Below are positions 1-64,000 of a stretch of DNA of 64,000 bases, piece after piece; the first letter of the stretch is position 1; each line of letters starts with the position of its first letter. A program made the translations under genes and the position numbers. The notes beneath the pieces were generated by a model. That model searched no databases. It had not been told where the DNA came from and saw only the letters and a list, made by a program, of their open reading frames with translations. This DNA comes from Spirochaetales bacterium (lineage in GTDB: Bacteria > Spirochaetota > Spirochaetia > DSM-2461): contig JAFGYD010000100.1 in the NCBI GenBank assembly GCA_016936295.1, forward strand, positions 426 to 64,425, written 5' to 3'.

Positions 1-138
1 CATAGCTACACTATCTCCTACAAGAATTGTATCAATGTCACTCTCTTCAATAATTGATGCACTCCAGTAGTCATAACATGTAATCATAGAAATTTTCTGA
101 TTATCTGTTTTATATTTCTTAAAATCGTTTATGTTCAT
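1..138 (-). CDS. panB: 3-methyl-2-oxobutanoate hydroxymethyltransferase, 5' part (runs off the window edge)
   Basis: Manual translation [46 protein letters not shown] matches the PanB N-terminus (MxTxYD...LVGDS). ATGA overlap with the upstream gene. Confidence 0.92.
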
Positions 139-839
139 TTTAGCTCCTTGTTATATGCTTTTTTAAAAAGCTTATATATATTTTTCCAAACTTTACTTTG
201 AAGAGATTTTATGTTTGTTCTGATTGTTTTTTTATCACCCCTTTTAATTGGTCCAGTTAAAGCGTTTTTATAATCAACTGTAAGATTGTTAAAGATCTGA
301 TTCATATAAGGATCAAGGGCTTGGGGAGGTAAATTCAATATATTATTAAAATCATTTTTAGCTTTTTGCCAGAGAATTGTTGTGAAGTTTCCAGATATAA
401 CACATAGAGCGTGATATACACCTTTATCTTCTGCTTTTACGGTAAAATAGGGATTTTGTAATTCCGGGAGTAAGGTTTTAAGAGGTTTTTCTCCTTCTAT
501 ACCAATAAATGGAATCGATTTATATGTTTCAAAATCGTATAGATTTTTTGAAAAAGTCATTAGAGGGTGCAGGCTAATTATCCCATTTATAGAGAGTGTT
601 CCGGAAAAATGAATTAATGTTTTTTCCCTTAATTTAGGGTGAGATTTAATAAACTCTTCTATAGCATCGTCGCTTATTAATATGATAATAATTGAGACAT
701 CTTTTAATTTAATTTCTGGGGAGTCTATATCTTTTTTTCTGCTCCAGTTGATATAGTTCATACCGGACAAATTAAGATAATGCATAAAATGTGTGGCAAC
801 CCTGCCACTTCCTATTACTCCCAAATTTTCATTTTTCAT
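135..839 (-). CDS. Rossmann-like/DUF2520 protein, probable PanG-type ketopantoate reductase
   Basis: GSGRVA nucleotide-binding motif, IHFSG, HPLMTF, YHALC and [10 protein letters not shown] motifs. Translationally coupled to panB. Confidence 0.8.
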
Positions 840-899
840 GGTACCTGTCCTCTAAGAATCAAGTCCTAACTCGTACAAATTTGGATATTTTGATATATA

Positions 900-928
900 A
901 TTGTATTAATTGAAGGAATAAATGTCAA
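900..928 (-). promoter_or_regulatory. sigma70 promoter for the pan operon
   Basis: TTGACA-N17-TACAAT on the minus strand. Confidence 0.75.
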
Positions 929-970
929 TGTTCATTGATTGAATATTGAATTACACCATATAATAATAGT

Positions 971-2677
971 ATGAAGCGGGTTTTTTATCTCTTTATTATA
1001 CTTACTATTATCTCATGTGGAAATGTATCTTTGGAGACGGATCCAATAGTTATAAAAACTGTAGCCAATGGTGACGTTCTAAAATCCGGGGATTATTTTA
1101 ATATAACTTTTGATAAAATTAGTGATACTGTAATTGTTCACCCAGATACTGCAGCAATAACAATATCCTTTAATCCCGGGAGAGATGGCATAACTGCAGA
1201 ACCTCTGGAATATTCTATTGATTTAATTGATAACCCTGCACCTAAATTTCTTATAACCGATGACTTTATTGAAGGTTTATACTCAATGAATGTTAAAGTT
1301 TATGAAAAAGAAGATTTAGTATCTGAATTTTCCAGTGAATTTATTGTATTTAACGGAGAGCTAACTGGAGATGTCTCTAATTTATATCCATATAAAGATT
1401 TATATACTAACTCCAAAGTTATTTTAGAGAGTAGTATTTCTGCAAGTAGTTACATTGATCCATATTTAGTATGGAGTCATGATGGAGTTGTTTTTACTCA
1501 GGGTTATCTTTCTGAAGGTTTAGATACCGTTATTTGGGATACAGGAGAAAGTTATGGTTTTATTGATATAAAACTTGAGTTATATCCATACAAGTTAGAG
1601 TCTATAAATAGTACTACATATAATTTTATAGATTTTTCATTTGCTGTTAACCCTATAACAAACCAATTATTTGATTCTTCATTTTTATCACAATACTTAA
1701 AGGTTCTGTTTTTTAATGGGAACTATATAGATGAAAATAATAAGACCTTATCGTTAACACTACATGGTGAAATGAAACCTCTGGTTTTAGGAAACTTTTT
1801 TGGAATGGAGATTAATAAAGAAACAGGATTCACATCCTATGACTCAATATTTAAGCAGAGGGCAGAAGATGGAATATTTGAAAGTTCTTCTTTGATAATG
1901 GAGATAATACCTGTTAGTAATACCAATGGAAATATTTTATATGCAAAACACAATGGTTTAATTTCTACTGTTTTTAGTGAATCTGGATTATTGTATCATG
2001 AATTTGGTAGTGAAACCCAAGAACTTAAACGGGTTTTAATTGGTACTTATAATCTTGGGCTACCTGTAAATTTAATTATCAGTTTTGTAAAAGATTCTAC
2101 TGGTTTTACAATGCATTATTATTTAAACGGGCAACATGTAAATATGTCTGATTGGGATTTTGCCAATGGTTTAACAGAGGGTGGTGTTCCTATAACAAGT
2201 TACATAACCCTTGGAGGAAGTAAAGATATTCCGGGATTTAACTCTGTTCTGGATCTCTTTATGGTTTATTACCAAGATTCTAACGGTGATAATAATATCT
2301 TTAACATTGGTTCATTAAACAGTGCAGAATATATCTTGTTTGAAGATTTTACTTCAATTTTAGTTCCAGAAAACTTAATAGGAGTAGGACTCTCAAATGG
2401 AGAAACCCTAGAAGTTGAAGTGGATTCCGTTTTAAGTTACCCATTAGCATTTGACAATATTGAAAATTTTCTCCTAGAAATTAAGGGTGGGGATAATATT
2501 GTTGTTAAACTATATAATCAAGACAATTATATAGAAATACCTAAAAATGAAGAAACCATAATAATTGATTCTCTTAAATATAAGGGTTTTATTGGGTTTG
2601 ACATTCTATGTAAAGAGAAAACTTTTATTGATTATATAAAATTAAAAAAAGTGGAACCTCTAATTGAGAATAAATAG
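971..2677 (+). CDS. Putative lipoprotein with a possible LamG/concanavalin-like beta-sandwich region
   Basis: Lipobox-like IISC. YYLNG...ITLGG...FNSVLDLFMVY resembles the LamG pattern. Confidence 0.55.
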   Translation: MKRVFYLFIILTIISCGNVSLETDPIVIKTVANGDVLKSGDYFNITFDKISDTVIVHPDTAAITISFNPGRDGITAEPLEYSIDLIDNPAPKFLITDDFIEGLYSMNVKVYEKEDLVSEFSSEFIVFNGELTGDVSNLYPYKDLYTNSKVILESSISASSYIDPYLVWSHDGVVFTQGYLSEGLDTVIWDTGESYGFIDIKLELYPYKLESINSTTYNFIDFSFAVNPITNQLFDSSFLSQYLKVLFFNGNYIDENNKTLSLTLHGEMKPLVLGNFFGMEINKETGFTSYDSIFKQRAEDGIFESSSLIMEIIPVSNTNGNILYAKHNGLISTVFSESGLLYHEFGSETQELKRVLIGTYNLGLPVNLIISFVKDSTGFTMHYYLNGQHVNMSDWDFANGLTEGGVPITSYITLGGSKDIPGFNSVLDLFMVYYQDSNGDNNIFNIGSLNSAEYILFEDFTSILVPENLIGVGLSNGETLEVEVDSVLSYPLAFDNIENFLLEIKGGDNIVVKLYNQDNYIEIPKNEETIIIDSLKYKGFIGFDILCKEKTFIDYIKLKKVEPLIENK

Positions 2678-3974
2678 AATACTAATCTTTTGTTTAATTT
2701 TTATTTCTGTCTCGTGTAAAACAAATAAAAGACCATTGTGGATTGATAATCCTCCTCCTAACGATGAGTTGAATATTTATATTGTTGCATTTGGCTCTGA
2801 AAATAGGGTGTTAGAGTTAGCTGTTGATGCTCTTTTTAAAATGCTTGAACTTCAAGAAAATAGTTATTTAAAGAGGATATTGCTAAACGAGTTAGAGTTA
2901 TCCTATAAAAAATCTGTTAAGACAGATGCTTCGGTCATTGATAGTTGGATTTCCGATGATAAGACAACATATATTCTAACCAGATTCTCCAGGAAAAGGT
3001 TTGATTCTATGTTTACTTTATATAAAACACAAATTGATGAGATTGAATCGTATATAAATGTTTTTGAAGAGAGTGGTGATCTCTACTATTTAAATGGTGA
3101 ATATTATGCCGCTTACTTAAATTACATTGAATCAATAGATGAGATGATAGGACTAAACGATGAATTTTATACCATGCCTATTATACGATTATTGGGAAAA
3201 CTGACTTCAATACTTCAGGGATTTGAATTTTATAATATTGAAACATTTTCCCTCTTGAAAACCGGAGAAAAAACTCTACCTAACAGATTATTTTTTAATG
3301 TAAAAAGTGGGTATAATGGTTTTATCTATACAGTTGCCTTTCAAGAAGATAGTGAACTTAGAAGTAGAGTTGCCCATATTCCTATTAGCAATAATCAATT
3401 TGAATTTATTCCTGCTATTCCAAGAATATCTTTAGAATATAATATAGGTGGTAATTTGGATTTTCCAATAATCTCCTCCAAGTTAGTAACATGGGAGAGC
3501 CAGAAGAATTTAAGTTTATATATAAATGATTTAAGGGATACAATTAGTTCTACAATAAAAAAATCCAGTATAAACTTTAACTATTCCGCTAATTATGCAA
3601 TAGGTCTTGAACCTAAGTTAGTAGCTTTGGAAAATGAATATTTAAAAGAGGGATTATTTAAAGCGTTTAATTTAAATAATATTGAGGTTGTAGAGTTACC
3701 TGTTCCTGATAAGAATACTAATCCGTTACTCTATTACAGAGGGTTAAGAAAAGATTCTAATGAATTTTCTCGATACATAATAATTGAAGATGATCTACAA
3801 ATAGCTAATGGTAATATTCTATTTAAGTACTCTATTTTAGATTTGCAAAGTGAGATTAAAATATATAGTAATCTATTTTCTACTACATATAACATTGATG
3901 AAGAAGAGCTAAATAGTAAACTATTAGAAGTAGGGGAAGCTATTGGGAACGAATTATACTCCCTTAAATTTTAA
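2664..3974 (+). CDS. Putative lipoprotein, function unknown
   Basis: 436-aa ORF with signal peptide and SVSC lipobox, followed by RPLWI (LPP20-like start). Confidence 0.6.
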   Translation: MRINRILIFCLIFISVSCKTNKRPLWIDNPPPNDELNIYIVAFGSENRVLELAVDALFKMLELQENSYLKRILLNELELSYKKSVKTDASVIDSWISDDKTTYILTRFSRKRFDSMFTLYKTQIDEIESYINVFEESGDLYYLNGEYYAAYLNYIESIDEMIGLNDEFYTMPIIRLLGKLTSILQGFEFYNIETFSLLKTGEKTLPNRLFFNVKSGYNGFIYTVAFQEDSELRSRVAHIPISNNQFEFIPAIPRISLEYNIGGNLDFPIISSKLVTWESQKNLSLYINDLRDTISSTIKKSSINFNYSANYAIGLEPKLVALENEYLKEGLFKAFNLNNIEVVELPVPDKNTNPLLYYRGLRKDSNEFSRYIIIEDDLQIANGNILFKYSILDLQSEIKIYSNLFSTTYNIDEEELNSKLLEVGEAIGNELYSLKF

Positions 3975-4028
3975 TATTCTCTTATTTCCAATCTTTAAAG
4001 AGTTTTTGTTTTAATATATTCTTCTCTT

Positions 4029-5393
4029 ATGAAAAATTTTAATTACGATACCGATGATCTTATTGTTGCATTGGCAACTCCATGGGCTGAGAGTGCATTA
4101 GCAATTATTAGAACCAGTGGGAAGAATTCAATTGAGATGACATCTGGTATTTTTTCAAATAGAGAAATGCTGATAGAAGCAAAACATAATACCATGAATT
4201 ATGGTTTTATAATAGATCCTGAAACAGAAGAAAAAATTGACGAGGTTTTGATTTCTGTATTTAGGGCTCCTAATGGTTATACTGGACAGGACAGCACCGA
4301 GGTCTATTGTCATGGAAGCCTTCCGGGGATTAGAAAAATTATAGAGGCTTTTAAAAAAGTGGGTTTTAGGGATGCATCCCCTGGAGAATTTACATTTAGA
4401 GCATTTACCAGTGGAAAAATGGACCTAACTAGAGCCGAAGCTGTACAGGATATAGTAAGTGCAAAGTCTAGAGAGGCTCAATCTTTAGCTCTTAATAGAC
4501 TTTCCGGAGGGATTGAAAGCCGAATTAACGAGGTAAAGAAATATGTTTTAAATACTGTTTCTGCCATTGAAATTCAGCTGGATTATCCAGAAGATGAAGG
4601 TGGTTTAGCCTATGTTCCAGTAGGTGATATATTAAAAGCAGAGACAATTATAGAGAGATTATTAGCAACATATAAAGCTGGAAAAGTTTATAAAGATGGT
4701 GTTAAGGTTGTTCTTGCTGGTAAGACAAATGCTGGGAAATCATCACTATTTAATCTGTTTTTACAGGAGGATAGGTCTATAGTCTCGGAAATCCATGGAA
4801 CAACAAGGGACTATTTAGAATCATGGATCTCAATTGGTGGAATCCCTGTCAAATTATACGATACAGCTGGAATTAGGGTTTCTGCAGATCTTATAGAGAT
4901 GGAAGGAATTAAGAGAACCCAGAATATTGTTGAGAATGCAGATGTTGTTTTATATATGGTCGATGGTACAAAGGGTCTGCAGGAGGATGAAGTAGAGTCT
5001 TTTGAAAAATATAGAAATAAGAATAACTTTATAGCTCTTTGGAGTAAAACAGATATTAAGGGTGTTATTCCTCCAGAAGGATTTTTAGGTATTAGTAGCC
5101 AAGATCAAAATGGATTTGCAGCCCTGGAAGACAAGATAAAAGATATAATTTTTAACGGTGCCTTTATTAAAGGAGATGAAGCCGTTTTAGATTCTGAGAG
5201 ACAAAAAAATCTCTTGGAAAAATGCCTGGAAGAGTTAAAACTTTTTAGACAGGGAATGGAAGATGGTGTGCCCCTTGATTTAGTGGCTCAGGATATTAAA
5301 GAGGCATTGGATTGTTTAGGTGAAATTACTGGCGAAGTTACAACATCTGACCTTCTTGAAAATATGTTCTCTCAGTTTTGTGTAGGTAAATAA
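4029..5393 (+). CDS. mnmE: tRNA modification GTPase MnmE
   Basis: GKTNAGKSS, GTTRD, DTAG and C-terminal FCVGK. Confidence 0.97.
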   Translation: MKNFNYDTDDLIVALATPWAESALAIIRTSGKNSIEMTSGIFSNREMLIEAKHNTMNYGFIIDPETEEKIDEVLISVFRAPNGYTGQDSTEVYCHGSLPGIRKIIEAFKKVGFRDASPGEFTFRAFTSGKMDLTRAEAVQDIVSAKSREAQSLALNRLSGGIESRINEVKKYVLNTVSAIEIQLDYPEDEGGLAYVPVGDILKAETIIERLLATYKAGKVYKDGVKVVLAGKTNAGKSSLFNLFLQEDRSIVSEIHGTTRDYLESWISIGGIPVKLYDTAGIRVSADLIEMEGIKRTQNIVENADVVLYMVDGTKGLQEDEVESFEKYRNKNNFIALWSKTDIKGVIPPEGFLGISSQDQNGFAALEDKIKDIIFNGAFIKGDEAVLDSERQKNLLEKCLEELKLFRQGMEDGVPLDLVAQDIKEALDCLGEITGEVTTSDLLENMFSQFCVGK

Positions 5394-5395
5394 AT

Positions 5396-7246
5396 ATGGA
5401 TTATGATTCAATAGTTGTTGGTGCAGGTCATGCAGGAATTGAGGCTTCTTTAGCTTTAGCAAGAATGGGTTTTAAAACTCTTTTAATAACTCAAAATCTG
5501 GATCAGATAGGAAAGCTTTCTTGTAACCCTGCAATTGGTGGTTTAGCTAAAGGTAATATGGTTAGGGAAATTGATGCTTTAGGTGGAGAAATGGCTAAAC
5601 TTATAGATGCATCAATGATTCAGTTTAGAATTCTTAACCAAAGTAGAGGTCCTGCTGTTCAAGCTCCAAGAGCTCAAGCAGATAGATTTTTATATCAAAA
5701 ATTAGCAAAAAAAGCTGTAGAAACTCAGCCTGGACTTTCAGTTTTTCAAGATACTGTTACAGGACTTATATCAAGTAGTGATAATAAAATTTGCCAAGGA
5801 GTTATTACCGAAAGAGGTAACAGAATTACTGCAAAAAGTGTAATAATTTCGGCTGGTACATTTATGGAAGGTAAGATCTTTATTGGGAAATATACCGCTT
5901 TAAATGGTCGATTGGGTGAACTTTCTGCAATTGGTTTAGGTGCACATTTAAGAGAGAGAGGTTTTACTCTGGGGCGTATGAAAACCGGAACACCTGCCAG
6001 AATTAAAAAAACATCTATAGATTTTAGTAAAATGGAAGAGCAGAGTGGCGATGCTACAATGTATCCATTCTCATTTAGCTACGATGAAGTAAAAGATAGA
6101 CCCTATGTTCCATGTTATATAACATATACAAATGAAGAGACCCATAGAATAATAGATGCAAATATGCATTTATCTCCACTTTATGGAGGTGATATTGTGG
6201 GGAAAGGTCCTAGATATTGTCCATCTATTGAGGACAAGGTTAAGAAATTTCCAGATAGAAACCGGCATCAGATATTTATAGAACCAGAGGGATTAGACAC
6301 CGATGAAATGTATATGAATGGAATATCTTCATCTCTTCCGGAGCATGTTCAAGAGGAGTTTATTAGAACTCTGCCAGGGTTAGAGAATGTTGAAATTATG
6401 CGTCCTGGATATGCTGTTGAATATGATTATGTAGAACCAACAACTTTATATCCTACCTTAGAGTCAAAGATTATGAGTGGTTTGTATTTTGCAGGACAGA
6501 CAAATGGTACTTCGGGATACGAAGAGGCAGGTGTTCAAGGACTTTTAGCTGGAATTAATGCTGGTTTAAAAATGAAAGGTGAAGAACCTCTTATTTTAAA
6601 TAGAGCTGAATCCTATGCTGGTGTTTTAATTGACGATCTGGTAACTTTAGGAACAGATGAACCTTATAGAATGTTTACATCCAGAGCCGAATACAGGCTT
6701 AATTTAAGGCATGATGCTGCTGACATTCGTTTGTTTGAAAAGGGTCAGAGAGCTGGCTTAAGAACAAAAGAGGATGTTGAAAAATTCAAAGAAAAAGTTA
6801 AGAACATAGACGCAATAAAAGATCTTTTAAAAGAGGGTCGAGTTAAGAAAAACATTTTGAATGATGTAATAAAAGAGAATGCGTTAGGGAAAACTTTTTA
6901 TGATCTTGTGAAGGACCCCGATGTTACAATACATAACATAAAGTCAGTACTTCCAGAGTTAGCTGGATATTCTGACCCTCTATTAGACCATGTTGAGCTT
7001 GATATTAAGTATGAAGGTTATATTGTTAAGCAGAATCAACAGGTTAATAGATTTATGAAAATGGAAAGTGTAAGAATCCCATTGGATTTTAATTACGATG
7101 CTATTGAGGGAATTTCTAATGAATCCCGGGAGAAGTTAAAAAAAATACAACCACTAAGTGTTGGACAAGCGTCCAGAATTTCGGGAGTAAGAACCTCGGA
7201 TATTGCTGTATTGCTGTTAATGCTTGGTAAAGGCGGTAAAAAATAG
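5396..7246 (+). CDS. mnmG: tRNA uridine 5-carboxymethylaminomethyl modification enzyme MnmG (GidA)
   Basis: GAGHAG, SCNPAIGG, GPRYCPSIEDK and YRMFTSRAEYRL. Confidence 0.98.
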   Translation: MDYDSIVVGAGHAGIEASLALARMGFKTLLITQNLDQIGKLSCNPAIGGLAKGNMVREIDALGGEMAKLIDASMIQFRILNQSRGPAVQAPRAQADRFLYQKLAKKAVETQPGLSVFQDTVTGLISSSDNKICQGVITERGNRITAKSVIISAGTFMEGKIFIGKYTALNGRLGELSAIGLGAHLRERGFTLGRMKTGTPARIKKTSIDFSKMEEQSGDATMYPFSFSYDEVKDRPYVPCYITYTNEETHRIIDANMHLSPLYGGDIVGKGPRYCPSIEDKVKKFPDRNRHQIFIEPEGLDTDEMYMNGISSSLPEHVQEEFIRTLPGLENVEIMRPGYAVEYDYVEPTTLYPTLESKIMSGLYFAGQTNGTSGYEEAGVQGLLAGINAGLKMKGEEPLILNRAESYAGVLIDDLVTLGTDEPYRMFTSRAEYRLNLRHDAADIRLFEKGQRAGLRTKEDVEKFKEKVKNIDAIKDLLKEGRVKKNILNDVIKENALGKTFYDLVKDPDVTIHNIKSVLPELAGYSDPLLDHVELDIKYEGYIVKQNQQVNRFMKMESVRIPLDFNYDAIEGISNESREKLKKIQPLSVGQASRISGVRTSDIAVLLLMLGKGGKK

Positions 7247-7863
7247 TGTCTATTTTACTTGATGGATTATTAGAGCTAAAATTGGACTATACCCCTGCAC
7301 AGTTAAATTTGATTGAGGAGTATATTGAAGAAGTTATGCTTTTTAATCCAAAGTATGGACTTGTAAATGCTACAGGGGATACTTTTATCATTAAGCATAT
7401 ATTAGACTCCCTCTCCGGAGTTAATCATATTAAAAGCTTTAAGCCACAAACAATTGCAGACGTTGGTTCTGGGGGTGGCTTCCCAGGTATTCTTTTGGGA
7501 ATAATGTTCCCAGATGTTGAGTTTGATTTAATTGAAAGATCTGGGAAACGATGCAATTTTTTAAGAAATGCAATTGTTTCACTGGGTATTAAAAATGTTA
7601 AAGTAAGGGAATTGGCAGTTGAAGATATTAAAGAAAAATTCGATTTAGTAACTTTTAGAGCCTTTACACCAATGGAAAAACCTATAACTGAGTGTCTTCT
7701 GTCTATTTTAAGCGAAAAAGGGTATATCTTTGCATATAAAGGTAAAGAAATTACCATAAGAGAAGAGTTAGAAGAGATAAAACAATTAATCTCTTTTTCA
7801 AATATAATAAATGTTAAAGTTCCATTTCTGGATGATGAAAGGAACTTTCTGGTTCTAAAATAA
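7246..7863 (+). CDS. rsmG: 16S rRNA m7G527 methyltransferase RsmG (GidB)
   Basis: HILDS, DVGSGGGFPG and VTFRA motifs. Follows mnmG. Confidence 0.95.
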   Translation: MSILLDGLLELKLDYTPAQLNLIEEYIEEVMLFNPKYGLVNATGDTFIIKHILDSLSGVNHIKSFKPQTIADVGSGGGFPGILLGIMFPDVEFDLIERSGKRCNFLRNAIVSLGIKNVKVRELAVEDIKEKFDLVTFRAFTPMEKPITECLLSILSEKGYIFAYKGKEITIREELEEIKQLISFSNIINVKVPFLDDERNFLVLK

Positions 7864-7870
7864 TTAACTC

Positions 7871-9214
7871 TTACATATCTACTTTATTTAGGTATGTAAG
7901 AAGTTTGTTTTTATCTACAAGGTCTATAAGTCTAGCCTCTACAAAACTTTGAGCACCTTCTGAGTAACTTCCTATGGTAAAGCAAAACCCACGACCCGCC
8001 CTTGTGTCTTTAAGTCTTGCATAGAGTTCTCTTATTATCAGCTCCCCTACATCACCTTCGGTTCTCATAAATTTAAAAAGAATTATATCTTCCCATTTCT
8101 TATTTTTAACTTCCGCTACAATTTCAATAAATTCAGAACTACCCTGAACGATATCTGTAATTTTAATAGATGATTTGGAAAAAATTACTTGTACTATATT
8201 TTTACAAAGGTTTACAAATTCAGGGGTTTGTGAATTTAGGTATATCCCCAGGTTTTTATTTGTTGATAACTCTTTGAATCTATTTAAAAGATTTGGAACA
8301 TCTTTATAGTTTGGAGAAAGAGTATTTACTTTTTTTAGATTATTTATAGACTCTTCATGCTGGCCAGTTTTTGCAAAAACTAGTGCTAGCCTATAATGCA
8401 TCTCAATTTTAATATCTGTAGCTATGCTTTTATGACGTAAGCCCACTTCGAAATCTACAATAGCATCGTCGTAGTTTCTTTGGGATGTATTTATTGTCCC
8501 TGCAAAAAGTGCTGCATTTGGTCCCCATACAGGATCCTGCCTAAGACCGGAGAAAAGCTTTAAAGCCCTATCTGTCTGGTTTGCTTTTTGGCAACATTTA
8601 GCAAAGTTAAATATAGTCTCTTTATCGTTGTAATCTGCTTCCACAGCTTTAGCAAGGTGAGGGTAGGCTAATTTATAATCTTTTAATTTAAAAAAACTTA
8701 GACCTAAATACTTTCTTGTATCAATATCTCCAGGTTTTTCTTCAACACATTTTTTTAAAAGTCCTGCAGATTTATCATATTTTTTTAATTTATATTCTAT
8801 TTTCCCAAGAGTTGAATTCAGAGTGTAATTTTCTTTGTCTAAACTCCAGGAGAAAAGAAGAGACTTGTATGCCGTTTCAATTGAATTTAAATTATATGCA
8901 CACATTCCATATCTGAAATTTATTAAACCCTGATCTAATGTTGTATGAGTTGCACAAAGATCCAATAAAATCCTATATGTTTGTAATGCTTTCTCAAAGT
9001 TATTTTCATTATAATATATATCTGCTAAAATCAGTAATGCTGAAGGATCTCTAGGATTATGAGCTAGTTTACGTGTTGCTTCCTTTAAAAGAGTTTTTTT
9101 ATCTTTTTTAGGCTCTACTTTAATCCCTGTTTTATTTTTAAAATATACAATGATTAAAGCTGTTGCAGCAATAACCACCATAAGAATAATTATGGCTATA
9201 AAATTTGCATTCAT
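7871..9214 (-). CDS. Membrane-anchored TPR protein with a C-terminal restriction-endonuclease-like (Mrr-type) domain
   Basis: N-terminal TM helix, multiple TPR helix pairs, and C-terminal VGELIIRELY...GFCFTIGSYSEGA...IDLVD. Confidence 0.75.
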   Translation of the reverse strand: MNANFIAIIILMVVIAATALIIVYFKNKTGIKVEPKKDKKTLLKEATRKLAHNPRDPSALLILADIYYNENNFEKALQTYRILLDLCATHTTLDQGLINFRYGMCAYNLNSIETAYKSLLFSWSLDKENYTLNSTLGKIEYKLKKYDKSAGLLKKCVEEKPGDIDTRKYLGLSFFKLKDYKLAYPHLAKAVEADYNDKETIFNFAKCCQKANQTDRALKLFSGLRQDPVWGPNAALFAGTINTSQRNYDDAIVDFEVGLRHKSIATDIKIEMHYRLALVFAKTGQHEESINNLKKVNTLSPNYKDVPNLLNRFKELSTNKNLGIYLNSQTPEFVNLCKNIVQVIFSKSSIKITDIVQGSSEFIEIVAEVKNKKWEDIILFKFMRTEGDVGELIIRELYARLKDTRAGRGFCFTIGSYSEGAQSFVEARLIDLVDKNKLLTYLNKVDM

Positions 9215-9282
9215 ATGATATTATGATATCAGTGATCTTTAAATGTCAAGAAAGTTAAAGAAATAGGGTATGAAAGGTACAA

Positions 9283-11424
9283 ATGTTGAGAAATAAATTT
9301 AAACTTAAGGAATTTTATAGAAGTTTTTTAATATTGTTTACACTTCTTCTTTTGAATTCATGTACAATAAATCGAGTTTTTGAAATTAAGAAAGATGATT
9401 TTTTATCCAGAATGTCACAAAAGGATTACTCATTTCTCTCTGAAGTAGATTATTTAAAAAATAGTATAAAAGAGATAAACAGATTGGGTGATGGTGCATC
9501 ATACTACATGTCTTTTGTTTATAAAAATAATAACATGTTGTTGTTTAGCAATAAACTTCTATATCAGGAAATCCAAAATAAGCACCCTTATTATGGTCCA
9601 AAAGCTGCTTACGAATTATTGGATCAACTAATAGATGAGCGGGATTATATAAAAGCTGAAGCCCATGCATTAGACTTTTTAGATAATTATAAAGGTGTAT
9701 ATCCAGATATAACCAAGCAGTTAATAGAGTCTATGTACTGGCAGAAGAAAGATGAGCTTGTAATTCCATACATTGAAAATTTAGATAGATCTCTTTTTTC
9801 CGACTATGCAAATTATGAGTTGGATATGTTAAAAACTGTTTCGAGTGCACGTTTGTCTACTCCTGGTTGGGAAAAAGATTATATTAGTTTGTTTTTAAAT
9901 CAGCCGTTATCACCTCTCTTAGATAGAGCATATTCATTTATTGATGTATATCCTGAGTATGCCCAGGGTTTTACTAAAAACCAAAAAAACTTTTTCCTTG
10001 CAATGGCCTTGGGTAGTCGTGGTGATTATTCAAATGCTCAAAGAATTTTAAAGCCTTTACTGTTGTCTGAATCATGGATTTTAGGTTCTTCTCAATCAAT
10101 AAAAAATTGTTCAAATATTATAAAATCATCAAGATATATTAATCAGAACCTGGATGCTTTTCATACTGCTTTAAATCGAGTTGACTCTGCTTTTTATAAT
10201 GAAGCACTTGTTGCGTATGCTTCCCTCTATTTTAATATTGAAAGCTTTACTTCAACAGTCAATATTTTAGAAGATGAGTTAGATAAAATACCTTTTGGAA
10301 AAGTCAAAGATGATGCCATTTGGTTATATCTATTAAGTCTATCACATGTTGGTTTAGATAGAATTGTAACTAAGCTCGACTTCTATCTTGATAATCTTTC
10401 TGGTGAATCCTATTCCTCTGATATTATAGATCATGTCATCACAGGGTTGGTTCAGAATCAGGAATGGGAAATAATAAAGTCAATTGAACCTATAGTTAAT
10501 AAGTATGGAAAGATTGAGGATAAATCAAGAATTTCATGGATTATTTCCAGGCTTTATTATCATGAATTTCTTTTTACTAAGAATAGGGACAGTCAAATTG
10601 TTTCTATTTTGGATTCCATAGTTACTTCTGATAATAGTTCATATTATTCCTATTTAGCTAACGCACTCTTAAATAGGGAGTCTAATATTATATTAACAGA
10701 ACCTAAAAAAGTTGAAGAATTAACTGCTGACGATAAATGGATTGATGGATTTGTTAAATATGGTTTGGTGGATGAAGCTGTTTTGTACTCTAAACAGATA
10801 AAGGACTTGAACTATTCAGTCTCTGTAAATGTAGGTATTCAGTTGAACAAAGAAGATAAACATTTAGATTCTTTGAGGTTTTTATCTAGAAATAATGTTG
10901 AATTAAATAGTGAAACGTATAAATTATACTATCCACTACCTTATAAAGAGGAGATACTTACAGTCTCCGGTAAATACAACTTCCCTGCACCTCTCTTTGC
11001 GGGTCTAATGAGAACAGAGAGTGGATTTGATATGCATGTTGTTTCTTCTGCAGGTGCAGTAGGAATAACACAGTTAATGCCTGAAACCGCAATTGAGCAA
11101 GCTAATGATATTGGTATTAAAAATCCGAACCTAAACGATCCAGATACTAATATTCTCCTAGGAGGAACATATATTAATTGGCTGATAGAGAGATTTGATA
11201 CTCTTCCAATCTCTTTTATGGCTTATAATGCTGGTCCTGGCAATGTTTGGAGATGGCAGCGAGGTTGGGGTGACATTCCAGATGAGCTCTTTATAGAGGC
11301 TTCTCCTTATCAGGAGACCAGGGATTATGTTCCAAAAATTTTAAGAGCTGCTATATATTACGGGCATGAAGAATTTAATACATCACCGTATGAAGTAGTT
11401 AAAAGTCTATTTAATGATATTTAG
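9283..11424 (+). CDS. Slt-type lytic transglycosylase, probable lipoprotein
   Basis: C-terminal RTESGF, AGAVGITQLMP, AYNAG and ETRDYV motifs. LNSC lipobox. Confidence 0.9.
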   Translation: MLRNKFKLKEFYRSFLILFTLLLLNSCTINRVFEIKKDDFLSRMSQKDYSFLSEVDYLKNSIKEINRLGDGASYYMSFVYKNNNMLLFSNKLLYQEIQNKHPYYGPKAAYELLDQLIDERDYIKAEAHALDFLDNYKGVYPDITKQLIESMYWQKKDELVIPYIENLDRSLFSDYANYELDMLKTVSSARLSTPGWEKDYISLFLNQPLSPLLDRAYSFIDVYPEYAQGFTKNQKNFFLAMALGSRGDYSNAQRILKPLLLSESWILGSSQSIKNCSNIIKSSRYINQNLDAFHTALNRVDSAFYNEALVAYASLYFNIESFTSTVNILEDELDKIPFGKVKDDAIWLYLLSLSHVGLDRIVTKLDFYLDNLSGESYSSDIIDHVITGLVQNQEWEIIKSIEPIVNKYGKIEDKSRISWIISRLYYHEFLFTKNRDSQIVSILDSIVTSDNSSYYSYLANALLNRESNIILTEPKKVEELTADDKWIDGFVKYGLVDEAVLYSKQIKDLNYSVSVNVGIQLNKEDKHLDSLRFLSRNNVELNSETYKLYYPLPYKEEILTVSGKYNFPAPLFAGLMRTESGFDMHVVSSAGAVGITQLMPETAIEQANDIGIKNPNLNDPDTNILLGGTYINWLIERFDTLPISFMAYNAGPGNVWRWQRGWGDIPDELFIEASPYQETRDYVPKILRAAIYYGHEEFNTSPYEVVKSLFNDI

Positions 11425-11438
11425 TATTAGGGGTTAAT

Positions 11439-12233
11439 ATGAGTTTTTTACAAGGTTTTATTTTAAGTGTTATACAGGGAATTGCGGAATTTTTACCAAT
11501 ATCAAGTTCAGGACATCTGCTTGTTGTTAGAAATTTTATGAATCTTGAGGATGCTCCTGTAATCTTTGATATTCTTTTACATTTTGCTACATTAGTTGTA
11601 ATTGTTGTTGTTTTTAGAAAAAGAATATGGTCTTTAATTAAAGTTTTATTCGAGTTGAAGAATTTAAAAACAGACAATGATGTAAAACAACGATTTAATG
11701 TGGTTCTTTTTATATTATTATCGACTTTTATAACAGCTGTTATGGGTGTGTTTATAGATGGGTTAGAAATTAGTAATCCTAAAATTGTATATTCATTATT
11801 TATCTTTACTGGTTCGTTTTTATTTGTAGGAAAATATTTAAAAGGATCAGTCGATTTTACAAAAATGGGAATTAAAAACTCTGTCCTTATTGGAATTTCC
11901 CAGGGTATTGGGGTTCTCCCTGGTGTTTCCAGATCTGGGATTACAATTACTACAGGTGTATTTTCGGGATTATCAAGAGAGGCTGCTTCTGAGTACTCTT
12001 TTATTATTTCAATTCCAGCTATAGTTGGAGCAGTTGTATTAAAAATTGGTGAAGCAGAAGCTCTACTTGATGTTGTTTCACTTCCTGTTGTTATCTTTTC
12101 TTTAATTGTTACAATGTTTGTAGGCTACTTCTCATTAAAACTTTTATTAAAGCTGCTAAATTCAGGAAAGTTCCATTATTTTAGTTTTTATCTAATTCCA
12201 CTTGGAATTTTAGGTTTAATTTGGGGTAAATAA
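11439..12233 (+). CDS. uppP: Undecaprenyl-diphosphatase
   Basis: QGIAEFLPISSSGH and PGVSRSGITI. Confidence 0.95.
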   Translation: MSFLQGFILSVIQGIAEFLPISSSGHLLVVRNFMNLEDAPVIFDILLHFATLVVIVVVFRKRIWSLIKVLFELKNLKTDNDVKQRFNVVLFILLSTFITAVMGVFIDGLEISNPKIVYSLFIFTGSFLFVGKYLKGSVDFTKMGIKNSVLIGISQGIGVLPGVSRSGITITTGVFSGLSREAASEYSFIISIPAIVGAVVLKIGEAEALLDVVSLPVVIFSLIVTMFVGYFSLKLLLKLLNSGKFHYFSFYLIPLGILGLIWGK

Positions 12234-12273
12234 AGATTTTATTCTTCCGATATTTAGATGAAGGAGAATTGAA

Positions 12274-14799
12274 TTGTTAAAAAAACATGATATGACTGTA
12301 GCTATATCACTTATGGTTACAGGTTCTATACAACTTATACTATTATTATCGATAATGCTTGGATTTAAAGGGGATTTAATAAGTCGCTATTTATATTCTG
12401 CATTTCATATAGGCTCTATATATCTTCCTATTCTTCAGTACTTGGGAGCCTATTTAATTGTAAAGAAACCTTTTAAGCTTAAATTATTTTATTACTCAAT
12501 CTCTTCTGTTATTATATTTTTCCCTGTAGCTACTCTCTTAAAGCTCTTATTTTCAGATTCTGATGATGCAGTAATTAAATTTTTACATAGTGCATTTGAT
12601 ACCCCTGATAGGAAATGGGGGTCTGCATTTATTCTTCTTTGCTTTATCTTGATTCTATCTCTATCTGCAAGAATTATTGTAAATTACTTTTTGAAAGGGA
12701 ATGATACAGAAAATGAGGAGAAGGTTAAATCCGAAATTAAATTTAATCCTGTAAGTCTTGAGGTTGACGAAGAAGATTCAGAAGACGAAGTAGATTCTGA
12801 GGATGAAGTAGAAGATACAGAGGACGAAGAAGAAACAGAGGATGAAGAAGATTCTGAATACGAAGAAGATTCAGAGTACGAAGAGTCTGAAGATGAGGAT
12901 TTAGGTTATAAAATTGATCAAATCAAGAGAGAGATTAATGAATACTATATTTCAGAGCAACATGAAAAAGATTTAAATATACCATTTGAAGAACCAGAAT
13001 TTCCGGAAGTTACAGAGGAAGTTGATATAGATGAATATGATAAAACCAATGCATTATTATCCCAATCAATTTATGGCGATCTTTCAAATGAAGAGAGTGA
13101 TTATTTAAATAGTTTTGACGAAATTGAGACCTTTACTCCATCTGATATTTCCACAGATGAACTTTTTGAAGAAGACCCGGCAATAGCATTTTTAGCTAGT
13201 GAAGATGATTATGATTTTGAACATAGCGAATTACTTGATGAACTTGAAGACGACGATGAAGAAGATGAGATTGAAGAGGTGTATGTTGCTCCCAAGCCAA
13301 GGGTTTTAATGCCGGAAGTGGTTACAGAAACCTACGAAGATTTAAATCATAACCCAGAGTATACCGTACCTATAGGTGGTATTTTAGGTGTTCGAGAGGA
13401 TCTTTCTTACGAAGAAATTGATGATGCGACTAAAAGATCGGCATCAATTTTAGAACAGACATTAGAGGAATTTAATATAAAAGGAAAAGTTACCGGAATT
13501 AAAAAAGGGCCTGTAATTACAATGTTTGAACTTCTTCCTGCTCCAGGAGTAAAACTTTCAAAAATTGTAAATCTTTCAGATAATATTGCTTTAGGATTAG
13601 CAGCATCCAGTGTAAGGATTGTTGCCCCTATACCTGGGAAGCATGCTGTAGGGATAGAAGTTCCAAATAAAAAAAGATCGGTTGTTACATTTTCCGAGTT
13701 AATAGATGCTGAAGATGAGTCATATGATAATAGTGCTGTTCCAATAGTTTTAGGAAAGAGTATTAATGGTGATAAAAAAATTATTGATTTGGCTCGAACA
13801 CCTCATCTATTAATTGCCGGGGCAACAGGAGCTGGTAAATCGGTTTGTGTTAACTCCCTAATCTGTTCTATTTTATGTAAAAGATCACATAACGATGTTA
13901 AATTAATAATGGTAGACCCTAAAATTGTTGAGTTAAAACTTTATAACGGTATTCCACATCTATTAACACCTGTTATTACAGATCCTAAGCGGGCTTTTCA
14001 GGCAATTCAGTGGTGTCTTTATGAAATGGAAAGAAGATATGCCCTGCTTGATACTATGGGTGTTCGTGATATTAGTTCCTTTAATCGAAGAATTAAGGAA
14101 CAAAAGATTGCAACTACAAAATTACCTTATCTGGTACTTATTGTAGATGAGTTTGCCGACTTAATGGCTACTTCCGGGAAGGAATTAGAAGGTATACTTG
14201 CAAGACTTGCAGCTATGAGCCGTGCAGTAGGGATACATTTGGTTTTAGCGACACAAAGACCTTCTATTGATGTTATTACAGGATTAATTAAAGCAAACTT
14301 TCCATCAAGAATTGCATTTATGGTTTCCAGTAAAACTGACTCAAGAATTATTTTGGATGGAATGGGTGCAGAAAAGTTATTAGGCCGGGGAGATATGTTA
14401 TTTACATCATCTTGGGACCCTTTTCCTGTAAGAATTCAGGGGTCTTTTTTATCTGATGAAGAAGTTGAAAGTATTGTGGATTATGTTAAAGAGTTAGGTG
14501 AACCAGAATATATAGATGATGAAATATTTTTAGACGATGATGACGATGATTCCGTTGAAGATGATAGTACGTATTACGGTGATGACCCACTATTTAACAG
14601 AGCATTGGAAATTGTTTTAAATGCAGGTAAAGCATCAGCATCTTTTTTACAACGAAGGTTAAAAATAGGGTATAATAGAGCTGCAAGACTTGTGGAGGAG
14701 ATGGAAGAGCGGGGTATTATTGGTCCACAAAATGGTAGTAAGCCCAGAGATATTCTAAGGGTTCCCGATAGCCATAGAGAGGTTAGTGAATTTGTATAG
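12274..14799 (+). CDS. ftsK: DNA translocase FtsK
   Basis: N-terminal TMs, acidic linker, GATGAGKS, VDEFADLM, LATQRPS and gamma domain LQRRLKIGYNRAARL. Confidence 0.96.
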   Translation: MLKKHDMTVAISLMVTGSIQLILLLSIMLGFKGDLISRYLYSAFHIGSIYLPILQYLGAYLIVKKPFKLKLFYYSISSVIIFFPVATLLKLLFSDSDDAVIKFLHSAFDTPDRKWGSAFILLCFILILSLSARIIVNYFLKGNDTENEEKVKSEIKFNPVSLEVDEEDSEDEVDSEDEVEDTEDEEETEDEEDSEYEEDSEYEESEDEDLGYKIDQIKREINEYYISEQHEKDLNIPFEEPEFPEVTEEVDIDEYDKTNALLSQSIYGDLSNEESDYLNSFDEIETFTPSDISTDELFEEDPAIAFLASEDDYDFEHSELLDELEDDDEEDEIEEVYVAPKPRVLMPEVVTETYEDLNHNPEYTVPIGGILGVREDLSYEEIDDATKRSASILEQTLEEFNIKGKVTGIKKGPVITMFELLPAPGVKLSKIVNLSDNIALGLAASSVRIVAPIPGKHAVGIEVPNKKRSVVTFSELIDAEDESYDNSAVPIVLGKSINGDKKIIDLARTPHLLIAGATGAGKSVCVNSLICSILCKRSHNDVKLIMVDPKIVELKLYNGIPHLLTPVITDPKRAFQAIQWCLYEMERRYALLDTMGVRDISSFNRRIKEQKIATTKLPYLVLIVDEFADLMATSGKELEGILARLAAMSRAVGIHLVLATQRPSIDVITGLIKANFPSRIAFMVSSKTDSRIILDGMGAEKLLGRGDMLFTSSWDPFPVRIQGSFLSDEEVESIVDYVKELGEPEYIDDEIFLDDDDDDSVEDDSTYYGDDPLFNRALEIVLNAGKASASFLQRRLKIGYNRAARLVEEMEERGIIGPQNGSKPRDILRVPDSHREVSEFV
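12769..12900 (+). repeat. Imperfect ~18-nt tandem repeat encoding an acidic (EED[ST]E[DY]) linker in ftsK
   Basis: gaagaagattcagaagac / gaagtagattctgaggat / gaagaagaaacagaggat / gaagaagattctgaatac / gaagaagattcagagtac. Confidence 0.75.
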
Positions 14800-15598
14800 T
14801 AATTATCCATATTTTGATAAACCTGTAAAAATTGTAGCCCATAGAGGAGATTCAAAATTCTTTCCTGAAAACTCCATGATAGCTTTTGAAAGTGCTGTGG
14901 AGCTTGGAGTCGATGTAATTGAAACAGATGTTCACATAAGTTCCGATGGTGTTATATTTGTGTGGCACGACGATGATACTTTTCAACTGGATGGAAGTAA
15001 GGTTCCGGTTTCTAATAGAAGCTGGGATGAACTTAAGCAGTTAGACCTAGGTTTTTTATACATTGATAAAGAGGGAAAGAGACCATTTTCCAGTAAGGGG
15101 ATATCTTTAACAACTTTTAAAGATGTCTTAAGAGCATTTCCTAACACAAGATTCAATGTTGATTTAAAAGATAAAAAAGCGGAACTTGTTACTGGGTTTT
15201 TTTCACTTCTTGAAGAGGAAAATGCTTTTAACAGGGTTGTTGTAGCTTCATTTCATGAAGAAAATTTAAAACTTATAAGAACAATGTCCGATAAGGTTGC
15301 AACTTCTTACGGAAAAGGCGAAGTTTTATTAAGAGTTCTTTTAGATAAAGTTAAGCTATTTAGATTATGTTCAAATTTTTTACCAAGGCATCCAGTAATG
15401 CAAGTTCCTGTCGCCTCGGGATTGATTAGAGTCGTTACAAAGAGATTTATAAAAATACTACATAAACGTGGTATAAAAATACAAGTTTGGACTATAAACG
15501 ATGAATTCCAAATGAGAAATCTGTTAAAAATGGGTGTTGATGGAATTATGACAGATGATCCAAGGCTTTTAATATCAACTTTAAAGAGAAAAGTTTAA
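14786..15598 (+). CDS. Glycerophosphodiester phosphodiesterase
   Basis: AHRG, PENS, IETDVH, WTIND and GIMTDDP. Confidence 0.92.
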   Translation: MNLYSNYPYFDKPVKIVAHRGDSKFFPENSMIAFESAVELGVDVIETDVHISSDGVIFVWHDDDTFQLDGSKVPVSNRSWDELKQLDLGFLYIDKEGKRPFSSKGISLTTFKDVLRAFPNTRFNVDLKDKKAELVTGFFSLLEEENAFNRVVVASFHEENLKLIRTMSDKVATSYGKGEVLLRVLLDKVKLFRLCSNFLPRHPVMQVPVASGLIRVVTKRFIKILHKRGIKIQVWTINDEFQMRNLLKMGVDGIMTDDPRLLISTLKRKV

Positions 15599-16213
15599 TA
15601 ACTCTTTTCTATGGTTTAAATGATTTGGATCTAACCTGTTAACAATATCCCAAAACGCTTTAGAGTGATTCATTTCTATTAAATGGGCAACTTCGTGAAT
15701 TACTAAATAGTGGAGTAATCTGCTATTAGTTAACACAATCTTCCAATTAAAATTTAGATTTTTAAGACCACTACAACTTCCCCATCTGCTTTTCTGAGAT
15801 TTGATATAAATTTTATTGTAATTAATATTTAAAATATCAGTGTAGTAGTTTACAAGTTCTGTGATCTCTTTCTTTGCCTCTTTTTTATACCAACTAATGA
15901 CAATTGGGTTTATATCTGTGATTAAAGGTATGTAGATTTTGTTCGAATCAGTAAATATTTTATTTATTGAATTTCCTTTATGTATTTTATATGTATTATC
16001 CAGGAATCTAAGTTCCTCTTTTGTGTTAAAATTAAATTTTTCTTCTGTTGTTTTTACTTTTTCAATACTTCTTTCAATCCAGTTTTTATTTTGTAGCACA
16101 AAGTCTTCAATCGCTTTTTTAGTTACAAAATGAGGGCTTTTTACAAGTATATCTCCATTATTTGTTATGGATAATCTTAAAGTTTTTCTTTTGCTTCGTT
16201 CAATTTTTAACAC
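15581..16213 (-). CDS. YgjP/DUF45-family metal-dependent hydrolase
   Basis: RWGSCS and HEVAH...NHSKAFW. Confidence 0.9.
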   Translation of the reverse strand: MLKIERSKRKTLRLSITNNGDILVKSPHFVTKKAIEDFVLQNKNWIERSIEKVKTTEEKFNFNTKEELRFLDNTYKIHKGNSINKIFTDSNKIYIPLITDINPIVISWYKKEAKKEITELVNYYTDILNINYNKIYIKSQKSRWGSCSGLKNLNFNWKIVLTNSRLLHYLVIHEVAHLIEMNHSKAFWDIVNRLDPNHLNHRKELLNFSL

Positions 16214-16261
16214 AGTGTGATTTTATATTTTTATGGATTTTATAGCAATAAAACTCTAAGC

Positions 16262-16291
16262 TTGATATTAGTAAAAAAGCTGAAGTATAAT
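16262..16291 (+). promoter_or_regulatory. sigma70 promoter upstream of ktrB
   Basis: TTGATA-N18-TATAAT. Confidence 0.55.
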
Positions 16292-16418
16292 TGTAATTCA
16301 AAGCGGAAGAATGATACATTTACCGATAGTTAAAATAACATGAATTCTTGGCATGTTAAATTCGCTCTAATTTTAAATGTGTCTATTTAGGTAAACAGTG
16401 AAACATTAAGAGGAAAAT

Positions 16419-17936
16419 ATGAAGCAAAATATATTACTTTTTAAAAACAACCGACCAGAAACATCTTTAGTTTGGGGATATTTGAGTTATGCTTTAATCG
16501 GCGTTATTCTTTTATCACTTCCTTGGTTCAGAAATGTTGGAATAACATTTATTGACAACTTGTTTATTACAATTTCTGCAATTTCTACAACAGGTCTGGC
16601 CTCAGTTAGCGTACCTGACAGCTATTCCATTATCGGGCAGGTTGTTATTTTATTATTGATTCAGCTTGGTGGTATTGGTTATATGACTTTTGGATCGTTT
16701 GTCGTTTTATCTACAAGTCAGTCATTATCCGACAGCCGATTAAATGTTCATCGAACAGCTTTTAGTCTTCCAAAAGATTTTAGTATCAAAAAGTTTGTAA
16801 AGAGTGTAGTTATATATACAGCAATAGTTGAAATTATAGGAGCCATTTTTCTTACATTTGTATTCTGGAATGACGATCGGGCAAACCCGGTTTGGAGTGG
16901 TATTTTTCACAGCATTTCTTCCTTTTGTACCGCTGGATTCAGCCTTTATAATAACAGTTTTGAAAGTTATGCCAATAATTTTCAGCTAAATATAATCGTA
17001 TCAATTCTCAGTTTTTTAGGTGCAATTGGATATATTGTCATGATTGATGTTTGGCTTTTATTAAAAGGGAAGAAAAATTCTATAACTTTTACCAGTAAAA
17101 TTATTCTTGGAACTACTTTTATCTTGTTTTTTGTAGGAGCGTTTTTGTTACTTCTGGAAAATTATTTAAAGTCAAAAACTGTTTCCAACGAATTCATACA
17201 CTTTTGTTTTCAATCTATGACTGCATTGACAACTGTTGGCTTTAATACTGTTCCAATTGGAGAATTGCGATCTTTCTCGTTGTTTGTACTGTTGATTTTA
17301 ATGATTATTGGTGCTTCTCCATCAGGAACAGGTGGAGGAATAAAGTCTACGACCGTAAGTAGCATTATTGGAATTATTAAAAGCGTATTTTCTAACCATA
17401 AAGAATACATTAATTATCATAATCCAATAACTAAACAAAATGCCATTGAAGAAGAAAAGATATCAGCATTGAGTCGTTTTGTTCATATTTTCTCAAGAAA
17501 ACATGTTATGGAAACAGATCAGACGATTCCTGCTGCTATAGCAGAAGATGACTCCCAAAAATTAAACAATGAATTGAACAAGATTCTTGGCGATATTTTT
17601 AAAATAAAGCTATTAGGCAGAACAATCCCTTTTGACCGGATAATACATGCAATTGCAACTTTTGCCTTTTATTTCATAATCCTGTTCCTTGGGGTATTGT
17701 TCTTGTTGTTGAGCGAACAATTTAGCTTTGAACAGATATTTTTTGAGGCTGCTTCAGGTCTGGGTACAGTAGGATTGAGTACCGGTATAACTGGTCAATT
17801 AACAGTTACCGGCAAAATAATTATTATATTACTAATGTTTATTGGTCGTTTAGGTCCGATTACATTTGGAGTTTTTTTGTTTAGTAGGGAATTAAAAAGA
17901 AAACCGATAGAAGAACATGAAGAATTGGTTATATAA
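16419..17936 (+). CDS. TrkH/KtrB-family potassium uptake membrane subunit
   Basis: Four pore-loop motifs (STTGL, CTAGF, TTVGF, GTVGL), SPSGTGGGIK and MFIGRLG. Confidence 0.93.
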   Translation: MKQNILLFKNNRPETSLVWGYLSYALIGVILLSLPWFRNVGITFIDNLFITISAISTTGLASVSVPDSYSIIGQVVILLLIQLGGIGYMTFGSFVVLSTSQSLSDSRLNVHRTAFSLPKDFSIKKFVKSVVIYTAIVEIIGAIFLTFVFWNDDRANPVWSGIFHSISSFCTAGFSLYNNSFESYANNFQLNIIVSILSFLGAIGYIVMIDVWLLLKGKKNSITFTSKIILGTTFILFFVGAFLLLLENYLKSKTVSNEFIHFCFQSMTALTTVGFNTVPIGELRSFSLFVLLILMIIGASPSGTGGGIKSTTVSSIIGIIKSVFSNHKEYINYHNPITKQNAIEEEKISALSRFVHIFSRKHVMETDQTIPAAIAEDDSQKLNNELNKILGDIFKIKLLGRTIPFDRIIHAIATFAFYFIILFLGVLFLLLSEQFSFEQIFFEAASGLGTVGLSTGITGQLTVTGKIIIILLMFIGRLGPITFGVFLFSRELKRKPIEEHEELVI

Positions 17937-18099
17937 CACTCCGCCATCCATGGCTCTGGGGCTTTCCCGTGGCATGTGCAGGCTTTATATCCCTTCCCCT
18001 TCGCTTCAACCTGTGGCATCTTTCAATTTTCCTGTTTCTGGCAAAGCAAGAAAGTAGTCAACACCTTCCCTTTGCTCATGTTGTAAAACAAGTTAAAAC
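17930..18099 (+). mobile_element. Possible degenerate attC-like (integron cassette) site
   Basis: Stop codon lies within ATATAAC, followed by a GC-rich tract atypical of this window and a distal GTTAAAAC core-like site. Complementary arms were not clearly resolved. Confidence 0.35.
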
Positions 18100-18168
18100 G
18101 ACAGACTATTTATTTGCGGTTCGAGAAAAAACCTTAAGAAAGCTGCAAAAATAATTAATAAAGAGGAA

Positions 18169-18193
18169 TAAAAAAGAGACCCAAAGGTCTCTT
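18169..18193 (-). terminator. Intrinsic terminator of the ECF operon
   Basis: AAGAGACC-caaa-GGTCTCTT hairpin with an A-run on the left. Confidence 0.75.
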
Positions 18194-18196
18194 CTA

Positions 18197-18649
18197 CTAA
18201 CCTATTAACTTCTTTTTTGAAATACCTATAAGTGGTTCAAGTACTACTAAAATATATATAACACCGTAAAAAATAGATATAGATAGCACTCCTAAATACC
18301 TGGGAAGTGCTGAGGCATCAGACAATCCTTCTAGCATTCCTATTCCGCCAATAAAAGTTGCAACAAATATTGCTGATACTACAAGTTTCTTTTGAATAGT
18401 AAAGAAATTTATAGCCTGTTCCAATTTTTTCCTGTCTCCTGTTCCCTGAGTTGTAAAAATCTCTTTTATTATTTCATTCTGCTCCCTAAATGGATAGATG
18501 AAGGAAGCTATAAAGTATGGTAGTAGAGGAACAAAAATTAATGATGGAATATCTAGGTAGAGTAAAAGTGAATTACCACCAATGATAACTCCCCATAGAA
18601 TAATAATCATAGTAATGATTATTTGAATAACAAATCTTTTTTTAGTCAT
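18197..18649 (-). CDS. Small membrane protein resembling the MotA/PomA transmembrane segments
   Basis: YLDIPSLIFV and FIGGIGMLEGLSD...LGVLSISIFYG resemble MotA TM motifs. Confidence 0.55.
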   Translation of the reverse strand: MTKKRFVIQIIITMIIILWGVIIGGNSLLLYLDIPSLIFVPLLPYFIASFIYPFREQNEIIKEIFTTQGTGDRKKLEQAINFFTIQKKLVVSAIFVATFIGGIGMLEGLSDASALPRYLGVLSISIFYGVIYILVVLEPLIGISKKKLIG

Positions 18650-18929
18650 TTAAATCTCCTTTTTCCGAATAATAAAGATCAATCTGCTGGAAAACCCGGG
18701 TAATATCCTTTTTAATTGTCTCTCTATTATTTGGGGATATTGTCAAATTCCTAATTCTTGAGTTGTAGGAACCTGGCATATATACAATAACCATTGAAAA
18801 AATTGCTATTGATGCTAGCAATATATTCTCCCATGGTCTAATTGTTTTTTTTGTAATAATAGTTGGCAATGGAGGTGCTTTAATTTTAGAAACTTCCAAA
18901 TCATAATAGTTTTTAATAGTTGTTTGCAT
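18642..18929 (-). CDS. Putative single-TM anti-sigma factor
   Basis: Overlaps the ECF sigma stop codon and has one central hydrophobic helix. Confidence 0.55.
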   Translation of the reverse strand: MQTTIKNYYDLEVSKIKAPPLPTIITKKTIRPWENILLASIAIFSMVIVYMPGSYNSRIRNLTISPNNRETIKKDITRVFQQIDLYYSEKGDLND

Positions 18930-19428
18930 GTTTATGCTCCTTCTCCAGACTATCTTTAATTATTTTTTTGCAACATGACATTCTGAATTTCAATGTTCCA
19001 ACTGGAATTTCGGTAATCTCACTTATTTCTCTGTAATTTTTACCTTCATAGAAGTATAGAAATATTAATTCTCTTTGATGTGGACTTAAAATTTCTATGC
19101 ATTCTCTTATACTTTCTAAATTATACTGTTTAAAAAAAAGATCCTCTGGTGTTTCGCTGTTAGTAATAATTTCATCATCATATTCAGCTTCTATTGGCTT
19201 TATTTTTCTAATTTCATCTATTTGTGTATTTCTGGCTATTCTATATATCCAGGTAGAAAGTGCAAATTCAGGGTTGTAGGAATCAATTTGGGCTATAACT
19301 TTTACAAGAATATCACTAACTCTATCTTCCAGGTCTACAGAGCCGGGTAAAATCTGTTTTAAATAGACTTGTAATTTTGGGTGATACTCAATCCATATAT
19401 TTTCCATTAATTTTGCTTTATCTTTCAT
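18913..19428 (-). CDS. ECF RNA polymerase sigma factor
   Basis: Region 2 STWIYRIARN...DEIRK and region 4 YREISEITEIPVGTLKFR. Confidence 0.92.
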   Translation of the reverse strand: MKDKAKLMENIWIEYHPKLQVYLKQILPGSVDLEDRVSDILVKVIAQIDSYNPEFALSTWIYRIARNTQIDEIRKIKPIEAEYDDEIITNSETPEDLFFKQYNLESIRECIEILSPHQRELIFLYFYEGKNYREISEITEIPVGTLKFRMSCCKKIIKDSLEKEHKHANNY

Positions 19429-19440
19429 ACACCTATATTA

Positions 19441-19465
19441 TTCGTAAAAGATTTGAAATGGTTGG
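19441..19465 (-). promoter_or_regulatory. Candidate autoregulatory ECF promoter
   Basis: CCAAC-N16-CGAA just upstream of the sigma gene RBS (AGGTG). Confidence 0.5.
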
Positions 19466-19485
19466 AAATATTTTAATTATTTTCT

Positions 19486-19514
19486 AAAAAAAAGAGATTG
19501 CTTAATGCAATCTC
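19486..19514 (-). terminator. Intrinsic terminator downstream of the two-component operon
   Basis: GAGATTGC-ttaat-GCAATCTC plus a U-tract on the minus strand. Confidence 0.75.
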
Positions 19515-19645
19515 CGATCTCTGAAAAACTTTCTAACTTTTTACTAATTAACTTTTAAATCTATTTTTTAAATATGATTTATATTAACCCTTAAAAGTTG
19601 TATTGGATATGAGATATTTCACTCAATTTATATAGGGAAATTTCC

Positions 19646-20347
19646 CTATTGATTCTGGGTTATATCGAATCTATAACCTCTACCCCTTACTGTTATTATG
19701 TGCTTAGGAATTTCCGATTCACCAAGTTTATGTCTGAGTTTAGCTATATGAACATCTATAGTTCTTGATGTTGACTCGTTATCATAACCCCAGACTACAT
19801 CAAGGATATCGTTTCTATCCATAACTTTCCCGGTATTAATTGCTAAAAACTCTAGTAATCTGTATTCCTGGGCATTTAATTGAATTTCAACACCGTTCTT
19901 AAGTAGTATTCCTCTATCTCTGTTTAACTCAAAATTTCCAAATATAATACTATTAGTTTGTGGGTTAATCTTTTTTTCTGTTATTGAATATCTTCTAAGT
20001 ACCGCTTCCATTCTTGCTAATAAAATTGACATCTCAAATGGTTTGGAAATATAGTCGTCTGCACCCTGTCTTAATCCTATTATTGTATCTAAGTCAGTAT
20101 TTCGGGCTGTTAACATAATTATAGGAGAGGATATCCCAAAATCCCTTAGGTTTTCACATACTTTAAATCCATCTCTTCCAGGTAACATTACATCTAGTAA
20201 TATTAAATCGTATATACCTTTTTTGGCCTCGGTTTCCCCTGAGATTCCATCTTCCTTAACTGTTACTTGATAACCTTCGGAGATTAGTCTGTCTTCTAAT
20301 GTCATATATACACCAGGCTCATCTTCGATAATTAAAACTTTATACAT
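19646..20347 (-). CDS. OmpR/PhoB-family response regulator
   Basis: IEDE, LLDVMLP, GADDYISKPF and winged-helix TVRGRGY. Confidence 0.95.
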   Translation of the reverse strand: MYKVLIIEDEPGVYMTLEDRLISEGYQVTVKEDGISGETEAKKGIYDLILLDVMLPGRDGFKVCENLRDFGISSPIIMLTARNTDLDTIIGLRQGADDYISKPFEMSILLARMEAVLRRYSITEKKINPQTNSIIFGNFELNRDRGILLKNGVEIQLNAQEYRLLEFLAINTGKVMDRNDILDVVWGYDNESTSRTIDVHIAKLRHKLGESEIPKHIITVRGRGYRFDITQNQ

Positions 20348-21959
20348 TATAGGCCTCTTTTTCTAAGGTTTTATATGGGAGTGAAAGGGTGAACCTGCAA
20401 CCTTTTTTTACCTCTCCGTTAATTCTTTCGTATGGGCTTTCAAGTGTTAGTTCACCACCTATTAAACGAGCTTTACTGTGGGCGATAAAAAGTCCTAACC
20501 CCGAACCTTTTATCTGATCCTGGTAACTTCTATTAGACCTGTAAAACGGTTTAAATATATGTTTCTTGTCATATTTACTTATACCCATTCCATCGTCTTC
20601 AACTATAATTAATAATTTATTTGGTAATTGAATATGTGCTTTAATTCGTATAGGTGTTATTTCTCCTGGAATATATGCGTGTTTTTTACTATTTTCAATT
20701 AAATTGTTTAAAATATGGAGCAGTGTATCTTTGTCACTTAAAACCAACTCATTAAAATTGATATTTGATTCAACTTCAGGGTGTATCTCCTTAATCTCTG
20801 TAAATATATTATTAATAGCCAAGGGTTTTAATTCAGGGGGCTTTTCTGCCTTTCCTTCTAATCTGGAAAAAAGCAATATTCCTTCTACCATTGAAGATAG
20901 TCTTTTTGATTGTTCTTTTATCAATCCTCCATATTGAATTAACCTTTCTGGCTTTAAAATACCTTGTTGTATATTATCTGCAGCAGAGGTTATTACTGTT
21001 AATGGTGTTCTTAATTCATGAGTGATTGTTGCTACAAAAATTTTTTCCCTATCTCTAAGCTGTTTAAGGTTTCTTATCTGGTTTAAAATAAACAGATAGG
21101 AGATTCCCATTCCTAGTAATAGAAATAATGTTGCTAACCACTGAATTGTTATTTGTGTCTCTTTTGTTTTAATTATAGATTTTCCATTAACCTGTATATC
21201 CACAAATAGATTGTGGTCTTCTAATGGGTTGTATCCCCGGGATCTCATTAGAATATTTGGGTCTTCCGGCTCCCGGGGTTTAAAAATATCCATATAGAAG
21301 GATACTCCAAAAAGCCAAAGTGTCTCTTTGTTTAAAATCATATTTTTTAAACTTACAAATGGGGAGTATTTATAATCTTTATCGTTTAATATGTAGCTAT
21401 CTTTTGGTCTTTTAAAATACCATTTAAGTTCATATTCACTTGAGAGTAGCTCTTTATCGCTATTAATTAAATTGGTATAAAACTCATTTAAATCGAATTG
21501 AATTATTCCCAGTGCTGGTGTCTCGCTTTTTATTGGGAAGTAAAACTTTACAAGACTATTCTCGTCTGGAAACAGATATCCAAATTTCCTTGCCTGAGCT
21601 AGTGAACTCTGGGTAACAGACCACTGTTCTCCATTAAATTCATACAATTTATTTTCTTTTACAAAGCTGATAGTTTTAGAAAAGCCTCCATAAAGGGTTT
21701 CCATCTTCTTTTTTATATCGTTGGTAGAAATATATTCATTGAAAAAAAGCTCTTTGTACCCGTAAAATTCATTTTCTAATTCAAATGAAATACTTCTATA
21801 TATCTTAAAATTAATATTCCTGTAAAGTTCGGTTAAGTCCTTCTCTGTCGATGTTATTAGCCACTTATACTGTATTATGGATATAAAAATTAATGCTATT
21901 ACTACGGCGGAGGTAACAATACCAGATTGTATATTTCTTTTTAAACCTTCTTTATTCAT
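20340..21959 (-). CDS. Membrane sensor histidine kinase
   Basis: Two TMs, HELRTPL, NLIENS, DDGMGI and GSGLGL. Confidence 0.95.
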   Translation of the reverse strand: MNKEGLKRNIQSGIVTSAVVIALIFISIIQYKWLITSTEKDLTELYRNINFKIYRSISFELENEFYGYKELFFNEYISTNDIKKKMETLYGGFSKTISFVKENKLYEFNGEQWSVTQSSLAQARKFGYLFPDENSLVKFYFPIKSETPALGIIQFDLNEFYTNLINSDKELLSSEYELKWYFKRPKDSYILNDKDYKYSPFVSLKNMILNKETLWLFGVSFYMDIFKPREPEDPNILMRSRGYNPLEDHNLFVDIQVNGKSIIKTKETQITIQWLATLFLLLGMGISYLFILNQIRNLKQLRDREKIFVATITHELRTPLTVITSAADNIQQGILKPERLIQYGGLIKEQSKRLSSMVEGILLFSRLEGKAEKPPELKPLAINNIFTEIKEIHPEVESNINFNELVLSDKDTLLHILNNLIENSKKHAYIPGEITPIRIKAHIQLPNKLLIIVEDDGMGISKYDKKHIFKPFYRSNRSYQDQIKGSGLGLFIAHSKARLIGGELTLESPYERINGEVKKGCRFTLSLPYKTLEKEAYNV

Positions 21960-22008
21960 AGCTTTAATATATAAGCGTTTTAGTACTATTACAAATGGTT
22001 TAAAACTT

Positions 22009-22057
22009 TTTACTCAATGTTTTACATAGTTTACAATTGTTTTACACAGTGTTAACC
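22009..22057 (+). promoter_or_regulatory. Tandem TTTAC direct repeats, candidate OmpR-family binding sites
   Basis: tttactcaatgttttacatagt followed by tttacaattgttttacacagt, between the two-component operon and the exporter. Confidence 0.6.
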
Positions 22058-22101
22058 AAAGGATTTTAAATGAAGGTTATATTAAGATCACGGAGGATAG
22101 C

Positions 22102-23394
22102 ATGGTAGAGAGAAAAATTGTTCAAGTAGATGATTCTGCACCGTTAATTTCTAAAAAGAAACAAAAACAGGCTGTAATAGCTTTGGGTGTTGTTTTAGGA
22201 ATTGTTGCAATAATTGTTATATTTATAGTTATGGGAACTTCCCAGAAGATCCAAAAGATAGGTGATTATCGGGTAACTAAGGTTACTAGTGGTTCATTAA
22301 CAACTTCAACTGAAGCGAGCGGAACAGTTGTTTTACCCACACAGGTTTCAATAGTTGCAATGGCAGAAGGTTATGCAAATCTATTAAATGTTTCAGTTGG
22401 TGATAGTGTAGATAAGTCAACAATATTAGCACAATTAGATGTCCCTGAATTAGAAAAAGATAAAGTGGACATTGAAAATGACCTTGAGACACAGGAAATT
22501 TCATTGGAACAAGTAGTTATCTCTAATGAATATGCAATTAAAGAGTTGGAGATAGATATTGCCAGAGTTGAAGATGACATTATAGACGCTACAAAGGATG
22601 TTGAAAAAGCTAAAGAACTTATGGCTTTAAAAAGTTCAAGAGAGTCAGATTACGATTTGGCTGTAGATGCTTTAAAGTCTTTGGAAAATCAGAGAGATGA
22701 TTTAAAACTTACCCTTGAAAAGACAATAAAACAGGGAGAACTTGATGTCAGATCAAAGCAGACACAGATTAAACAGAATAATTTGAATTTAGAAAGAATT
22801 AATGAGGATATTGAGGATTCAAAAATTACAAGCCCAATTAGTGGTTCTGTACTTACAATTTTAGACAAACTCTCAGTTCCTGGAAGTTTAATAGAACAGA
22901 ATTCTGAACTATTTACTGTTGCAGATACCAGTGATGTTTATATCGATTTAGAAGTGTATGAACAGTACCGGACTGCTTTAAAAGTGGGGGATAAGATGGA
23001 AGTTGTTATTAGTTCTAATGTAATAGAGGCAGAAATAATTCAGATTGGGTCAGTTGCTTCACTATCTTCGGATTCATTAGCAGCTACAATTGAGGTTAGG
23101 GCTAAGCCAATTGGCAATGTTGATTTAACTTTAGGTGCTTCCGCTGTTGCTGAAATACCTTTAGGGACTAAGGAAAATGCGTTACTACTCCCTAGAGGTT
23201 CTTATCTAACTTCAGGTAACCAAATGTATTTATATGTTGTAAAAGGAGATACCGCTGTAAAAACCAAGGTTACATACGGGACAATAAGTGGTAACGAAGT
23301 TGAAATTTTAAGTGGGGTTGAAGAGGGTGATCAAGTAATAATAAGTAGTTACCAAGGGTTTATAGATCAAGATGAAATTAAATTAGTTGAATAA
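22102..23394 (+). CDS. Periplasmic adaptor (MFP/HlyD family)
   Basis: N-terminal TM, coiled coil, ITSPISG and EILSGVEEGDQVI. Confidence 0.9.
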   Translation: MVERKIVQVDDSAPLISKKKQKQAVIALGVVLGIVAIIVIFIVMGTSQKIQKIGDYRVTKVTSGSLTTSTEASGTVVLPTQVSIVAMAEGYANLLNVSVGDSVDKSTILAQLDVPELEKDKVDIENDLETQEISLEQVVISNEYAIKELEIDIARVEDDIIDATKDVEKAKELMALKSSRESDYDLAVDALKSLENQRDDLKLTLEKTIKQGELDVRSKQTQIKQNNLNLERINEDIEDSKITSPISGSVLTILDKLSVPGSLIEQNSELFTVADTSDVYIDLEVYEQYRTALKVGDKMEVVISSNVIEAEIIQIGSVASLSSDSLAATIEVRAKPIGNVDLTLGASAVAEIPLGTKENALLLPRGSYLTSGNQMYLYVVKGDTAVKTKVTYGTISGNEVEILSGVEEGDQVIISSYQGFIDQDEIKLVE

Positions 23395-23407
23395 GGGGAA
23401 AATAGAG

Positions 23408-24097
23408 ATGATTACGTTAAAAAATATAAATAAGTTGTACGATTTAGGAGAGGTTAAAGTTAATGCTTTAAAGGGTATAGATTTAACTATAAATAGAGGA
23501 GATTATGTCTCTATCATGGGTCCGTCTGGTTCTGGAAAATCGACTTTAATGCATATAATGGGTATCCTGGATACCCCTACTTCCGGGCAATATCTTTTAG
23601 AGGACTACGATATAACATCACTACCGGATAGAGAGCTTGCAAGAATTAGAAATAAACATTTTGGTTTTATTTTCCAAAGTTTTAATCTGTTCCCAGAACT
23701 AAGTGCATTAGAGAATGTAATGCTTCCTTTAGGTTATGCCGGTGTTACTTACAGTAAAAGAAAAGATAGGGCGAAAGAGTTACTGGCAGAAGTTGGTCTT
23801 GGCCATAGAATGCAACACTTACCAACTATGATGAGTGGTGGAGAGCAACAGAGGGTTGCAGTTGCAAGAGCATTAGCTAACGATCCCGATCTAATTATTG
23901 CGGATGAGCCCACAGGAAATCTTCCTTCTGATAAAGGTCATGAAATTATGGATATTTTGGAAAAGCTTAATAACAAGGGTGTAACAGTTGTTATGGTAAC
24001 TCATAACCCAGAACAAGGAATGAGAGCAAAACGAACTATAAATATAAAAGATGGGTTATTGCATAGTGATGAGTTAAATAGTAAAGGAGGTGTATAG
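23408..24097 (+). CDS. MacB/LolD-type ABC ATPase (start placed at ATG 23408)
   Basis: [26 protein letters not shown] and VTH. Confidence 0.93.
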
Positions 24098-25491
24098 TGT
24101 CTAACGAAACGAGCTTAATTATGAAAAGACGATTTATGGGTAGAATCCTGGAATCGGGTCTTTTAATAATTGCTGTAGCTTTAGGGGTTGGAGCTGCTGC
24201 TTCTGGGCTTTCTTTAATGTTTCATACTAAAGAATATAGCCAAAATTTACTAAACTCAGCAGAGTATAAAGAGATTGTTGTAACAACAAGAGCAAATGTT
24301 GAAGATATGACCTATCCCGTAGTGGAGAAAACACCAAATACAACAACTCTGACAACTGCAGATTTAAAAGCAGGGGAGATTATAGATGAAGTTCTCTATT
24401 CCTATGTTGTATCATCATCACATATAAGATTAGTAACTGAAGAGAGTACTAATATGGGTTTCCCTAGGGAGGGAGGCGCGAATCCTCCACAAGAAAATGC
24501 AAACCCTGAAAATTCTAATGGTTCATCAAGTAATGAGATGCAACCGGGACCTCCGGAGGGAGGTGATAATATGGGGCAGATTTCCGAAATGCTGGAAACA
24601 TTTGAGGATATTAAAGAGAATCCGGACTATTTAGTTCCCGAAGTTGAGGAGATAGAGGGTGTTGAAGTTACAGCACAGTTTTTTGATGCGTGGGGTATTA
24701 ATGCACAGGATGGAAGTCTTTTTACGAGTTCGGACTATACCGGTAGTAGTAATATAATTGTTTTAGGTTCTGAAATGGCTAAAACATTAAATACCGGCAA
24801 TTACAATAGTGTTATAGGGAAAAAAATAGTAGCTTGGGACAAAGTATATAAAGTTGTTGGAGTTTTAGAGGAGACAGGTTCTAAATATGACAACTACTAT
24901 GTAACACCCAAAAAAGAGGTTTCCAATAGTTTTTTTATGCGAAGATTTGGAGACACTCAGTTAAGATTTTATGTAGATAATGTTAATCAGCTAGATACAA
25001 CGGCTACACAATTATCAGATTGGTTTACAACCCAGTATGGAGAGGGACAAGTTGAGATCTCTAACCCAAGGGAAGAGGCTTCAAAAGTAGTTAGTAGAAA
25101 TAATGGTATAAGTTTTTTAATTCTTTTTTTAAGTTTGGCAGGTCTATTTATTGCATCGGTTAATGTTTCTAATATTTTAATGAGTAGATCTTTAAGAATG
25201 AAAAAACATGTAGGTATTTTAAAGGCTTTAGGAGCTTCTAAAAAGAATATTTTAATGATTTTTGTAAAAGAAGCGTTACTTATAACCTCTATAGGTTCTG
25301 TTCTAGGAACATTCCTTGCACTTCCTCTATCTATAACCATGGAAGAGTCTTTAGGTTTGGGTGATGTTTCCTGGGTTTATATAATTATTGGTGTATTTAT
25401 GTCTTCTATCCTCACTTTAATTTTCTCGGTTTTACCTGCAAGACAAAGTGTTGATATAGAAGCTGCTGAAGCTATGAGATCGGCTGGATAA
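24097..25491 (+). CDS. MacB/FtsX-type ABC permease
   Basis: One TM, periplasmic domain and three TMs, with GILKALGA. Confidence 0.9.
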   Translation: MSNETSLIMKRRFMGRILESGLLIIAVALGVGAAASGLSLMFHTKEYSQNLLNSAEYKEIVVTTRANVEDMTYPVVEKTPNTTTLTTADLKAGEIIDEVLYSYVVSSSHIRLVTEESTNMGFPREGGANPPQENANPENSNGSSSNEMQPGPPEGGDNMGQISEMLETFEDIKENPDYLVPEVEEIEGVEVTAQFFDAWGINAQDGSLFTSSDYTGSSNIIVLGSEMAKTLNTGNYNSVIGKKIVAWDKVYKVVGVLEETGSKYDNYYVTPKKEVSNSFFMRRFGDTQLRFYVDNVNQLDTTATQLSDWFTTQYGEGQVEISNPREEASKVVSRNNGISFLILFLSLAGLFIASVNVSNILMSRSLRMKKHVGILKALGASKKNILMIFVKEALLITSIGSVLGTFLALPLSITMEESLGLGDVSWVYIIIGVFMSSILTLIFSVLPARQSVDIEAAEAMRSAG

Positions 25492-25501
25492 GGAAGGATT
25501 T

Positions 25502-26803
25502 ATGAAAAAACTAATTACAATGTTATTACGACACTGGGTTAAAACTCCAGTTAAAATATCATTAACAATATTGGCTGTTGCACTAGGTTCTGGAATATTA
25601 ATACTTTCGTTTAGTGCTAGTGCCATAATAGAGGATGAAATTACATCTTTAATGAATAAAGATGGACTCGTTCTACAGGTTGCAAACGGTGAATGGGGGG
25701 ATGATGGACAGATTGATCAAGAGAGACCAACCCAGTGGGATACCACAATTAGGGAGAAATTAATTACTGATAGTAGTTCTATTACCTATGCTTCAATGAT
25801 TTTAAATATGCCAGTACCATATATCACTGTTAATGGAAAGTCCTATCAGGCAAGAAATGCTTTAGGTACAGATAAATCCTATTTAAAGGTTTTTGGACTA
25901 GAAATAGTAGCAGGTGTGGAAATGACCGATGAAGACTTCGATTCAGGTCTAAAAAAAGTTTGGTTATCGGAAGAGAGTGCTAACATTTTATTTGGTTCCG
26001 CAGAAGCTGCTATAGGGAAACAGGTAACCCCTCCCGCAAGTGGAATGGGGCGAAGGGAATCAGAAGCTACAATCACACACTACAGTGTTGCAGGCGTATA
26101 TGAAAACCCCACTGAGGTTGCAAGAAGAGCTTATGCAATAGCGGATATTATTTTCCCAATGACAGCAATGATGCCCTCAAATAATAATAGGGGTATGAGT
26201 ATGCTTAATTTCCTGGCTGGTAACTTAGTTGTAAAAAGTGATTCTACATCTGTAGATAAAGTATCAGCAGAAATTAACCAAGTAGTAGAAAACAATTTTG
26301 GTGAAGATATAAAAGTAACTGTTTGGGAGGGTAACTCCAGGGGTGTTTCAACTTATATGGATGAGTTAAGACAGACAGTTTCAATATTTTCAATTTCCGT
26401 AAGAATTTTAGGGATAGTTTTACTTTTAACAAGTTCTTTGGGTATTTTTAGTATAATGGTTGTTGAAGCCCTTGGAAGAAGAAGAGAAATTGCAATTGAA
26501 AGGGCATTAGGTGCTTCAAGGCTTCAGGTAATTATGGAATTTTGGCAGTGGTCTGTTATGTTAAGTTTAATTGGGGCAGTAATAGGTATACTTTTATCGG
26601 TACTGCTTTCATCTACTGTGCTTGGAACAATGTCACCACTTTTAACAGAGTTAACAGGTTCTCTGGATATTAATACTGGCGTAAAACCACTTTCAGTTTT
26701 TTCTGGTGTCTCATTAGCACTTCTATGCGGGGGGATACTTGGAGTACTTCCATCATTTAGTGCCGTAAAAGGCGATATTGCAGATATTTTAAGGGAGGCA
26801 TAA
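25502..26803 (+). CDS. MacB/FtsX-type ABC permease
   Basis: RRREIAIERALGA, same topology as the preceding permease. Confidence 0.9.
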   Translation: MKKLITMLLRHWVKTPVKISLTILAVALGSGILILSFSASAIIEDEITSLMNKDGLVLQVANGEWGDDGQIDQERPTQWDTTIREKLITDSSSITYASMILNMPVPYITVNGKSYQARNALGTDKSYLKVFGLEIVAGVEMTDEDFDSGLKKVWLSEESANILFGSAEAAIGKQVTPPASGMGRRESEATITHYSVAGVYENPTEVARRAYAIADIIFPMTAMMPSNNNRGMSMLNFLAGNLVVKSDSTSVDKVSAEINQVVENNFGEDIKVTVWEGNSRGVSTYMDELRQTVSIFSISVRILGIVLLLTSSLGIFSIMVVEALGRRREIAIERALGASRLQVIMEFWQWSVMLSLIGAVIGILLSVLLSSTVLGTMSPLLTELTGSLDINTGVKPLSVFSGVSLALLCGGILGVLPSFSAVKGDIADILREA

Positions 26804-28072
26804 ATGAGATTTAAACTACTAACAGTATTTTTTATGGTATCTTCATTGGGATTCTCTCAAGCAACACTTTCTACTTTAAATGAAATAGCAGACTTTGCTA
26901 TTAATAATAGTCTTGACTCCAGGAGGAGTCAGGTTTCTCTTGACAAAGCAGAGAACGATGTAGTTTCTTATATTAAAGTTGATTCAACTAAGGTTTCTAC
27001 AACAGGTAATTATAATCAGGATGGGGATATAACCTTTAATACAAGCTTAAATATTCCTATTGTTGAGCAATTATCCATATCTGGAGGTGTAGATGGGGAG
27101 TTAAATGGCTCTGTCTCTTTAAATATAGATCCTATTGTACATTCAAACTCTGTTCCTTTGTCAGTTAATAACTATGATACAGCACTTCTTAATAATGTTA
27201 AGATTTTAAGCAGTGTAGAGCAAAATGCAGTTAAAGCAGCCCTTGATTGGATGCTTGGTTCTAGAGCTTTGGAATTATTGGACAAGCAGACCCAGAGGTA
27301 CAAAACTTTATACGAAGATGATAAAAATAGATATAGTAACGGTAGTATCACTTTAGACGAACTACAGGAGTCCTTGATTAATTGGTCCAATGCAAGAAAG
27401 AGTCTTCTTGAACAAAAACAGAGTTTTTATACCTTAGAAAGTAATTTATACGCGCAACTAGGTACAACTAAGGAGAGTGTAATTATAGAAAAATTAGATT
27501 TGGATGATATGATTGAATCTTTAAACCAGTTGTATCGTTTAGTAGAAAGTGGTAGTGGAGATTACTTGAAAGATATAGATTATCAATCAGCTGTTTTGAC
27601 TTCGGATAAAGCTAAACTTACATATAATGCAATATGGGTATACGACCCGGATATAACTGGGAGTATAAAACTTGATTTAACAGACCAAGGTGTGAGTATG
27701 GATAATTTTGCAGCATCTCTTAATTTTTCATTAAGTCTGGACAATGTTAACTACACAGAAAAGAAACGAGCCCAGGAGGAGTATCTTATATCTGTTAAAG
27801 ATAGGGAACTAAAACTGGATAAAGCTCGACTTGATTTTGAGCAATGCAAAGATTTAGTTGAAAGTAGTAAAATTGAATCAGAAATTTTCAAATTTGAGTA
27901 TGCACAGGCAGAGATTCTTTTATCAGAAGCTGTTATACTTTACAACGCTGGAGAGTATTCTGAAATTGAATTATTAGAGAGTAAGTTATTTCTTGAGCAA
28001 GCAGAGAATAATTTACTGAATTCCTATAAAAATGAGTATTTAAACTTGTTAGATTATTTAAAATATTTTTAA
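26804..28072 (+). CDS. TolC-like outer membrane efflux protein
   Basis: Signal peptide and two repeats ending RYSNGSITLDEL / LYNAGEYSEIEL. Operon context supports the call. Confidence 0.75.
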   Translation: MRFKLLTVFFMVSSLGFSQATLSTLNEIADFAINNSLDSRRSQVSLDKAENDVVSYIKVDSTKVSTTGNYNQDGDITFNTSLNIPIVEQLSISGGVDGELNGSVSLNIDPIVHSNSVPLSVNNYDTALLNNVKILSSVEQNAVKAALDWMLGSRALELLDKQTQRYKTLYEDDKNRYSNGSITLDELQESLINWSNARKSLLEQKQSFYTLESNLYAQLGTTKESVIIEKLDLDDMIESLNQLYRLVESGSGDYLKDIDYQSAVLTSDKAKLTYNAIWVYDPDITGSIKLDLTDQGVSMDNFAASLNFSLSLDNVNYTEKKRAQEEYLISVKDRELKLDKARLDFEQCKDLVESSKIESEIFKFEYAQAEILLSEAVILYNAGEYSEIELLESKLFLEQAENNLLNSYKNEYLNLLDYLKYF

Positions 28073-28079
28073 CTTATTT

Positions 28080-28114
28080 GATCTCTGGTCTTCCTCCAGT
28101 CCAGAGATCTTTTT
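28080..28114 (+). terminator. Intrinsic terminator between convergent genes
   Basis: GATCTCTGG...CCAGAGATC followed by a T-run. Confidence 0.7.
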
Positions 28115-29303
28115 ATTTCCGTTTTAAAAATAGAAATAAGATAAATAGCAAAGTTATTGTAATTAACAGAAATAGAGGGATTGCTTCAATTCCATATATT
28201 CTTGCCAATACACCTGCAATAGAAGGTACAATTGCAGCACCTAAACCTGCAGCTGAAATCTGCATTCCTATAGTGTTAGCTTCGTGTTCTTTTCCTACTC
28301 TGTGTTTTGTATCTGAAACAAGGCCTGGAAAAATAGGCGCAATTGATAGACCTGCTAAACCAATTCCAATAACAGAAAGAATAGGATTAACATTAATTAA
28401 AAGCAGTACAACACCGGTAATTGCAGAAATTAGTGATATTGTTATAATTTTTCTTAGAGGTATTTTTTTTGTATACCAACCTGCACTTATTCGGCCAATT
28501 GTAAACATTCCCCAGTAACTTCCAGCTATAATACCTGCAATCTTAGGATCAATACCCCTGGACTTTGTTAAAATTGTAAATGTCCAAAGCCCAAGACCTA
28601 GTTCAAACCCTGTATATAATAAAAACATTAACATTGATAGCAGGGATGGTATATGAGTAATTGTTGCAACTATTTTTGCACCTGTATGTTCGTGTTCGTT
28701 TGCAATAGAATTTTCAGTTTTATTCTCATGCCATAACTTTTGAGTAATAAGAAAAATAATTGCTAATATTAACTGAAGTATAAATACAACTTTATAACCT
28801 ATCTGCCATTTTCCAAATAAAGCTATGCTGTAAGTCATAATAATAGGGCCGGTTGTTACACCAATTCCAAAACTTGCATGTAACCACTGCATAGCCCGCT
28901 CGTTATGATTCTGGGCTATATATGTATTTATTCCGGCATCAATAGCTCCTGCTCCAAATCCTCCCATTATTGCTATAATAAAAAAAAGAGCCCAGTATGG
29001 AGTTAATGAGTAAGTTAACATTGTAAGTGAGGTAAGAAAGCAGCTTGCAGCCAATAATTTCCCTATTCCAAGTCTTTTAACAAAAAAACCACTAAAAAAA
29101 CTTGAAAGCATGTAACCTGTTGTAGAAAATATGAGGATCAAACCAACGGAATCGATATTAACATGAAATGTTTCTCTAATTCCTGGCCATGCAACCCCCA
29201 ATAATCCATCGGGTAACCCTAGTGAAATAAACGCTATATAAGCAATTACTATAATACTAATATTTTTAAATGGTTTAGTTTTGTCCATGATTCTTTTTAT
29301 CAT
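28113..29303 (-). CDS. MFS transporter
   Basis: About 12 TMs, with GLPDGLLGVAWP, GAIDAGIN and WLHASFGIG. Confidence 0.9.
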   Translation of the reverse strand: MIKRIMDKTKPFKNISIIVIAYIAFISLGLPDGLLGVAWPGIRETFHVNIDSVGLILIFSTTGYMLSSFFSGFFVKRLGIGKLLAASCFLTSLTMLTYSLTPYWALFFIIAIMGGFGAGAIDAGINTYIAQNHNERAMQWLHASFGIGVTTGPIIMTYSIALFGKWQIGYKVVFILQLILAIIFLITQKLWHENKTENSIANEHEHTGAKIVATITHIPSLLSMLMFLLYTGFELGLGLWTFTILTKSRGIDPKIAGIIAGSYWGMFTIGRISAGWYTKKIPLRKIITISLISAITGVVLLLINVNPILSVIGIGLAGLSIAPIFPGLVSDTKHRVGKEHEANTIGMQISAAGLGAAIVPSIAGVLARIYGIEAIPLFLLITITLLFILFLFLKRK

Positions 29304-29347
29304 TTATTGCCTATTATTACAATTTATATTGTATAAGATTGAATTAA

Positions 29348-29376
29348 TTGACTGCACACTTATCGTGTGCTAAAAT
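29348..29376 (+). promoter_or_regulatory. ccdAB promoter with a palindromic operator as its spacer
   Basis: TTGACT-[GCACAC-ttatc-GTGTGC]-TAAAAT. Confidence 0.8.
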
Positions 29377-29382
29377 TGACAC

Positions 29383-29601
29383 ATGAAAACAAGGACAAAT
29401 GTAAGCATCGATAGAGAACTTCTAGAAACAGCAAAAAGATATAATTTAGTGTTTTCTTCCCTTTTAGAAAAAGCTATTAAGTCTGAAATTAAAAAAATAG
29501 AAAAAGATCTTTGGCTAAAAGAGAATAGAGATCGCATAAGAAACTATAATGATAGAGTAAACGATGCAGGTGTTTTTAGCGATGATCTCAGGAGCTTTTA
29601 A
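29383..29601 (+). CDS. ccdA: CcdA-family antitoxin
   Basis: TNVSIDRELL...WLKENR...YNDRV...G.FSD..RSF. Confidence 0.9.
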   Translation: MKTRTNVSIDRELLETAKRYNLVFSSLLEKAIKSEIKKIEKDLWLKENRDRIRNYNDRVNDAGVFSDDLRSF

Positions 29602-29918
29602 TGGATCAATTTGATGTTCTACTTAACACAAATAAAAATAGTAATAAAGATGTTCCTTTCTTAATAATACTTCAATCGGACCCAATGAATTTATTAGCAA
29701 CTCGAATAGTTGCTCCAATTCGTGAAACATCAAAATATTTTGATCAGATTCTAACCAAATTACATATCTCCATCACTATAAACAACATTAATTATACAAT
29801 CTTTATTTCTGAATTAGCGGCTATTCCAACTAATGTAATTGGTGATAAAATTTTAAATGCAAGCTATCTCAGGGAGGAATGTACAAATGCTCTAGACCTT
29901 CTTTTTACAGGATTTTGA
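29601..29918 (+). CDS. ccdB: CcdB-family toxin (gyrase poison)
   Basis: MxQFDV, PFLIILQSD, TRIVAP and ALDLLFTGF. Coupled to ccdA. Confidence 0.9.
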   Translation: MDQFDVLLNTNKNSNKDVPFLIILQSDPMNLLATRIVAPIRETSKYFDQILTKLHISITINNINYTIFISELAAIPTNVIGDKILNASYLREECTNALDLLFTGF

Positions 29919-30009
29919 TATTTACTCACATTTTCAATTAAATGTGGGAATAAAAAAAGACCGTATACAGACAATTAAGTAATATAATTTACTGAAGGAT
30001 AGATTTTTT

Positions 30010-30414
30010 ATGAAAAAAGTTAGTGTTGCCCCGTGTGGTGTAATTTGTGATATCTGTCAGGGGTTCCAAAGGACAAAAAACAGGTGTGTAGGGTGTAATA
30101 GTGTTGGATTTAAACCAAATCACTGTTCATCTTGCAGCATTAAAACATGCCCTGAAAAATTAGGTGATGAAACTCTTCTGTGTAGCGATTGTAGTAAATT
30201 CCCATGTATTAGAATAAAAAAACTTGATAAGAGATATAGAGAAAAGTATGGTGAGAGCCCTATAGAAAACCTTGAAAATATAAAGAAAATGGGTGCTGAT
30301 GAGTTTATAAATACCGCTCAGGCAAAGTGGACATGTAGTTGTGGAAATTTATTATGTGTACATAGCAATGTTTGTTTAAAATGTGGTAGTAAAAACCCCT
30401 ATTCTCCTAAATAA
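30010..30414 (+). CDS. Cys-rich DUF3795-like protein
   Basis: APCGVICDIC, CVGC, CSIKTC, CSDCSKFPC and a C-terminal Zn-ribbon. Confidence 0.75.
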   Translation: MKKVSVAPCGVICDICQGFQRTKNRCVGCNSVGFKPNHCSSCSIKTCPEKLGDETLLCSDCSKFPCIRIKKLDKRYREKYGESPIENLENIKKMGADEFINTAQAKWTCSCGNLLCVHSNVCLKCGSKNPYSPK

Positions 30415-30421
30415 TAAAGAT

Positions 30422-30450
30422 GGCTGTTACAATTGTCTATTATAACAGCC
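30422..30450. terminator. Hairpin between convergent genes
   Basis: GGCTGTTA...TAACAGCC. Confidence 0.6.
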
Positions 30451-30456
30451 TTATTA

Positions 30457-31437
30457 TTATTTCTGAATGTTTTTGTTTAAATTTCTAGTTGAGAGATATC
30501 TTTGTAGTAATATGAATAATGATATTAATACTCCTATAAAGATCTTAGTCCACCAAGTACTTAAGTTTCCCTGGAAAGTAATTATTGTCTGAATAAGTCC
30601 CAGAATAAGAATACCAATTAGCGTACCTTCAATAAATCCCATACCTCCGGTTAATAAAGTTCCTCCAATTACAACAGCTGCAATAACATCAAGTTCCAAA
30701 CCTGTCCCGGCTAGAGGGTAACCAGCTAGAGTATAAAGAGAATATACTAAGCCCCCTAAAGCACATAGTGTACTATTTAATGTATAAATTAAAACCTTGG
30801 TTTTCCCTACAGGCAGTCCCATTAGAAGTGCTGACTTTTCGTTTCCACCAATAGCATAAACATTCCTACCAAATCTGGTATACCGTAAAAGCAGAACACC
30901 TAAAATTACAGTACAAATAAAAATAATTGCAATAAATGGTATTTTTATTCCTTTATTTAAATGTATAGCTATACTAGACAGTTTAAGAAATGTTTCATCC
31001 CTAATGGGTACAGAATCTAAGCTTATTACAAATGATAAGCCCCTTGCAAGAAACATCCCTACAAGTGTAACAAGAAATGGAGGTAGTTCAAGGAAATGAA
31101 TAAGGGAGCCCATTGAGAACCCAAATAATGCACCACTTAGTAAACAGATGATAATTACAACAACAGGATCTAACGAAGTGTTTGCTAAAAGATTTGCACT
31201 TAAAACCCCTGTAAAAGCTACAAATGAACCTACAGAAAGATCAATTCCACCAGAAATAATTACAAAGGTCATTCCTACCGCAATAATTCCTACAAAAGCA
31301 TTATCTATAAATAGATTAATAAAAACTCTCGGTGAGAAAAAACCACGGTACATAAAAGCACCTGCAACATAGATAATAATAAACACTAATAGGGTTGTTA
31401 AAAGAGGTATATTTTTTTGATTTAGTTTAAATTTCAT
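30457..31437 (-). CDS. yjfF: Sugar ABC permease, YjfF-like
   Basis: DNAFVGI, GGIDLSVG, ELDVIAAVVIGGTLLTGG and WWTKI. Confidence 0.85.
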   Translation of the reverse strand: MKFKLNQKNIPLLTTLLVFIIIYVAGAFMYRGFFSPRVFINLFIDNAFVGIIAVGMTFVIISGGIDLSVGSFVAFTGVLSANLLANTSLDPVVVIIICLLSGALFGFSMGSLIHFLELPPFLVTLVGMFLARGLSFVISLDSVPIRDETFLKLSSIAIHLNKGIKIPFIAIIFICTVILGVLLLRYTRFGRNVYAIGGNEKSALLMGLPVGKTKVLIYTLNSTLCALGGLVYSLYTLAGYPLAGTGLELDVIAAVVIGGTLLTGGMGFIEGTLIGILILGLIQTIITFQGNLSTWWTKIFIGVLISLFILLQRYLSTRNLNKNIQK

Positions 31438-32465
31438 TATTTTCTCCCTCGTTTTAACAAATCTTTTAGTTGTGCTCTTAGTTTTTCTGATTGAATTAAT
31501 GCCACAATAATAATTATAAAAGCTTTAAATACTAACACCACTTGTGGAGGAATTCCTCTGGTTATTATTGTTGTTGATAATGCCTGAATTATTAGTGCTC
31601 CTATTATTGAACCGGCTAGGGAAAATCGTCCTCCATTTATTGTTCCTCCAATTATTACAGAGGCAATGGCATCCAGTTCTAGGAATAATCCTGCATTATT
31701 TGCATCTGCCGCCTGAATATCGGAGCAAACAATAATACCTGCCAATCCAGCACAAAATCCCGAAAACCCATATGTTAATGTTTTCATCATTTTTACTTTA
31801 ATACCCATATAGTGGCTTGCTAAAGGATTAGCACCTATGGCTTCTATAAATAGTCCTATAGATGTTTTTCTAGTTAAAAGCCATGTTATAAAAGTAAGTA
31901 AAATAACCAGGATAATTGGAAAAGGGATACCAAATAAGAATCCACTTCCAATAAATTGAAAAGACTCATGTTCAAATACAATAATTAATCCATGGGTTAT
32001 TAATTGAGCAATCCCTCTACCTGCTGTCATTAGTATTAATGTTGCGATTATTGGTTGAACTCCTATAAAGGCAACAAGAAACCCATTCCATAAACCTAAA
32101 ATTATAGAAATTAATAATGGTATTGATAACACAATAAATAGAGATGTAGTATTCCCATATTCAATAATCCCCTTTATATAATCAGGTCTTATTAACTGGG
32201 CTGATAGTGCACCGGAAATTGCCATTATAGCTCCAACCGATAGATCTACTCCTCCAGTTGCATAAACCAGAGTCATTCCAATTGTAATCAGCATTACAGG
32301 GGCTCCTCTGTTTAGAATATCAATTAAGGAACCAAACAGATGTCCGTTTTTTATTTGAATACTAAAAAATCCATCTGTAAAAAACAGATTAAACAGGAGT
32401 ATGGCTGACAAAGCTAATAGTGGATATAATAAATTCTTGTCTGCATTTTTTAATAAAGGTTTCAT
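31437..32465 (-). CDS. ytfT: Sugar ABC permease, YtfT-like
   Basis: GHLFGSLIDILNR, QPIIATLILM and ADANNAGLFLELDAI. Confidence 0.85.
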   Translation of the reverse strand: MKPLLKNADKNLLYPLLALSAILLFNLFFTDGFFSIQIKNGHLFGSLIDILNRGAPVMLITIGMTLVYATGGVDLSVGAIMAISGALSAQLIRPDYIKGIIEYGNTTSLFIVLSIPLLISIILGLWNGFLVAFIGVQPIIATLILMTAGRGIAQLITHGLIIVFEHESFQFIGSGFLFGIPFPIILVILLTFITWLLTRKTSIGLFIEAIGANPLASHYMGIKVKMMKTLTYGFSGFCAGLAGIIVCSDIQAADANNAGLFLELDAIASVIIGGTINGGRFSLAGSIIGALIIQALSTTIITRGIPPQVVLVFKAFIIIIVALIQSEKLRAQLKDLLKRGRK

Positions 32466-33997
32466 AGCTCGTAACCATCCTTAGCAATATAGTTCATTAT
32501 CGTGTTCTCCGTTAGTTTCTCTCCATAAAGTTCTCCAATTTTTTTTCTATCTTTTAAAATAGCAGCTCTGGAACAACATCTTATTACTTCATCTAATTCC
32601 GATGATATAAACAAAACAGACATATTATCTTCACTCATTTTATTTATAAGTTTTTCTATTTCTGATTTAGCACCAATATCTATACCTCTGGTTGGTTCAT
32701 CCAGAATTAACAATTTTGGATTCATAGCTAACCATCTAGCAAGGATTAATTTTTGCTGATTCCCTCCACTTAGTGTTCCTGCCATTTGCTCTAATCCTGA
32801 AACTTTAATTTGAAGGAGTTTAATAAATTTTGAAGTTATATCTTCCTGTTCCTTTCTTTTTAATCCATGTAAAATTCCATTTTTTGCTTGTAGGGCAAGA
32901 ACAATATTTTCTCTAACAGTTAGATCAGGTATTATTCCTTCAGTCTTCCTGTCTTCAGGGCAAAATGCCAAAGAGTGGGATATTGCATCTCTAGGAGACT
33001 TAATATTTACCAGGTTGCCATTAATATTAATATATCCACTTGTGTGTTTATCTATTCCAAAAAGAATTTTTGCCATTTCAGTTCTACCAGAACCTAATAA
33101 CCCTACAAGTCCAAGAACTTCGCCTTCCCTTATATCCATATCAAATCGTGACAAAACACCTTTTCTTTCAATCCCTTCCATTTTAACAAACATTTTTTTG
33201 TCATTGTGGTAGTAATCTCTATGAATTTTATTATTAAGTTCATTAATATCTGTAATTTCTTTCCCAAGCATTTTTGAAATAAGTTTAAGTTTTGGCAGCT
33301 CTTTAATTGGATATTCCCCCACAAATGAACCATTTCTAAGAACTGTTATATAGTCTGAATTTTGGTAAACTTGATCTAGGAAATGAGTTATAAAAATAAT
33401 CCCCATTCCTTCTTCTTTTAGTTTATTCATAATACTAAATAATTGCTCACACTCTGCTAAGTCCAGGCTGGATGTTGGCTCATCCAATATTAGTATTTTA
33501 GCTTTTATATCTAAAGATCTGGCAATCGCAATCATCTGCTGAATAGCAATAGAATATTGGGATAGTTGTATTGTAACATCAATGTCTATATCAAGCTTTT
33601 TAAGTGCTTCTTTTGCTTTCTGGTTCATGAGCTTCCAATCAACCATACCAAACTTCATAGGCTGTCTTCCTATAAATATATTTTCTGCAACTGAAAGATT
33701 TGGTACTAAATTAATTTCCTGATAAACAGTACTTATGCCTTTACTTGAAGCATCCATGGGGGAGGATGATTCAAAATCTAGTCCATCTACTTTTATGGAG
33801 CCCTTATCTTTTTTATGTAATCCAGTTAATACTTTAATCAGGGTTGATTTTCCTGCTCCATTCTCACCCATTAATGCGTGTATTTCACCACGCCGCAGGG
33901 TGAAATTAACAGAATCAAGAGCTTTCACACCGGGAAAGCTCTTGCTCAAACCCCTGATTTCAACTAGCTGAGAACTATCAGCTTTTAAATCAGGCAT
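32462..33997 (-). CDS. ytfR: CUT2 sugar ABC ATPase with tandem NBDs, YtfR-like
   Basis: GENGAGKST, LSGGNQQK and DEPTRGIDIGAK. Confidence 0.88.
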   Translation of the reverse strand: MPDLKADSSQLVEIRGLSKSFPGVKALDSVNFTLRRGEIHALMGENGAGKSTLIKVLTGLHKKDKGSIKVDGLDFESSSPMDASSKGISTVYQEINLVPNLSVAENIFIGRQPMKFGMVDWKLMNQKAKEALKKLDIDIDVTIQLSQYSIAIQQMIAIARSLDIKAKILILDEPTSSLDLAECEQLFSIMNKLKEEGMGIIFITHFLDQVYQNSDYITVLRNGSFVGEYPIKELPKLKLISKMLGKEITDINELNNKIHRDYYHNDKKMFVKMEGIERKGVLSRFDMDIREGEVLGLVGLLGSGRTEMAKILFGIDKHTSGYININGNLVNIKSPRDAISHSLAFCPEDRKTEGIIPDLTVRENIVLALQAKNGILHGLKRKEQEDITSKFIKLLQIKVSGLEQMAGTLSGGNQQKLILARWLAMNPKLLILDEPTRGIDIGAKSEIEKLINKMSEDNMSVLFISSELDEVIRCCSRAAILKDRKKIGELYGEKLTENTIMNYIAKDGYEL

Positions 33998-34011
33998 TTA
34001 TTTCTCCCTTA

Positions 34012-34977
34012 TTAATATGCTCTACTGTCTATAACTTTAGCTGCAACTTCCATAGGGAAAACATCTTCTTTTGTTACAATCCGTTTTGGAATCTTTTCTC
34101 CACGCATTAATGCTTCTGCTGCATCGAATAGTTGTGGTCCTAGTAACGGACTACACTCAACAGTAACATTTAATTTACCTGCTACCATTGCTTCAAATGC
34201 TCCTCTTACTGCATCGATAGAAACAATAATTATATCTTTTCCAGGGATTAAACCATACTCCTCTATAGCTTGAATTGCTCCAATAGCCATATCGTCATTA
34301 TGTGCAAATAGAACATTTATATTGTCACCTTCTGCTTTTAAAAATGCTTCCATTACTTCTTTTCCGCCAGATCTTGTAAAGTCACCACTTTGAGTTTTGA
34401 TTATTTTCATCCCTGGTTGACTTTTAATAACTTCTTCAAAACCTGTTTTTCTATCTATTGCAGGAGCAGATCCTACGGTTCCTTGTAATTCTACAATATT
34501 AACATCTGTTAAACCTTTTTCTATTAACCATCGAGCAGCTTTTCTACCCTCTTCGACAAAGTCAGAACCCATGAATGTAACCCAAAGTGAATCATCGGCT
34601 ACATCAACTGCACGGTCAGTTAATATAACTGGAATACCCGCTTCTTTTGCTTCTTTTAAAACAGCTTCAAATCCTGTTTCAACGACAGGTGAAAAGGCTA
34701 TAACATCAACACCTTGTGCAATAAATGTTCTAATAGCTTTAATTTGATTTTCCTGTTTTTGTTGTGCATCTGAAAATTTTAAAACAATATTTGACCTTTT
34801 TGCAGCCTCACTTTGTATTGATTCTGTGTTTGCTACTCGCCAAGCACTCTCTGCACCAATTTGTGAAAACCCAACAACAATTTTCCCGTCATCTTCTTTT
34901 TGCCCATTTGCAAATAAACCAGGAATACACATAATCATCATTAACATAACTGTTAATACTTTTAACGATCTTTTCAA
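34012..34977 (-). CDS. ytfQ: Furanose sugar-binding protein, YtfQ-like (start re-placed at TTG 34977)
   Basis: VGFSQIGAESAWR, DAQQKQENQIKA and HNDDMAIGA. AGGAG RBS lies before the TTG; LFANG signal peptide. Confidence 0.88.
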   Translation of the reverse strand: MKRSLKVLTVMLMMIMCIPGLFANGQKEDDGKIVVGFSQIGAESAWRVANTESIQSEAAKRSNIVLKFSDAQQKQENQIKAIRTFIAQGVDVIAFSPVVETGFEAVLKEAKEAGIPVILTDRAVDVADDSLWVTFMGSDFVEEGRKAARWLIEKGLTDVNIVELQGTVGSAPAIDRKTGFEEVIKSQPGMKIIKTQSGDFTRSGGKEVMEAFLKAEGDNINVLFAHNDDMAIGAIQAIEEYGLIPGKDIIIVSIDAVRGAFEAMVAGKLNVTVECSPLLGPQLFDAAEALMRGEKIPKRIVTKEDVFPMEVAAKVIDSRAY

Positions 34978-35012
34978 TTCTAACTCCTTTAATAATATAA
35001 TAATTTTTACAT

Positions 35013-35029
35013 TGCAATTGGTATGCCAA
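35013..35029 (-). promoter_or_regulatory. sigma54 (-24/-12) promoter of the ytfQ operon
   Basis: TTGGCAT-accaa-TTGCA, 35 nt upstream of the re-placed start and next to an NtrC-type gene. Confidence 0.85.
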
Positions 35030-35081
35030 TCGTTACTAGCATCAATATAACTCCATATAAGGGTTTTAGCCATAAAAAATA

Positions 35082-35142
35082 TTGACAACTCAATAGGTCG
35101 GGTGTATAAAATTTACACACTCTGTTTTTTGTTGTGTGTAAA
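35082..35142 (+). promoter_or_regulatory. sigma70 promoter of the regulator overlapped by candidate activator-binding inverted repeats
   Basis: TTGACA-N17-TATAAA. GTGTA-N7-TACAC at 35102-35118 and TTTACACAC...GTGTGTAAA at 35112-35142. Confidence 0.6.
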
Positions 35143-35150
35143 AAGGAAGC

Positions 35151-36485
35151 ATGATTTTGTCCAAATCCATATTAATAATTGATGATAATGTTAAATTATG
35201 TAAAAGTTTAAGTAGAAATTTTGAGCATTTAGGATACTCTGTTTTCAATAAATTCTGCAGTAACGATGCTATGGAACATATAAAGAGATATGTTCCGGAA
35301 GTTGTTTTATTAGATGTAGCTTTAGGGGATGAGAGCGGAATTGATCTTTTAAATGAGATTAAATTATATAACCATTTTATTCCTGTTATAATGATTACGG
35401 GTTATGGAACAATTGAAATAGCAGTTAAAGCTATAAAGTTGGGTGCTTTTGATTTTATTCAAAAGCCGCTTGAGTTTAATAAATTATTAGTCATTGTTGA
35501 AAATGCAATAAAAATGAGAAGTTTGAATATGGAGAATATAAATTTTAAAAATAAAATTTCTTCATTAAGCCGAGGTATAGTATCATCAAATAAAAAAATT
35601 CTTGAAATATTAAAAAAAGCAAACAAATTAGCTAATACTGATTTACCTGTATTAATTCAGGGAGAAAGTGGTACAGGAAAAGAGGGATTAGCAGAGTATA
35701 TACATAATAATTCAAATAGAAGCAGTAAGGATTTAGTAAAAATTAATTGCTCTGCATTCCCGGAAAATTTGTTAGACAACGAACTTTTTGGGCATGAGAA
35801 AGGAGCATATACTGGTGCACACACTAAGTTTAAAGGTGTATTTGAAAAAGCAGATGGAGGTACACTTCTACTTGATGAAATTGGGGATATGTCACTTCAG
35901 ACTCAGGCTAAAATACTAAGAACTTTGCAAAATAATGAAATTAGAAGGATTGGTTCCGAGGAGAATACAATAATAAATGTGCGTTTTATAGCTTCTACAA
36001 ATAAGGATTTAAAAGAACTAATAAAACAAAATTTATTTAGAGAAGATCTCTACTACAGGCTTTCCACAGCAACGCTTTACCTTCCCCCTCTAAGTGAAAG
36101 AATTGATGATATTCCTCTTTTGGTTGAACATTTTCTTGAAGACATAAATAAAAACAGACCCTCCGGAAATGTTGAATGCACCGAGGATTTTCTAAAGATT
36201 TTAATCGATCACAACTGGAGGGGTAATATTAGAGAGCTAAAAAATATAGTAAACTATTCTGCTGCAATATGTATGGGTAATAAGTTAGGCATTGAAGATC
36301 TACCCCCAACATTTCTCGGTGATCCCCAAGTAAAAGTATCTTATGATCTTATAAAAGATAATGAAAAGGGGCTAATAATTAAGACTCTTCAAAAGACTAA
36401 TAATAATAAAAAAGCAACTTCTGAAATATTAAAAATAAGTAGAAAAACCCTTTATAATAAAATGGAAAAATATGGAATCTCATAG
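35151..36485 (+). CDS. NtrC-family sigma54-dependent response regulator
   Basis: REC domain (IDDN, LLDV, KP), GESGTGKE, GAYTGA, LDEIG, FREDLYYRL and a Fis-type HTH. Confidence 0.95.
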   Translation: MILSKSILIIDDNVKLCKSLSRNFEHLGYSVFNKFCSNDAMEHIKRYVPEVVLLDVALGDESGIDLLNEIKLYNHFIPVIMITGYGTIEIAVKAIKLGAFDFIQKPLEFNKLLVIVENAIKMRSLNMENINFKNKISSLSRGIVSSNKKILEILKKANKLANTDLPVLIQGESGTGKEGLAEYIHNNSNRSSKDLVKINCSAFPENLLDNELFGHEKGAYTGAHTKFKGVFEKADGGTLLLDEIGDMSLQTQAKILRTLQNNEIRRIGSEENTIINVRFIASTNKDLKELIKQNLFREDLYYRLSTATLYLPPLSERIDDIPLLVEHFLEDINKNRPSGNVECTEDFLKILIDHNWRGNIRELKNIVNYSAAICMGNKLGIEDLPPTFLGDPQVKVSYDLIKDNEKGLIIKTLQKTNNNKKATSEILKISRKTLYNKMEKYGIS

Positions 36486-38304
36486 AAAAACTCCTATAGT
36501 TTCATTGTTAAATGTAAAACTATACAGGGAGGGGCATAAAGTTCTGGATAATATTTCAATTGAGTTATACCCCGGCGAAATTCATGCAATTGTTGGAGAT
36601 CACGATTCGGGGAAAACATATATAGGAGAAATACTCTCTGGTGTATATCAGCCTAGTGATGGGTATATTTATTTAGATAATGTAAAGCGTGACTACCTTT
36701 CTATTGCAAAATCTCAAGAGTGGGGTATACATACTATTCATCAGGATACTCACTTAATAGATAATTTTACGATTGCTGAAAATCTATTTACACCGTCATT
36801 TCCCAAAGCCAAATTCCCAAAAAATAAAAATAAGATGCTTGCTGAAGCTATAGGGATATTTAAGAGATTTAATATTGATATTGATCCAGGAAGACTATTT
36901 AAAGATCTATATCTATCTGAAAAAATAGTTGTAAATATTATAAGGGCACTTATTAGAAATCCCAGATTACTAATTCTTGATGAATCTTTAGATAAGCTAT
37001 CCCTAACCGATTTACAAAAAATAAGTAATATTCTTTATGAAAATATAAAACAAAACCTGTCTGTTTTATGCCTCTCCCATAAGATAGATGATATATATAA
37101 TTTTGCAGATTTTGTTTCAATATTAAGAAGTGGAAAAATATTTATAACAGACTCTGTAGATAATATAGATCGACTAAATTTAATTAAACTTTGTTATTAT
37201 CAGATTAATAGTGATGAAGATCTTTCTAATACTAGTAAAGAATTTTACCAACTTCTAAAGTATAACGAAGCAATACTTCAAAAGCTGCCTACTAATTTAA
37301 TAGTAACTGATGATCATAACAATATTAAATTGATTAACGAAACAGGTAAAAAGTTTTTTCTTATTGAGGATAAAAATTTCCGGGGAGAAAAACTCGATGT
37401 TTTAATAACAAACGAAAATAGAACACTGTTAAATTATCTTTATGATGCATTATATGAGAAAAAAGAGAGTTCACATTACAATTTACCCCTTTACATTGCC
37501 GGCATTGTTAAAGTAATTAATTTTAAAACATTTCCTATTTACGATGGCTCATTCCTTATTGGAAACATCATAATAATAGAGGATATCTCGGAACAGGAAA
37601 AACTTAGAGAACAGATAAATCTTTCAGAAAAATTAGCATCTGTTGGTTTATTGGCTGCAGGTGTTGCACATGAAATAAATAATCCGCTTGAAATAATATA
37701 TAATCATTTAAATTATCTAAATATAGGAGCAAAAGAAAAAGAACATAAAGAGATAATTTTAGAAATTGAAGAGGAGTTAAGGGATATAAAAGCTATTGTT
37801 AGTAATTTAATCTCTTTTTCAGACAACAATAATGCATCTAGTGAGATATACAATTTAAATGATCTTATTTTTAGTTTAATAAATCTTATTCGTTTTAATG
37901 CAAAGCATAAGCAGATTACAATTCTGTTTAATCCCATTGATAGTGATATTATGATTCAAACTAGTAAGAATGAGATGAAACAGGTTCTTCTTAATTTAAT
38001 GAAAAATAGCTTTGAAGCAATGCCTAATGGTGGAAATATTCAAATACAGACAAAAGTTGAAAACAGAGCTGGGTCTTCTTGTGCTGTAATTTTAATTGAT
38101 GATAATGGTTGCGGAATTGATGAAAAAAATTCCAGGGATATATTCCTTCCCTTTTTTTCTACCAAGAAGAAAAATGAACACAATATGGGGCTTGGGTTAT
38201 CTGTAATCTATGGTATTATTAAAAAATATAAAGGTGAAATTTCGGCTTCAAATAGACCTAGTGGAGGTACTCGTTTTAAAATCATCCTTCCCTGTATTTG
38301 CTAG
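36472..38304 (+). CDS. Histidine kinase with a fused N-terminal sugar-ABC ATPase-like domain and PAS
   Basis: GEIHAIVGDHDSGKT, HQD, IAENLF, LLILDE and SHK, then a PAS-like segment, AHEINNPL, NLMKNS, DNGCGI, PFFSTK and GLGL. No TM helix. Confidence 0.92.
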   Translation: MESHRKTPIVSLLNVKLYREGHKVLDNISIELYPGEIHAIVGDHDSGKTYIGEILSGVYQPSDGYIYLDNVKRDYLSIAKSQEWGIHTIHQDTHLIDNFTIAENLFTPSFPKAKFPKNKNKMLAEAIGIFKRFNIDIDPGRLFKDLYLSEKIVVNIIRALIRNPRLLILDESLDKLSLTDLQKISNILYENIKQNLSVLCLSHKIDDIYNFADFVSILRSGKIFITDSVDNIDRLNLIKLCYYQINSDEDLSNTSKEFYQLLKYNEAILQKLPTNLIVTDDHNNIKLINETGKKFFLIEDKNFRGEKLDVLITNENRTLLNYLYDALYEKKESSHYNLPLYIAGIVKVINFKTFPIYDGSFLIGNIIIIEDISEQEKLREQINLSEKLASVGLLAAGVAHEINNPLEIIYNHLNYLNIGAKEKEHKEIILEIEEELRDIKAIVSNLISFSDNNNASSEIYNLNDLIFSLINLIRFNAKHKQITILFNPIDSDIMIQTSKNEMKQVLLNLMKNSFEAMPNGGNIQIQTKVENRAGSSCAVILIDDNGCGIDEKNSRDIFLPFFSTKKKNEHNMGLGLSVIYGIIKKYKGEISASNRPSGGTRFKIILPCIC

Positions 38305-39067
38305 GAGAAATCCCTGTATGCTTTTTGAATTGTTTTGAAAACTGATAAATATCATCGTAACCTACAGTTGCAGCAATTGCAGAAATAGGTTGTGAACTTG
38401 ATGCTAAGTAGTGTTTGGCTATATTGAATCTCTCATTTAAAAGATCCTCTTTTGGAGATGTTCCAAAAAAGTATTTGTATAAAAAACTAAAACGGGATGA
38501 ACTTAATCCAGAAAGATTTGCTAATTGGGGTAGACTCCATTTTTTTGAAATAGAGGATAACATGGTTGTTCTTATATCACGAAAGGATAGCTCCAGGTCA
38601 TGGTAATACGGGTTTTGTTTGTGATCATTATTTCTATTATGCTCCCTTGATAATTCTATAAAGAAATTATTTATTAAATTACTAATAACTGCTTTGTATT
38701 CAATGTCTTTCATTAAATATTCTTTTTCAATCTCTAGTATCCTATTGTGAATCTGTATAGGGTTTTTAATTTTTAAAGGTTTATTTATGGGGAATTTTAA
38801 TAAATTCAGGTCATTTTCAAAATTTGCTTTAGAAAAATGGAACCAGTCATTATCAAATCCATTAACTGGATGGTGATAAAATTGTGGTGTATTTGGAGAA
38901 AAAAGTATAGCTGTTCCAGGTGATAGAATATTAGTTTTCCCATTAGTTACCAAATAGACGTCTGTGTGGAAAAGTAAAAAAAGAAAGTTCTGGGATCCGG
39001 AAGGCCTATCTATAATTAGGTTTTTATCTTCTTTGTAATGTGTGCCAATATATTCAAGATTTATCAA
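38282..39067 (-). CDS. AraC-family transcriptional regulator (start re-placed at TTG 39067)
   Basis: Cupin-like N-terminal domain, C-terminal VGYDDIYQFSKQFKKHTGISP and an AGGAG RBS. Confidence 0.9.
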   Translation of the reverse strand: MINLEYIGTHYKEDKNLIIDRPSGSQNFLFLLFHTDVYLVTNGKTNILSPGTAILFSPNTPQFYHHPVNGFDNDWFHFSKANFENDLNLLKFPINKPLKIKNPIQIHNRILEIEKEYLMKDIEYKAVISNLINNFFIELSREHNRNNDHKQNPYYHDLELSFRDIRTTMLSSISKKWSLPQLANLSGLSSSRFSFLYKYFFGTSPKEDLLNERFNIAKHYLASSSQPISAIAATVGYDDIYQFSKQFKKHTGISPSKYREG

Positions 39068-39197
39068 AAATATCTCCTTTGTAGGATAAAATGACAAATT
39101 AAAAGTTAAAAATAACATTTTAAATTATATATTTCGGGTTTACATTTTAACTATAATTTCTTGGTTTAACAAGAAATAAATAGAAAGGAGAAATAAA

Positions 39198-40673
39198 TTG
39201 ATAACATACATAGTTTCACCAAAGAAGAGAAAATCACAAATTGATAAGAATATATACGGACACTTTTCCGAGCATTTGGGGCGGTGCATATATGAAGGAA
39301 TTTTTGTTGGAGAATCATCATCCATTCCAAATCATTACGGGATGAGAGACGATGTTGTAAATGCTTTAAAAAAAATTAAGATCCCGGTATTAAGATGGCC
39401 AGGAGGTTGTTTTGCAGATGAATACCACTGGAAGGATGGTATAGGGAAAAAAGAAGACCGTAAAAAAATGATAAATACACACTGGGGTGGTGTAGTTGAG
39501 GATAATAGCTTTGGAACCCACGAGTTTATGAAATTATGCGAGATCCTTGGTTGTGAACCCTATATTAATGGGAATGTTGGTAGTGGAACTGTTCAAGAGA
39601 TGGCTGAGTGGGTTGAATATATATCATTTGGTGGGATGTCCCCAATGTCGAACTTGCGGAAGGAAAATGGTCAAGAAAACCCATGGAAAATTAAATATTG
39701 GGGTATAGGTAATGAAAACTGGGGTTGTGGTGGAAATATGCGAGTGGAATATTACTCCGATTTGTATAGGCAGTTTGCAACTTATGTTAGAAATTTCGAT
39801 GGTAATAAAATATTTAAAATAGCCTGTGGACCTTCGGATGCCAACTATAACTGGACAAAGGTATTAATGGAAAATGCAGGTAATTTAACTGATGGTATAA
39901 CACTGCACTACTACACATTTACCAATGGCTGGAACGATAAGGGGTTTGCCCTGGTTATGAATGAATCCGACTTCTATAGCACATTACAAAAGACTCTGGT
40001 TATGGATGAGTTAGTTACAAAACACTCTGCTATAATGGATACATACGATCCTGAAAAAAGAGTTGCACTTATTGTTGATGAGTGGGGAACTTGGTTCGAT
40101 GTGGAGCCAGGGACAAATCCAGGGTTTTTGTATCAGCAAAATACTATGCGTGATGCCCTTGTTGCCGGTATTAATCTAAATATTTTTAATAAACACTCTG
40201 ATCGGGTAAGAATGGCAAATATAGCTCAGATGGTAAATGTTCTGCAATCAGTTATTTTAACAGAGGGTGAAAAAATGATTTTAACACCTACCTATCATGT
40301 TTTCGAAATGTATAGTGCTCATCAGGATGCTACATTAGTTGAAAGTTTTATTGATTCAGGAACTACAGGAACTAAGGATATTGTTGTTCCCGATGTTACA
40401 GAGTCCGCTTCTGTTGATGCTCTTGGAAATATAACTATGACTTTTTGTAACCTTGATATTCATAATGAAAAAGAGATAGAGACAACTCTTTTAGATTTTA
40501 ATTCAACAGATATTACAGGAGAGGTTTTAACAGGAGTAATGGATGCACACAATACATTTGCTAAACCAACAACTGTTGAAAAGAGTAGACTGAAAACTAT
40601 AAAAAAAACTAAAACTGGTTTTTTAGTTACACTTCCTCCATGTTCAATTGTTAAGGTTGTAGCAAAAGCATGA
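39198..40673 (+). CDS. abfA: Alpha-L-arabinofuranosidase, GH51
   Basis: [31 protein letters not shown] and MANIAQ. Confidence 0.93.
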
Positions 40674-40921
40674 TTACCACCTGTAGAAGGTGTAATGAAA
40701 TACCTGGAGATGTTACATATGAAGAAGTTATTGAATTTATTAATAACCTGGATCCTATGATAAAAACTGACCAGTTAATTTATGAAAAGCGTCTTAAAAA
40801 TTGTGAGAAATGTGAAAAATTAAGTAATGGAATGTGTTCTTTTTGCGGGTGTTTTGTTCTAGTTAGAGCAGCTGTTAAAGAGATGAATTGTCCTTATCCC
40901 TATAATAATAAATGGGATTAA
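40670..40921 (+). CDS. Small Cys-rich protein (DUF6171-like)
   Basis: CRRC...YEKRL..CEKC...[11 protein letters not shown]...CP...KW. Coupled to abfA. Confidence 0.75.
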
Positions 40922-40929
40922 CTTGAACT

Positions 40930-40950
40930 GCGGGTTTTTACCCGCTTTTT
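40930..40950 (+). terminator. Intrinsic terminator
   Basis: GCGGGT-tttt-ACCCGC followed by a T-run. Confidence 0.8.
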
Positions 40951-41815
40951 ATTTTTTTCTAGTGAATTTAATCTCTCCAATAAAAAGACCACAAATAATT
41001 AATAACATTGCTATTAGTTTCTCTAAAGAAAATGGTAGTCCCTGTGTGTAATCAAGCAAAATAGCACTAGATAGCTGTCCTGTGTAAAGTAGTAATACAT
41101 AGGTTATAGGTTTAAGTTTTAATAATAGATAGCTACCTATAGATACAACAAAAATTGCAATGGAGCCTCCACCCAATACAAAGTGTAAAGGTACTTGTCC
41201 ACTAAAAACATTTGAAATTGAATCACCTAGTGGTATAAAAGTCATCATGAGCAATAGAATTGACAGTGCGCTTCCGTAATGTATTATTAGTGTCTTTTTA
41301 AAACCTATAGAGAGTATATTTTGACTATTCATATATGTTTGTATCATAACAAGCATTCCTGGAATCCATGATATAATTATCCAGTAAAATTCTATATTAC
41401 TTCTAAGCCCTATTATTGTTGCTCCGGGTATTACTAGTAATAAAGAGAGTATTTTCCCAATTGGTATTCTTTCTCCATTTTTGCTATGCTTTACTAGCTC
41501 CATAATCGAAGCCATCATTACTTGCCCTGCAAGTGTTCCGCCTAGTGTTAGGAGAACACCTCCCATTTTGAAAACAGTATTATTTAATGTTACAATTAAT
41601 ATCCCCATTATTCCTGCTAAAAGAAACCAATTACTCTTTTTCTCACGTTTTTTAGGAGTTTGTTGTTTTAAGAATGATAATGAAATAAGTATAAATCCTG
41701 TTGCGTGTATAAATAGTAATGATGGATAATTACCAATATAACTTTCAAGGGAGCCATTAAAAAAAATCATAAGAGATATGCATATCCCTGTTATAAGAGC
41801 CAGTATTATATTCAT
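40949..41815 (-). CDS. DMT-superfamily (duplicated YdcZ-like) membrane protein
   Basis: About 10 TMs in two repeats, each with NG/NS and GQ motifs. Confidence 0.75.
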   Translation of the reverse strand: MNIILALITGICISLMIFFNGSLESYIGNYPSLLFIHATGFILISLSFLKQQTPKKREKKSNWFLLAGIMGILIVTLNNTVFKMGGVLLTLGGTLAGQVMMASIMELVKHSKNGERIPIGKILSLLLVIPGATIIGLRSNIEFYWIIISWIPGMLVMIQTYMNSQNILSIGFKKTLIIHYGSALSILLLMMTFIPLGDSISNVFSGQVPLHFVLGGGSIAIFVVSIGSYLLLKLKPITYVLLLYTGQLSSAILLDYTQGLPFSLEKLIAMLLIICGLFIGEIKFTRKK

Positions 41816-42020
41816 AAATTGGATACCATATAGTTCCAGATTTTTATACAGTAAAGTATTGGCATATGATCATTTATCTCAGAAGGTAATATTGGGAAGT
41901 TTTTGGGGTTTGGAAGCTCTTTATTCATGATTTAAACTATAAAGCCTGTAGGATATATTGGCTAGATCAATTTTGAATTTTATAAATAATTAAAAAATAA
42001 CTAAAAAAGAAAAATTTAAA

Positions 42021-42089
42021 TTGACAAGCACCAAATCTGTGGTATTTTTAAATGGTACCGTTACCGGAAACGTTCCCAGTAACGATACC
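42021..42089 (+). promoter_or_regulatory. sigma70 promoter followed by three tandem 12-bp LacI-type operator-like palindromes
   Basis: TTGACA-N16-TATTTT with a TG extension, then GGTACCGTTACC, GGAAACGTTCCC and AGTAACGATACC. Confidence 0.7.
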
Positions 42090-42106
42090 AAAGCAGGAGG
42101 ATTATT

Positions 42107-43129
42107 ATTCGAAATACTAACATAAAGGATGTAGCAAAAAAGGCCGGTGTAGCAGTTAGTACTGTTTCCAGGGTTATAAATAACCATTCCGATGTTAGTA
42201 AAGAGACTAAAGAACATGTTTTGTCCATTATTAAGGAGTTAAACTATATCCCTAATAATAGTGCTAGAAATCTTAAAAGATCCAGTTCTAAAAGCATAGG
42301 TATTTTTGTTTTGGGGCAATACAATCTCTTTTTTGCAGAGATTATAGAGGTTATAGAGCACGAGGTATCGTTAAAGGGCTATTCTGCTGTAATTCACTTT
42401 CATCAGAACCCTAAAAATGCTGTTGAATCAGCAGCACAATTTGTTTTGGAAAAAAAACTTGCCGGACTTATTTATTTGGGAGGGGTAATTTCTAAAAAAG
42501 ATGAAGGTTATATTAAAAGGGTAGATGTTCCTGTTGTTTTTTCTTCAACTATTGTTGAGGAAGATGTTGATATGAATCTTTTTTCCAGTGTTGGAATAAA
42601 TGAAAAAACTGCTGTAAACGAAGTGATTAACTACTTAGTAGGTTTAGGGCACAAAAAAATTGCTTTAATTACAGAGGATAAAGAGGAACGGGGTGCTGCT
42701 CAGGAGCGGTTTGAAGTTTATAAAAGCGCTTTAAAAAATAATGGAATAGAGTATCGAAGTAACTATATAGAAGTAGGAGATTTTTCTATAAAATCCGGTT
42801 TTGAATGTATGAAAAGACTTCTTAAAAATAATAGTGATATTACTGCTGTGTTTGCAGTAAATGATTTAATGGCAATAGGTGCTATAAAAGCAGTTTATTC
42901 AGAGGGATTAATAGTTCCACAGAATATTTCTGTTGTTGGATTTGATGGTTTAGAGTTTGGAGAGTATTATCAACCATCCTTAACAACAGTAAAGCAACCG
43001 AGTAGTGAATTTGGGAAAATCAGTACCAGTTTACTTTTTAATCTAGTTGAAACAGATTCGGCTAGTGAACATATAATTCTTGACACTAAATTCACTATTC
43101 GTGAATCGTGTCAAAAAATAATTAGGTAA
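42107..43129 (+). CDS. LacI-family regulator, probable ATT start
   Basis: In-frame extension IRNTNIKDVAKKAGVAVSTVSRVINN supplies the HTH. AGGAGG at 42095-42100. C-terminal SVVGFDG and PSLTTV. Confidence 0.88.
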   Translation: MRNTNIKDVAKKAGVAVSTVSRVINNHSDVSKETKEHVLSIIKELNYIPNNSARNLKRSSSKSIGIFVLGQYNLFFAEIIEVIEHEVSLKGYSAVIHFHQNPKNAVESAAQFVLEKKLAGLIYLGGVISKKDEGYIKRVDVPVVFSSTIVEEDVDMNLFSSVGINEKTAVNEVINYLVGLGHKKIALITEDKEERGAAQERFEVYKSALKNNGIEYRSNYIEVGDFSIKSGFECMKRLLKNNSDITAVFAVNDLMAIGAIKAVYSEGLIVPQNISVVGFDGLEFGEYYQPSLTTVKQPSSEFGKISTSLLFNLVETDSASEHIILDTKFTIRESCQKIIR

Positions 43130-43171
43130 TAACCCTAGGGTTAATATAAAAAAATAAGACGGAGAGACAAA

Positions 43172-44479
43172 ATGAAGAGAGTAAGTACTTTATTGTTTTT
43201 TGTGCTAGCGCTTGCATTAAGTGTAAATGCTAATTCAAACAAAGAAGCTTCTGCTAAAGATGTGGTAGAAGTTAACATTTTTCAGTTCAAGGTAGAAATT
43301 GCTGCTGAGTTAGATGCAGCTGCAAGATTATACGAATCTACACACCCTGGTGTAAAGATTGTTATTGAAACTGTTGGTGGTGGTGATGATTATGGTGCGG
43401 CTTTAAGAGCAAAAAACGCTTCAGGAAACATGGCTGATATTTATAATATTGGTGGTCCACAAGATGTAAAAGATTGGATGACAATGTTAGAAGATTTATC
43501 TGACCAACCATGGGTAAGTTCAGCAATGGATGGGATCCTTTCTGGTGTAACTGTTGATAATAAAATTTATGGTCTACCATTTAACATGGAAGGATACGGT
43601 TTTGCATATAACAAAAGAATTTTTAAAGATGCAGGAATTGATGCATCAAAAATTGTTGATTTTAAATCTTTAGAGGCAGCTGCAGCCGCTTTAGATCAAA
43701 AAATCAAAAGTGGTGCTTTAGCTGATAAATACCCTCTACTCGAAGCTGTATTCGAATATGCTGCAAAAGAAACTTGGGTAACTGGTTTACATACTTCAAA
43801 CCTTGCATTATCTCCTGAGTTAGGAAATGTTATTGCTGCTGCTGATGCAAAAACAATTGATTTTAAATATGCTGATGGATTAAAAAAATTATTAGATCTA
43901 CAAGCTAAATACTCATCAAGTGCAGATAAACCATCACTATTAAATGCTGTTGACTACTCAACACAAGTTGATACTGGTTTAGCAATTGAAAGAGTTGCAA
44001 TTATTCAACAAGGTAACTGGATTTACGGTGGTGTAAGTGCTGTAGATAAAGAAGTAGCTGATAACCTTGGTTTCTTACCAATGCCAATTGTTGGAGCTAA
44101 AGAGGATTCAATTGCTGTAGGTGTTCCAATGCACTGGTCAATTAACTCAAAAGCTGAAGCTGCAGATAAAGCGGCAGCTAAGGATTTCCTTAACTGGTTA
44201 TATACATCAGAAGCTGGTAAAGATATTGTTGTAAACAAATTCTTCTTTATTCCACCTTTAAAAGGATATGATGCTTACCCGGTAAAAGATGCTTTAGGTC
44301 AATCTATAATGGCGTTTGCTGCACAAGGAAAAACAGTTCCTTGGGTTTTTATGGGTTATCCTACAGATTGGGGTATGAGTACTTTAGGTGTTAAAATTCA
44401 AGCTTACTATGCTGGTGAATTAACATGGGATAAGGTAGTTGCCGAATCTAAAACAGAGTGGGAATTATCTAGAAAATAG
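43172..44479 (+). CDS. Oligosaccharide ABC substrate-binding protein (CUT1)
   Basis: Signal peptide, FQFKVEI, YGLPFNMEGYG and QQGNW. Confidence 0.92.
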   Translation: MKRVSTLLFFVLALALSVNANSNKEASAKDVVEVNIFQFKVEIAAELDAAARLYESTHPGVKIVIETVGGGDDYGAALRAKNASGNMADIYNIGGPQDVKDWMTMLEDLSDQPWVSSAMDGILSGVTVDNKIYGLPFNMEGYGFAYNKRIFKDAGIDASKIVDFKSLEAAAAALDQKIKSGALADKYPLLEAVFEYAAKETWVTGLHTSNLALSPELGNVIAAADAKTIDFKYADGLKKLLDLQAKYSSSADKPSLLNAVDYSTQVDTGLAIERVAIIQQGNWIYGGVSAVDKEVADNLGFLPMPIVGAKEDSIAVGVPMHWSINSKAEAADKAAAKDFLNWLYTSEAGKDIVVNKFFFIPPLKGYDAYPVKDALGQSIMAFAAQGKTVPWVFMGYPTDWGMSTLGVKIQAYYAGELTWDKVVAESKTEWELSRK

Positions 44480-44494
44480 ATTTTCTTTAAGGTT

Positions 44495-44526
44495 TCAGGG
44501 AAGTTTGTCTTCCCTGATTTTTTCTT
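44495..44526 (+). terminator. Intercistronic stem-loop after the binding-protein gene
   Basis: TCAGGGAAG-tttgt-CTTCCCTGA followed by a T-run. Confidence 0.75.
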
Positions 44527-44544
44527 TAACAAAAAGAGGTATGA

Positions 44545-45450
44545 ATGAAAAAGTCAAAATTGTCTTTTGGACTGTTTGTTGCCCCAAGCTTAATAGCATT
44601 TTTTATAGTTGTTATTATTCCTACAATTAGTGGAGTATTAATGTCATTTACTAACTGGAATGGAATTGATAATAATCCTGAATTTGTCGGGCTTTCAAAT
44701 TATGTAAAAGTATTTACATTAGACATGGTTAAAACTAATTTTTTAACTGTGGAATTTGAGATGCCTAGATTTGTTAATGTTTTTTTATTTACAGCACAAT
44801 TTGCTGTAGTATCTGTTCTTCTTATAAATTTTTTTGGTTTTAGTCTTGCACTTCTAGTAACAAGAGGACTAAAAGGTAGTAATTTACTTCGAAGTATATT
44901 TTTTATACCAAATCTAATTGGTGGTTTAATTCTTGGATTTTTATGGCAATTTATTTTTACAAAGGTATTTAATAATATTGGGAATGTCCTTGGAATTGAG
45001 TTTTTAAAAGGGTGGTTATCCACAACTTCCACAGGTTTTTGGGGTCTTGTTATCCTGCTTTCATGGCAAATGTCAGGTTATATGATGATTATTTATATTG
45101 CCGCTATTCAAAATATTCCTACATCTTTATTCGAAGCTGCAGATTTAGATGGTGCTAACTTTTTTCAGAAGATGAAAAACATAATAATGCCATTAGTAGC
45201 ACAGGCTTTTACAGTAGGACTATTTTTAACACTATCAAATTCTTTTAAATTATTTGATCAAAATCTAGCGTTAACAAATGGAGGGCCATATCTGTCAACT
45301 CAGATGTTAGCCTTAAATATATATAGAACAGCATTTATGCAACAGGACTTTGGTCAGGGACAAGCTAAAGCAGTACTATTTTTAATAGCTGTTGCGGCTA
45401 TAACATTAACTCAAATGTCTATAAGTAAAAAGAAGGAGGTAGAGTACTAA
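44545..45450 (+). CDS. Carbohydrate ABC permease (MalF/MsmF type)
   Basis: EAADLDGA motif and multiple TMs. Confidence 0.92.
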   Translation: MKKSKLSFGLFVAPSLIAFFIVVIIPTISGVLMSFTNWNGIDNNPEFVGLSNYVKVFTLDMVKTNFLTVEFEMPRFVNVFLFTAQFAVVSVLLINFFGFSLALLVTRGLKGSNLLRSIFFIPNLIGGLILGFLWQFIFTKVFNNIGNVLGIEFLKGWLSTTSTGFWGLVILLSWQMSGYMMIIYIAAIQNIPTSLFEAADLDGANFFQKMKNIIMPLVAQAFTVGLFLTLSNSFKLFDQNLALTNGGPYLSTQMLALNIYRTAFMQQDFGQGQAKAVLFLIAVAAITLTQMSISKKKEVEY

Positions 45451-46274
45451 TGAATTCCAAAAAAAATACAATTATTTTAACAATAGTGGGAATTTTACTA
45501 GCAATAATTTTCTTATCTCCATTTTACATTGTGGTTGTAAACTCTTTTAAAACCATGAAGGGAATCTTTATAGACACAATGGGATTACCATTTGGTAAAT
45601 ACTTCGATTTTGGGAATTACCCAATAGCATTTGAAAGACTGGACTTTTTATCAGCTTTTAAAAATTCACTTATTATTACTATTTTTAGTACTGTATTAAT
45701 AGTTTTGTTTGCATCAATGTCTGCATGGCAATTAGTAAGAACAAAAACATGGTATAGTAATCTAATTTTTATGCTATTTGCTGCCTCAATGCTTATTCCA
45801 TTCCAATCTGTGATGTTGCCTTTGGTTAGCTTAATGGGGAAATTGCAATTTTTAAATCCAGCAGGTCTAGTTTTTATGTATATAGGGTTTGGGTCTAGTC
45901 TCTCTATTATACTTTACCATGGGTTTGTAAAAAATGTTCCATTGGAATTAGAGGAAGCGGCAACTATAGATGGGTGTAATATTGTTCAAACCTATGGGAT
46001 AGTTGTATTTCCGTTATTGAAGCCTATAACTGTTACTGTTAGTATTTTAAATATTATGTGGATTTGGAACGATTTCCTATTACCACAATTAACAATAAAT
46101 AAACCTGAATGGGCAACAATTCCTTTAAAAATGTTCTTCTTTTTTGGGCAATATTCAAAACAGTGGCATTTAGCTCTAGCAGGTTTATTAATATCTATGT
46201 TACCGGTTGTTGTATTCTACTTTTTTGCCCAAAAGCAGATTGTACAGGGAGTTATGGCTGGTTCTATAAAATAG
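45450..46274 (+). CDS. Carbohydrate ABC permease (MalG/MsmG type)
   Basis: LEEAATIDG, WNDFL and GSIK. Confidence 0.92.
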   Translation: MNSKKNTIILTIVGILLAIIFLSPFYIVVVNSFKTMKGIFIDTMGLPFGKYFDFGNYPIAFERLDFLSAFKNSLIITIFSTVLIVLFASMSAWQLVRTKTWYSNLIFMLFAASMLIPFQSVMLPLVSLMGKLQFLNPAGLVFMYIGFGSSLSIILYHGFVKNVPLELEEAATIDGCNIVQTYGIVVFPLLKPITVTVSILNIMWIWNDFLLPQLTINKPEWATIPLKMFFFFGQYSKQWHLALAGLLISMLPVVVFYFFAQKQIVQGVMAGSIK

Positions 46275-46284
46275 GGGGAGTACA

Positions 46285-48420
46285 ATGAATAAAATAGATA
46301 TAGGAACACCGTTTAATACACAGGCAATAATAAACTTTGAAGGTATAAGAAATACTAAAATATCAGATCTACCCCAATTTCTTAAAGTCGAAATTACCCA
46401 GGGTTTTAAGATATCATTTAAAATGGATCGAAAGGATATTGTTTATGGTTTAGGTGAGAATGTTAGGGGAATTAATAAGAGGGGAGGGATCTATGAATCT
46501 TTCTGTTCCGATGATTTTACACATACTCCTGACAAAAAATCACTTTATGCTGCACATAATTTTTTAGTTGTTGATGGGGATACAAATTTTGGTTTATTTA
46601 TAGATCATCCGGGACTAGTGACTTTTGATATTGGTTATACACACAAAGATGAGCTGGTAATAAGCGGCGATAATCCTAATTTTTCACTCTATTTTATTCC
46701 AGGTGATTCTTCACTCTCTATTACAAAGAAATTTAGAACTGCAATAGGTCTTTCGTTTATACCTCCCAAATGGGCCTTTGGATATCAACAAAGTAGGTGG
46801 AGTTATCCCGACGCTGAGTCTATTGAAAATATTGGGAAAGAGTTTAGAAACAATGAAATCCCGTGTGATACTATCTATCTGGATATAGATTATATGGAGG
46901 ATTTTAAGAATTTTACTGTTGATAACAGTAAATTTCCTAATTTCAAAGAATTTGTAGCTAAAATGAAAGGAATGGGAATTCGGTTAATTCCAATAATTGA
47001 TGCTGGATGCAAAATTGAAAAAGGTTATCCAATTTATGAAGAGGGTATTGAAAAAGGGTATTACTGCGTAGATAAGGAAGGAAAACCATTTGTTGGGGCT
47101 GTTTGGCCGGGGAAAGTTCATTTCCCAGACTTTTTAAACGAAAATGTAGGGAGATGGTTTGGGCAAAAGTATGACTTTTTAATTAATCAGGGTATAGAGG
47201 GCTTTTGGAATGATATGAATGAGCCGGCTATTTTCTATTCTGAAGCAGGGCTTAAAAAAGCTATGGATAAAGTAACTTCCATGGCAGGACAGAATCTTGA
47301 TATCTACTCCTTTTTTGACCTTAAATCTACAATGGAATCAATCTCAAATAATATAGATGATTATAAAAGTTTTTATCACAATGTTAACGGAAAACTAATT
47401 AATCACTATGATTTACATAACTTATATGGGTATTTTATGACAAAATCAGCTGGAGAAAGTTTTATCAATAACCATCCAGATAAAAGAATTCTTCTGTTTT
47501 CTAGAGCTTCCTATGTTGGGATGCATAGATATGGAGGGATTTGGACAGGTGATAATAAATCCTGGTGGGAACATCTATTACTTAATATTCAAATGATGCC
47601 TTCTGTTAATATGGAAGGGTTTTTATACAGCGGTGCGGATGTTGGAGGTTTTGGAAGTAATTCCGACTCTGAATTAGTTACCAGGTGGACTCAATTTGGG
47701 ATTTTTACTCCACTTTTTAGAAATCATGCAGCACTTGGAACCAGAAAACAGGAACCATTCTCTTTTGATATTGGAACAACTAATATTATTAAAAATACTA
47801 TTCAGTTAAGATATGCTTTAATTCCTTATATCTATTCCGAATATATGAAAGCTGCACTAAATAATGATATGTATTTTAAACCTTTAGGTTTTGTCTATAC
47901 AAGCGAACAGTCGAAACGGATTGAAGATCAACTTCTAGTAGGTGATTCAATAATGGTTGCTCCTGTTTATACTCCAAACTCTTTTGGAAGAAATGTATGG
48001 GTGCCGGAAGATATGCTTTTATGGAAAGTTAAAACCTATAAAAATAGAAACTTTGAAGTTGTAAAAGAAGGGTTTAAGTATATCGATTTAGAGCTGGATG
48101 AAACACCTATTTTTATACGGAAGAATAAAATGTTGGTTGTTGGAAATCATGGTAATTTTGTTAGTGAAATAGATAATAGTGTGATAACATTAATTGCCTA
48201 TACCGATGATGAGGCAAGTTATGAATTATATGATGATGATGGAGTTACACACAAGTTTAGAAATGGTGAATTTTCTAAATCGGTTTTAAAAATTACTGCC
48301 AATGGTGATAACAACTACTCCCTTTCTGTAAAAGGCGAAGTAATTGGAGTAAAGACTATAAACTATATTGTTGTAAATAGTTTGGGGGCGGTATATGAAG
48401 GAAATTACTCTATAGAATAA
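46285..48420 (+). CDS. GH31 alpha-glucosidase
   Basis: YQQSRWSY, LDIDYM, WNDMNEP, WTGDN, GADVGGF and FRNH. Confidence 0.92.
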   Translation: MNKIDIGTPFNTQAIINFEGIRNTKISDLPQFLKVEITQGFKISFKMDRKDIVYGLGENVRGINKRGGIYESFCSDDFTHTPDKKSLYAAHNFLVVDGDTNFGLFIDHPGLVTFDIGYTHKDELVISGDNPNFSLYFIPGDSSLSITKKFRTAIGLSFIPPKWAFGYQQSRWSYPDAESIENIGKEFRNNEIPCDTIYLDIDYMEDFKNFTVDNSKFPNFKEFVAKMKGMGIRLIPIIDAGCKIEKGYPIYEEGIEKGYYCVDKEGKPFVGAVWPGKVHFPDFLNENVGRWFGQKYDFLINQGIEGFWNDMNEPAIFYSEAGLKKAMDKVTSMAGQNLDIYSFFDLKSTMESISNNIDDYKSFYHNVNGKLINHYDLHNLYGYFMTKSAGESFINNHPDKRILLFSRASYVGMHRYGGIWTGDNKSWWEHLLLNIQMMPSVNMEGFLYSGADVGGFGSNSDSELVTRWTQFGIFTPLFRNHAALGTRKQEPFSFDIGTTNIIKNTIQLRYALIPYIYSEYMKAALNNDMYFKPLGFVYTSEQSKRIEDQLLVGDSIMVAPVYTPNSFGRNVWVPEDMLLWKVKTYKNRNFEVVKEGFKYIDLELDETPIFIRKNKMLVVGNHGNFVSEIDNSVITLIAYTDDEASYELYDDDGVTHKFRNGEFSKSVLKITANGDNNYSLSVKGEVIGVKTINYIVVNSLGAVYEGNYSIE

Positions 48421-49231
48421 TTTCCGATTCTTCCTCTACTCCAAAACAGTTTATTGTTTTCTGGTATTTTGCTACTAACGAGTCTAAATCTTCGTCTGTT
48501 CTATCAACATCGTGGTGGCAAAATCCCAATCTCTTTACATTGGCAGCAAGACCTAAACTAACTGTCATATCAAAAGTGGAATGACCCCAACCCTTAGTTA
48601 TTTTATACTGCTCATCTGTATATTGTGCATCGTGAAATAGAAGATCAGCATCTTTGCAAAAATCTCTAAACTCATCAAAGCTTGGGCCATTTTTATGATG
48701 ATGTCCTAACTCGTTATCCGTTAAAAAAACAAACACCTTTCCATCCTCAATAAACTTATATCCAAAACCACCATCGGGGTGATTTAGATTTATTGAATGA
48801 ATTTCTATAGGGTCGTTTTCAAGTATTTTGGGGGTTGATCGTTTAAAATCAAACTCAGCTTGTAGCAACTTAAAATCTACTGGGAAGTAGGGAGGCTCCA
48901 TTTGATGACGTAAATACTTATGCAGTGATTTTTTTGCAAATTTTCCACCCCTTACATATATTTTAAATCTATCAAAATACGCTGGAATAAAAAAGGGGAA
49001 GCCCATTAGGTGGTCCCAATGTGCATGGGTTAGTAGCAGTACCATCTCTTTAGGGTAATTACTTTTTATTATTCGTTTACCAAGCAGTCTTAATCCTGAA
49101 CCTGCATCTATAATGATTGTATTACCAGCATTTGTTGTTAACTCTATGCAAGTTGTATTTCCACCATATTTTACACCTTGTTTTCCAGGTGTAGGCAATG
49201 ACCCTCTAACACCCCAACTTTTAATTTTCAT
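48410..49231 (-). CDS. Metallo-beta-lactamase-fold hydrolase (RNase Z/phosphodiesterase-like)
   Basis: WGVRGS, YGGNTTC, THAHWDH, TDNE, DAQY, WGHS and HHD. Confidence 0.9.
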   Translation of the reverse strand: MKIKSWGVRGSLPTPGKQGVKYGGNTTCIELTTNAGNTIIIDAGSGLRLLGKRIIKSNYPKEMVLLLTHAHWDHLMGFPFFIPAYFDRFKIYVRGGKFAKKSLHKYLRHQMEPPYFPVDFKLLQAEFDFKRSTPKILENDPIEIHSINLNHPDGGFGYKFIEDGKVFVFLTDNELGHHHKNGPSFDEFRDFCKDADLLFHDAQYTDEQYKITKGWGHSTFDMTVSLGLAANVKRLGFCHHDVDRTDEDLDSLVAKYQKTINCFGVEEESEIIL

Positions 49232-51452
49232 TATAACCCCTAATTGCTATCTGATAGGTAAAATATACAGCAGACAAAGCATCATCGTATGCAACTGATG
49301 AATCCTCATCAGTTAAAAAAATTCTATTGTTGGACTCTTTCTCTACAGCAATATATAAATTTGATATAGGCGTATCCACTTTTAAATTATCGGAAAATAA
49401 ACAAATTGTATTTAGGCAAAAATCCCAGATTTTATTCCAATTATTTGTACTAAACCATTGAATTAGGTTTTTATGGTTTGTATTGAAATGGTTTAAATCC
49501 CTGGTTTGTTCAAGAAAAAGTTTTAATCCTTCACCTTTTTTAAGGTTTTTAGAGCTATATACCCCGGATAATTGAGGTTTAAAATCAAAAAGATCTGCTA
49601 CTAAAGAGTAGTAGGTTTGTCTAAAGATTCCTGTTGAAAAACTTCTTGGGGTATTAAATATATTTTTGAAAATTGTACCTGTATGATCAATATTTTTTAA
49701 TGCAATTAAATAGTTTATCTTATCCCAGGCTGTTGTACACATTAAAGAGAGACTTTGAATCTTTTCTAAATGGCTAGTGTTGCCAATTCTTCCCAGGGAT
49801 TTAGCTGCATTTGATCGAATCCATGAATCCGGGCTATCTAAAAGTTCAATTAATAACTTTTCTACTCTTTTATCTCTGTATGCCCCTAAAGCAAAGATTG
49901 CTTTCATTTGGTGGTATGATCCGTAATCAGCAGCTTCTTTTATTAGGTCGTCAAGTAGTGCTTCCCTTGGGTGACTAAATAAAGATTTAATCACCTCTCC
50001 TTTTAAGGGGGAAAGTGGAGATGATATAATAGACCTCATCTCCTCTGTTGCTATATTCGCATCATTTTGACTAATAGATAGTATAACTGTTTTCTGTTTT
50101 ACAGGATCGTCAATTGTATTTAATTTTCCAATATCACTATAAGCTTTTAACCCCTCTAATGAGAAAAGTATTGCAGCAGTCTCCCGGGCAGATAAACTTC
50201 CCCGGTCTAAAATCCACATACTTAAAACTACTAAAATCAGGCTTAAAATTAGAGCTAGCAAGAAGAGAAAACTAAAGGTGTTTGGTATAGGAATGAGTGA
50301 ATTTTGTCCTAGATCGATAAGTAATCCACCGCCAATCCCACTTAATAGGGAGAAGAACGCAGTAACAAAATTGACCATTGAGTTGTAACCAAAAGAGTCT
50401 GATTCCGGCATTGAATTAACCACAACCCTGTCTACTAAAACGTTTGTGGATAGAAGGAAAAAGTTTGAAAAAAAACCTAGTATAAAGAACATAAAAATTG
50501 GGAGAGATTTTACTATGGATAATGGAATAATCATCCATATAGCAAAAAATATTGTTAGTAAAATATTAATTCCAATAAGCAGGGGTCTACTACCTACTCT
50601 GTCTGCAAAGGTTTTTGCAAAAAGTCCCGACAGTATATTAGCAAAGGCTAAAATCATTGTATATAAAAAAACAATATTTGCACTAAACCCAGCCTCTTTT
50701 CTTAAAAAAACAATTGTTAAGCCGTTAATTACCATTATAGCAACAGATATCCACCTAATTAGTAGGGGATAACGTCTGTTTTTTATTTTAATCGACTCTT
50801 TTAATATTACAAAAATATTCCTGCTTTTTTTATACTCAACACTCTCTCTACACGGTATTTTTCTCAATTGAACTACCGCAGCTGTATTAAAAATTACACC
50901 AAAAATTTGGAGTAAAAGTATTCCTGTTATACCGGAAAAGAGCTTAAAAGATGTTATAATAAAACTTATAAGTTTTGAGACAACAGAAGCTGATTGATTT
51001 GCAATATTCCCCTGAGCTAAAACGGTTCCCCTGTTTTGTGAATTGGTAACCATTTTTATTAAAGGATTCCATATAACCACTCCAACCATTCTTGCAGTGC
51101 AAAAAAGAGTATAGACAATTAATATCAGGGTTACAGCAGATCTTCCTTCTATAAAATAGAGGGCTAAATATGCTAAAACAAACATCCCTCTTAAAAACCA
51201 TGCAGTTGACTGAACTTTTATTAAGTTCCTTCCTGCTAATAGTTTGGGAAGGAAGACCAGAATAAAGCCAGAAAGAAATATTACAGAAGAGATGTAACCA
51301 AGTTCCATATTGGTTGCGCCAAAATTCATAGCCATTAAATATACAGGAGTCTCCCCCAGGAAGTTAAACCCCATACCGTTTAAGGCCTGGAATTTATAAA
51401 CTTTTTTCTGACTATACTGTTTTTCTTCTTCTGTTAAAAATTGTGTCAACAT
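49221..51452 (-). CDS. MFS transporter fused to a C-terminal HEAT-repeat region
   Basis: About 12 TMs in the first ~415 aa (ADRVGSRP motif), then AIFALGAY...LLIELLDSPDSWIRSNAAKSLGRIG. Confidence 0.82.
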   Translation of the reverse strand: MLTQFLTEEEKQYSQKKVYKFQALNGMGFNFLGETPVYLMAMNFGATNMELGYISSVIFLSGFILVFLPKLLAGRNLIKVQSTAWFLRGMFVLAYLALYFIEGRSAVTLILIVYTLFCTARMVGVVIWNPLIKMVTNSQNRGTVLAQGNIANQSASVVSKLISFIITSFKLFSGITGILLLQIFGVIFNTAAVVQLRKIPCRESVEYKKSRNIFVILKESIKIKNRRYPLLIRWISVAIMVINGLTIVFLRKEAGFSANIVFLYTMILAFANILSGLFAKTFADRVGSRPLLIGINILLTIFFAIWMIIPLSIVKSLPIFMFFILGFFSNFFLLSTNVLVDRVVVNSMPESDSFGYNSMVNFVTAFFSLLSGIGGGLLIDLGQNSLIPIPNTFSFLFLLALILSLILVVLSMWILDRGSLSARETAAILFSLEGLKAYSDIGKLNTIDDPVKQKTVILSISQNDANIATEEMRSIISSPLSPLKGEVIKSLFSHPREALLDDLIKEAADYGSYHQMKAIFALGAYRDKRVEKLLIELLDSPDSWIRSNAAKSLGRIGNTSHLEKIQSLSLMCTTAWDKINYLIALKNIDHTGTIFKNIFNTPRSFSTGIFRQTYYSLVADLFDFKPQLSGVYSSKNLKKGEGLKLFLEQTRDLNHFNTNHKNLIQWFSTNNWNKIWDFCLNTICLFSDNLKVDTPISNLYIAVEKESNNRIFLTDEDSSVAYDDALSAVYFTYQIAIRGYNEN

Positions 51453-51521
51453 AAGTTTATTTAATCATAATAAATTAGTGTTATCAATGCGATTGACTTA
51501 TAATCATATCAAGGAGGCAAT

Positions 51522-53957
51522 ATGAAAAAGCTGTTTTTTATATGTCTATTAATCTTATCTATTGGTTGTTCCACTTTTAAAGGGGAGATCCCTATTGAAT
51601 TAAAGGACAAAGGAGTCTTCTATATTTCTCCCAAAAATATAGATGGTGTTTTTGACGAGTTTATTACTCCTGTTAGAGTTCCTCCTGTTAAAGGGCTCAA
51701 AATTAAGGGATATAAAATTACATTGGTTTCTTCTTTTGGCATGGAGATTTTTACAAAAAGTGGAGGAAAAGGGATTTCTGAGAAAGTAAGTTTTTTTAGT
51801 GGAATATCAAAAGTTTCATTACCTGTTAATTTAAAATGGGATGGGAAGAATTCTATGGGTGAATTTGTCCCAGATGGTCTATACTTGCTCAATGTAGAAG
51901 TTTGGGATTCCAAGGGTAATACAGGTAGGATAGAACCCTTTAAAATAGTTGTAGATAATACATATCCAAAGTCTGAAATTACCATTCCTTATAACTCATT
52001 CTCACCTAATACAGAAAATGGATTAAAATTTATTACAATATATCAGGATTCATCTTCAGAGGAAAAATGGACTGGTAAATTATTAGATGCTAATGGGAAT
52101 ATTGTTTCGGAATACGAATGGCCAGGGATTGTGTCTAATTTGGAATTAGATGGTTTGGATAATAGTGGGAAAATACTGCCTGATGGACTATATAAATACA
52201 CTCTTGAAGCTACAGACCTTGCAGGAAATTCTTTTATAACATCAATAGATAATATCGAGATAGACAGAAGTGAACCTGAGCTATATTTTAATTCCCCGGA
52301 ATTATTTATATCTCCAAATGGAGATGGGGTTAAAGATAGTGTCAGTCTGACACTCGATTCAACTAATGGTGTTAAGCTTCAATCTGGATTTATAGATATA
52401 GTAAACAGCAAAGGTGAAGTAGTTAAAAAAATTACTCCTATCAATTTTACATTGCCTTTAAGTTTTAACTTCGACGGTTTAGTTATGAATAATATACCAC
52501 TACCTGAAGATACATATTATGCTAATTTTAAAGGTCGTTTTACAAACGGAAATGTTGCAGAAGCAATATCTAAAAAAATACACATAGATTTATCCAAGCC
52601 GGAAACTGTTTTATCGGCTAATTACCTGATATTTTCTCCAGAAGGTGATGGGTTACAAGATACCATACTAATAAATCAGTCTACATCGCCTGAAAATATT
52701 TGGATTGGAGAGATTGTAGATTCAAATAATAGATCTATTATTCAAAAAGAATGGACAGAACGAGCTATTTCCTTTGAATGGGATGGAAGAGATATAAACA
52801 ACGTGGACGTACCCGATGGTAGTTATAGATATATTCTATCGTGTGAAGATCTGGCAGGGAACAGTAATAAGTTCTCTCTAGGGCCCTTTGTAATAGATAG
52901 AACTGATACTAAAGCATACATAAGTGTTAGCAAAAACTCTTTTAGTCCTAATAACGATGGAATTGATGATTACATAGATTTTAAACCTTCAGTTTCTGTT
53001 TTAAATGGAATTAAAGATTGGGTTCTTAATATTAGGGACTCTAGTGACAATGTAATACATTCATTTAGTGGGCTGACTACAATTCCAGAGAAATTGAGTT
53101 GGTTTGGAGAGAATATTGATACTGAAAAACTTGATGGAAAATATATTGCGGAACTACAAGTTTCATATCTGAAAGGGAATATTGCAAAAGCCGCTATTAA
53201 TACAAGTTTTACAATAGATTTAGAGGCCCCTAATGTTGAAATTGCAATATCTCCAAATCAATTTTCACCAGATAGTGATGGTGTAGACGACATTCTTTCA
53301 ATTAAAGTAAAGGCATCTGATGGGCATAATAAATTTTCAATAGCAGGAGAGATTCAAGATCCTTATGGCAGAAAATTTAGAACATTAAAAATTGATGATT
53401 TTACAAATAACGAGTTTTTATGGGATGGGAAAGCCGATGATGGAGAACTTGTTCAATCCGCAACTGATTATTCATTAATTATTACAGCTATTGATTCCGT
53501 AGGTAATATTTCAAAAACAGAAAAGGATATTCCAGTGGATATATTAGTAATTAAGGATGGCGATAAGCTAAGGATTGTTATTTCCAGTATCTATTTTAAG
53601 CCATATACCGCCGATTTTGTTAATGTTGAACCCGATATTTTAGCAAAAAACTTACAAACTCTGGATAGATTAAGTGAGATTCTTAAAAAGTACAGTGCAT
53701 ATAATATAAATCTTGAGGGTAATGCGGTACGTATATATTGGGAAGATAAAAAGAAATGGCTAAACGAAGAAAAGGAAATACTTCTAGCATTATCCGAGCA
53801 GAGAGCCCAAGTTATACGTGATTCTTTAATTGCAAAAGGAGTGAAAGCAAGTAGAATGACTACCCAGGGGTTAGGTGGATATAATCCTGTTGTTCCTCAT
53901 AGTGATCTTGATAACAGATGGAAAAATCGTAGGGTAGAATTTGTATTAATTAAATAG
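51522..53957 (+). CDS. Lipoprotein with multiple FlgD-Ig-like repeats and a C-terminal OmpA peptidoglycan-binding domain
   Basis: IGC lipobox, repeated FSPxGDGxxD / WDG / PDGxY / DLAGN, and C-terminal LSEQRA...KNRRVEF. Confidence 0.85.
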   Translation: MKKLFFICLLILSIGCSTFKGEIPIELKDKGVFYISPKNIDGVFDEFITPVRVPPVKGLKIKGYKITLVSSFGMEIFTKSGGKGISEKVSFFSGISKVSLPVNLKWDGKNSMGEFVPDGLYLLNVEVWDSKGNTGRIEPFKIVVDNTYPKSEITIPYNSFSPNTENGLKFITIYQDSSSEEKWTGKLLDANGNIVSEYEWPGIVSNLELDGLDNSGKILPDGLYKYTLEATDLAGNSFITSIDNIEIDRSEPELYFNSPELFISPNGDGVKDSVSLTLDSTNGVKLQSGFIDIVNSKGEVVKKITPINFTLPLSFNFDGLVMNNIPLPEDTYYANFKGRFTNGNVAEAISKKIHIDLSKPETVLSANYLIFSPEGDGLQDTILINQSTSPENIWIGEIVDSNNRSIIQKEWTERAISFEWDGRDINNVDVPDGSYRYILSCEDLAGNSNKFSLGPFVIDRTDTKAYISVSKNSFSPNNDGIDDYIDFKPSVSVLNGIKDWVLNIRDSSDNVIHSFSGLTTIPEKLSWFGENIDTEKLDGKYIAELQVSYLKGNIAKAAINTSFTIDLEAPNVEIAISPNQFSPDSDGVDDILSIKVKASDGHNKFSIAGEIQDPYGRKFRTLKIDDFTNNEFLWDGKADDGELVQSATDYSLIITAIDSVGNISKTEKDIPVDILVIKDGDKLRIVISSIYFKPYTADFVNVEPDILAKNLQTLDRLSEILKKYSAYNINLEGNAVRIYWEDKKKWLNEEKEILLALSEQRAQVIRDSLIAKGVKASRMTTQGLGGYNPVVPHSDLDNRWKNRRVEFVLIK

Positions 53958-53960
53958 ACT

Positions 53961-53988
53961 TAAAGAGTCTGATTTCTCAGACTCTTTA
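53961..53988. terminator. Bidirectional terminator
   Basis: TAAAGAGTCTGA-tttc-TCAGACTCTTTA. Confidence 0.8.
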
Positions 53989-53989
53989 T

Positions 53990-54907
53990 TTAAGGTAAAA
54001 TATTTCCAGCTGCTCTGTAAATTTCATACCACTCTTCTCTAGTTAATTTGAAATCTGTGGCTTTAGACATATCTTTAACCCGTTTAGGATTTGTTGTTCC
54101 AATAATTGTCTGGATATTTGCAGGGTGTCTTAGTATCCATGCGATTGCTATTGCAGAATTTGTAACACCGTATTTATTAGCAATATTATCAATTACTCTA
54201 TTTAATTCCGGGAATTTGTCATTATTTAGAAACACACCTTCAAAAAACCCATATTGGAATGGAGACCATGCCTGAACAGTTATGTTATTTAACTGACAGT
54301 AATTAAGAATACTACCATCGTGATCAAAGGAGTTGTCAACTTTCATGTTTACATTTAGTCCAGAATCTATCATCCCAGTTCTCATTATGCTTAGTTGTAA
54401 CTGGTTAAAAACTATTGGTTGTTTTACGGCTGTTTTTAACAACTCTATTTGCATTGGATTTTGGTTGCTAACTCCAAAATTTAAAACTTTGCCCTCTTTT
54501 TCCAGCTTATTAAAAGCCTCAGCAACTTCTTCTGGTTCCATTAAGGCATCAGGTCTGTGTAGAAGGAAATAATCTAAATAATGGGTATTAAGCCTTTTTA
54601 GAATTTCGTCTACTGAGTTAACTATATGTTCTTTGGAAAAATCGAAAAATCCATTTCTAATTCCAGCTTTAGATTGAATTATTAAATCATCTCTTTTAAT
54701 ACCTAAAGATGAAATTGCTTTGGAAAAAACAATCTCAGAGTTCCCTCCTCCATAGATATCAGCATGATCAAAAAAGTTTATCCCAAGATCCAGTGAAGTT
54801 TTTATTAATTCTTGGGCTGCATTATTATCCATATCTGAAATTCTCATACATCCCAATGCTATTTTAGGTATATTTTGCTTTATCTGTTTTTGAAAAATTG
54901 TATCCAT
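53990..54907 (-). CDS. Aldo/keto reductase
   Basis: LGCMR, FDHADIYGGG, LLHRPD, GVSN and AWILRHP. Confidence 0.93.
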   Translation of the reverse strand: MDTIFQKQIKQNIPKIALGCMRISDMDNNAAQELIKTSLDLGINFFDHADIYGGGNSEIVFSKAISSLGIKRDDLIIQSKAGIRNGFFDFSKEHIVNSVDEILKRLNTHYLDYFLLHRPDALMEPEEVAEAFNKLEKEGKVLNFGVSNQNPMQIELLKTAVKQPIVFNQLQLSIMRTGMIDSGLNVNMKVDNSFDHDGSILNYCQLNNITVQAWSPFQYGFFEGVFLNNDKFPELNRVIDNIANKYGVTNSAIAIAWILRHPANIQTIIGTTNPKRVKDMSKATDFKLTREEWYEIYRAAGNILP

Positions 54908-55020
54908 TATCTCTCCTTGCTCTCAATTATACATTAATTTTCATTTAATAGAAATATTTTATCTTGATTATTTCCTACTGTGTAGGTATGCTAAGTATGA
55001 ATTGAGTTGCGGAGGTTAAA

Positions 55021-56346
55021 ATGAGCACTTTAAGTTTTTTATGGTTAATTATATTTGTTGTCCTTTTAATTGGGTTAGGGTTATTAAAAACTCTTTTTAA
55101 ACTTTCTTTTTCAATAAGGGTTTTTGTTGCAATGGTTCTAGGGATTGCTCTTGGATTAGGAATTTATTTTACTCTGGGTGCATCTGAGTCTGGAGAGATT
55201 AGGCAGTGGTTCTCCCTAGTTGGTTATGGATATGTCGATCTATTAAAAATGATTATTATACCTTTAGTCCCTACAAGTTTTGTTGCAGGGCTGTTAAAAC
55301 TAAGTAATACACATGACCTTAAAAGTTTAGGGATTAGAACAATTTCTATTTTTTTAATAACAGCGATTTTTGCAAGTGTTATTGGTCTGGTTGTTGGTAA
55401 AGTTTTTGGTGTAGGGCAAGGTTTTATGGTTGGAGAACTACCTGCTAAAGATCCAAATACACTAATAGATATATTTGCAAAATTTAGAAGTTTTATACCT
55501 TCAAATCCTGTGAAGTCTGCGGTAGAAATGAATATTATTCCTTTAGTTGTTTTTTCTGTTTTATTAGGTGTTGCAGCAGTTATTGAATCGGGTAAAGATA
55601 AAAATAAGGTAGAGCCTTTTAAGGTTTTTATAGAATCTTTTCTTTCTATTGTTACCGGGTTAACTAAAATTGTAATAAAATTAACTCCTTACGGTGTTTT
55701 GGGGTTAACTGCTTACTGGCTTTCAAATTCGGGTGTTGGTGCTATTAAAGGTTTAGCTCTGTTTGTAATTGCTGTAGTCGTAGCTTGTCTTATACAAATT
55801 CTGTTTGTGTATGGTGGTTTTTTAACTATTTTTGTAAAAGTTAGTCCTTTGAAATTCTTTAAAGCCGCATCTCCTGCTATGTTGTTAGCATTTACAAGCA
55901 GGTCTAGTTTAGGAACATTAACACTAACAATTTCTACAATGATAGAAAGACTTAAAGTTAAACCAAGGATTGCAAATTTTGTTGGTCCTATAGGTGCAGT
56001 TATGAATATGGATGCTTGTGGAGGTATCTTTCCTGCTCTGGTTTCAATATTTGCTGCCAATGCGTTTAATATAGAGTTGTCAATAATTCAGTATATTTTA
56101 ATAATTATTGTATCTGTTTTAGCAAGTTTGGGAAGTGCAGCAGTTCCAATGGGCGCAACTGCATTTACAATTGTAACCCTAACAACAGTAGGGCTTCCTG
56201 TAGAAGCAGTAGGTTTAGTTGCTGGTGTCGATTTTATAGTAGATATGTTTAGAACCGCAACTAATGTTACTGGAGATTTAATGACTTCGGTAGTAGTTGG
56301 TAACTCTCTAGGTGAATTTGATAGGGAAGAGTTTAACAAAGAATAA
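55021..56346 (+). CDS. Dicarboxylate/amino acid:cation symporter (TcyP-like)
   Basis: LLKMIIIPLV, AFTSRSSLGTL, MNMD and VDMFRTATNVTGD. Confidence 0.9.
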   Translation: MSTLSFLWLIIFVVLLIGLGLLKTLFKLSFSIRVFVAMVLGIALGLGIYFTLGASESGEIRQWFSLVGYGYVDLLKMIIIPLVPTSFVAGLLKLSNTHDLKSLGIRTISIFLITAIFASVIGLVVGKVFGVGQGFMVGELPAKDPNTLIDIFAKFRSFIPSNPVKSAVEMNIIPLVVFSVLLGVAAVIESGKDKNKVEPFKVFIESFLSIVTGLTKIVIKLTPYGVLGLTAYWLSNSGVGAIKGLALFVIAVVVACLIQILFVYGGFLTIFVKVSPLKFFKAASPAMLLAFTSRSSLGTLTLTISTMIERLKVKPRIANFVGPIGAVMNMDACGGIFPALVSIFAANAFNIELSIIQYILIIIVSVLASLGSAAVPMGATAFTIVTLTTVGLPVEAVGLVAGVDFIVDMFRTATNVTGDLMTSVVVGNSLGEFDREEFNKE

Positions 56347-56361
56347 ATTTTAAAAAATACA

Positions 56362-56384
56362 AATGGGGTAGTAAATGCCCCATT
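56362..56384. terminator. Hairpin between convergent genes
   Basis: AATGGGG...CCCCATT. Confidence 0.65.
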
Positions 56385-57393
56385 ATTTTATAGTGGAACG
56401 TTCAATAACATTTAATGGGAGATAGGTTTTTTGTAATGCAAAATCGGGGTTTTCAATATAATTTATTAGTAACTCAGCCGCAAGTTTTCCACTAACCTCT
56501 AAGGATTGATCGACAGTTGTAATATCCATATATTCAGATGTATCTGTACCGTCAAAGCCAATAATACCTAAATCTTTTGGGATTTCGAGGTCTCTATTTC
56601 TAGCTGCTTTTAGCATAGCCACTGCTAGTAAATCGGTTGTAGCGAAAACAACCTCAGGTAGTATTTCCCTGGATACAATTTCTTTTGCAACTTCAAGTGC
56701 TTGGTCAAAATTATTATTAGTAAAGAAAATTTCTGAATCATCTATCTTTTTGTTAAAGTCAAGTAACCTTTTTCTAAATCCATTGACCCTTAGTATATTG
56801 GGTGATTCACTTGTCTGAATATCCTGTTCTGTTAAAACAGAAAAAGTTTTAAAACCTTTGTCATGAAGATATTCTGCAACAAATTCACCCCCCTTTGTAT
56901 TATCAATAAATATACCTGGGAAGTCATGCTCTTCAAACTCGATAAATATAGTTTTTATTTTAAGTTCTTTAATAAGTCTTATGCTCTCTCTACTTAGCTT
57001 CTGGCTTATAACAATTATTCCATCTAGTCGGTTTGTTAAATTTATAGACCTTAAATAGTCATTAATATCTGTTTTATTGGCTACGGTTATTATGGTTAGC
57101 TCGTAGGGGGTAGCCTTTAACCCGTCGGTGATTCCTTTTAATCTATGCATAAAAGAGGGGTGTGTGAGAAATGGAGTGATTACTCCAATTCGGCCTATAT
57201 TTTTTTTAGCCCTCTCTCTAGCCTCTGCTTTAGGAACAAAACCCAACTCTTTCATAGCTTTATAGATTTTTTCTTTAGTATCAGCAGCTACTTTGTCAGG
57301 GTTGTTTAAAACCCTTGAGACAGTGGTTATAGAGGTTTCTGATTTTTTTGCTACATCATATATTGTTGATTTTCTCTCTGACATTTCTAACAA
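56383..57393 (-). CDS. LacI-family regulator
   Basis: TIYDVAKKSETSITTVSRVLN, IIGFDG and ITTVDQ. Confidence 0.93.
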   Translation of the reverse strand: MLEMSERKSTIYDVAKKSETSITTVSRVLNNPDKVAADTKEKIYKAMKELGFVPKAEARERAKKNIGRIGVITPFLTHPSFMHRLKGITDGLKATPYELTIITVANKTDINDYLRSINLTNRLDGIIVISQKLSRESIRLIKELKIKTIFIEFEEHDFPGIFIDNTKGGEFVAEYLHDKGFKTFSVLTEQDIQTSESPNILRVNGFRKRLLDFNKKIDDSEIFFTNNNFDQALEVAKEIVSREILPEVVFATTDLLAVAMLKAARNRDLEIPKDLGIIGFDGTDTSEYMDITTVDQSLEVSGKLAAELLINYIENPDFALQKTYLPLNVIERSTIK

Positions 57394-57410
57394 TTGATAT
57401 TATAGAGTAC

Positions 57411-57469
57411 TTGACAATCTTTCAAGAGAGAATTATCTTTTGAAACAAATTGCATGAAAGCACTTTCAT
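57411..57469 (+). promoter_or_regulatory. sigma70 promoter and LacI-type operator of the GH65 gene
   Basis: TTGACA-N17-TATCTT and ATGAAAGCACTTTCAT at 57454-57469. Confidence 0.7.
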
Positions 57470-57484
57470 AAAGATCGTAAAGGA

Positions 57485-59896
57485 GTGTTTATGACAAAAC
57501 AGTGGATAATAGAGAATAGATGTGAACTTTTTACTCTTGGTAATGGCTTTTTAGGTGTTAGGGGCGACCTAACCGATAAGGGTGCTTATATTAATGGTTT
57601 TTACGAAAAGGGCAAAATAACCTACGGAGAGAAAGCCTATGGTTTTGCAGAAAACTGGCAAACCATGATTACAAACCCTAATGGGAAAGAGTTAAATATA
57701 AAACTTAACAGTGAAACAATTCTTGATAGTAGAGGTAATTTTTTAGTAAGGGATAATATATTAAATTTAAAAGAGTCCTATGCCCTTTGGAAATTTAAAT
57801 GGGAGTCTCCAAATGGCGGGATTGTTGAAGGTAGTGTTAAAATTGTTGTTCCATTTGCTTATCAAGGAAGTGTTCTTTATTTGTGGGATTTAGAACTTCC
57901 GGAAAGTGGACAGACCATAGAAATTAATAGCCCATTATATTTAGCAATAGATGAAGATCATGACCATGACGATCCTAGAATTTCTGCACATTTTAAAAGT
58001 AGCTCATTAAATATATTTACATCTGAAGATAGGGTTTTAGTACACGGTTCTGGTAGTGATCTGGTTTCCGTTTCAGAAACTGATCATATTATTCATGGTA
58101 TTTCTGACTTAAAAAGAGAGAAAAGTGAAATAACAAATGGATTAAATCATAAAATAAGTGGTGTGGCATCTAATAGAGTCAAAATTACTAAAATTGTAAC
58201 TTATAATTACGGACATTTTTCGAACAGGGACAATGTTGAAAAACAGGTTACAAGTGAGCTGAAATCCATATTAAATAGTAATGTAAATGATGTTATTACA
58301 GACCAGATTTCATTTATGGATAAGTTTTGGAACAATAGTGATGTTGTAATTGAAGGAGATTCCGAGGCGCAGTTAAGTTTAAGATTTAATATATTTCAGC
58401 TACTTCAATCGGTTGGTCGGGATGGAAAAAGATCCATCGCTGCAAAAGGTTTAAGCGGTCCAGGGTATGAAGGTCACTATTTTTGGGATGCAGAAACCTA
58501 TGTTTTACCCTTTTTTATTTTAACAAATCCGGCCATAGCAAAAAGTATGTTAATGTATAGAATTTCCATAATTGAACAGGCTCAGGAGAGGGCTAAGGTT
58601 TTAGGGCATAGTGGAATATTGTTTCCATGGAGAACTATAAATGGTGAAGAGTCTTCTGCCTTTTTTCCGGCAGGAACTGCTCAATATCATATAAATGCAG
58701 ATATAGCAGTTGGTTTGGATAAATATCTCTCTGTAACAGGAGATCTCTCTATTCTTGACATGGGAGGAGACCGGTTATTGGAAGGAACAGCTGATTTTTG
58801 GTGCGATTTTGCTTCGGAAATTAAAGGGAAAGGACTCTGTTTTAATCTGGTTACCGGGCCAGATGAATATACAGCGCTTGTAAATAATAACTACTATACA
58901 AATTTAATGGCTAAAGAGAATATTTTGGCTGCAGTAAAATGGTTAGATGGTAAAATTTCCCCTAATAAAATACAAAAATGGGTAGGCTTTGCAAATAATA
59001 TATACATACCTGAAAATGTTGATATTATCCCTCAGGATGATAGTTTTATGACAAAAGAGCCATGGGATTTTGAAAATACAGCAGATGAAAAGTATCCACT
59101 ACTTCTAAATTTCCATCCATTAAATATTTACAGAAAACAAGTTTTAAAGCAGGCCGATGTTGTTATGGCCCATGCTCTATTTAAAAATAGTGTTTCTTTA
59201 GGTTTAATGCGAAGGGATTTTGACTTTTACGAGGTATTAACAACAAGAGACTCATCTTTAAGTGCATGTGCCCAGGGTGTTGTAGCTCACTGGTTGGGGT
59301 ATGAGGATTTAAGTTGGGAGTATTTTCTTGAAACTGTACATACCGATAGAATGGATATACATAAAAACGTAAGTCATGGTCTACATACAGCATCCATGGG
59401 TGGTTCATATTTAATGATTGTTTTAGGTTTTTTAGGAACAGAGTTTTATAAAAATACATTAAGATTTAGTCCAAAAATTCCTCAAGCTTTAAATAAAGTA
59501 GAGTGTTCCATTTATTTGAAGGGACATAAAGTAGATATTGAACTTACAAATGAGAATATTAAATATTCAATATTAAGTGGAGATGTTGAATTTTATCATT
59601 ATTCGTCTTTGATTAAATTAAAAGCAGGGGAGAGTATTTCCATGTCATCAAGGCCAGAGCTTAAATTGACTATTGAAGTAGGTTCGGAATTGGAAAATGA
59701 TATTTATTCTTTAATAAAGGAAAAAGAACTTGTTCCCGAAGAGGTACTACTCTTAACCAATTCAACAAATTTTGAAAAAATCAGCGGTTATGGGTATAAA
59801 ACACTTATTAATAATTGTGGGGAATTGGATGAAAAGTTTAATGTTTTATACAATAAGACCATCAGTTTTAATGGGAAAAGGCCTAAAACACGATAA
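57485..59896 (+). CDS. GH65 glycoside phosphorylase (maltose/trehalose/kojibiose type)
   Basis: LGNGFLGVRG, KGLSGPGYEGHYFWD, FPWRTI, GPDEY, KQAD and DSSLS. Confidence 0.93.
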   Translation: MFMTKQWIIENRCELFTLGNGFLGVRGDLTDKGAYINGFYEKGKITYGEKAYGFAENWQTMITNPNGKELNIKLNSETILDSRGNFLVRDNILNLKESYALWKFKWESPNGGIVEGSVKIVVPFAYQGSVLYLWDLELPESGQTIEINSPLYLAIDEDHDHDDPRISAHFKSSSLNIFTSEDRVLVHGSGSDLVSVSETDHIIHGISDLKREKSEITNGLNHKISGVASNRVKITKIVTYNYGHFSNRDNVEKQVTSELKSILNSNVNDVITDQISFMDKFWNNSDVVIEGDSEAQLSLRFNIFQLLQSVGRDGKRSIAAKGLSGPGYEGHYFWDAETYVLPFFILTNPAIAKSMLMYRISIIEQAQERAKVLGHSGILFPWRTINGEESSAFFPAGTAQYHINADIAVGLDKYLSVTGDLSILDMGGDRLLEGTADFWCDFASEIKGKGLCFNLVTGPDEYTALVNNNYYTNLMAKENILAAVKWLDGKISPNKIQKWVGFANNIYIPENVDIIPQDDSFMTKEPWDFENTADEKYPLLLNFHPLNIYRKQVLKQADVVMAHALFKNSVSLGLMRRDFDFYEVLTTRDSSLSACAQGVVAHWLGYEDLSWEYFLETVHTDRMDIHKNVSHGLHTASMGGSYLMIVLGFLGTEFYKNTLRFSPKIPQALNKVECSIYLKGHKVDIELTNENIKYSILSGDVEFYHYSSLIKLKAGESISMSSRPELKLTIEVGSELENDIYSLIKEKELVPEEVLLLTNSTNFEKISGYGYKTLINNCGELDEKFNVLYNKTISFNGKRPKTR

Positions 59897-59946
59897 TTTA
59901 GTACAAAGCATTTGACATAGGTCACATTCTTCAACACTATAGTGAT

Positions 59947-60969
59947 ATGAAGGTAACCATAAAAGATATTGCTGCTGTTGCCGGGGTTAGTCATTCAACT
60001 GTTTCAAGAGCATTGAATGACAGCCCCCAAATTAGCCAGGCAACTAAAGATAAGATCAAAGATATTGCTAGCTCCATGAATTTCGAGTTTAATTCAGGTG
60101 CAAGGAGTTTAAAAAGTAATAAAACTGGGAATATCGCAGTTGTGTACGAGGCCTATTACGATCAATTTGGTTCTTCATTGTATATTAATCAACTATTTAT
60201 GGAATTGCGGCACTACCTTGAACGAATGGATATGGATGCTATTTTATTAGAAGGTTATCACCCCGAAACTGGTGCAAGTAATATTGATAGATTACTTAGA
60301 CAGCAAAAGGTCGATGGTTTTTTAATTGTTCATAACAATGTAACAAAAAAGGATTATAACAGTATTATTGAGTCTGGTTTACCAATGGTTCAACTTCATA
60401 TGTATCCTAAAAATTATAATATTAATCAGTTAAACTATTTCCTCCCCGATAATTTTACAGGTGGTAAAACCGCCACTGAGAAATTAATTGAGTTGGGGTG
60501 CAAAAAAATATTGTCAGTATATCCCGATGATGTCTATTCTTACGAGTACAATCAAAGGACTAAAGGATATAAAAATGCCCTTGAAAATAGTGGGATTGAA
60601 TTCAGAGATGATTACTGTATTGCAATTCAATGTACTTACAATAGTGGGTATAATCTATTTAATACAATTCCTGAATTGCTAAAAACCATAGATGGAATAT
60701 TTTTCCAGACCGATATTCAAGCTTTTGGTTTTTTAAGCGCAGCAAAAGTTAGGGGTGTTTCAATCCCGGAGAGCATAAAAGTTATTGGTTTTGACGATGC
60801 TCCTGTGTGTGACTCCTCCATTCCTCAATTATCAACAATTCATCAACCTCGGAAGGAGTTAGCAGAAAGGGCCTGTCGAAGAATAATAGAACTTGTAAAT
60901 AAACAGAATACCGACAGTCTTGTTCAAGAGATAATACCCTCCAGACTAATAATGAGAGGATCCTGCTAA
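59947..60969 (+). CDS. LacI-family regulator
   Basis: TIKDIAAVAGVSHSTVSRALN, VIGFDD and PQLSTI. Confidence 0.94.
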   Translation: MKVTIKDIAAVAGVSHSTVSRALNDSPQISQATKDKIKDIASSMNFEFNSGARSLKSNKTGNIAVVYEAYYDQFGSSLYINQLFMELRHYLERMDMDAILLEGYHPETGASNIDRLLRQQKVDGFLIVHNNVTKKDYNSIIESGLPMVQLHMYPKNYNINQLNYFLPDNFTGGKTATEKLIELGCKKILSVYPDDVYSYEYNQRTKGYKNALENSGIEFRDDYCIAIQCTYNSGYNLFNTIPELLKTIDGIFFQTDIQAFGFLSAAKVRGVSIPESIKVIGFDDAPVCDSSIPQLSTIHQPRKELAERACRRIIELVNKQNTDSLVQEIIPSRLIMRGSC

Positions 60970-61087
60970 AAAATACTTAAAAACAAATAATATCTCCTTT
61001 AATCCTTGAAAAATTCAAGGAAAATAAAAAAATGTTTGTAAATCAGTTTCTCATCTACTACATTTTAAAATAAGTCCAACTTTTTTC

Positions 61088-61197
61088 TTGACAGACTAAA
61101 AAAGTGGATTTAATATAACCATAATGCACACGTGTGCGATGAATTAAGTATATATATTCGATAGGTTTATATATTTTGAAGATATCGTGTGCACGAT
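61088..61197 (+). promoter_or_regulatory. sigma70 promoter and operator palindromes upstream of aglE
   Basis: TTGACA-N17-TAATAT, GCACACGTGTGC at 61126-61137 and ATCGTGTGCACGAT at 61184-61197. Confidence 0.7.
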
Positions 61198-61262
61198 GGT
61201 TTAAGAAACTGTTAATGTCTCAAGCAGTTTATTAAAGAAATCATTTTAAAAAGGAGAGAGAG

Positions 61263-62594
61263 ATGAAAAAATTATTTGTTATGTTGATGCTGCTTTTAAG
61301 TACAGCAATGTTTTTAACAGCAAATGGAACTAAAGAGGACACAGGAAAAGATAAAGCTGTTGTCGATGCAAACGATCCCTATGCCGCAGTTCGTGGTAAG
61401 GTTGTTACAATGAGTGGTCCATTCGTGGATAACGATGCTGTAAAATTTGAAAACTCTATTAAGAGTTTCGAAGAGATGACAGGTATTGATATTCAGTATG
61501 AAGGATCAAAAGAGTTTGAAGCAACTATTGCAATTAGAATTGAAGGTGGAAATGCACCGGATATCGCAGATTTCCCTCAACCAGGACTATTAGAAAACTT
61601 TGTAAAAAAAGGATATGTTATCGACTTAAATAAAACTCTGGATATGAAAAAAGTTAAGGGTAACTATATTCAAAGTTGGTTAGATATGGCAACTATGAAG
61701 GCTCCGGAAGGTGACATCATGGCTGGACTTTGGGCTCGTGTAAATGGTAAATCACTAGTTTGGTATAATAAAAAAGCATTTGATGCAGCAGGATATAAAG
61801 TTCCAACTACATGGGCTGAATTAGTAGCATTACAAAATCAGATTATTGCAGATGGTGATACTCCATGGGCAATTGGTATTGAGTCTGGTGCTGCTACAGG
61901 TTGGGCAATGACTGACTGGGTAGAAGAGATGATGTTAAGAACAACTTCATTGGAAAACTATGACAGATGGGTTGCAGGAGAATTAAAATTTAATTCACCT
62001 GAAGTAAGAAAAGCTATTGAAGCTGTTGCTGAAATCTGGTTTGCAGATGGTATGGTTTATGGTGGTAGAAAAAGTATTACTACAACTAGTTTTGGTGATG
62101 CACCAAAGGTTATGTTTGAACAACCTCCAAAAGCATGGTTACATAAACAAGGGAACTTTATTACATCATTCTTCCCTGATAACTTAGTTGCTAACAAAGA
62201 TTACGACTTCTTCTACTTACCTAGTAAAGATGCTTCTTTAGGTAAACCTGTACTTGTTGCAGGAGATATCTATGCAATGTTTAACGATAGACCAGAAGTA
62301 AGAATGGTTATGCAGTACTTTGCAACTGGTGCTTCTGTTGAAGGCTGGGTAAAAGCTGGTGGAGCAATTTCTCCACATAAAGATTCACAACTTAGCTGGT
62401 ATACAAACGAAGTAGACAGAAAAGTAGCGGAAGTTATACAAAATGCTACAAGTGTTAGATTCGATGGATCAGACTTAATGCCTGGTGCAGTTGGAGCAGG
62501 TTCATTCTGGAGAGAGATGACTGATTATGTATTCGGTGCAAAAACTTTAGATCAAGCTGTTAAAGCAATAGATGCTTCCTGGCCACAGGAGTAA
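61263..62594 (+). CDS. aglE: Alpha-glucoside ABC substrate-binding protein, AglE-like
   Basis: PDIADFPQPG, KSLVWY, GIESGAATGW...DWVE and RFDGSDLMPGAVG. Confidence 0.85.
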   Translation: MKKLFVMLMLLLSTAMFLTANGTKEDTGKDKAVVDANDPYAAVRGKVVTMSGPFVDNDAVKFENSIKSFEEMTGIDIQYEGSKEFEATIAIRIEGGNAPDIADFPQPGLLENFVKKGYVIDLNKTLDMKKVKGNYIQSWLDMATMKAPEGDIMAGLWARVNGKSLVWYNKKAFDAAGYKVPTTWAELVALQNQIIADGDTPWAIGIESGAATGWAMTDWVEEMMLRTTSLENYDRWVAGELKFNSPEVRKAIEAVAEIWFADGMVYGGRKSITTTSFGDAPKVMFEQPPKAWLHKQGNFITSFFPDNLVANKDYDFFYLPSKDASLGKPVLVAGDIYAMFNDRPEVRMVMQYFATGASVEGWVKAGGAISPHKDSQLSWYTNEVDRKVAEVIQNATSVRFDGSDLMPGAVGAGSFWREMTDYVFGAKTLDQAVKAIDASWPQE

Positions 62595-62600
62595 TAATTC

Positions 62601-62639
62601 AGAAAAGGGGTGAACTGGGCTTTATCCCCTTTTCTTTTT
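62601..62639 (+). terminator. Intercistronic stem-loop
   Basis: AGAAAAGGGG...CCCCTTTTCT followed by a T-run. Confidence 0.7.
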
Positions 62640-62660
62640 AAATTAGGAGGAGGTAACTTT

Positions 62661-63749
62661 GTGTTAACTGACTTAATAAATAGGCCAAGTGAGAATAAGT
62701 TTTTTACTGTAATTTTAGCTATATTTACAGTTGCTATTCTTATTGGAGGTTTTTTTCTGCTTCAACAGATGCAGAGTGTAAAAGTTGTAATGACAATTTT
62801 TGCAGTAGTATGGGGAGTTGGTTCGGCTGCTCTTCTCTATTTTACAATGAATTCTATAGCCCAATCACTACCAAGAAAGTTTAGATCGGTATCGGTAGCC
62901 ATAGTATTTGCCGGTCCGGCAATAATTCTTCTTTTTTGGGCGTTGGTTCTACCTACATTTAGAACATTATGGTTCAGTTTTTTTGATTCAACAGGATCAA
63001 AATTTGTAGGATTAAAAAATTATATTTTTGCATTTTCAGATCCTGTAATGCTTGAAACTTTTAGAAACAATCTATTATGGATGTTTTTTGGGACATCCAG
63101 CTGTGTTATTCTAGGGCTTTTAATTGCTGTTCTTGCAGACAAAAGTAAATATGAAAAAGCTTTTAAATCCTTAATATTTATGCCTATGGCAATCTCTTTT
63201 GTTGGTGCAGGTGTAATTTGGAAATTTGTTTATGCCTATAAAGGTGAGGGAATTAATCTTACAGAAATTGGTCTTTTAAATGCTATTGTTGTTGGTTTTG
63301 GTGGAACTGCTCAACCATGGCTACTTATACCTTTCTGGAACAACTTCTTTTTAATATTCATAATGGTATGGCTTCAAACCGGGTATGCCATGGTAATAAT
63401 TTCATCTGCTATAAAAGCAATCCCAGGTGAATTAAATGAAGCAGCAAAGGTAGATGGTGCAAATGCTTTTACCATATTCTTTAGAATTACCGTTCCATAT
63501 ATCATGCCAACTATTATTACGGTTACAACAACCATTTTAATTTTCAGTTTAAAACTTTTTGATGTTGTGAGGGTTATGACAGGTGGTAATTACGGTACAA
63601 ATGTTATTGCCAACGAGTTCTATCTTCGTCAATTTACATATGGGAACACAGGACAGGCATCAGCAATTGCGATTGTTTTATTAGTCGTTATAATACCAGT
63701 TCTTTATTATAATCTAAAAGAGTTTAGAAGTAGGAAGGTGTTAAAATGA
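62661..63749 (+). CDS. aglF: Alpha-glucoside ABC permease, AglF-like (start re-placed at GTG 62661)
   Basis: KSLIFMPMAISFVGA, EAAKVDGA and an AGGAGG RBS before the GTG. Confidence 0.85.
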   Translation: MLTDLINRPSENKFFTVILAIFTVAILIGGFFLLQQMQSVKVVMTIFAVVWGVGSAALLYFTMNSIAQSLPRKFRSVSVAIVFAGPAIILLFWALVLPTFRTLWFSFFDSTGSKFVGLKNYIFAFSDPVMLETFRNNLLWMFFGTSSCVILGLLIAVLADKSKYEKAFKSLIFMPMAISFVGAGVIWKFVYAYKGEGINLTEIGLLNAIVVGFGGTAQPWLLIPFWNNFFLIFIMVWLQTGYAMVIISSAIKAIPGELNEAAKVDGANAFTIFFRITVPYIMPTIITVTTTILIFSLKLFDVVRVMTGGNYGTNVIANEFYLRQFTYGNTGQASAIAIVLLVVIIPVLYYNLKEFRSRKVLK

Positions 63750-64000
63750 CAAAAGCCAAGATTAAAATAAAAAAATCACAAGTTGCTATCGCTTTAGTAC
63801 TTATATTAATAGTTTCTGTTTGGACACTTCCTACTTTAGGAGTTTTGGTGACCTCTTTCAGGGATTCAACCGATATTTATAGTTCTGGTTGGTGGAGTGT
63901 TCTTCCCCATAAAGATATTGTTAAAACCGGTGAGTTTGAACTTCCCGCAGATACTGACCCTAATATGCCTTTAACATTAGAGGGGTATACAACTGACTTT
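63746..64000 (+). CDS. aglG: Alpha-glucoside ABC permease, AglG-like, 5' part (runs off the window edge)
   Basis: Manual translation MTKAKIKIKKSQVAIALVLILIVSVWTLPTLGVLVTSFRD...SSGWW. ATGA overlap with aglF. Confidence 0.82.
   Translation, partial: MTKAKIKIKKSQVAIALVLILIVSVWTLPTLGVLVTSFRDSTDIYSSGWWSVLPHKDIVKTGEFELPADTDPNMPLTLEGYTTDF

Follow-up and report, generated by a model that had tools for sequence, protein, structure and literature searches.

In the window, the whole stretch of 64,000 nucleotides analysed here, we identified a histidine kinase whose input domain is an ABC nucleotide-binding domain (NBD) and which is encoded with an NtrC-family regulator, divergently from a furanose importer operon. 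We lean, if only modestly, towards a reading in which this kinase docks on the importer as a mimic of its first NBD and controls the uptake operon, the furanose likely being arabinose. The predicted regulatory circuit of fusion, NtrC-type partner, sigma54 site and palindrome is well supported by comparative genomics. The features of the locus are the following.

30422..30450, minus strand: hairpin that may act as terminator downstream of the last permease gene (terminator scan)
30457..31437, minus strand: YjfF/GafD-type permease, BPD_transp_2 (NF008630, 430.8 bits, cut-off 363; Pfam PF02653)
31437..32465, minus strand: YtfT-like permease, BPD_transp_2 (best NCBIfam match NF041862, 348 bits, below the cut-off of 535)
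32462..33997, minus strand: YtfR-like tandem-NBD ATPase (best match NF041861, 687 bits, below the cut-off of 850)
34012..34977, minus strand: YtfQ/GafA-like furanose-binding protein (NF041827, 379 bits, below the cut-off of 510; PDB matches)
35013..35028, minus strand: sigma54 -24/-12 promoter element TGGCATACCAATTGCA, directed towards the importer operon (pattern scan)
35082..35110, plus strand: TTGACA-N17-TATAAA, probably the sigma70 promoter of the regulator-kinase operon (read from the sequence)
35102..35120, no strand: palindrome GTGTATAAAATTTACACAC, where the activator probably binds, ~110 bp ahead of the sigma54 start
35151..36485, plus strand: NtrC-family response regulator with REC (D55), sigma54-activator AAA+ (GAYTGA) and Fis-type HTH (Pfam, NCBIfam, motifs)
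36493..37206, plus strand: kinase input domain, aa 8-245, an ABC NBD allied to CUT2 NBD1 (Pfam, BLAST, motifs, trees, Foldseek)
37207..37587, plus strand: aa 246-372, with the conserved helix EFYQLLKYNEAIL and a PAS-like domain (conservation, models, weak PAS_4 match)
37645..38304, plus strand: kinase core of HisKA (H400 in AHEINNP) and HATPase_c (Pfam; H400 conservation)

Kinase and importer genes of the locus

The kinase is encoded by a single ORF of 610 aa (36472-38304, plus strand) in which the ABC NBD is followed by PAS, HisKA and HATPase domains. Pfam matches were obtained for ABC_tran (aa 25-172, E 5.7e-18) and for both domains of a HisKA class I histidine kinase, HisKA (aa 392-452; PF00512, 33 bits, cut-off 26.9) and HATPase_c (aa 500-607; PF02518, 70.8 bits). 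The excised middle part matched PAS_4 weakly (E 3.6e-4; 21.2 bits, under the cut-off of 23.1), and the predicted model has a PAS-like order of strands and helices at aa 275-371. No transmembrane helix was found in the kinase, its highest 19-residue Kyte-Doolittle mean being 1.29 as against 2.55 for a permease; a mean of 1.8 was reached by 2 of the 120 listed homologues, in both cases within the kinase core. The first-pass annotation had described this domain series, in one frame and without a transmembrane helix, as well as an overlap with the NtrC gene. Both descriptions were borne out, the former by the ORF, Pfam and hydropathy with the PAS match weak, and the latter by an overlap of 14 bp.

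The phospho-accepting H400 was kept in 120/120 kinase homologues among the matches listed, and N508, N512, D544-x-G546, F561, G573 and G575 were invariant in the N, G1, F and G2 boxes of HATPase_c. From this domain content we predict autophosphorylation and transfer to the cognate regulator. Since the full-length kinase model had a low pTM (0.43) with a disordered NBD-PAS linker, no domain arrangement is claimed.

The best matches of the importer genes were a GafA-type binding protein, YtfR, YtfT and YjfF in that order, with only YjfF passing its equivalog cut-off. The YtfR-like ATPase has GENGAGKS and DEP in NBD1, and LSGGNQQ with a degenerate Walker A in NBD2. The binding protein, for which the best PDB matches were the GafA/YtfQ structures 6HYH, 6HBD, 5OCP and 2VK2 (E 3e-102 to 3e-89), probably starts at the TTG at 34977 and not at 35088, as AAGGAG lies ahead of that TTG at 34984-34989 and locus L001 also supports this start. 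By our own residue mapping its WRVAN is like the WRTAN of the dual-specificity M. smegmatis type and unlike the WRTSF of Shewanella, as these are given in excerpts of PMC10191376, and the substrate is likely L-arabinofuranose or D-galactofuranose. The terminator call after the last permease gene is weak, because 7 hairpins of this type were found against 3.8 expected.

Motifs and ancestry of the kinase NBD

The kinase NBD aligned with the neighbouring YtfR-like ATPase at 27% identity over 235 aa (BLAST, E 6e-28), and all five motif pairs quoted in the first-pass annotation were found in this alignment. A special closeness to this neighbour was not recovered, its rank being 17 of 36 cognate ATPases. 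Kinase NBDs instead formed one clade (FastTree 0.993, n=65; SH-aLRT 97, n=23), which grouped with CUT2 NBD1, the first NBDs of RbsA/AraG/YtfR-type ATPases (SH-aLRT 94). On identity, rank and the single clade, a recent duplication of the neighbouring ATPase was rejected as the source of the domain.

Foldseek placed the domain in the ABC NBD fold, with target TM-scores of 0.77-0.87 against LptB and MJ1267. The window kinase has the Walker A sequence GDHDSGKT, Q91, the Walker B sequence LILDE and switch H203, and retention across the family was 100% for Walker A, 100% for the Q-loop, 100/94% for Walker B and 86% for the switch His. The LSGGQ signature, on the other hand, is absent from the window kinase NBD, which has LYLSEK instead; SGG[QNE] occurred in 0/120 kinase homologues among the matches listed and in 1/66 of a second set of fusions, and CUT2 ATPase NBD1 is likewise without LSGGQ. 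The D-loop DEPTxxLD/T is also absent from the window kinase, with DESLDKLS in its place, and the D-loop Pro and Thr, found in 96% and 91% of NBD1 sequences, are not among the top residues in kinases. The lack of the signature and of the D-loop proline makes ATP hydrolysis at the NBDs of a kinase dimer appear unlikely. The earlier label of a sugar-ABC NBD thus holds for fold and core motifs but not for the trans-acting ABC motifs, the absence of which had gone unremarked.

These residues also bear on whether the NBD is left over from an ancient ATPase-kinase fusion and serves for folding or dimerisation without taking part in sensing, which we regard as very improbable. The catalytic Glu is substituted in kinases L026, L032, L034 and L050 and the switch His in L026, L032 and L034; the usual aromatic at position 19 is missing from the seven kinases paired with Gaf-type importers. 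Erosion of catalytic and A-loop residues in the window's subclade would suit a vestige, but G42 and G47 with K48 (Walker A), Q91 (Q-loop) and D170 (Walker B) are invariant in 65 divergent kinases, and the full-length domain is kept across several phyla.

Among docking-groove residues, G57, N104, F106 and K/R158 are retained in kinase NBDs. The residues following the Q-loop and AENIF are variable in kinases whereas NBD1 keeps E92 (94%), P97 (70%) and G108-R109-E110 (57-72%), so the groove is only partly kept. One kinase P-loop type pairs with importers of many permease clades, which argues against a sugar-specific pocket in the NBD.

Gene neighbourhood and promoter elements

The ABC_tran-PAS-HisKA-HATPase architecture was common to 120/120 homologues among the matches listed, and 66 of the 150 listed 50%-identity representatives were full-length fusions. 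The fusion is therefore neither a singleton nor an assembly chimera, the two doubts that the first-pass annotation had raised about it, and 33900-38400 was covered without differences by one contig of run X1, though this run may itself be where the DNA of the window came from. A family member from a named species is WP_066806149.1 of Pseudodesulfovibrio indicus. A scan of genome contigs with a single protein gave only 2 true fusions among 4 loci.

Neighbourhoods were counted on a base set of 76 dereplicated kinases; the metagenome loci L118 and L120 were left out because no ORF was classed as a fusion. An NtrC-type gene lay directly upstream of the kinase in 65/65 testable clusters, and a permease and an ABC ATPase lay within 8 kb in 24/25 clusters with long flanks (53/76 overall). 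For the sole miss of the 25, L034, the orthologous importer was found elsewhere in that genome, on a contig whose start is cut there. The proposed linkage of homologues to sugar ABC importers and NtrC genes was accordingly found, while the proposed furanose link stood for the window locus but not as a limit, the family being partnered with many CUT2 importers. A Liv-type importer replaces CUT2 at L035, and none was seen in the 9.9 kb upstream of the L106 kinase, whose downstream side is cut. Each complete importer in the kinase loci retains its own ATPase gene, and the kinase NBD as a stand-in for a missing one was rejected on this ground.

The window regulator has the REC Asp, GAFTGA-type AAA+ and Fis HTH of the NtrC family; across 36 loci D55 was found in 36 and GA[FY]TGA in 23, with variants in the other 13. 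The element TGGCATACCAATTGCA was the only exact strict-pattern sigma54 match in the window (0.09 expected; 9/100 shuffles had one). As the first-pass annotation had it, the importer operon has a consensus sigma54 promoter and is divergent from the kinase and NtrC genes, and a sigma54 site faces the importer in 41/55 loci as against 1/55 in the antisense control; rpoN is present in the genome (G000).

The probable sigma70 promoter of the regulator-kinase operon has its -10 box inside the palindrome, and TTGAC occurred on the regulator strand in 20/32 loci (4.6 expected). It was not listed by the sigma70 scan, which needs T at position 6 and performed at chance level (40 found, 43.7 expected). 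The palindrome GTGTATAAAATTTACACAC, a probable enhancer-like activator binding site, was the only perfect match to the palindrome consensus in the genome; at least 10/12 consensus positions were matched in 22/32 loci (2.7 expected), the consensus being drawn from the same loci. Palindromes with one mismatch were at control level genome-wide (41 vs 39), so no wider regulon is claimed, and a score above 10/12 was not reached at any of the 22 further sigma54-like sites of the genome.

Proposed coupling of the kinase to the importer

With an NBD in the sensor position and pump genes adjoining, the kinase likely plugs into the pump and would turn on the pump genes in keeping with the state of the pump. 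Docking has indirect support, in that a periplasmic signal could not otherwise reach the kinase and that its NBD shows a weak co-divergence with the permease and NBD2. We propose that the NBD would sit at the cytoplasmic face of the furanose importer, taking the position of the first of the pump's motor domains, contacting the permease coupling helix and probably facing NBD2 of the YtfR-like ATPase. It would bind nucleotide or phosphate through the invariant P-loop, and a kinase dimer would be unable to complete an ABC catalytic site. Movement could be relayed to H400 via the conserved YxQ...EFYQLLKYNEAIL helix and PAS, and the phosphorylated regulator could then bind 35102-35120, turning on the sigma54 promoter and repressing its own overlapping sigma70 promoter. 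Specificity would be supplied by the binding protein, here likely for L-arabinofuranose or D-galactofuranose.

Co-divergence was measured by partial Mantel tests on 36 loci, controlled for kinase core, activator and composition, from which L109 (with a peptide-type importer as the source of its neighbouring ATPase) and seven other ambiguous loci were excluded. The NBD correlated with the permease at r 0.26 and with NBD2 at r 0.34 (p 0.001), with NBD1 at 0.16 and with the binding protein at -0.03; linker-PAS, DHp, CA and REC had no co-divergence with importer parts. In three draws of 19 dereplicated loci, r was 0.18-0.43 for the permease (p 0.056-0.002, one draw missing p 0.05) and 0.24-0.36 for NBD2 (p 0.014-0.002). 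The signal is weak, of a kind that Mantel tests on kin overstate, and spreads beyond the docking-groove segments. Gene conversion with the neighbour's NBD1 was rejected as its source, the NBD1 correlation being gone after dereplication. Overall, kinase and importer distances were nearly uncorrelated, which indicates that partners switched repeatedly.

HisKA kinases are dimers, and the two NBDs of a kinase dimer might instead replace the ATPase on the permease pair, so that binding protein, two permeases and kinase dimer make up a non-transporting receptor, which would account for a two-NBD stoichiometry but which we consider unlikely. This would fit the single-NBD, single-permease partners at L036, L041, L104 and L115, the family-specific residues H44 and E174-K175 on the NBD dimer face, and two lineages (L063/L066 and L078/L079/L081) in which the kinase gene is immediately followed by a further permease gene, sister to the cognate one. 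The extra permease of L066, however, is the last gene of a longer operon and may have been displaced, a pump-like ATP sandwich of two kinase NBDs is improbable without the signature motif, and co-divergence is as strong with NBD2 as with the permease.

The PAS domain could, as a counterpoint to docking, be the true sensor. In another reading the kinase would be a free cytoplasmic sensor, its NBD reading ATP/ADP or a phosphorylated metabolite and its PAS binding the imported sugar or a catabolite, with the importer as regulated target only. An invariant P-loop, Q91 and D170 beside a partly drifted groove would fit such a sensor, as would the catabolic kinases, isomerases and dehydrogenases that flank many loci, and the seven Gaf-paired kinases without the position-19 aromatic could suit a non-adenine ligand. 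We nevertheless hold this reading unlikely: an energy signal does not distinguish between sugars, the interior of the PAS domain varies among homologues, linker-PAS tracks neither binding protein nor permease, and it would leave unexplained why an entire CUT2-type domain of 240 aa is retained next to CUT2-type importers.

On the docking reading, the balance tips slightly towards a receptor class in which a histidine kinase mimics an ABC motor domain, the pump, or a permease copy dedicated to the task, serves as transmembrane receptor and transport load is passed to sigma54; that this class is widespread and undescribed we hold to be somewhat probable. No kinase of this kind was found in the openly accessible literature searched, in line with the earlier statement that no characterised one was known, and the wiring from pump state through a soluble NBD-kinase to the pump genes would be new relative to that literature. 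With the motor domain inside the kinase, a single protein would read the conformation of an ABC importer directly, flux sensing could be tested on a soluble construct, and the control of many monosaccharide importers in spirochaetes, KSB3 filaments and some sulfate reducers, which are anaerobic sugar fermenters, would be explained. Recruitment of a single soluble protein could thereby make a sensor of any CUT2-type importer. As a search of solved structures yielded no CUT2 permease relative, the structure of a kinase-permease complex would be new as well.

In the transporter co-sensing known so far, the kinases are separate membrane proteins or adaptors are involved. BceS is an intramembrane kinase and BceR is of the OmpR type; the CbrA kinase feeds a sigma54 activator and carries a membrane transporter fold with a STAC linker. 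As in BceAB-BceS-BceR of Bacillus subtilis, a kinase that has no large sensor domain would read an ABC transporter, whose own genes the regulator would control, but BceS is a separate membrane protein in peptide-antibiotic resistance whereas the present kinase is soluble, has its own NBD and is tied to sugar importers and sigma54 (in excerpts of PMC4513084 and PMC6978683). The present kinase has no transmembrane helix and the permeases are BPD_transp_2, not BceAB-type (FtsX-family), which sets the locus apart from Bce-type modules. In PstSCAB-PhoU-PhoR/PhoB a binding-protein ABC importer controls a kinase without a canonical periplasmic sensor, with contact at the ATPase subunit and the adaptor PhoU bridging PstB and PhoR (PMC6978683, in part); here the kinase carries the NBD itself, and no PhoU-like gene was recognised in the kinase loci, judged without a profile search.

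CbrA/CbrB and other SLC5-STAC kinases also have a transporter-derived part fused to a PAS-HisKA kinase (PMC11109136, in part). Unlike CbrA, the present kinase carries a cytoplasmic motor domain and no membrane part. Transporter contact sets the kinase state in DcuS-DctA/DcuB, where loss of the transporters leaves DcuS ON, although these are secondary carriers with a membrane kinase that has its own periplasmic ligand site (portions of PMC6978683). If the present system resembles DcuS/DctA, the kinase may be ON when free and be kept OFF by idle pumps, a polarity that would solve the start-up of a tight sigma54 operon. XylFII-LytS-YesN similarly turns on a CUT2 pentose importer, xylFGH, through a two-component system, but sensing there is by a binding protein docked to an extracellular domain of the kinase that is missing here (PMC8050422, in part). 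Finally, gene order, heterodimeric permeases, binding-protein sequence and arabinofuranosidase neighbours are like those of GafABCD and YtfQRT-YjfF, which in excerpts of PMC10191376 are under AraC or AraR-like one-component control, whereas control here is apparently by the NBD-kinase, an NtrC-type activator and sigma54.

A histidine kinase fused to an ABC nucleotide-binding domain

The fusion kinase gene and the gene of an NtrC-type regulator overlap by 14 bp on the plus strand, divergent from minus-strand genes for a binding protein, a tandem ATPase and two permeases; an overlap and a divergent layout had been described in the first-pass annotation. The features of this locus are as follows.

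35013–35028, minus (importer strand): sigma54 site, by sequence match
35102–35120: 19-bp palindrome, the sole perfect match to its consensus in the genome
35151–36485, plus: NtrC-type regulator gene, by ORF reading
36472–38304, plus: fusion kinase gene (610 aa), by ORF reading

The window kinase matched ABC_tran, HisKA and HATPase_c in Pfam, while PAS was a weak match under the cut-off, though one with which the secondary structure of the predicted model agrees. No hydrophobic segment was present in its sequence, consistent with the proposed lack of a TM helix. Residues 1–245 were aligned with the first nucleotide-binding domain (NBD1) of the neighboring ATPase at 27% identity (E = 6e-28), and all of the motif pairs previously quoted for the two proteins were recovered in this alignment.

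The fusion, for which a singleton had been considered, was found to be widespread: ABC_tran, HisKA and HATPase_c occurred together in 120 of 120 homologues among the matches listed, the first being the window kinase itself, with identities of 42–73% and no less than 95% of the length aligned. Their source names included Spirochaetales, Spartobacteria, KSB3 (Vecturithrix, Moduliflexus), Desulfomarina and Pseudodesulfovibrio indicus, and the nearest named relative was from a Spirochaetaceae genome (71%). Of the 150 50%-identity representatives listed, at least 66 were full-length fusions in which both Walker A and H-box were present. In the phylum of the window, 14 of 401 genomes matched, including the window's own, which carries one fusion kinase copy and rpoN. 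In another locus (L031), the kinase ORF stops at 482 aa (9450–10898) and the cognate ATPase is split into two ORFs (12719–14135); this locus is possibly decaying or error-bearing.

The fusion kinase is real and conserved, and apparently uncharacterised. No description of it was found by title or abstract start in full-text literature with few subscription journals, and no solved structure combined both domains among the matches listed. By likeness, the system would belong with transporter co-sensing two-component systems, from which it differs in an input domain that was not found described.

The best NCBIfam matches of the importer were YtfQ, YtfR, YtfT and YjfF, of which only YjfF passed the cut-off. 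The solved structures closest to the binding protein were GafA/YtfQ proteins, and no relative of the permease was found in the PDB. The sugar of the importer is likely arabinose, because the window kinase has an AraC gene and a GH51 arabinofuranosidase as neighbors and related loci carry arabinofuranosidase and GH43 genes nearby (L001) or an arabinose isomerase near the kinase (L034). The AraC-family regulator, divergent from the GH51 alpha-L-arabinofuranosidase, constitutes a second, one-component arabinose circuit (38282–40673), which at its 3' end shares 23 bp with the kinase gene. Elsewhere on the plus strand are a CcdB-family toxin gene (Pfam) with an overlapping 72-aa ORF in front, presumably a CcdA-like antitoxin (29383–29918), and what we take from the sequences to be a MacAB-type ABC exporter cluster of an ATPase, two FtsX-like permeases and a TolC-like protein (23387–28072).

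Regulatory sites and gene neighborhoods

The proposed sigma54 promoter of the importer was well supported across loci. With a site defined as at least 9 of 11 consensus positions, and with two promoters counted twice as each is shared by two kinases, sites were found upstream of importer genes in 41 of 55 loci versus 1 of 55 when the opposite strand was scored. A probable TTGACA-N17-TATAAA promoter is directed at the regulator gene, and its -10 box overlaps with the palindrome. Elements similar to the palindrome were found in 22 of 32 loci (2.7 expected, the consensus being drawn from the same loci) and TTGAC in 20 of 32 (4.6 expected). By analogy, this layout would fit an activator that is expected to switch on the divergent sigma54 operon and repress its own gene, for which the glnA/NtrC arrangement is the model. 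We hold with high confidence that the kinase acts through the activator on the sigma54 promoter of the importer.

With references taken from the window and loci, BLAST was used to annotate 100 loci, namely the window, L001, L002, 19 genome stretches and 78 metagenome loci. The 100 fusion ORFs in them fell into 76 clusters at 80% identity. All of the 65 clusters for which 1.5 kb of flanking sequence was available had an NtrC-type gene directly upstream of the kinase. Permease and ABC ATPase genes were both located no more than 8 kb away in 24 of the 25 clusters that have long flanks upstream and downstream, and in 53 of all 76; a rough estimate for such a stretch by chance is ~7%, given some ten CUT2-like ATPases in the 2.85 Mb of the window's genome. 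The linkage suggested for homologues was seen. Eleven clusters had no transporter part, ten having less than 2.2 kb of sequence upstream and one (L106) having no sequence downstream. The one long-flank cluster without an adjacent importer was L034, whose orthologous importer sits at the truncated start of another contig; its sigma54 site is kept but points to a lipoprotein-like gene that encodes Big_5 and ice-binding domains, and arabinose catabolic genes come after the kinase (4904–10904).

The importer was divergent, downstream or convergent relative to the kinase, and partner importers had one or two permeases of many clades and tandem or single NBDs. In L035 (853–5823), the fusion kinase accompanies a Liv-type importer (Peripla_BP_6, two permeases, two single ATPases) and a sigma54 site; kinase partners are therefore not only sugar pumps. 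In L047 and L099, one importer operon is flanked by two separate activator–kinase pairs.

The kinase NBD and its relation to the importer

In trees, the kinase NBDs formed one clade grouped with NBD1 of CUT2 ATPases, and the neighboring NBD1 ranked 17th of 36 in closeness to the window kinase NBD. Motifs were compared between 65 kinase NBDs and 47 NBD1 and 47 NBD2 (second NBD) halves. The Walker A Gly and Lys, Q-loop Gln and Walker B Asp were invariant in the kinase NBDs, with the catalytic Glu in 94% and the switch His in 86%. The seven kinases with Gaf-type importers lacked the aromatic residue at position 19, four being without the catalytic Glu and three without the His. That the NBD is a vestige, the reading on which both the invariant residues and these losses bear, is very improbable. 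A family-specific Walker A His was found in 95% of kinase NBDs versus Asn at the same position in 98% of NBD1, and the Pro-Thr that the two ATPase halves have in the D-loop was replaced in the kinase NBDs, mostly by ALEK.

LSGGQ was absent from the kinase NBDs and likewise from CUT2 NBD1. Since an ABC ATP site requires the signature motif of the partner NBD, a dimer of the kinase would probably not hydrolyse ATP at its NBD, and it is doubtful that such a dimer stands in for the entire importer ATPase. The missing part of the ATP site in the kinase NBD could come from NBD2 of the pump; work cited in PMC13739795 places the principal catalytic site of RbsA in the first NBD. The permease-facing groove was partly kept, with G57, N104, F106 and K/R158 conserved and E92, P97 and GRE not, at positions presumed from the MalK structure. 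We cautiously favor docking of the kinase on the importer as an NBD1 mimic, in which its NBD would take the place of NBD1.

Distances of the kinase and the activator correlated with one another at 0.7–0.8 in the 36 loci whose module was complete and unambiguous, and both were near zero against the importer, indicating partner switching. Once kinase core, activator and composition had been controlled for, the NBD still tracked the permease (r = 0.26), NBD2 (r = 0.34) and, weakly, NBD1 (0.16) in these loci, among which kin are not independent; it did not track the binding protein, nor did linker-PAS, DHp, CA or REC track importer parts. When each permease cluster was represented by a single locus (19 loci, drawn three times), all three draws kept the NBD2 signal and two had the permease signal at p < 0.05, the permease and NBD2 distances being themselves correlated. 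The co-divergence weakly suggests the pattern expected if the kinase NBD occupies the place of NBD1. A free cytoplasmic sensor is improbable.

An extra BPD_transp_2 permease gene lies tail-to-tail directly after the kinase in five loci (L063:10323–11363, L066:4951–6051, L078:10373–11335, L079:7946–8908 and L081:2046–3008). It is a sister of the sigma54-operon permease clade in two separate lineages, and may be a partner dedicated to docking or one half of a heterodimer that was displaced.
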